From positions 1,261,535 through 1,296,137 of the forward strand of contig NC_057746.1 in NCBI RefSeq assembly GCF_004010195.1: 34,603 nt of DNA. Direction: 5' to 3'. The stretch is from Chiloscyllium plagiosum. Its lineage: Eukaryota. The notes under the pieces were generated by a model. That model saw only the letters and a list, made by a program, of their open reading frames with translations. It did not search any database and was not told the DNA's origin. Made by a program: the position numbers and the translations under genes. Of the stretch, positions 1 to 34,603 are shown one piece after another. Each line of letters opens with the position of its first letter. Within the stretch, counting starts at the first letter, position 1.

Positions 1-617
1 CTAAGAAGGAAATACGCAGAGAAAAAATGAGGAACGAAGGTAAATTGGCCAATAATATAAAGGAGGATAGTAAAAGCTTTTTTAGGTATTTGCAAGGCAA
101 AAAAATGGTTAGGACTAAAATTGGGCCCTTGAAGACAGAAACAGGGGAATATATTACGGGGAACAAAGAAATGGCAGAGGAATTAAATGGGTACTTCAGA
201 TCTGTGTTCACTGGGGAATACACAAGCAATCTCCATGAGGTAACAGTGGCTGAAGGACCTGAACTTAAGGGAATTTATATTTGCCAGGATTTGGTGTTGG
301 AGAGACTGTGAGGTCTGAAGGTTGATAAGTCTCCGGGGCCTGATGGTCTGCATCCCAGGGTGGCTCGGGAAATCATGGATGCGTTGGTGATTATTTTCCA
401 GAGTTCGATAGATTAGGGGTCGGTTCCTGAGGATTAGAGGGTGGCTAATGTTATACCACGTTTTAAGAAAGGTGGGAGAGAGAAAGCAGGAAATTATAGA
501 CCAGTTAGTCTGACCTCAGTGGTGGGAAAGATGCTGGAGTCTATTGTAAAGGATGAAATTACAGCAGGCTCGAAGGGCAGAATTGCCTACTTCTGCACCT
601 ATTGTCTATTGTCTATT
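1..617 (+). mobile_element. CR1 LINE ORF2 fragment, internally deleted and joined to its 3' tail
   Basis: ORFs 27-311 and 441-647 give CR1 ORF2 motifs (KSFFRY, NYRPVSLTSVVGKMLESI). At ~563 the sequence jumps to the 3' UTR ending in (ctattgt)n. Near-identical to the minus-strand element at 28457-32667. Confidence 0.92.
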
Positions 618-644
618 GCCTCTCATGCCCCCCCCCCCCGTATT

Positions 645-1258
645 TGAGGTGAGCTTGGGGATTGGCTATCTGACAGAAGGCAGAGAGTTGGAATAAAAGG
701 TTCTCTTTCAGAATGGCAGCTAGTGACAAGTGGTGTCCTTCAGGGTTCAGTGTTGGGGCCGCAGCTGTTCACTTTATATATTAATGATCTGGATGAAGGG
801 ACTGGAGAATTCTGGCGAAGTTCGCCGATAATTGGAAGTTAGGTGGACAGTCAGGTAGCACTGAGGAGGTGGGGAGACTGCAGAAAGATTTAGACCAGGA
901 AATGGATTAGGAAATGGCTGATGAAATTCAACTTGAGCAAATGTGACTTCCTGCACTTCGGAAAAAAGAATCCAGGCATGGACAGATTTAGAGGGGGTCA
1001 AATTAAAATGGAAATGAGGAAACATTTCTTCTGCCAGAGAGTGGTGGGCCTTTAGAATTCATTGCCACAGAGCGCAGTGGAGGCTGGGACGTTAAATGTC
1101 TTCAAGACAGAGATTGATAAATTGTTGATCTCACAAGGAATTAAGGGCTGCGGGGAAAGTGCGGGTAAGTGGTGTTGAAATGCCCATCAGCTGAGTGGTC
1201 CCGATGGGCCAAATGGCCTCACTTCCACACATATGTGTTATGATGTTATGGTTTTATT
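645..1258 (+). mobile_element. CR1 LINE RT fragment plus 3' tail (second family)
   Basis: agtggtgtccttcagggttcagtgttggggccgcagctgttc encodes the RT motif [13 protein letters not shown], followed by YINDLD. Internal deletion near 985. The 3' UTR ends in a ttatg-type short repeat. Confidence 0.88.
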
Positions 1259-1261
1259 GGA

Positions 1262-1590
1262 GAGATTCATTTCCTGGCACCTGTATGACACGAACGTTAC
1301 TTGCCACTTGTCAGCCCAAGTCTGGATATTGTCTACATCTTGCTGTATTTTAAAATGGACTGCTTCAGTTACTGAGGAGTTTTGAAAGGTGCTAAACATT
1401 GTGCAATCATTGGTAAACATCCCATTTCTGACCTTATGATGGAGGAAAGGTCATTGATGAAGCAACATAAGACAGTTGGGCCGAGGGTGCTACCCTGAGG
1501 TAGTCTTAGAGATGTCCCAGAGCTGAGATGACTGACCTCCAACAACCACAACCATCTTCCTATGTGCCTGGTATGACTCCAACTAGTTAC
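1262..1590 (-). mobile_element. Old CR1/L2-group LINE RT fragment
   Basis: Minus-strand ORFs give PQGSTLGPTVLCCFINDL and IQQDVDNIQTWADKWQVTF. Confidence 0.8.
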
Positions 1591-1737
1591 AGAGGACAGG
1601 GGCAATCCATTCTTTGGATATGGGCATTGCAGGTTCATAGCATTTATTGTCGACCCCAATTGCCTAGAGTGCCTCCATAACATTATCTCAATCTGTGGAT
1701 TAATAGTCTAGCATCTCTATGTTTCTGTCTGTGGCAG

Positions 1738-2940
1738 TGTCAGAAAATTGGTGGTAGTTCATGGAATGCAAAGTTACACATGAGATCCTGGGTCAGAGGG
1801 AAATAAGACAAAATATTTAACAATTTATTAATAATACAGTAGCTTCAGCAGTGAAGTTAAACCACGAGGTAATTTTTTTCCATGTCTATGTTTAAACCCA
1901 ATTTTCTTTGATTCTAGCCCCCACTCACACAAGGAAATTCAGACAGACACATAGACACAGTAATGAATAAAACAAAAGGACAAAAAAAAGGTAAGATGGA
2001 ACTGGATATCTCACTTAAGCTGTCTGCATGATTTGTAATCTCAAAATGACATGTATCTTGCAGGGTTTCTTAACATACCAATCAATGCAAATAGTTTTCA
2101 GTAGGCTCTGAGGAATATCCATTTCAACCTTACAACTATCTTCTGAATTTTCGATAGGTTGACAATGGGAAGATAACCAGGGAGCAATTAAACCTCATAT
2201 TTGTGGGTTGTGATAGCCAAAATCCTTCTGACCTAAACACAGTTTAAAACCAGTTCAAACTTTTGTTTCTCTTTGTTAGACTGGTTGATTCCCTGTAAGG
2301 CTCCTGTCACCATTCAAACATATGCTGCCCTTTGAGCAGAGTGCAACTCTGGAATGAAAATATCTAGTGTTCTTTGAAACAAAATCAACCTGCAAATAAC
2401 TTCCAGGCCTGGGCATATAAGCAAATATCTGTTTGATTGATAATTGTTAAAACAAGCTACTGCTCACAGTCCAATTGTCACCTTCAGCTTTCAGCTCACA
2501 GTTCACAGGCTCCAAACCAAAAATGGGAACAATAAACTATGGGAAATCAGCAAGGGTTCTAACACTAAAGAGATTGCTTTCAGTTGAATTTACTGCCAGA
2601 GAGGGACGGAGGGCACTATTCTATCCTAAAAACTTCTTATGCAATTTGTATCTCCGGTTTGCGAAAACAAACATCAACTTAACCCCAGAGTCTGTTGCTC
2701 GGCAATGAACAGCACAGATCCTCAGGTTTTTCCAAGTCTGCTTGTCCAGCAACTAGGGGCATAAAATCCACTTTGAAAATTCCATGGCACCCTTCTCCCA
2801 AAATTTCTAGTAATTCCAGTAAACAGCAGATTCTCTTTGACCTTCTGATCTTTGTTTCCAAAAACGTCACATGATAAAGCCTCTTTAATCCAGAAATGTC
2901 CAAACAGTTCTATATTCGAGTTTCTCGCAGTTCATAAATT
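1738..2940 (-). mobile_element. Possible degenerate solo LTR-like repeat
   Basis: Begins with TG and has tttatt (AATAAA on minus) near 1824. Layout resembles the LTR at 20437-21055. No clean terminus or TSD found. Confidence 0.25.
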
Positions 2941-3039
2941 AATGTGCATTCTAAGTATATTTGACACGATCCACTCCTTTGGAAGTTTCCATTGATAAAA
3001 TGCCCAATTCATACAATCACTACACATAATCCAATCCCT

Positions 3040-3165
3040 CCATCCCTTCACTTTTTCAACGATTCTGTCATTATTTTTAAAAATCTTTTCTATATCCCTC
3101 CTGTAATATGAAGACCAGAACTGAACACAATATTCAAAGTGTAATCACTTCGATGACTTATAAAC
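3040..3165 (-). mobile_element. Decayed CR1 3' ORF2 fragment
   Basis: gaccagaactgaacacaatattcaaagtgt is the reverse complement of the L.YCVQFWS motif. Confidence 0.6.
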
Positions 3166-3361
3166 TTAGAATTATTTCACTATTCAAGCTCAGTAGTGAA
3201 TTTTTAATGCATCCCAGCATCAGGATTTTTTAAAAATTGGCTGTCAATGTGCATTGGGTGCAGTATCTTCAATTTATTGTCAATCTAGAACTCTGTTCTC
3301 TTTTATTTTCTCAGTGACATTAGTAGCGCAAGTTTTACTGTCTCCAGATAGTGTGAGACCA

Positions 3362-3592
3362 GACAGGAGATGCAGGAGAGTCAACATTTTGGGCATGATC
3401 CCTTCATCAGAAATGTGAGGGTGCCCAAGGGGGCTGAGAGATAAATAGGAAGGGGGGTCAGGTTGGGCGGGGGGGAAGGTAGCCAGGAAGGTGGATGGTA
3501 GATGAAAGTGAGGTTGATGGTGATAGGTCAGAGTAGAAGGTGGAGCGGATAGGTGGGAAGGAAGATGGACAGGTGGGACAGGTCAAGAGGGT
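3362..3592 (-). mobile_element. Penelope-like element 3' end (inverted pseudo-LTR) with decayed hammerhead
   Basis: Reverse complement is similar to 4670-4870 and contains ctgatgaagggatcatgccc(a)aaa on the minus strand. Confidence 0.7.
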
Positions 3593-4076
3593 NNNNNNNN
3601 NNNNNNNNNNNNNNNNNNNNNNNNNNNNNNNNNNNNNNNNNNNNNNNNNNNNNNNNNNNNNNNNNNNNNNNNNNNNNNNNNNNNNNNNNNNNNNNNNNNN
3701 NNNNNNNNNNNNNNNNNNNNNNNNNNNNNNNNNNNNNNNNNNNNNNNNNNNNNNNNNNNNNNNNNNNNNNNNNNNNNNNNNNNNNNNNNNNNNNNNNNNN
3801 NNNNNNNNNNNNNNNNNNNNNNNNNNNNNNNNNNNNNNNNNNNNNNNNNNNNNNNNNNNNNNNNNNNNNNNNNNNNNNNNNNNNNNNNNNNNNNNNNNNN
3901 NNNNNNNNNNNNNNNNNNNNNNNNNNNNNNNNNNNNNNNNNNNNNNNNNNNNNNNNNNNNNNNNNNNNNNNNNNNNNNNNNNNNNNNNNNNNNNNNNNNN
4001 NNNNNNNNNNNNNNNNNNNNNNNNNNNNNNNNNNNNNNNNNNNNNNNNNNNNNNNNNNNNNNNNNNNNNNNNNNNN
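3593..4076. other. Assembly gap (484 N)
   Basis: N run. Confidence 1.
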
Positions 4077-4955
4077 CTACAGTCAGGCCCCACCATCAGA
4101 GATATATTTCCCTCCCCACCCCTTTCAGCATTCTGCAGAGACCATTCAATCCATGACTCCCTCATTAGGTTCATGCCTCCCACCAACCCAACCCTCCCAG
4201 CACCTTCCCTTGCCACCGCAAAACGTGTAAAAACTGCACCCACACCTCCCCCCTCACCTCTATCCAAGGTCCCAAAGGATCCTTCCACATCCGGCAGAGA
4301 TTTTCCTGCACATGCAAGCACCTCATCTACTGTGTCCCTTGCTCTCGATGTGGTCTCCTCTACATTGGGAAGATAGGATGCCAAGGTGCGGAACATTTCA
4401 GAGAACATCTCTGGGGCACATGCGCACTAAACAACCCCACCGCCCAGTGGCTGACCACTTCAACTCTCCCTCTTGCTCTGCCAAGGACACGAAAGTCCTG
4501 GGCCTTTTCCGCTACCAAATCATAGCCACACGACACCTGAAAGATGAATGCCTCATCTTCCACCTGGGGATCCTCTAATCACATGGCATCAATGTCAATT
4601 TCAACAGTTTCCTCATCTCCCTCCCCGACCTCATCCCAAATCCACCCGTCCAACTCGGCACTGCACTCTTGAACTGTCCTAACCGCCCATTTTCCTTCCC
4701 ACCTATCCACTCTACTCTCTGTCCGACCTAACACCATCATCCCCATCTGCATTCACCTATCGCCTTAATGGCTACCTTTCCCCCCAGCCCCACTCTCTCA
4801 GGCACCATGGGCATCACCCCCAACATTCTTGATGAATGGCTTATGCCCAAAACTTCAATTCTACTGCTCCTCAAATGCTGCCTGACCTGCTGTGCTTTTC
4901 CAGTGCCACACTTTATGAATCTGATCTCCAGTATCTGTAGTCCTCACTTTCTCCA
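4077..4955 (+). mobile_element. Penelope-like element, GIY-YIG endonuclease region and 3' pseudo-LTR
   Basis: Encodes IYCVPCSRCGLLYIGK (GIY-YIG) and PVADHFN..., E.LIF.LG. The C-rich 3' region ends with a decayed hammerhead (4830-4860) and the ctgatctccag...tcactttctcc terminus. Confidence 0.85.
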
Positions 4956-5594
4956 TACGACCTAAGATACATGATGCAGTCCCACAAAAGTGCTGATACA
5001 TTGACTCTGTGTGGAACTGCTTGAGAAGTTTCAACTTCTGATGGACAATGTTCCTGTGCCTGGGTTTCTCAGGAAATAACAGAATAAAAGTAGAGTCTAT
5101 CTCCAAGATAACTATACACTGTCCCCTCAACATCCTCCCTTATACCCTCAGATATCGCCGTGCACACACACTACACCTGTCCCCACCAACTATCACCCTT
5201 TTACTACTCATCCTGACACTCATTGTTCCCTTCCCCAAAATGCCTGCCTCCCAAACTGAGCCTGATAGCCCTCCCAACTAGGCTACCCACCATCACTGTC
5301 CTTACCCCACTTTTTGCCAACCACAAGAGGTAACCCACCACCATTAAACCACCAACCTCCACCCCCATCCTGGCCTGATTAACTCCCAGTCTGACTCCAC
5401 CTCCTGGAAAAGTACTGACTGTGCTTTTCCAGCACCACACTCTTCGACTTCGCCTCCATTAAAACCTTCTTAACCATCCCATCCACTTGCCACTCTAACA
5501 GTCAGCATCTCACCCACCTGGCAACCTAACCACTTACCACCTCATTCACCCTGCTATCCATCTACTACCTCACCAACTACTATCTCATTTGTTA

Positions 5595-7051
5595 CCTTTT
5601 AACAATCCCAAAGGGTACCTAATCTCCCACGGGTCCATATAGAAAGTAGTATCCCACCTGTCCAAAATGTTACCCTGGCTATCTAAACAAATTCATAAAG
5701 TTCAGACCTACATTTACCAGGTCTAATCTGCACACATTGTGTTTTCCACAAATCCGTCAACAGAATTAGAAACAAATGGATGAAAAACTTATATATTCAT
5801 GCAGTTGCCTCCATGAAACACACATGCTAGAACTCTGCCCTATCTCTATTCCCACCCCAATGAAAATATTAAGACAGTGTTAAGGCAGGACTTTCAGTGT
5901 TCACCCGCTTCCACAGTATTGGCTGTGACAAAAAGATTTCCTCTTGTTTACCATACAGCAGTTCATGCTGTACAGCGCGAACTAATTATTCTGCTGTTCC
6001 CCACAATATTGCACCAGAATTCTTGGATGGACTATGCGCTCTATATTTGTGACAAATCCAGTTGGAAGACCTGGCAAGAAATGTGGAGCTGGGGAAAGCT
6101 CAAATGGAATACCACTTTGAGAATGATTGTCATTCCTCCAGAGATCCAGGTCATTAACTCTCCATTAAATATTTGCCTCTTGTGGACTTTTGGCCCCAAG
6201 TGAAACATTTGCATTCTATACATTGAATTTTATCTGCCATTTGTCAATATAATTCCCACCTTTAATCAAATACTCCTTTCTGTATCTTACCCTGTTCAGG
6301 TTTGGAGTTGACCACCCTTTTAACAATCCCACAGGATACCTAATCTCCCTCAAATGTATCCCGGGTCCATACAGAAAGTAGTATCCCACCTGTCCAAAAT
6401 GTTACCCTGGCTATCTAAACAAATTCATAAAGTTCAGACCTATATTTGTCAGGTCTAATCTGCACACATTGTGTTTTCCACAAATCCGTCAACAGAATTA
6501 GATACAAATGGAGGCAACAGCTTATATATTCATGCAGTTGCCTCCACGAAACACACATGCTAGAACTCTGCCCTATCTCTATTCCCACCTCAATGAAAAT
6601 ATTAAGCCAGTGTTAAGGCAGGACTTTCAGTGTTCACCCGCTTCCACAGTATTGGCTGTGTCAAAAAGATTTTCTCTTGTTTACCATACAGCATTTCATG
6701 CTGTACAGCGAGAACTAATTATTCTGCCGTTCCCCTAATCCACAATATTGCACCAGAATTCTTGAATGGACTATGCGCTCTATATTTGTGACAAATCCAG
6801 GAAGACCTGGCAAGAAATGTGGAGCTGGGGAAAGCTCAAATGGAATAGCACTTTGAGAATGATTGTCATTCCTCCAGAGATCCAGGTCATTAACTCTCCA
6901 TTAAATATTTGCCTCTTGTGGACTTTTGGCCCCAAGTGAAACATTTGCATTCTATACATTGAATTTTATCTGCCATTTGTCAATATAATTCCCACCTTTA
7001 ATCAAATACTCCTTTCTGTATCTTACCCTGTTCAGGTTTGGAGTTGACCAC
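5595..7051 (+). repeat. Direct tandem duplication, two units (5595-6315, 6316-7051)
   Basis: Both units start ccttttaacaatccca and end gttcaggtttggagttgaccac. They differ by scattered substitutions and small indels. Confidence 0.95.
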
Positions 7052-7250
7052 ACGCATCAGCATTGTACCATCTGCAGATTTAATCATGTGCTGTGACTCC
7101 TGGCCCAGATCACTTGTGAAGATATTTAAAAAAGAGATGCCAGAATAATCTCTGTGGAATCTCATTGATAACATTTTGCCAGAACAATATTAATCGCTGT
7201 ATCATCACCCTTTGGATTCCATTGATCAAACAACTATTACATCATTTAAC
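6935..7250 (-). mobile_element. Highly decayed CR1 RT fragment (its start is also duplicated at ~6200-6315)
   Basis: tgcattctatacattgaattttatctgccatttgtc is the reverse complement of DKWQIKFNV..C; ccatctgcagattt is the reverse complement of KSADG (FADD-like). Confidence 0.5.
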
Positions 7251-7295
7251 AACACCAGTGAGTGAGATTAACACAGCTCCCTTGTTCTGACAAAA

Positions 7296-7372
7296 TAGGA
7301 AAGATTCACACTTACATTCCGTCTTTTGTGACCACATAACTCCCAAAGTGCTTTATAGCAGTTGAAATAATT
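7296..7372 (-). mobile_element. Ancient DeuSINE-type (SacSINE1-like) 3' tail fragment
   Basis: cccaaagtgctttatagc resembles the reverse complement of the tail at 27360-27465. Confidence 0.45.
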
Positions 7373-7875
7373 TTATTGGTCAAACTATCAGGCTTGAAGC
7401 AAAACACACTTTATTCACACACTTTAATTAAAAACAACAAAAGAAAGAAGAAATTGGAATAACATAACTCTATTGGAAACTGTAACAGAAAGTAAGATTA
7501 TTTTACTACTAAACGGTAACTGTTCCAATATAGTAACATTCCATGAACACACCCATGAGAAAAGCAAATTCAGAAAAATAGATTGTGTCAAAGCAACTCT
7601 CGCAGCAGGAGAGAACCCCCAGCTCTTTGCTGTAACAGAGAAAGGGAAAAAAAACAGCTTCTACATCCAGCTTCAAGACCACAGCAGCAACTACTACTGA
7701 AAAACTAAAACTAAAAATCCTGATTCTGTGGGAGCTTGCCACCCATTCAGGCTGCTTCTATTATACCTATTTTTTGAAAAGACCCCAAGGCCTCACAAGC
7801 TGTATATATTATGAGCTTTCAATAGAAAGTTCACCACCTCTGACTTTGAAAAAAGACTCAGGACAAAATACCTCT
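7373..7875 (-). mobile_element. Partial LTR-like repeat related to 20437-21055
   Basis: Shares the tcaaac...aagcaaaaca...tttatt block with the solo LTR. Termini not resolved. Confidence 0.45.
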
Positions 7876-7914
7876 GAGAGTCATAGAGTCATCACACTGG
7901 TGCAGCCAGCATTT

Positions 7915-8603
7915 TTAATTGTTAAAAGGGCTATAATAGCAGACCAATTAGAGATATATAACATGATAAAGCATCGTCAGTATGGCTTCACAAAGGGTGA
8001 ATCATGCCAAACAAATTTACTAGAATTCTCTGAGGACATAATAAGCAGGATATAAAGGAAAAGCAGTGATTCAGAAGGCATTTGACAAGGTACTTTAGGC
8101 GACTTAACAATATCAGAACCTAAGGTATTGGATAGCATATGAGCATGGTCAGAAGATTGACTAACTAATAAAAGATAGAGAGTTTGGAGAAAGGGAGCAT
8201 TTTGAGGATGGCAAGCTATAAGTAATGGTATATCACAGGGATCAGTGCTGGGGCCATCATTATTCACAATAATTATTAATAACTTGGGTGAGGAAAGTAA
8301 TAGCCAAGTTTGCAAATTACATAAAAAAAGGTGGAAAGGATGACCAAAGAGTCTGCAGGGTTAAGCGTGTGGGTAAAAAAATGGTAAACACAATACAATG
8401 CTGGAAAATGAGATTATGCAACTTTGCAGGAAAAAGAGAGGAATTGACTATTAGTTAAATAGAGAAAAACTACAGAAAGATACAAAACGGGGATTTAGGA
8501 GTCCATAATCACAAAAAGCTAGCATCCAAGTTCAGCAGGTAATAGGCAAGGCAAATGGAATCCTGGCCTTTATTTTGAAGGGAATAGAATGAAATATAAT
8601 GAG
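7915..8603 (+). mobile_element. Decayed CR1 RT fragment
   Basis: QYGFTKGESCQTNLLEFSEDI, then G(I)SQGSVLGPSLFTIIINNL, then KANGILAFI. Confidence 0.85.
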
Positions 8604-8604
8604 G

Positions 8605-11318
8605 ACTTCCCTTTCACCCAGGTAAGACATAATTCCTCTCCTGGGAGTTAGCCCATGGTGCCGCCTGCACCTCCTGTACAGCGGCCAGACCTGTCTGGAG
8701 TCCTGGGGAATACAGCAGACCCAATCACTGCTGCAGTTCCACAGGCCTCCGGGGATTAGCTGGAGCCCCATGCCGGCCGCAGTGCAGGCACCACAACTGA
8801 AGATTCTACTGGGTCATAGAGTGGTGGAGGGGAGGAAGGTATTATACTCACTCCTCCCTCCCAGACTGTTTTGCCAGGTGCCTTGGTTCTGGGGAGGACC
8901 TTTTCCCTGAGGAGCCGGGCGTCCCGGTGTCGGGAGAGGAGCGGGGCCCCAGGCCTCTGCTGCCCGATGACCCGACCTCTGGGCACTTCAGGAAGTGGTG
9001 CATTGTGGAAGTTACCACCTGTGTCCCTGGGGGTGGGGTCACGGGGGGTTTGAGGGTAGTTGGTGGTGCCAGACCAGCCCCCACTCTCTCGGTGGGGGGT
9101 GGGCCGGTGACCAAGGGTGACTGTCTGTAGGAGGGTTCCGGCTCAGTGGTGGGCACTAGGGATGACGCGGAGTCTGTCTCCAGCGAGGGTTTAGACTCCC
9201 CAGTGCCCTCCACTGAGCTCCCCCTTCATGCCCCTTGGGGAACTCCAGGACCTTATCGGGGCACACTTGGTCATTCTGATAGATCTGGCTGGCTCGCGAC
9301 CACTGGGAAGATTTTGGGCTGGTCTGCTGGACCACCCAGGTGTATAATGATACAGACCCGGGCTGGCCCAGAACGATGGGCGGCGGTTCAGGATGTTCCT
9401 TGATATACTCACAGGGAGGGTGAGGGACATGTATAGCCCTCCCAGTAAATGTTTATAAGACAGTATCACTGAAGGTCGTTGCACAATGCTACTGACATGA
9501 ACACGACCACAACCAGCCTCAACATCAACGGCAGCAGGGAGTTGCAGTGCAGATTCCAAAACTTCTTGGTTCTTTGGGACAGGAAGTATGCGGTGTGCTT
9601 CCTGCAAGAAACACACACTACCCAAGGAGACAAAGCCACCTGATTCCTGGAGTGGCAAGGGGGTTCTATACGAGCCACCTCACCCGCAAATCTGGCAGAG
9701 TGGCTATCTTGTTGGCCCCACATTTTCAGCCGGTGATCTTGGGGGTCAGGGAACGTGTGCCAGGTTCTTTGCTTCACCTGATGGTTTGGCTGAGGGGGCG
9801 CACGGCGCTTCATTTTGTGAACATCAACACACCCGTGGTTGGACTGAGGCAAACGCGCTTCTACGGAGAAGTGTCCGCTCATCTTGCCTCCTCGACAAAG
9901 GCTAGTGCATTGTCCTTGGGGGAAATTGTAACTGCGTCCTGGAGGACAGGGACCACAGCAGTGCCCAGTCTGGATTGGTGTCCGGGAGGAGGTTGGGGGA
10001 CTTGGTCAAGTCCTTCGATCTGGTGGACGTCTGGCAGAATCTCCATCCCGACTCCATTGCCTTCACCATCATGAGGCCTGGAGTCAGAGCCTCCAGAATC
10101 GACCACCTGTACATTTTGCGGGCATACGCCTCCTGTTTTCCGACGGTCTCCACGTGCACAGCCCATTACCTGGTGTGGGCGGAGGTCCTACCATTTGGCA
10201 CCCACCTTGGGTCCACATACTGGCACTTTAACAACCTGCTGTTGGAGGACGAGCGCTTCCAGGGCTCATTTTGTCGGTTCTGGGTCAGCTGGAGAAGGAA
10301 GCGGGGAAGCTTCCCCTCCCTGGGTGGGACATGGGCAAGGCTCACATCCACATTTTATTTGTCAGGAGTACACTAGGGGGTTGACAAAGAGGCGGAAATC
10401 ACGATCGAGGAGTTGGAGATGGAGGTGTTCTGCCTGATGGGGACCCGGCCCTGCGGGGGGGTATACGAAGCGAAGAAGGCTGCGCTTCAAGACCTGCAGC
10501 TTGTTGGGTCCTGGGGCACATACATGAGGTCTCGGATCCGGCTCCTCCAGGACCTGGACTGCACCTCCCCCTTCTTCTACTCGCTGGAAAAAAGGTGCAG
10601 GACCCATCAGCACCTCCTTGTGCCCGTCTCAGATCCGGGGGGTTTCAGGGCCCAAATTCGCTCCTATTACATGGCTCTATTCTCTCCAGATCCATCCAGT
10701 GAGGATGCTCACAGGGTTCTGTGGGAGGACTTGCCACAGCACAGCCCGGAGGATGCCATCACTTTTGAGGAGCTGACTGGCACCCTCGACTAGCTCTCGA
10801 AAGGCAAGTCCCTGGGGCTGGATGGGTTGACTGTGGAGCTTTTCAGGGCGTTCTGGGATATCCTAGGGAGTGACTATGCACAGGTCGTAAGGGAGTGCCT
10901 TAATGCCGGTGAGCTGCCCCTTTCTTGGCACAGGGTGGTCATCGTGCTGCTGCTGAAGAAGGGGAACCTTCATTCTCTGAAGAATTGGCATCCAGTCTCC
11001 CTCCTCGGCACAGGTTATAAAATTTTCGCCAGGGTGTTGTCTTCTTGTGCTGGCCCACATAATTCACCCAGACCAGTCCTACATGATGCTGGACCGGAGG
11101 GTACATGACAACGTCTATCTGGTCCAGGATCTGATCCATTTCTGTCAACGGGCTGGTCTGCCAAGCACCTTCCTATCCCTTGATCAAGTAAAGGTATTCG
11201 ACAGGGTCCATCACAAGTATCTGCTCGGGACTCTGTGGACATTTGGGTTTGAGATACAGTTTGCCGCCTGGATCTGACTTTTGTACACTGCCACAGAGTG
11301 TCTGGTTAAAGTTAATGG
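8605..11318 (+). mobile_element. Tx1-clade (L1 group) non-LTR retrotransposon: ORF1 remnant plus frameshifted ORF2 (APE endonuclease and RT)
   Basis: GC-rich. ORF2 starts ~9497 with SLNINGSR and LQETH, followed by SRIDHLY, YWHFNNLLLED, KNWHPVSLL, LSLDQVKVFDRVHHKYL. Multiple stops and frameshifts. Confidence 0.88.
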
Positions 11319-11319
11319 C

Positions 11320-12053
11320 TAACAGAGCTGGGCTGGGATGAGAGGTGGCAAATGGAGCTTAATGTGGAAAAGTGTGAGTTGATTCATTTTGGAAGGAGTA
11401 ATTGGAATACAGAGTCCTGGGCTAGTGGTAAGATTCTTAGTTGTGGGGATAAGCAGAGAGATCTCAGTGTCCATATTCATAGATCCCTGAAGTTTGCCAC
11501 TCAGGTTGATAGGATTGTTAAGAAGGCCTACGATGTGTTAGCTTTTACTGGTAGAGGGATTGAGCTTCTGAGCTACAAGGTCATGCTGCAGCTGCATAAA
11601 ACTCTGGTGCAGCTCCACTTGGAGTATTGTGTACAGTTCTGGTCACCGCAATGTGGGAAGGATGTGGAAGCATTGGAAAGGGTGCAGACATGATTTACCA
11701 GGATGTTGCCTGTTATAGAGGGAAGGTCTTATGTGGAAAGGCTGAGGGACTTGAGGCTGTTTTCGTTAGAGAGAAGAAGGTTGAGAAGTGACTTAATGGA
11801 AACATACAAGATAATCAGAGGATTCGATAGCGTGGTCAGTGAGAACCTTTTTCCTCGGATGGTAATGGTTAGCATGAGAGGATATAGCTTTAAACTGAGG
11901 GGTGATAGATATAGAACAGATGTCAGATGTCTTTACTCAGACAGTTAGCAAGGGCGTGGAATGCCCTGCCTGCAATCATAGTAGACTCACCATCTTTAAG
12001 GGCATTTAACTGGTCATTGGGTAGGCATGAGGACAAGAATGGAATAGTGTAGA
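11320..12053 (+). mobile_element. 5'-truncated CR1 inserted in the Tx1 element (5' part)
   Basis: ORFs 11352-11693 and 11703-11948 (WQMELNVEKC, HLEYCVQFWSP, LFSLERRRLR). The 3' UTR is interrupted at gtgtag(a) and resumes at 19215. Confidence 0.92.
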
Positions 12054-12688
12054 TGAGGATCTGAAATATGAAATCAGGAACAACCATTTAATACATGCTC
12101 TTACTAACTAGGCAGCAATAAAATGGCTTCTTAATGCAAATAACATAAAATGGCTTCTAGGCCGCAAATTGACAATTCTGCTTAAAGCTGCTAAAAGCTG
12201 CATTCCTGAACTAACCATAGTGTGCCTCAACAAAGATTAGCAGATAATTCTTCCCTTATAGCATAGAAATAACTTGAATAGATCAGACATTCCTAGCCAT
12301 CCTAAATGTACTTGCAAGTGCAGGTGCAAAGAATAGTTTCGCGAGATAGGGGTGCTTGGATGTAGAAAGTAAGGTTGGTTCCCAGGAAGTATCATTGTGC
12401 TAAGTTGCTGTCAATAAAGTCATTTATTAAAATTGATTGGTAATTGTCTGAATGTGCTCTGCATGATGTCCTGGACTTCTCTCAAAGAATGTATAAAAAT
12501 GTCTTTCTCTTAAGCCATGTGCGCAGTTTCACCAAGGAACATTGAAGTGTTTAATCTCTGTGTTACTGGACAACCTGCGTCTAGCCGAGATTGAATAAAG
12601 TCTGAAATCTTACAGAACCAGACCGAATTGCCAGTGTTTATTGACCAAACGCAGAACTGAGAGACCCCGCTGGAGGTCCAGATCTTCA
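12054..12688 (+). repeat. ERV 5' LTR
   Basis: TG...CA ends, TATAAAA at 12492, AATAAA at 12594. U3 is near-identical to 18656-19163. Confidence 0.92.
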
Positions 12689-12690
12689 TC

Positions 12691-12707
12691 TGTGCTATGA
12701 CTCAGCA
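12691..12707 (+). promoter_or_regulatory. Degenerate primer-binding site, tRNA-His type
   Basis: tgtgctatgactcagca versus the tRNA-His complement TGGTGCCGTGACTCGGAT. Differences are mostly CpG-type transitions plus a 1-nt deletion. Lies 2 nt after the LTR. Confidence 0.6.
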
Positions 12708-15249
12708 CGAACGGATTGTGTAAGAGCCTTGAGTCCTCCACTATTGAGTTTAGAGGAATCGGGCAGCCAAACATGAGTATTTTATATCCATTTGGTTTTC
12801 CTCTCATTCAAGTCATGGTTGACTTGACGCCTGGCTGCTTATCATCTCAGTCCAGCCCGAGAAGGATGAGGCCTGGTAAGAATTCACTCTAAAAGAAAGG
12901 GGCTTGGACCCCAAGGAGTCAGGGATTCCAGAAAGTTGGGGACTTCCACTAACAGGTCAGGGACTTGTGAATAGAATCAGGGACTCTGATTCATTTGGAT
13001 TGGTGCTGTCTAAAGTGATTCCTAAATTGTTCTGCGAAAGACGAAGCAAAGGAGTATCGTGATATATTATAACGAAACTATCAAGGGTTTAGAATATCGA
13101 GAATGTTTTGCAGAAATTTTAGTCTTGTTGTTCCTTGAAGGGTTGTTGATTAGTGAATGTTTTAGGTCGGGATTATCTTCTCTATTATATCTGTTCAGCT
13201 TGGCTTGTCTTTCTTTGCTGCTTTGTCTTTTGTTCTGTTTGTTCTTTGTTTATGAAACATAGAGGGTGGTTGCTACTTTTGTCGTGCTAAAAAAAAGCTG
13301 GCCAGTGATACAATTCTTGCACATTTGGTTAAGCAGCTCTGTGCCACAGCCAGGATTTATGAGGGTAAAACTCCCTAACTTTGACTTCTGGAATGTGTGT
13401 GCGTGAGAGAGAGAGAGAGAGTGAGAGAGAATCAGTGCTGATTCCCTGCAGCTTGCAGAAAGTTTAACCCTTTCAGATTCGGTTTGGATGCACATTTGCT
13501 TGTTGGTGATTGAATGTTTGTGCTTTGTTCCCTGGAACTCAAGATCCGGGACTGTTTTGAATTTGATTTGCATTTTGGGAATTTAACACGATTTCTTTTA
13601 AGGTTAAGGATTCATCAGTGATTATGAAATTAAACATTAACCCCTGTTCTTCTTACAGTCCATGACTGCCCTACTGTCAATTTCTAACTAATCACTTTTA
13701 TGCTTACATGAAAACCAATCTTATTTAAGTTCAAATCAGTTTAATATGGAAGAAGGCGACATTATAATCTTTTAAAAAAAAGTCTTCTCCTTCAATTCTT
13801 CACCATTTGACATCAGTATAAACCTGCTCTCAAATTCCCCATAATTTCATGCTACTGCCAATGATCATTTTCACCCCTCTCACCTCTATGTGTTGGACTA
13901 ATGAAAGAATTGACTAAAGGAAGTAAAGCAGTAGCACTAAACCTGGGCCTCAGGTGCAGAAGCATTCTGTTCCAGGATGAGAGCAGGTCTCTGTTCAATT
14001 TTAGTTATAATATAAACCTAACATTGAGGAAAATCACTTCAGATTTTAAAATTTGCTCATTGAGTGGGGAATTGCATGAACCTTATTTAATTTAGTTAAA
14101 TTTTGCAAAACTGGAAGTATAAAGATAGATCCAAAATATCCTAAACCAACATCACTATATTTAGAAAATGATATTAGCAGATTTAATTTTTGATTCAGAC
14201 TTGTTTGCTTTCACTTAATTTTAAGACTGCTGTGTTTCATTGGTGATTATGGTGTGCCAGTCGTGGCTTTATTTGATATCAATTCCCCTCCCTCAATGCC
14301 AATTGAAGTTTCAGTTCAACATTAATCATGTAACAAAATTAATATCCTATGGTTAATATCTGTGTATTTGGATTCAGCCATTATTCATGCATTAGAAGTT
14401 TTTTTTTGTTATTATCTGAGTAGACAAGACCTTTTAAAGTAGCTGCAGTCATTTCACAGCCAATAGCATAGTAAATGAGCAATGACTGGTTTTAAGGAAC
14501 CTAATCTGGGATTCAAATTAAGGGACTAGAAACAGGTATTATAATGATTTCAGAGTTGGAAACTGCATACATTTTACATTTTAAATATTAAATACTGAAT
14601 AAATGAATTTCCAGTTTATATTGCTGACTTTTTAAATGTTTTAGTCACTTGTTCAGTTTCCACCTCTGAATTACAGATAATAATTAATTTTTTATATATA
14701 TAATCAATTGTATTAGCCCTGAATCACAAAATCAGAATGAATTGGCAGGATTGCTTTGTTTTATTCCTAGACACATTGTCAGTGACCTGTCTCATTGCTG
14801 CATGGTTAATTTGAAGCATAGTTGCATTAATTCATTGTTAACTAAAGAATGGGAGGATACCTTACTGGCCAGTAGAAGGAATTCTGCTTGTGATAGAGGT
14901 ATGTATAGCAGATGGAACTCCCAAAAGATGGGAGGTGACTGTGAATGGGTATATGAAAAATAAAAGGGACATGAGATAAAAAAATAATAAAAGGGACATG
15001 AGAAACAGTGAAAGGCCACTAAGTTTGAGGAATATAGAAACAGGATTAAAGCAACAACATTGTAAAATAAAGAACTTAGATTCTACTTGGAATCCCGAGC
15101 CTATGTCTGGCATACCAACCCTATTTGAGGATGGGAATTTTATTCTTGGATACCTGCTGAGCCCCTAACATCTCCTGATTGTCCCCAGCACGCCACCCAT
15201 TTATTACAAACCTTTCCTTCTTTTGAAAATTAAGCATCTAGCCTTTATA

Positions 15250-15945
15250 GCCAATATCATGGGGATGAATGACCTGCGCCATCCTAAATCGGGTCCCATC
15301 CCGGAAATTGGAGTAATGTTAATGAAGCATGCCCCTGACCGCAAGACCAAACTGGCCCAAATTGTTCAATATGTCCAAGGGTGATACGAATGTAAACGCA
15401 GCAAAATTCTGGGAGTAGCCTGAATACGAACGGCTTGTGTTACAAGACTGAAAGATATGGCTATCTGTCTGACGGAAGTGATATACAATTGAACAATAAT
15501 CAAGAAGCTCAATTAACTTTGTTTAACCTTATGTTTTTGCAAGTTTTCCTCCTGGTTCACTGACATGATCCTAGTCCAGGAATTTCCAGTCACAAATGAG
15601 GTGAGCAGTAGTTTTCTATTGGGATGGCCAGAACCAGACTGAACCACGATGCAAGTTACAGGTAAAACCGATTTTATCCAGCACCCTCACGATCCCAAAT
15701 GCCGTGTACCAGCCCCGATAGGGTTGCCTGGACCACTGGGGGTGGAACCTAACTCAGATGCCCACCCAGTGATCACTGCTGAGCAACCTTTTCCCGAGGG
15801 AACCCTGAAAATGGGGACAGACAGGCACCAGTTATTACACCTTTGAGACTGAGAACAAGACAGCAAAATCCCCCGGGGACAAATGGCTGGCTCTTGCTTT
15901 AACTGCGGAAATGTAGTCACTGGGGAGTGATGTGCCTTTAATGCT
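15250..15945 (+). pseudogene. gag: ERV gag remnant (capsid MHR-like segment and nucleocapsid CCHC knuckle)
   Basis: tgctttaactgcggaaatgtag-tcactgg encodes CFNCGNV(G)HW at ~15895. KTKLAQIVQYVQG*YE at ~15345 resembles the gammaretroviral CA major homology region. Confidence 0.65.
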
Positions 15946-15984
15946 ACCTTGGAACTAACATGGGGAATTGACATGCTTGCGTCT

Positions 15985-16225
15985 AGCAAAAGGAAGATCT
16001 ACTAATATACACTGACTCTTCGATGTGCTGTTGGTGTGATCTATGATTAGGGACCCTTGTGGGAACATAGAGGATTTTTAACTCCCACTGGGTGGCATTA
16101 TACAAATGCTGTTTTGTCCAATCAGTCTGGCAGTTATCAAGATGTTCGACTCACGCTGAGGCAACTGATACAGTTTCCAAAGTAATGGGCAAGTGGATGC
16201 TGCTGCCAAGCAGGCAGCCTTACAC
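15985..16225 (+). pseudogene. pol: ERV pol remnant, RNase H domain only
   Basis: Frameshifted NI(Y)TDS..AVGVIYD*GPLWEHRGFLTPTG and NGQVDAAAKQAA. PR and RT are deleted between gag and RNase H. Confidence 0.8.
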
Positions 16226-16252
16226 CCAAACCTCTGGTCCCATTGCATCCCC

Positions 16253-16314
16253 AGCAAAACCCGGATAGAGACAGCATAAGGACAGGTATGCCAAACCTGG
16301 GTAAGGTACAGAAA
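16253..16314 (-). repeat. 62-bp inverted copy of 17322-17383
   Basis: Reverse complement matches with 2 mismatches. Confidence 0.93.
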
Positions 16315-16315
16315 C

Positions 16316-16490
16316 GAGCTGAAAATGTGTTGCTGGAAAAGCGCAGCAGGTCAGGCAGCATCCAAGGAACAGGAGAATCAACGTTTCGGGCATAAGCCCT
16401 TCTTTCGGGCTTATGCCCGAAACGTCGATTCTCCTGTTCCCTAGATGCTGCCTGACCTGCTGCGCTTCTCCAGCAACACATTTCCATCTC
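16316..16490. mobile_element. Two PLE-derived mini-elements head-to-head, forming a ~85-bp-arm palindrome
   Basis: 16316-16403 is the reverse complement of 16407-16490. Both match the element at 25642-25765. Confidence 0.9.
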
Positions 16491-17105
16491 ATATAAACAT
16501 TGCCTGATCGGGGTTTGTTTGTTACTAGTTCACTGGCCACTTGGGTGTTTTCCTGACGGTGGAAAAAAAGAAAAAAATATTTTTGGCAATTTAAAAACAC
16601 AGTAGATTCAGAGTCTCCATAGATCAGGGGACTGGCTGCAAGCTACTGTGCACAAGTAAATAAAGGGGGACTTGGTCTCGGGATACTAGCATCTGTGCAG
16701 TTATTTCACAAAAAAAGACACATGGAGAAAGAAGCACAGTTAAGGGATAACTAAAATAATAAAACTAGTCAGTGGTTTTCATGATGCCTTGTTCCACAGG
16801 AACAGATGATGGCTTCTTGGTTGACTTTCTGAAGACATCATCAAAGCCACCTTTCCAGTTCACTCTGAAGTAATACTTAATTTCTATTATCTGAACTTCC
16901 AATAGCTGACAATGGGACGTTAGGCAGGAAGCTTTCAAATCTTCATGCTCTAACATCAATAGCCTAACTGTTTCTCACAAAAGCACAGTCCAAACCTGTG
17001 ACCTCTCCCTGTCAGATTGACCATCTCCCTGTAAGGTCCCAGGTACCATTCAAAACACTTACTTGGCAGAGAGACTGAGCAGGAAATAAAAATCAAGTCT
17101 GAGTC
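16489..17105 (+). repeat. ~617-bp direct duplicate of 19527-20146 (DNA downstream of the ERV)
   Basis: Both run tcatataaacattgcc...aatcaagtctgagtc and share an identical 64-aa minus-strand ORF. Confidence 0.95.
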
Positions 17106-17380
17106 GGCTGGAGGCCGCGGCGTGTCCTTTGTAACAGAGTATAAACTATTTCTTCCTTGCGCAAGTGTGTACAAAATACACATAATCAACTAAAATAGGC
17201 AGCAGCAAAGAAGGAACACAAATTTGTCCAAAGGAGTTCACCCACATTTTGGTTTGAGTGTTAAGGGAGTACCCTATTTGAGGCCATAGTTTGTGCTCTT
17301 CAGCAGGGGCTTTCCCTGTGATTTCTGTACCTTACCCAGGTCTGGCATACCTGTCCTTATACTGTCTCTATCCGGGTTTT

Positions 17381-17495
17381 GCTTATGCCCGAAACATCAA
17401 TTCTCCTGTTCCCTGGACGCTGCCTGACCTGCTGCGCTGTTCCAGCAACACATTTTCAGCTCTGATCTCCACCATCTGCAGACCTCACTTTCTCC
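17381..17495 (+). mobile_element. PLE-derived mini-element (5'-truncated within the hammerhead)
   Basis: gcttatgcccgaaac...ctgatctccaccatctgcagacctcactttctcc. Confidence 0.88.
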
Positions 17496-17496
17496 C

Positions 17497-18087
17497 GTTT
17501 GCATGGATTACCCATGTTCAGAGAAGTCACAAAGGCAGGCCTGCTTCTTATTGGGAAGCCCCCTCCATTATCTGTACTAAACCCAGTTCTGCAGGAATTA
17601 TTAGCCGTCAAAACCAAAATTATCTCATTTGCGGCCTCACCCTCTTGGGCAACGAGACAGCCTTGGCCTTAGCAGGAAAGAAGGACGTGTTTTCAAAATT
17701 ATGCCGATTTTCACAACAAAACCGGTACGCCCTCAACCACCTACTCGTAAAAGAGGGTGGGGTTTGCGCCATTGTTAAAGGCAAATGCATGATGGGGGTC
17801 ACTGACCTCATTGAGAATATTACCAGGCATGTAGATAACACCCACACCTTTATCAGTCAAATGACAGAAGGCACTGGATGGGGAGATTGGGATTTGGCTC
17901 ATGGTACAATTGGTTGATAAATCTGGTATTTATTGGTATTGTTTTAGTTTGTCTCTTTGTTCATATTGCTATTGTTTATTGTATTATTGCTAAACTAATA
18001 ACTGCTGTTGACAGCATCGATTCCCCCCAAAAAATGCTTATTCTGTGTGAGAGACGATTTTGGTACAAACAATTGAGATGTGCATGA
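17497..18087 (+). pseudogene. env: Retroviral env TM remnant (gamma-type)
   Basis: Immunosuppressive-domain motif QQNRYALNHLLVKEGGVC, CX6C (CAIVKGKC), heptad region, and, after a frameshift near 17890, the hydrophobic TM WLINLVFIGIVLVCLFVHIAIVYCII. Confidence 0.88.
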
Positions 18088-18106
18088 CCCCAAAGTCTAA
18101 GGGGAA

Positions 18107-18494
18107 TAGAGCCATAGGGGTAGGGTAAAACATGCTTCTCTATAATAAAGGACGAGACATCTGCTGCTACGGATTGATAAGACCACTCACATAGACAGAG
18201 TAGAAAAACAAGTCCTTGACTGATAAGACTACAGGGGAGAAAAACAACTCGGGAAACGTCTGCTGCAGACTTTGTGATAAGGGATGGAAAAATACTGACT
18301 GTTTAGAATGTGAACCTCGTGACTCTTTAGAGCTATAGAGGGGAGGGACTTGTCCTGTATTTAATCAGAAACATTGTTAGCCTCGGGGCGCCTTTTTCTC
18401 AGAAGGGTGCCCAACTCTGCAGACTTGCTAATAAAACTTTGTTTTCCTGAATTTGTCTAGAGCGATTATTGAGAAGCGATTTTCGTTTCTAACA
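18107..18494 (+). repeat. LTR of a second, unrelated ERV directly after env
   Basis: PPT aaggggaa at 18099-18106, three TGATAAG motifs, tatttaa at ~18358, AATAAA at 18430, and a tctaaca end (start taga is consistent with an eroded tgttaga). No similarity to the 12054/18656 LTRs. Confidence 0.7.
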
Positions 18495-18655
18495 TTCTGC
18501 AACCAAATGAAGTTGAGGAGGTGCAATTGCCTACCCCTACTTCCTCCCTGGAGGAGAAGGAAGTATAGCAGTCTCTGGTATCCATTTGATTAAACTGATC
18601 TAATCTATGCCCTCCCATCCTATGGCATGGTCATGGAATGACCAAAGCGAGGAGA

Positions 18656-19214
18656 TGAGGATCTGAAATCTGAATACAGGCTGTTGTCAGGAACAACCAT
18701 TTAATAGATGCTCTTACTAACATAGGCAGCAATAAAATGGCTTCTTAATGCAAATAACATAAAATGGCTTCTAGGCTGCAAATTGACAATTCTGCTTAAA
18801 GCTGCTAAAAGCTGCATTCCTGAACTAACCATAGTGTACCTCAACAAAGATTAGCAGATAATTCTTCCCTTATAGCATAGAAATAACTAGACTAGATCAG
18901 ACATTCCTAACCATCCTAAATGTACTTGCAAGTGCAGGTGCAAAGAATAGTTTCGCGAGATAGGGGTGCTTGGGATGTAGAAAGTAAGGTTGGTTCCCAG
19001 GAAGTATCATTGTGCTAAGTTGCTGTCAATAAAGTCATTTATTAAAATTGATTGGTAATTGTCTGAATGTGCTCTGCATGATGTCCTGGACTTCTCTCAA
19101 AGAATGTATAAAAATGTCTTTGTCTTAAGCCATGTGCGCAGTTTTACCAAGGAACACGGAAGTCCAATCGCGTAACCAAGACACGAGCCCCCCATCCCCG
19201 CGTCCAGATCTTCA
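18656..19214 (+). repeat. ERV 3' LTR
   Basis: Follows a PPT. U3 is near-identical to the 5' LTR, R/U5 is divergent and shorter, and it ends cagatcttca. Confidence 0.92.
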
Positions 19215-19290
19215 TAGGTTAGATGGGCTTCAGATTGGTTTCACGCAACATCCAGGGTCAAAGCTTCCGTACTGTGCTGTAATGTTGTAC
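19215..19290 (+). mobile_element. Remainder of the CR1 3' UTR split by the ERV
   Basis: taggttagatgggcttcagattgg...gtactgtgctgtaatgtt continues the UTR ending at 12053. Confidence 0.75.
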
Positions 19291-19292
19291 GA

Positions 19293-19617
19293 TCCCCAGT
19301 AGAGGGCACTCTACTTGGGAGTGCTCCCTCTTTCCCTTGGGGCTCTGGGGTGGAGGGTGTCTGCAGCTATGTTTGGGCTCAGGCGTCCTTGGAGAAGGAG
19401 CAAACGCTGTATGCCAGTGCCCTCAATGCTTTTCAGGAAAGGTGGGTATTGCAGAGGTGGAGTGCTTTATTACCCTCACAAACTCTATTTTGATGTAATC
19501 CCTATTTCCCCCCACCTTTACTTACTTCATATAAACATTGCCCCGATCGGTGTTTGTTTGTTACTAGTTCACTGGCCACTTGGGTGTTTTCCTGACGGTG
19601 GGAAGAAAAGTAAAAAA
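19293..19617 (+). mobile_element. Probable 3' end of the Tx1 element
   Basis: GC-rich segment encoding AQASLEKEQ..A..LNAFRK.W, similar to the Tx1 ORF2 C-terminus, then a 3' UTR ending in A-rich gaagaaaagtaaaaaa. Confidence 0.6.
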
Positions 19618-20436
19618 TATTTTTGGCAATTAAAAACACAGTAGATTCAGAGTCTCCTTAGATCAGGGGACTGACTGCAAGCTACTGTGCGCAAGTAAAT
19701 AAAGGGGGACTTGGTCTCTGGATACTAGCATCTGTGCAGTTATTTCACACAAAAAAAGACACATGGAGAAAGAAGCACAGTTAAGGGATAACTAAAATAA
19801 TAAAACTAGTCAGTGGTTTTCATGATGCCTTGTTCCACAGGAACAGATGATGGCTTCTTGGTTGACTTTCTGAAGACATCATCAAAGCCACCTTTCCAGT
19901 TCACTCTGAAGTAATACTTAATTTCTATTATCTGAACTTCCAATAGCTGACAATGGGACGTTAGGCAGGAAGCTTTCAAATCTTCATGCTCTAACATCAA
20001 TAGCCTAACTGTTTCTCACAAAAGCACAGTCCAAACCTGTGACCTCTCCCTGTCAGATTGACCATCTCCCTGTAAGGTCCCAGGTACCATTCAAAACACT
20101 TACTTGGCAGAGAGACTGAGCAGGAAATAAAAATCAAGTCTGAGTCTCAAGGCTTGCACACTGACCTGGGAGAGTGGAGTTGAAAGGAAGAGAGAGACAA
20201 AGAGGGAAAGAGAGGAGCCAATGTGGGAGGAGACTCAGGGATCAGAAACAATGAAAGAAATGTAAAATGAAACAAGAGATTAAAGGGTTTAAAAATAATT
20301 TAATGAAATAACTTGCACAGCAATATTTAATAGCACACAATTGCAAACTTTTAGCTGTAGATGAATTGAAAGGATATAAAACTGTTGGTTAATCAGCACA
20401 TGGGACTATTTCTTCTAGGAACTAACTTTTAGCTAG

Positions 20437-21055
20437 TGTTCTGGACTAGGCCCGACCCCTCAGAACATTTCAGGAAGATAGATCAAACCCTAACTTTGCT
20501 AGTTGCTTTAAGCAAGTGTACAGTGGATATTCCAGGAGAAATACTGCTGATCAAACCACGTAGTTTTAAGCAAAACAGAATTTATTTATAAGATTACGGA
20601 ATGAAACACAAACAACAGAAAACAGAGTACTGAATAACTTAGCCTCTTTGAAAATCCAACAGTTCATCCCAACTTAATGATGCTATTCTAAATACTTGCA
20701 ACAATCCCCATAAATATCCCTTGGCACAAAAGGTAAAATCAAACACAGATTGTTACAGGATAGGAATCAGAGAGAGAGAGTACCATCTTGGATCTGCTTC
20801 TTTGGGTCCAGCAGCTTTACTTCACACTACTGCTTTAAAAAAACCAAACCAGAGAAAAGCTGAGCAGGGAGAACTGGCCACTCCACTTTCATTGTACAAG
20901 TACATTGTATATTTTAAACTTGAATGCCTTCTACCTAAGGCAGTATCTGTTAACTATTATCAAATTTGGCCCTAAACCCTTCAAACCCCAGACTTTTCAG
21001 AGTCCGTGTCATTTATAACTTCTCTGGAAAAAAAAAAGTGGAGAGCTTTGTCACA
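20437..21055 (-). mobile_element. Solo LTR (619 bp) with 4-bp TSD
   Basis: TG...CA termini, perfect CTAG direct repeat at 20433-20436 and 21056-21059, AATAAA on the minus strand near 20581. Confidence 0.8.
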
Positions 21056-21332
21056 CTAGATAGCAAAGGAATAATAAGATATGCTCACAGTCAAACAAAG
21101 ATTTTTTTTTAAATTCCAGAACTTCAAACACTATTACAAATCAGGATGCTGTGTTTCAGGGGCACGCTGAGTTTTTCAAATCTGGCCAGTCATCAGGGAG
21201 AGAAGGTGTGACTACAAGTGCAGCAGGTAGAGGGATCTTGAATTTAGCATTGAAGGAGCCTTAACACTTGAATTTTTATGAGATACACGCTCCCTGTGTG
21301 AATGGGAAAAAGGACCGAAAGAAGGATGGGCA

Positions 21333-21832
21333 NNNNNNNNNNNNNNNNNNNNNNNNNNNNNNNNNNNNNNNNNNNNNNNNNNNNNNNNNNNNNNNNNNNN
21401 NNNNNNNNNNNNNNNNNNNNNNNNNNNNNNNNNNNNNNNNNNNNNNNNNNNNNNNNNNNNNNNNNNNNNNNNNNNNNNNNNNNNNNNNNNNNNNNNNNNN
21501 NNNNNNNNNNNNNNNNNNNNNNNNNNNNNNNNNNNNNNNNNNNNNNNNNNNNNNNNNNNNNNNNNNNNNNNNNNNNNNNNNNNNNNNNNNNNNNNNNNNN
21601 NNNNNNNNNNNNNNNNNNNNNNNNNNNNNNNNNNNNNNNNNNNNNNNNNNNNNNNNNNNNNNNNNNNNNNNNNNNNNNNNNNNNNNNNNNNNNNNNNNNN
21701 NNNNNNNNNNNNNNNNNNNNNNNNNNNNNNNNNNNNNNNNNNNNNNNNNNNNNNNNNNNNNNNNNNNNNNNNNNNNNNNNNNNNNNNNNNNNNNNNNNNN
21801 NNNNNNNNNNNNNNNNNNNNNNNNNNNNNNNN
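21333..21832. other. Assembly gap (500 N)
   Basis: N run. Confidence 1.
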
Positions 21833-21866
21833 GTGAAAGGGTTCAGAAAAGATTTATAAGTTTGAA

Positions 21867-21905
21867 AACACAAACTTTCGGAGCACTGCTCCTTCATCAG
21901 GTGTT
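21867..21905 (-). ncRNA. Minimal type-I hammerhead ribozyme motif (PLE)
   Basis: Minus strand reads AACAC CUGAUGA A GGAGC-AGU-GCUCC GAAA GUUU GUGUU: 5-bp stem I, 5-bp stem II and an intact core. Confidence 0.72.
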
Positions 21906-21962
21906 AGTGAGAGAGGAGGACTTCAGACACAGAATTTATAAGGAAAAGATCAAGGGATCGTA

Positions 21963-22277
21963 AGATTACTCTATGATTAGATTACTTAGAGTGTGGAAAC
22001 AGGCCCTTCAGCCCAACAAGTCCACACCAACCCGCAACCCACCCAGACCCATTCCCCTACATTTACTCCTTCACCTAACACCACGGGCAATTTAGCATGG
22101 CCAATTCACCTAACCTGCACATATTTTTTGGACTGTGGGAGGAAACCAGAGCACCCAGAGGAAACCCACGCAGACACGGGGAGAACGTGCAAACTCCACA
22201 CAGTCAGTCGCCTGAGGTGGGAATTGAACCCGGGTCTCTGGCGCTGTGAGGCAGCAGTGCTAACCACTGTGCCACCC
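21963..22277 (-). mobile_element. HE1-type tRNA-derived shark SINE
   Basis: Minus-strand head gggtggcacagtggttagcactgctgcctcacagcgcc...gggttcaattccc (A and B boxes), CR1-like tail with taatc repeats. Confidence 0.88.
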
Positions 22278-22282
22278 ATAAA

Positions 22283-22629
22283 ATTAGAATTAGAATCCCT
22301 GCAGTGTGAAAACAGGTCCTTTAGCCCAACAAGTCCACATCAACCATCTGAAGAATATTCCACCCAAACCCATTCCCCTACCTTATTACTCAACATTTAC
22401 ACCTGGCTTATACACATAACCTACACATTCCTGAACACTGTGGACAATTTAGCATGGCTAATTCACCTAACCTGCACATCTTTGTGACTGTGAGAGGAAA
22501 CCGGAGCGAACCCATGCAGACACGGGGAGAACGTGCAAACTCCACACAGACAATTGCCTGAGGCTAGAATCGAACCAGGGTCCCTGGCCCTGTGAGGCAG
22601 CAGTGCTAACCACTGAGCCACCGTGCCAC
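22283..22629 (-). mobile_element. HE1-type SINE (second, tandem copy)
   Basis: Same tRNA-like head (ggcacggtggctcagtggttagc; ggttcgattc) and body. Confidence 0.88.
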
Positions 22630-22699
22630 AATAACTTAAGGTATTATCAATATAAAAGGAGGTGACGACACTGGTCAGACAACGTCCAGCCAGCCATCA

Positions 22700-22731
22700 G
22701 GTCTTGGTCTTGGTCTTGGTCTTGGTCTTGG
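22700..22731. repeat. (GGTCTT)5 microsatellite
   Basis: Direct reading. Confidence 0.9.
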
Positions 22732-24094
22732 TTAGAGCCTATTCGACTTAACTTGGAGTCAGACTGATTTTATCCTAAAGTAGGATTTATAAAATGCCAC
22801 ATTGATTGACTGTCTATAGGTTGTGGGTTTTTTTAAACAAAATAAAATGTATTCGCAAATACAAATCTGCAAATTCACCCCATAGATGTGTGTGTGTGGT
22901 GTATAGTGCAATGGGGTCACCTGCAGTGTGATATGAACCCAAGGTTCCAGTTGAGGCTGTCCTCATGGGTACCAAACTTGGCTATCTGCTCAGCCACTGT
23001 GCGTTCTTGTGTATTCTGAAGTCCTCCTTGGAGGTTGGTTACCCAAAGATCCTGAGGCCAAATGTCTCTGATCGCTGAAGTGTTCTCCGACTGTCTGTTG
23101 ATTGTTGTGTGGTGTCCATTCATCCATTGCCGTAGCCTCTGCTAGGTCTCACCAATGTACCATGCCTCAGGGCATCCTTGCCTGCAGTGTATGAGATAGA
23201 CAATGTTGGCTGAGTCACATGAGTACCTGCCACATACATGGTGGGAGGTGTCCCCACGCATAATGATGGTATCCATGTCAACACCATGACACATCTTGCA
23301 GCGTTCACCATGACAAGGTTGTATGGTATTGTGATCAATGTTGTCCTGAAGGCTGGGCAGTTTGCTGCAACCAATAATCTGTTTAAGGATTGGTAGTTGT
23401 TTAAAAGTGAGAAGTGGAGGCCTAAGGAAGGTCTTGGCAAGGTGCTCATCCTCATTGATAATGTGTTGCAGGCTGCGATGAATATGGCGTAGTTTCTCCA
23501 CTCCCAGGAACTACTGGACAGTAAAGTGTACCCTGTCGATTGCAGCTCATGTCTGTCTCCTGAGGAGGTCATTATGGTTCCTTGCTGTGGCACATCGGAA
23601 CTGGCGGTCGATGAGTTGGGCATCGTACCCTGTTCTTGTGAGGGCATCCCTAAGTACTTCCAGGTGCCTGTCACATTCCTCCTCATCTGAGCAGATCCGG
23701 TGTATGCGTAGGGCTTGTCCATAGGGGATGGCTATTTTAATATGTTTTGGGTGGAAGCTGGAAAAGTGTAGCATTGTGAGGTTGTCTATGGGTTTGCGGT
23801 AGAGTGTGGTCCTGAGGTCTCCATCCTTGCTGGAGATGCATGTGTCCAAGAATGAGACAGATAGTAGAGAATAGTCCATGGTGAGTTTGATGGTGGGATG
23901 AAACTTGTTGATGTCACTGTGTAGTTTTATCAGTGACTCCTCGCCATGGGTCCAGAGGAAGAAAATGTCGTCAGTGTACCTGGTGTATAATGTTGGTTGG
24001 AGGTCCTGTGCAGCAAAGAAATCTTGTTTGAACTCACTCAAACACACCCTCACTCTCACTCAGACACACACTCTCTTACTCGCTCTCCCCCAAC

Positions 24095-24223
24095 NNNNNN
24101 NNNNNNNNNNNNNNNNNNNNNNNNNNNNNNNNNNNNNNNNNNNNNNNNNNNNNNNNNNNNNNNNNNNNNNNNNNNNNNNNNNNNNNNNNNNNNNNNNNNN
24201 NNNNNNNNNNNNNNNNNNNNNNN
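24095..24223. other. Assembly gap (129 N) flanked by CA/CT low-complexity sequence
   Basis: N run. Confidence 1.
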
Positions 24224-24489
24224 TCTCACTCTCTCGTTTTTCCCCTTCCTCCCCCTCTCTCTCTCTCACAAGCACACTTTAGGAGTATTAACTGGACAGA
24301 TGTCAGATTGGTTCATTTAGTCAGACTCTTGCCCCTGAATCAGAAGATTAGAGGGTATGCCTCACTCATGAGGCTTCACAAAATTTAGCTAATCAAGAAC
24401 TGAGAGGTTTCCACTGTCCTGTTGAAGATTCTGCCGACTGTCCCAGCTACAGATGCCTTGTGTTTTTGTGTAGAGATGATAAATATTTT

Positions 24490-24585
24490 AAATGCTGGAA
24501 ATCTAAAATGCAAACAGAAAATGCTGAAAATTCTCAGCAGGTCAGGTAGCATAAGAAACAAAGTTACATTTCAAGTCAATGTTTC
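24490..24585 (-). mobile_element. Decayed PLE-terminus-derived short repeat
   Basis: atgctggaaatct...gaaaatgctg...ctcagcaggtcaggtagcat is similar to 25660-25720. Confidence 0.55.
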
Positions 24586-24759
24586 AATCAGAGGATATGG
24601 GCCGGTTAGATACAGTAGTAAAAAGCCAAAAGGATTTGCTATTTGATATGATCCACCAGTCTTTGGGAGATATGACTACGTACCTCGTATCACACCAAGT
24701 ACTTTGAAATTCAGAGCATTTTGTGATAGGCAGCAACTCATTTTGGCTCAATAGCAAGA

Positions 24760-25295
24760 TGGGACTGTAGCCTGTACTTACAAAATTCACAGCACCATGT
24801 CCAAAATTAAATGAAATTCTGTAATTGGGTGGCATTTTCTGGATAATCCTGAGTGAGTGAAGAATTATGCTGACAACTAATTAAGGATTGTCAGTCAAGC
24901 TCAATGTGGAGCATGCACCAGAAGCTCAAATAACTGTACACTGAACCTTGTTCTTTGCAAACAGACCTGTTTTGAACTCAGTAAAATAGGAGACAGCCAT
25001 TCACTGATTCATTTCTCAGCAATATCTTGACCAAACAGTTCACAAGCGTGGTTTAAAATCTAAACAAAACCTGACTGTACTTTGACTATCAATCATCATT
25101 CAGTGATGTTTTCTCCATGGGAATGTTCTTAACAATCAGGGTCTACTTGCTAGCCAGTCAGTATTCTCCTCCTACAGTATAAATATTTCCCTGTCTCCCC
25201 TGCCCATTTCCAACCTTTCTGGTATTTCTTGTGAATTGTCCTGATGAGTGCAAAATGAAAAGCTTTGAGAAAGTGCGTCTTTTCTTACTCAACGT
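24760..25295 (+). mobile_element. Old PLE 3' remnant ending in a hammerhead-like motif
   Basis: Hammerhead core at 25241-25260. Upstream sequence resembles a decayed GIY-YIG C-terminus. Boundaries approximate. Confidence 0.45.
25236..25271 (+). ncRNA. Minimal hammerhead-like motif
   Basis: UUGUC CUGAUGA GU-GCAAA-AU GAAA AGCUUU GAGAA: palindromic AAGCUU stem III, stem I 4/5 paired, weak stem II. Confidence 0.5.
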
Positions 25296-25410
25296 TAAAT
25301 TTCTCCCTTACCTGGTGATCTCCTATCCATCAGGGAACTGATCATTTTCCACATGCTACAGAATATCAATTGTTTAGGGTGTAGGTTTGCTCGCTGAGCT
25401 GTAGGTTTGA

Positions 25411-25457
25411 TATCCAGACATTTCACTACCTGGCTAGGTGACATCATCAGTGGTGAC
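25411..25457 (-). ncRNA. Hammerhead ribozyme motif (left inverted pseudo-LTR)
   Basis: Minus strand reads CCA CUGAUGA U GUCACCU-AGCC-AGGUAGU GAAA UGUC UGG. The GUC triplet is retained. Confidence 0.65.
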
Positions 25458-25641
25458 CTCCAAGTGAAGCGAAGCTGTTGTCTCCTAATTTCTATTTGTA
25501 TCTTTTTCCTGGATGGAGTTCCTGAGGTTTGTGATGATGTCATTTCCTGTTCGTTTTCTGAGGGGTTGATAAATGGCATCTAGATCTATGTGTTTGTTTA
25601 TGGCATTGTGGTTGGAGTGCCAGGCCTCTAGGAATTCACTG

Positions 25642-25765
25642 AGGAGAAAGTGAGGTCTGCAGATGCTGGAGATCAGAGCTGAAAATGTGTTGCTGGAAAA
25701 GTGCAGCAGGTCAGGCAGCATCCAGGGAACAGGAGAATCGACGTTTCGGGCACAAGCCCTTCTTC
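25642..25765 (-). mobile_element. ~125-nt non-autonomous PLE-derived element with hammerhead core and 12-bp TSD
   Basis: aggaattcactg is repeated at 25630-25641 and 25766-25777. The element is absent from the other arm (~26600). Minus strand starts (C)CUGAAGA A GGGC-UUGU-GCCC GAAA CGUC GAUUC. Confidence 0.88.
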
Positions 25766-26764
25766 AGGAATTCACTGGCATGTCTTTGCTTAGCCTGTCC
25801 CAGGATAGATGTGTTGTCCCAGTCGAAAGGATGGATTTTTTTCATTCGTGTGTAGGGCTACGAAGGAGAGAGGGTCGTGTCTTCACAGGCATAAAGTTCA
25901 CCAAGGAGGAAGAAACCGACAACAAACTCACATTCCTGGACGTCACAGTCGAAAGAAAGGACAACGGAGAACTACAAACCTGCGTATACAGAAAACCGAC
26001 AAACACTGACCAAATACTTAACTACACCAGCAACCACCCCAACACACACAAACAAAGCTGTATCAGAACATTATTCCAACGAGCCACCACACGCTGCAGC
26101 ACAGACGAACTTCGGAAAACAGAGGAGAACCACCTATACAACGTATTCAAGAAGAACGGATCCTCAAAAACTACAGTGTGCAGATTCCTCAAAAACAAAC
26201 TACGACAAGCAGACCAAACACAGCCAGAAACCCTAACCATCTTACCATACATCAAACAAGTCTCAGAAATGACAGCCAGACTACTAAGACCCCTCAGAAT
26301 CCTAATAGCACACAAACCCACCAACATTCTCAAACAAAAACTAACAAACTTAAAAGACCCAGTACAACCCATGGACAAAACCAACGTCATCTACAAAATT
26401 CCATGCAAGGACTGCCACAAACACTACGTAGGACAAACAGGAAGAAAGTTAGCCACCACGATACACGAACACCAGCGAGCCACAAAAAGACACGACCCTC
26501 TCTCGCTCGTAGCCCTACAAACGGATGAAAAAAACCCACCATTTTGACTGGGACAACACATCTATCCTGGGACAGGCTAAGCAAAGACATGCCAGAGAAT
26601 TCCTAGAGGCCTGGCACTCCAACCTCAACACCATAAACAAACACATAGATCTAGATACCTCAGAAAACAAACAGGAAATGACATCACCACAAAACCCCAG
26701 GAACCCCATCCAGGAGAAAGATATAAATAGAAAGCAGGAGACAACAGCTTTGCTTCACTTGGAG

Positions 26765-26813
26765 GTCGCCACTGATGATGTTACCTAGCCAGGTAATGAA
26801 ATGCCTGGATATC
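26765..26813 (+). ncRNA. Hammerhead ribozyme motif (right pseudo-LTR), cleavage triplet mutated
   Basis: CCA CUGAUGA U GUUACCU-AGCC-AGGUAAU GAAA UGCC UGG. 7-bp stem II; GCC replaces GUC. Confidence 0.62.
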
Positions 26814-26965
26814 AAACCTACAGCTCAGTGAGCAAACCTACACCCCAAATCTCAACCTGAGCTACAAACCTTCACAAACCTTGCAATATCAATTGTATTT
26901 TGTTTATCTTGCTATATCATATTGGTTAATTGTACCTGTTGCTGTGTCCTGTCTCTCCCACACAG

Positions 26966-27247
26966 TTGCCCCTCAGATTGCCATGTATCCTGAAGAGCCT
27001 GTCGAATGGGGACAGCCCAACACATTGATCTGTTTGGCTGATGGATTCTACCCTCCACACATCACCATGACATGGAAGATGAACAGTGAGCCAGTGACTG
27101 ACAGAGTTAACATTACGGAGTTCTATATAAAACAGGATTATTCCTATCAGAGATACACATACCTGAGCTTCATCCCGAATCCTGGAGACATGTATTCCTG
27201 TCATGTGGAACATAAGGGTCTGCAAGAATCAGCCACTGTATTCTGGG
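26966..27247 (+). CDS. MHC class II alpha chain, alpha-2 (Ig C1-set) domain exon (exon 3)
   Basis: Pyrimidine-rich acceptor tgtctctcccacacAG (26964-65) and donor GTcagt (27248). 282 nt, phase 1-1, open frame: (V)APQIAMYPEEPVEWGQPNTLICLADGFYPPHITMTW...NITEFY...YLSFIPNPGDMYSCHVEHKGL...VFW. Has the class II alpha hallmarks G.PNTLIC, FYPP and YSC.VEH..L, and resembles nurse-shark class II alpha as I recall it. Confidence 0.95.
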
Positions 27248-27319
27248 GTCAGTATCAATTTGGTTATTTGGAAGCTGAGATTAGAACTGATTTATAACAA
27301 AATGCTGTATAATATCCAA

Positions 27320-27470
27320 AGTACCCTGATTATTCTTCCTTCTTTAACTGGCTGACATATTCCTTACATTACAGCAATGACTACACTTCAGAATTACTTG
27401 CTTGGCTGTAAAGCACTTTGGAAAATACTGAGGTTATGAAAGGCACGATGTAACTGCAAGAGTAATCTTA
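27320..27470 (+). mobile_element. Ancient DeuSINE-type (SacSINE1-like) 3' part
   Basis: tacattacagcaatgactacacttcagaattacttgcttggctgtaaagcactttgg...tgaaaggcacgatgtaactgcaag. Confidence 0.6.
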
Positions 27471-27604
27471 CTTTAAAAAGGTTGATCTATGTAGAGTGGG
27501 AAAATGCTGTTCAATGTGTACGGTGCTCATGAATCCCTCTGTAGCCAATGTTCAGCTAATCTATTTTATTTACCTCTGATGTCTCTGTATTGTTCCTACC
27601 CACA

Positions 27605-28330
27605 AGATTATAAAATCGTAAGAAATAGGAGCAAGTGAAGGCCATTTAACATGTCAAGCTTGCTCAGCTACTCAATAAAATCCATTTTCATCTAACTGTG
27701 GCTTCAGTTCCGCTCCTTGCCTACCCTGAAACGTTTTGACTCCTTTCTTAGCCAAGAATCTATGCTTTGAAAATATTAATTGATCCTTTGAAAGAGATTC
27801 AAAAATTAACAGTTACATCAAAGATGCCCACCCCCATGCAGCTCTCCCCCTCAAGTCCATAGCAAAACCACATGCCCCTGCAATTTTTAATTCTAATATC
27901 TGAAGCGTGGAAATACAGTAACATTGAGGGAGTAAAATTTGGGAAGAAGTAAAACCTTAATGGATTCTAGATTCTTTCTAATGACAAATGTTAGACTAAC
28001 TATCCTATAGTTTCCTGTTTTACTATCTCCCTCCTTTCTTGCATACAAATGTGTCCTTCTAAACTGCTTAAACCTTCATAAAATGTAAGAACTCTGAGAG
28101 GATTACAACCATTATCTCAACACCCACTTAATTTAAGACTGACCATCAGGTACAGGAGACTTGTCAGCCTTTAGTTCCATTTGTTTTCTGAGTAGTTTCT
28201 CTTAGTGTTGTGATTGTTTGAATTCTGTTTCTCTGTTTTCCCACTGCATTTGTATGATTCTTGGGAAAACTTTTTGTGTTTTCTGCTTTGAAGACAGGCA
28301 GAGAAATAATTGGTTTAGTTCTCTTCCATT
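27605..28330 (-). mobile_element. Decayed CR1 fragments (3' tail and ORF2 pieces)
   Basis: taagaaataggagca...ggccatt tail; gactaactatcctatagtttcctg (reverse of NYR.VSL); gaccatcaggtacaggagacttgtc (reverse of DKSP.PDG). Confidence 0.55.
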
Positions 28331-28707
28331 TCCTTGTTTCTTGATATAAAACCTCATCCTCGATGAAACCATACTGAAGTTGAAGAGAGAGGTGAGTCTG
28401 TCTTCACACAGGTGATATCGATAGTTTGATTGAATGGGCGGAAAAGTGCCCATATGACAATAGACAATAGGTGCAGGAGTAGGCCATTCTACCCTTCGAG
28501 CCTGCACCACCATTTAATATGATCATGGTTGATTATCCTTAATCAGTATCCTGTTCCTGCCTTATCTCCATAACCCTTGATTCCACTATCCTTGAGAGCT
28601 CTATCCAACTCCTTCTTAAATGAATCCAGAGATTGGGCCTCCACTGCCCTCTGGGGCAGAGCATTCCACACAGCCACCACTCTCTGGGTGAAGAAGTTTC
28701 TCCTCAT

Positions 28708-29025
28708 TAGATTAGATTACTTACAGTGTGGAAACAGGCCCTTGGGCCCAACAAGTCCACACCAATCCACCGAAGCGAACCCCGCCCAGACCCATTCTCC
28801 TACATTTACCCCTGCACCTAACACTATGGGCAATTTTAGCGTGGCCAATTCACCTAACCTGCACATTTTTGGACTGTGGGAGGAAACCGGAGCACCCGGA
28901 GGACACGCAGACACACGCAGACACGGGGAGAACGTGCAAACTCCACATAGTCAGTCGCCTGAGGCGGGAATTGAACCCGGGTCTCTGGCGCTGTGAGGCA
29001 GCAGTGCTAACCACTGTGCCACCCA
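28708..29025 (-). mobile_element. HE1-type SINE inserted into the CR1 3' end
   Basis: Near-identical to 21963-22277. TSD ctcat at 28703-28707 and 29026-29030. Confidence 0.9.
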
Positions 29026-30792
29026 CTCATCTTTGTACTAAATGGCCTACCCCTTATTTTTAAGCTGTGTCCTCTGGTTCAGGACCCTCCCATCAGCAGA
29101 AACATGTTTCCTGCCTCCAGAGTGTCCAATCCTTTAATTATCTTATACGTCTCAATCAGATCCCCTCTCAGTCTCCTAAACTCAAGGGTATACAAGCCCA
29201 GTCGCTCCAATCTTTCACCGTAAGATAGTCCTGCCATTCCAGGAATTGACCTCGTGAACCTACGCTGCACTCCCTCAATAGCCAGAACGTCTTTCCTCAA
29301 ATTTGGAGACCAGAATTGCACACAATATTCCAGGTGCGGTCTCACCAGGGCCCTGTACAGCTGCAGAAGAACCTCTTTGCTTCTATACTCAATCCCTCTT
29401 GTTATGAAGGCCAGCATGCTATTAGCTTACTTCAGTACATGCTGTATCTGCATGCTTGCCTTCATTGACTGGTGTACAAGAGCACCCAGATCTCTTTGTA
29501 CTGCCCCTTTACCTAACTTGACTCCATTTAGGTAGTAATCTGCCTTCCTGTTCTTGCCACCAAAGTGGATAACCATACATTTGTCCACATTAAACTGCAT
29601 CTGCCATGCATCTGTCCACTCACCTAACCTGTCCAGGTCACCCTGTAATCTCCTAACATCCTCCTCATATTTCACCCTGCCACCCAGCTTTGTATCATCA
29701 GTAAATTTGCTAATGTTACTATTAATACCATCTTCTATATCATTAACATATATTGTAAAAAGCTGCGGTCCCAGCACTGATCCCTGCGGTACCCCACTGG
29801 TCACCGCCTGCTATTCCAAAAGGGAGCCGTTTATCACTACTCTTTGTTTCCTGTCAGCTAACCAACATTCAATCCTCGTCCGTACTTTGCCCCCAATACC
29901 ATGCACCCTAATTTTGCTCACTAACCTCCTATGTGAGACTTTATCAAAGGCTTTCTGAAAGTCCAGGTACAATACATCCACTGGATCTCCCTTGTCCATC
30001 TTCAGAGTTACATCCTCAAAAAATTCCAGAAGATTACTCAAGCATGATTTCCCCTTCATAAATCCATGCTGACTCTGACCAGTCCTGTTACTGCTATCCA
30101 GATGTGTCGTAATTTCATCCTTTACAATTGACTCCAGCATCTTTCCCACCACTGAGGTCAGACTAACTGGTCTATAATTCTCTGTTTTCTCTCTCCCTCC
30201 TTCCTTAAAAAGTGGGACAACATTAGCCACCGTCCAAGCCGCAGGAACTGATCCTGATTCTATCGAACTCTGGAAAATAATCACCAACGCATCCACAATT
30301 TCTCGAGCCACCTCCTTCAGTACTCTGGGATGTAGACCATCAGGCCCTGGGGACTTATCAGCTTTCAGACCTAACAGTCTCTCCAACACCAATTCCTGGC
30401 AAATATAAATTCCCTTCAGTTCAGGTCCTTCAGCCACTGTTACCTCAGGGAGATTGCTTGTGTGTTCCCTAGTGAAGACAGACCTGAAGTACCAATTCAA
30501 CTCTTCTGCCATTTCTTTGTACCCCGTAATAAATTTACCCGTTTCTGTCTTCAAGGGCCCAATTTTAGTCTTAACCATTTTTTTCCCTTTCACATACCTA
30601 AAAAAGCTTTTACTATCCTCCTTTATATTTTTGGCCAGTTTACCTTCGTACCTCATTTTTTCTCTGCGTATTTCCTTCTTAGTAATCCTCTGCTGTTCTT
30701 TAAAAGCTTCCCAGTCCTCCATTTTCCCACTTATCTTTGCTATGTTATACTTTTTCTCTTTTAACTTTATATGTTTCTTAACTTCCCTCATC

Positions 30793-31036
30793 NNNNNNNN
30801 NNNNNNNNNNNNNNNNNNNNNNNNNNNNNNNNNNNNNNNNNNNNNNNNNNNNNNNNNNNNNNNNNNNNNNNNNNNNNNNNNNNNNNNNNNNNNNNNNNNN
30901 NNNNNNNNNNNNNNNNNNNNNNNNNNNNNNNNNNNNNNNNNNNNNNNNNNNNNNNNNNNNNNNNNNNNNNNNNNNNNNNNNNNNNNNNNNNNNNNNNNNN
31001 NNNNNNNNNNNNNNNNNNNNNNNNNNNNNNNNNNNN
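30793..31036. other. Assembly gap (244 N) with overlapping flanks
   Basis: 30587-30792 is repeated at 31037-31243. Confidence 0.95.
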
Positions 31037-33029
31037 CCTTTCACATACCTAAAAAAGCTTTTACTATCCTCCTTTATATTTTTGGCCAGTTTACCTTCGT
31101 ACCTCATTTTTTCTCTGCGTATTTCCTTCTTAGTAATCCTCTGCTGTTCTTTAAAAGCTTCCCAGTCCTCCATTTTCCCACTTATCTTTGCTATGTTATA
31201 CTTTTTCTCTTTTGACTTTATCTGTTTCTTAACTTCCCTCGTCAGCCACGGCCACCCCTCCCTCCTCATAGGATCTTTATTCCTTTTTGGAATGAACTGA
31301 TCCTGCATGTTCTGCATTATACCCAGAAATACCTGCCATTGTTGTTCCACGGTCATCCCTGCTAGGGTATTGCACCATTGAACTTTGGCCAGCTCCTCCC
31401 TCATAGCTCCATAGGTCCCCTTATTCAACTGAAATATTGTCACTTCCGATTCTACCCTCTCCCTTTCAAATTGCAGATTAAAGCTTATTGTATTGTGGTC
31501 ACTACCTCCTAATAGCTCCTTTACTTCGAGGTCCCTGATCAATTCTGGTTTGTTACACAATACCAGATCTAGAATTGCCTTCTCCCTGGTCGGCTCCATC
31601 ACAAGCTTTTCTAAGAATCCATCTCGGAGGCACTCCACAATCTCCCTTTCTTGGGGTCCAGTACCATTCTGATCCTCCCAGTCTATCTGCATGTTGAAAT
31701 CCCCCATAACAACTGTAGTAACATCTTTGTACAGGCCAATTTCAGCTCCTGATTCAACTTACATCCGACATCCAGACTACTGTTTGAGGGCCTGTAGATA
31801 ACTCCCAAGAGGGTTTTTTTACCCTTAGAAGTTCTCAGCTCTATCCATACTGACTCTACATCCCCTGATTCTAGGTCACCCCGCACAAGGGACTGAATAT
31901 CATCCCTTACCAACAAGGCCACAAGGCTTACCAACAAGAGCCTTCTTCCAAGTTCTCTGAAGTCCCGCTGTAGAATGTCCCTCCTCTTCTTCCCGACGTC
32001 ATTTGTGCCGACATGCACCACCACTTCTGACACTTCACCTTCGCCCTTGAGGATTTCCTGCACTCTGTCTGTGATGTCCTTAATCCTGGCACCAGGAAGG
32101 CAATACACCATCCTCAAATCCCGCCTGTTGCCGCAGAAACCCCTTTCAGTCCCTCTCACTATGGAGTCCCCTATTACCACAGCTCTGTGTGATGTCTGAC
32201 TCCTCATCGTCTTCTCTATTCTGCTCCCTTCTGGTATGGTCGGTGTAATAACCTCGCTGAAGATCCTGTCCAGAAAGATCTTATTCTCTCGGATGAGCCG
32301 AAGGTCCTCGAGTTCTTTCTTCAGTGCTGCGATACGTTCTGTCAGTAGCTGAATGTGCGCTCACTTTCCACAGATATACGAGCCAGATACACCAGAGTCG
32401 TTGACCTCCCATATCATGCACGTAGCACACTGAACGAGCTGGGCAGTCATGTCTTCACCCTCTTCAACTGTGGCGTAATCACTTCACTCAACCTCCTTGC
32501 CGAAGACTCCTGAGCTAAAGACTCTCTCTTCTCTCAACAGGAACTTCCCTGGACTCTTTTTGGGGCAAGTCTGTGGACTTTAAAGTTAGGTTAGAGGAAG
32601 AGGAAGAGGGTGGGAGGGAGGGCCTACTCTGTAGGACCTGGAGTCTAGAACACACCCACTCAAATAACATATGGAATTCAGTTCAGAGAAGTGCAAGGTT
32701 ATGTATTTTGGAAGGGTAAATTAATCAAGGGAATTGAGTGTGGTAGAAGAAGGAAGACCTTGGAGGTCATGTCCACAGATCCCTGAAGGTACAGCTCAGA
32801 TGGTAAAGAAAGCAAATGGGATATTATCCTTCACTAGGTGAGATACTGAATACTGCAATGTAATGCTGGAATTATACCAGACACTGGTTAGACCACAGCT
32901 GGAGTTGTATGTACAGTTTTGGTCACCACATTACAGGAAAGACATAATTGTTCTAAGGACAGCACAGAAGAGACTCACAAATTTTACAATAGAGACTTAA
33001 AAATTGAAGCTATGAGAAATGAGTGTATT

Positions 33030-34603
33030 GAATCGCTACAGTGAAGAAAGGGGTCATTCATAGAGTCATACAGTCATAGAAGTGTACAGCATGGAAACAG
33101 ACCCTTCAGTCCAACCCATCCATGCCAACCAGATATCCAAACCCAAATCGAGTCCCACCTACCCTTGAGAACAGTGCAGCACAGTACAGGCCCTTCAGCC
33201 CTCAATGTGGTGGTAACATTTTATCCTACTCGAAGATCAAACTAACCTACACATCTTTCAATTTACTATTATCCATGTGCCTATCCAACAATTGCTTACA
33301 TGTCCCTAATGTATCTGACTCTACTACCATCGCTGGCAATGCATTCCATGCACCCACCACTCTCTGTGTAAAGAACCGACCTCTGACATCTCCCCTAAAC
33401 CTTCCTCCAATCACCTTAAAATTATGCTCCCTCATGATAGACATTTCTGCCCTGGGAATTCACTGTATCTATGCCTCTCATCATCTTGTACACCTCTATC
33501 AAGTCATCTCTCATCCTTCTTCGCTCCAATGAGAAAAGCCTCCTTCAACCTTTCTTCATAAGACCTGCCCTGTAGTCCAGGCAGCATCCTGGTAAATCTC
33601 CTCTGCACCCTCTCTAAAGCTTCTACATCCTTCCTATAATGAGGCTACCAGAACTGAACACAATATTCCAAGTGTGATCTAACCAGAGCTTTATAAAGCT
33701 GAAGCTCTTAAACTCAATCCGCCTGCTAATGGAAACCAACACACTGTATACCTTCTTAACAACCCTATCAACTTGGGTGGCAACTTTGAGGGATGTGGAT
33801 GTGGACCCCAAGATCCCTATGTTCATCCACACTGCCAAGAATCCTGCATTTAACCCTGTATTCTATATTCATAATCAACTTTCTAAAATGAATCCCTTCA
33901 CACTTTTCCAGATTGAACTCCATCTGCCACTTCTCCAGTTCCGCATCCTGTCAATGTCTCATTGCAACCTACATCAGCCCACCACACTATCCACCACTCC
34001 ACTAACCTTCCTGTCTTTGGCAAACTTAGTAACCCACCCTTCCACTTCCTCATCCAAGTCATTTATAAAATTCACAAAGAGCAGAGGTCCCAAAACAAAT
34101 CCCAGTGGAACACCACTGGTCACCAAGCTCCAGCCTGAATACTCTCCATCTAACACCCCCTTCTAACTTCTATAGGCCAGCAAATTCTGTATCTCGACAG
34201 CCAAATTTCCCTATATCCCATGACTCCTTACTTCGGACTGAGTCTACCATGTGGAACCTTATCAAATGCCGAGCTAAAATCCAAGTACACTACATCCAGT
34301 TCTCCACTTTCATCAATGTGTTTTGTCACATCCTCAAAGAATTCAATAAGGCTTGTGAGGCTTGTCCTGCCCCTGACAAAGCCATGCTGACTATCTCTAA
34401 TCAAACTATGATTTTCCAAGTAATCATAAATCCTATCTCTCAGAATCCTCTCCAATAATTTGCCCACCCTGCTGTAAGATTGACTGATCTGTAATTCTCA
34501 GGGATATCCTTATTCCCTTTCTTGAACAAGGAAATAACATTTGCCACCCTCCAATCAGCTGGCACTAGTGGACAGTGAGGATGCAAAGATCATTGTCAAA
34601 GGC
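33030..34603 (-). mobile_element. CR1 LINE (RT to 3' end) with additional CR1/SINE tail fragments at 33030-33165
   Basis: ORFs give SQHGFVRGR, YLDFSSAFDKVPHGRL, SGVPLGFVLGPLLF..FINDLD and FFTQRVVGAWNALP. Confidence 0.9.

Follow-up and report, generated by a model that had tools for sequence, protein, structure and literature searches.

The window, that is the whole stretch of 34,603 nt analysed here, contains a 124-nt insert in one arm of a Penelope-like element (PLE), sister copies of this insert and remnants of coding PLEs. The insert is called the stub, or copy A where it is set beside its sister copies B, C and D, and the features needed for the argument are as follows (positions in the window, strand, identity and basis).

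25642 to 25765, minus strand: the 124-nt stub, a PLE terminal module of hammerhead core, about 65 nt downstream and 33-nt tail (sequence comparison)
25740 to 25767, minus strand: minimal hammerhead core with conserved box, extra A at 25760, 4-bp stem II, GAAA and palindromic ACGU (sequence, fold and the features given in PMC4209133)
25643 to 25675, minus strand: optional 33-nt tail, present also at 17381 and 4825 and absent from the 16316/16407 pair
25630 to 25641, no strand: target-site duplication (TSD), copy at the element's 3' end (comparison; empty-site joint in four of four runs)
25766 to 25777, no strand: TSD, copy at the element's 5' end (same comparison and runs, and fold)
25373 to 26884, plus strand: host, a 5'-truncated Penelope/Poseidon-type PLE with inverted left arm at 25373-25883 (comparison, motifs)
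16316 to 16404, minus strand: copy B, 95.5% alike, without tail, starting at core A6, left half of a head-to-head pair (comparison, fold alignment)
16407 to 16490, plus strand: copy C, 92.9% alike, without tail, starting at stem II, right half of the same pair (comparison)
17381 to 17495, plus strand: copy D, 93.9% alike, with tail, starting inside stem II, core damaged (comparison)
4077 to 4954, plus strand: Neptune-type coding PLE remnant with GIY-YIG domain and CX2-5CxxC linker, frameshifted, ending in the 4825-4954 module (motifs, tblastn)
3373 to 3589, minus strand: inverted arm of that remnant, with a decayed hammerhead at 3373-3414 (comparison)

The stub (GC content 52%) is flanked by an exact 12-bp direct repeat (25630-25641 and 25766-25777), and the other arm of the host carries this target once, at 26593-26604, with 11 of 12 letters identical. 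Among the 32,348 N-free intervals of 124 nt in the window, an exact flanking repeat was found at the insert only. Four public runs from two species, one of RNA (raw reads, about 2% of them read) and three of DNA (contigs), were aligned to positions 25331-25930, and all four contained the empty form as a joint from 25629 to 25766 that skips 136 letters, with 12 letters fitting both sides. The stub is a real, recent insertion; the sequence-only reading of this DNA, which had described a young 124-nt insert with a 12-bp TSD in one PLE arm only, is thus confirmed by the exact repeat, the other arm and the runs. No junction-bridging piece at the insert was among the best 24 of 220,367 pieces, and the unique left flank of the insert had a depth of 0 in two of the three DNA runs. 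A listing of RNA sequences that carry the locus gave none. Both strands of the duplicated target bear an ATT motif. Moreover, 25766-25771 also match the upstream sequence of the stub's own family, a 6-nt junction homology of which the copies at 4825 and 3414 each share five letters, and alignments reach 25771 in all four runs. Since these last six letters of the TSD match the family, the event can be counted as 124 nt with a 12-bp TSD or as 130 nt with a 6-bp TSD, and the shared letters point to a 5' join that may have been guided by homology.

The same reading had stated that the insert has no tRNA head and no poly(A), which agrees with the present searches: ARAGORN detected 0 tRNAs in 25642-25765, Rfam returned nothing at the gathering score, with hammerhead families absent among the eight sub-threshold matches listed, and the insert contains no poly(A). 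A hammerhead motif without helix III would not be expected to score in Rfam. The idea that the stub encodes the start of an open reading frame was unsupported, its 40-residue frame having matched no protein, and an intron reading of its pyrimidine-rich end was dropped, the RNA run listing no splice joint inside the unit. Since the stub codes for no enzyme, the earlier statement that it moves on its own cannot be taken literally.

The window has several other features. Just downstream of the insert lies a C1-set immunoglobulin domain exon (26950-27294, plus strand, Pfam E 1e-23), which we take to resemble an MHC class II alpha-2 domain; if this label is right, the exon would be preceded by an intron that contains the nested Penelope elements. 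A repeat of about 320 bp, presumably resembling the elasmobranch HE1 SINE, is present three times, at 21975-22622 and 28710-29025. A tandem duplication of about 735 bp (94% alike) is found at 5595-7051, and a near-identical 207-bp repeat flanks an N gap at 30586-31243, where it is probably an assembly overlap. Other N gaps lie at 3593-4076, 21333-21832 and 24095-24223.

Two types of PLE are represented. The host has a 12-bp TSD of its own (25362-25373 and 26885-26896) and a 35-nt tail that is confined to the right arm. Near 26772 it carries a decayed hammerhead whose stem II has 7 bp and whose palindrome has mutated in each arm. The CX2-5CxxC linker is missing from its GIY-YIG region and, as this linker is described as absent from Penelope/Poseidon elements (PMC8557442), the host is assigned to that type, whereas the remnant at 4077-4954, which consists of the endonuclease part alone with an N gap upstream, possesses the linker and is therefore of Neptune type. 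As Pfam matched none of five PLE fragments, the clades were assigned from motifs and from tblastn with four eukaryote gene models. A Neptune-type stub is thereby nested inside a Poseidon-type element (25362-26896). The claimed match of the insert to the 3' terminus of the coding PLE at about 4825-4955 was found at 4825-4954, ending at the same last base, but with only 80% identity, which makes this module a member of a sister subfamily and not the parent of the stub; a coding parent of the exact subfamily was not found in the window. A second Neptune-type remnant lies at 23100-24059 (minus strand), and a third hammerhead family, with a 5-bp stem II and a decayed palindrome, at 21865-21900 (minus strand). 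The latter is probably the end of the former, SINE-like repeats lying between them.

The hammerhead motif of the stub is minimal. The conserved catalytic core letters are found at 25767-25761 and 25747-25740, and between them stem II pairs 25759-25756 with 25751-25748 over 4 bp, with computed pair probabilities of 0.94-1.0, a G10.1-C11.1 closing pair and one extra A (25760) before the stem. The palindromic ACGU occupies 25744-25741 and the triplet 25742-25740, helix III is absent, and the predicted cut site falls between 25740 and 25739. The 50-nt minimum-energy fold of this copy has hammerhead topology. Core, stem II, GAAA, ACGU and GUC were thus found as first described, but C3 and U4 were not part of the insert proper: together with the 5' strand of stem I they fall inside the duplicated target, on the 25766-25771 side. 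These two letters agree with the family sequence in the public runs. The ACGU self-duplex contributes -1.7 kcal/mol and is absent from the computed two-strand minimum-energy fold. Helix I consists of 2 bp, a U.U mismatch and 1 bp when built with family letters, which is destabilising by 2 kcal/mol, and with the letters of the target 5 bp and a bulge are possible in the stub. Judged by its letters, the stub carries an intact minimal, dimer-type hammerhead motif and is a candidate ribozyme.

The 3' ends of the family are of two kinds. The stub, copy D and the 4825-4954 module end at the same base, while B stops 33 nt and C 33-40 nt earlier. A sharp family 3' end at 25641-25644 with unrelated flanks was seen in all runs among the best 24 of 1,586 loose-end rows, the DNA runs contributing 1246 + 527 (X1, where counts are incomplete), 637 + 297 (X6) and 389 + 1033 + 406 (X12) contigs with an agreement of 0.33-0.34. 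Within the same best 24 rows, three of four runs displayed loose ends at 25682/25686, which fit the tail-less shorter end and stem partly from a second subfamily. PLEs are described as having an optional tail of 30-40 bp (PMC8557442), and this tail has been tied to two start sites of reverse transcription (PMC11167929). Beside the 3' end, at 25638-25643, the loose-end consensus shows the same three to four letters in all three DNA runs, and the target of the insert begins with these letters; the letters either belong to a parent that continues past the tail or reflect a preference for certain targets or a microhomology used in priming.

Sister copies of the stub at 16316, 16407 and 17381 had been reported before as closely similar, and these matches are confirmed by sequence comparison. 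However, they have incomplete cores and are not independent. The core is complete only in the copy at 25642-25765, B, C and D beginning within the core or stem II, and two of these three bear further core changes. B and C lie head to head as a single pair, separated by 2 nt, and an inverted 62-bp flank is common to B and D, so the alleged four copies correspond to two or three events, with B, C and D in one rearranged locus. Further family matches are found at 4825-4954 (80%), 3373-3414 (79%) and, as a weak copy that begins downstream of the ribozyme, at 24492-24552, of which the sequence comparison had matched 24522-24552. Pairwise, A, B, C and D differ by 4-7 letters in 76-83, and the stub shows about two differences from the letters shared by its neighbours. 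No TSD was found for D, the B/C pair or the 3373/4825 unit, the best repeats having 5, 4 and 7 letters. The rearranged locus is a retrovirus-like remnant (16250-20150) with direct repeats of 620 bp that are 98% alike (16489-17105 and 19527-20146), an envelope-like fragment (17600-17914; weak Pfam matches) and, at 18653-19163, a duplicate of 12051-12548; the 62-bp inverted duplication is tied to B and D, and stubs lie at the rearrangement junctions. The two 3' ends 33 nt apart, the head-to-head pair and the 80%-alike end on a Neptune-type remnant support the proposed descent from PLEs.

In the public runs, the insert exceeded the host PLE in summed depth by a factor of about 14-26 (from medians taken by hand), which is a relative depth and not a copy number and to which the 85% cut-off may have contributed by dropping more relatives of the host than of the insert. 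The stub family is very abundant in both species, in accordance with the high copy number suggested earlier, abundance being established in this relative sense. Pattern scans for relatives in metagenome contigs, viral contigs and prokaryote genomes yielded 0 loci in five of five scans.

The 5' ends of A, B, C and D correspond to 25765-25771, 25764, 25759 and 25757, respectively; they are spread over no more than 15 nt and lie 18-32 nt upstream of the predicted 25740/25739 cut. If truncation were exponential, clustering of this kind would have a probability of 0.03-0.15 with B, C and D counted as one event and of 0.001-0.02 with two; the sample is two or three events, so non-random 5' ends find suggestive support only. 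Self-cleavage as the process that set these ends was rejected, given how far upstream of the cut they lie. In all four runs, 25771 was the 5' loose end with the best support (best 24 of 1,586 rows), and its consensus opens in each run with nearly the same dozen upstream letters, a sequence that is missing from the stub and that, as derived from the reads, was not found in the window. This shared sequence implies that longer forms of the family exist. Over the 30 letters beyond 25771, the 423 RNA reads had an agreement of 0.52 and the DNA contigs one of 0.35-0.37. According to a simulation that guesses how the agreement figure is computed, roughly 20-40% of the RNA reads and no more than about 15% of the contigs would continue in one shared upstream sequence. 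It is therefore probable that many copies end shortly past the front edge of the ribozyme, although a mix of subfamilies would give a similar 5' agreement and contigs undercount collapsed repeats. The loose parts beyond 25771 had a median length of 67-153 letters in the DNA contigs as compared to 15-23 at a repeat-internal break. The best 15 of 136 joints comprised 11 skips across the insert and four strand changes, three of which occur at 25752 or 25770, at or beside stem II.

The most probable explanation, in our judgement, is that the stub is a PLE end module whose 5' edge reflects a preferred stop of the reverse transcriptase (RT) at the ribozyme front edge, and that it is likely a dead-end copy. 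By analogy to the PAc protein of the anole, a Poseidon-clade enzyme characterized in vitro and not one of Neptune type, the stub was likely made by the endonuclease and reverse transcriptase of such an element. PAc cuts at ATT, begins reverse transcription at two internal sites bounding the tail, and gives insertions whose length is determined by the template's 5' end (PMC11167929). Following this, we propose that the GIY-YIG endonuclease would cut at the ATT motif, and that RT would start within the RNA at one or other of two sites separated by 33 nt, so that copies would arise with and without tail. RT would then often halt at the hammerhead front edge, as the clustered ends in part indicate, and the 5' end would be joined via the six letters of target homology, which would leave the whole core in the stub. 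Ends of copies would not be fixed by self-cleavage, in line with the report that PAc ribozyme mutants insert normally, ribozyme cleavage being unnecessary (PMC11167929). The sequence-only reading had named PLE enzymes as the mobilising machinery, and the PLE-type 3' ends and the coding Neptune-type remnant with the same last base lend this proposal inferential support. The B/C pair, moreover, represents the usual inverted arrangement of PLEs.

The halt itself might come about in two ways. It could be a run-off on a transcript that begins at the front edge, from a start site in the pLTR, where PLE transcription start sites have been described (PMC2377424, PMC8557442), or RT could stall or switch template at the fold, for which the B/C pair and the three listed joints with a strand change at stem II may speak. 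That the stubs are run-off cDNAs, primed internally near the 5' end of the parent transcript so that their 5' edge maps the transcription start, is conceivable and somewhat less likely than its opposite. If they are, they would constitute genomic evidence for internal initiation in vivo; should the front edge be the transcript start, the very abundant stubs would put the internal-initiation model to the test in vivo and account for the frequency of solo minimal hammerheads. As a template, the stub may be a dead end: PAc requires RNA up to position 172 of the ORF, with RT start sites at 111-118 (PMC11167929), so that the binding stretch downstream would be missing from a stub that ends where RT starts. 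Against the preferred stop as the origin of the stub stand the missing coding parent of its subfamily, the only candidate in the window being 80% alike, and the DNA agreement of 0.35-0.37, by which most contigs lack 30 common upstream letters. This agreement fits many short copies, and it is also expected of a discrete short family or of a mix of subfamilies.

A discrete non-autonomous family of SINE-like behaviour, in which short sources made of ribozyme and PLE terminus have their own promoter in or near the module, use PLE enzymes in trans and let stubs beget stubs, is an unlikely alternative that nevertheless accounts for several observations: the excess depth of the insert over the host, the fact that three of four insertion units in the window are short (B/C counted as one), the 5'-edge contigs mostly without common upstream sequence, the small differences among A-D and the coding parent not found in the window. 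It is weakened by the longer forms with shared upstream sequence in all four runs, by four 5' ends that differ and have no single common base, and by the forms with and without tail and in head-to-head arrangement, which are PLE integration products; by analogy to PAc, the stub would furthermore lack a downstream binding stretch, and contig counts underestimate collapsed long copies. In rotifers, the ends (pLTR sequences) of a PLE alone are described as sufficient for mobilisation in trans (PMC3846280). If stubs do template themselves, they would form a SINE-like class with a hammerhead head and no Pol III head, copied in trans to very high number in cartilaginous fish. Random 5' truncation that ended at the hammerhead by chance, aided by the 6-nt target homology, appears still less likely. 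PLE insertions are described as highly 5'-truncated (PMC8557442; bioRxiv 10.64898/2026.07.22.740005), microhomology joins are known at their 5' ends (PMC3846280), the start of the weak 24492-24552 copy lies downstream of the ribozyme, and the window sample is small; yet four 5' ends within 15 nt, the low agreement just past 25771 despite long loose parts and the strand switches at or beside stem II speak against chance.

The remaining candidate, a non-LTR retrozyme whose monomer is excised by tandem hammerheads, circularised and reinserted solo, we regard as very improbable. Its appeal lies in the type I hammerhead motif, the pLTR-related sequence and the long TSD, and in the description of monomers scattered in vertebrate genomes with families in one chondrichthyan (bioRxiv 10.64898/2026.07.22.740005). 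One of 12 shown rows contained a tandem-like junction (run X12, 25752 back to 25643, with 32 letters between) in which an inverted piece of the ribozyme serves as spacer. However, TRF detected no tandem arrangement of the unit anywhere in the window, no head-to-tail joint was among the best 15 of 136, and no pile-up of molecule begins or ends was seen in the public runs. The RNA run, about 2% of which was read, is a poly(A) single-cell library, a type ill suited to the detection of small or circular RNAs; its listed joints included no back joint, and molecule ends did not pile up in it. The copies have a fixed 3' end in common and are not circularly permuted, the 5' strand of stem I lies outside the 124-mer, and the ribozyme belongs to the minimal PLE type, whereas described retrozymes have the canonical one (PMC7229834). 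As the tandem arrangement was found neither in the window nor in the joints shown, and the ends lie off the cleavage site, we do not file the stub as a non-LTR retrozyme, and the earlier label of a retrozyme-like system is not retained.

Among known systems, the closest is that of the minimal hammerheads in the pLTRs of metazoan PLEs, for which solo motifs of truncated elements are the common case (Cervera and De la Pena, 2014, PMC4209133). The stub resembles them in its core, in the extra base between positions 9 and 10.1, in the G10.1-C11.1 pair, in the palindromic 15.2-16.2, in the absence of helix III and in its dispersed single copies. Unlike them, its helix II has only 4 bp and its helix I is weak in the family-encoded form, as compared to 4-5 bp for helix I in the described motifs, and its abundance, known as relative depth only, appears far greater than the 2,000-9,000 motifs per genome given there (PMC4209133). 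For PLE motifs, single copies did not cleave and dimers cleaved weakly, and the accessible text names no cartilaginous fish among the hosts (PMC4209133). On sequence grounds, the stub is likely a member of this already described class of solo minimal hammerheads of truncated PLEs.

Furthermore, the stub shares with endonuclease-bearing (EN+) Neptune-type PLEs the 5' truncation, the optional tail of 30-40 bp, the head-to-head inverted copy, the TSD of variable length and a 5' join with microhomology (Craig et al., 2021, PMC8557442; Arkhipova et al., 2013, PMC3846280), and the linked remnant at 4077-4954 carries the CX2-5CxxC linker as described for the Neptune type (PMC8557442). It differs from described EN+ insertions in that its units measure just about 85-130 nt, with 5' ends near the ribozyme. 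Searches of the openly accessible literature found no paper on this family or on such a length class, and the supplement of the 2026 preprint may list the family. With PAc (Poseidon, Anolis carolinensis; Frangieh et al., 2024, PMC11167929) it has in common the ATT in the target, the two 3' ends bounding the tail and cleavage that is unneeded for insertion, and no RNA reads ended at the cut site; by contrast, the clade is another one, and the PAc ORF starts at stem II where the matching frame of the stub is closed.

Non-LTR retrozymes are by definition arranged in tandem, with two or more complete ribozymes, give unit-length linear and circular RNA and have a canonical type I hammerhead with helix III and a contact between loops 1 and 2 (Cervera and De la Pena, 2020, PMC7229834). 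A later preprint admits minimal motifs, derives animal retrozymes from PLE pLTRs and gives a mean of 363 bp for the families of the one chondrichthyan (Li, Clavereau and Pollet, 2026, bioRxiv 10.64898/2026.07.22.740005). Like retrozymes, the stub is non-coding, bears a type I hammerhead, is related to PLE pLTRs and presumably depends on PLEs (PMC7229834; bioRxiv 10.64898/2026.07.22.740005); unlike them, it is solo, has fixed PLE-type 3' ends and a minimal motif without helix III (PMC7229834).

SINEs have a Pol III head derived from tRNA, 5S or 7SL RNA and an A-rich or simple-repeat tail, and are discrete units amplified from their own sources. A classical SINE was ruled out by the ARAGORN and Rfam results given above and by the lack of an A-rich tail. 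The stub is thus best seen as a clean, young example of something already described, a solo minimal hammerhead on a truncated Penelope-like end, and its exact empty site, whole core and about two differences from its neighbours make it suitable for tests of dimer or protein-assisted cleavage.
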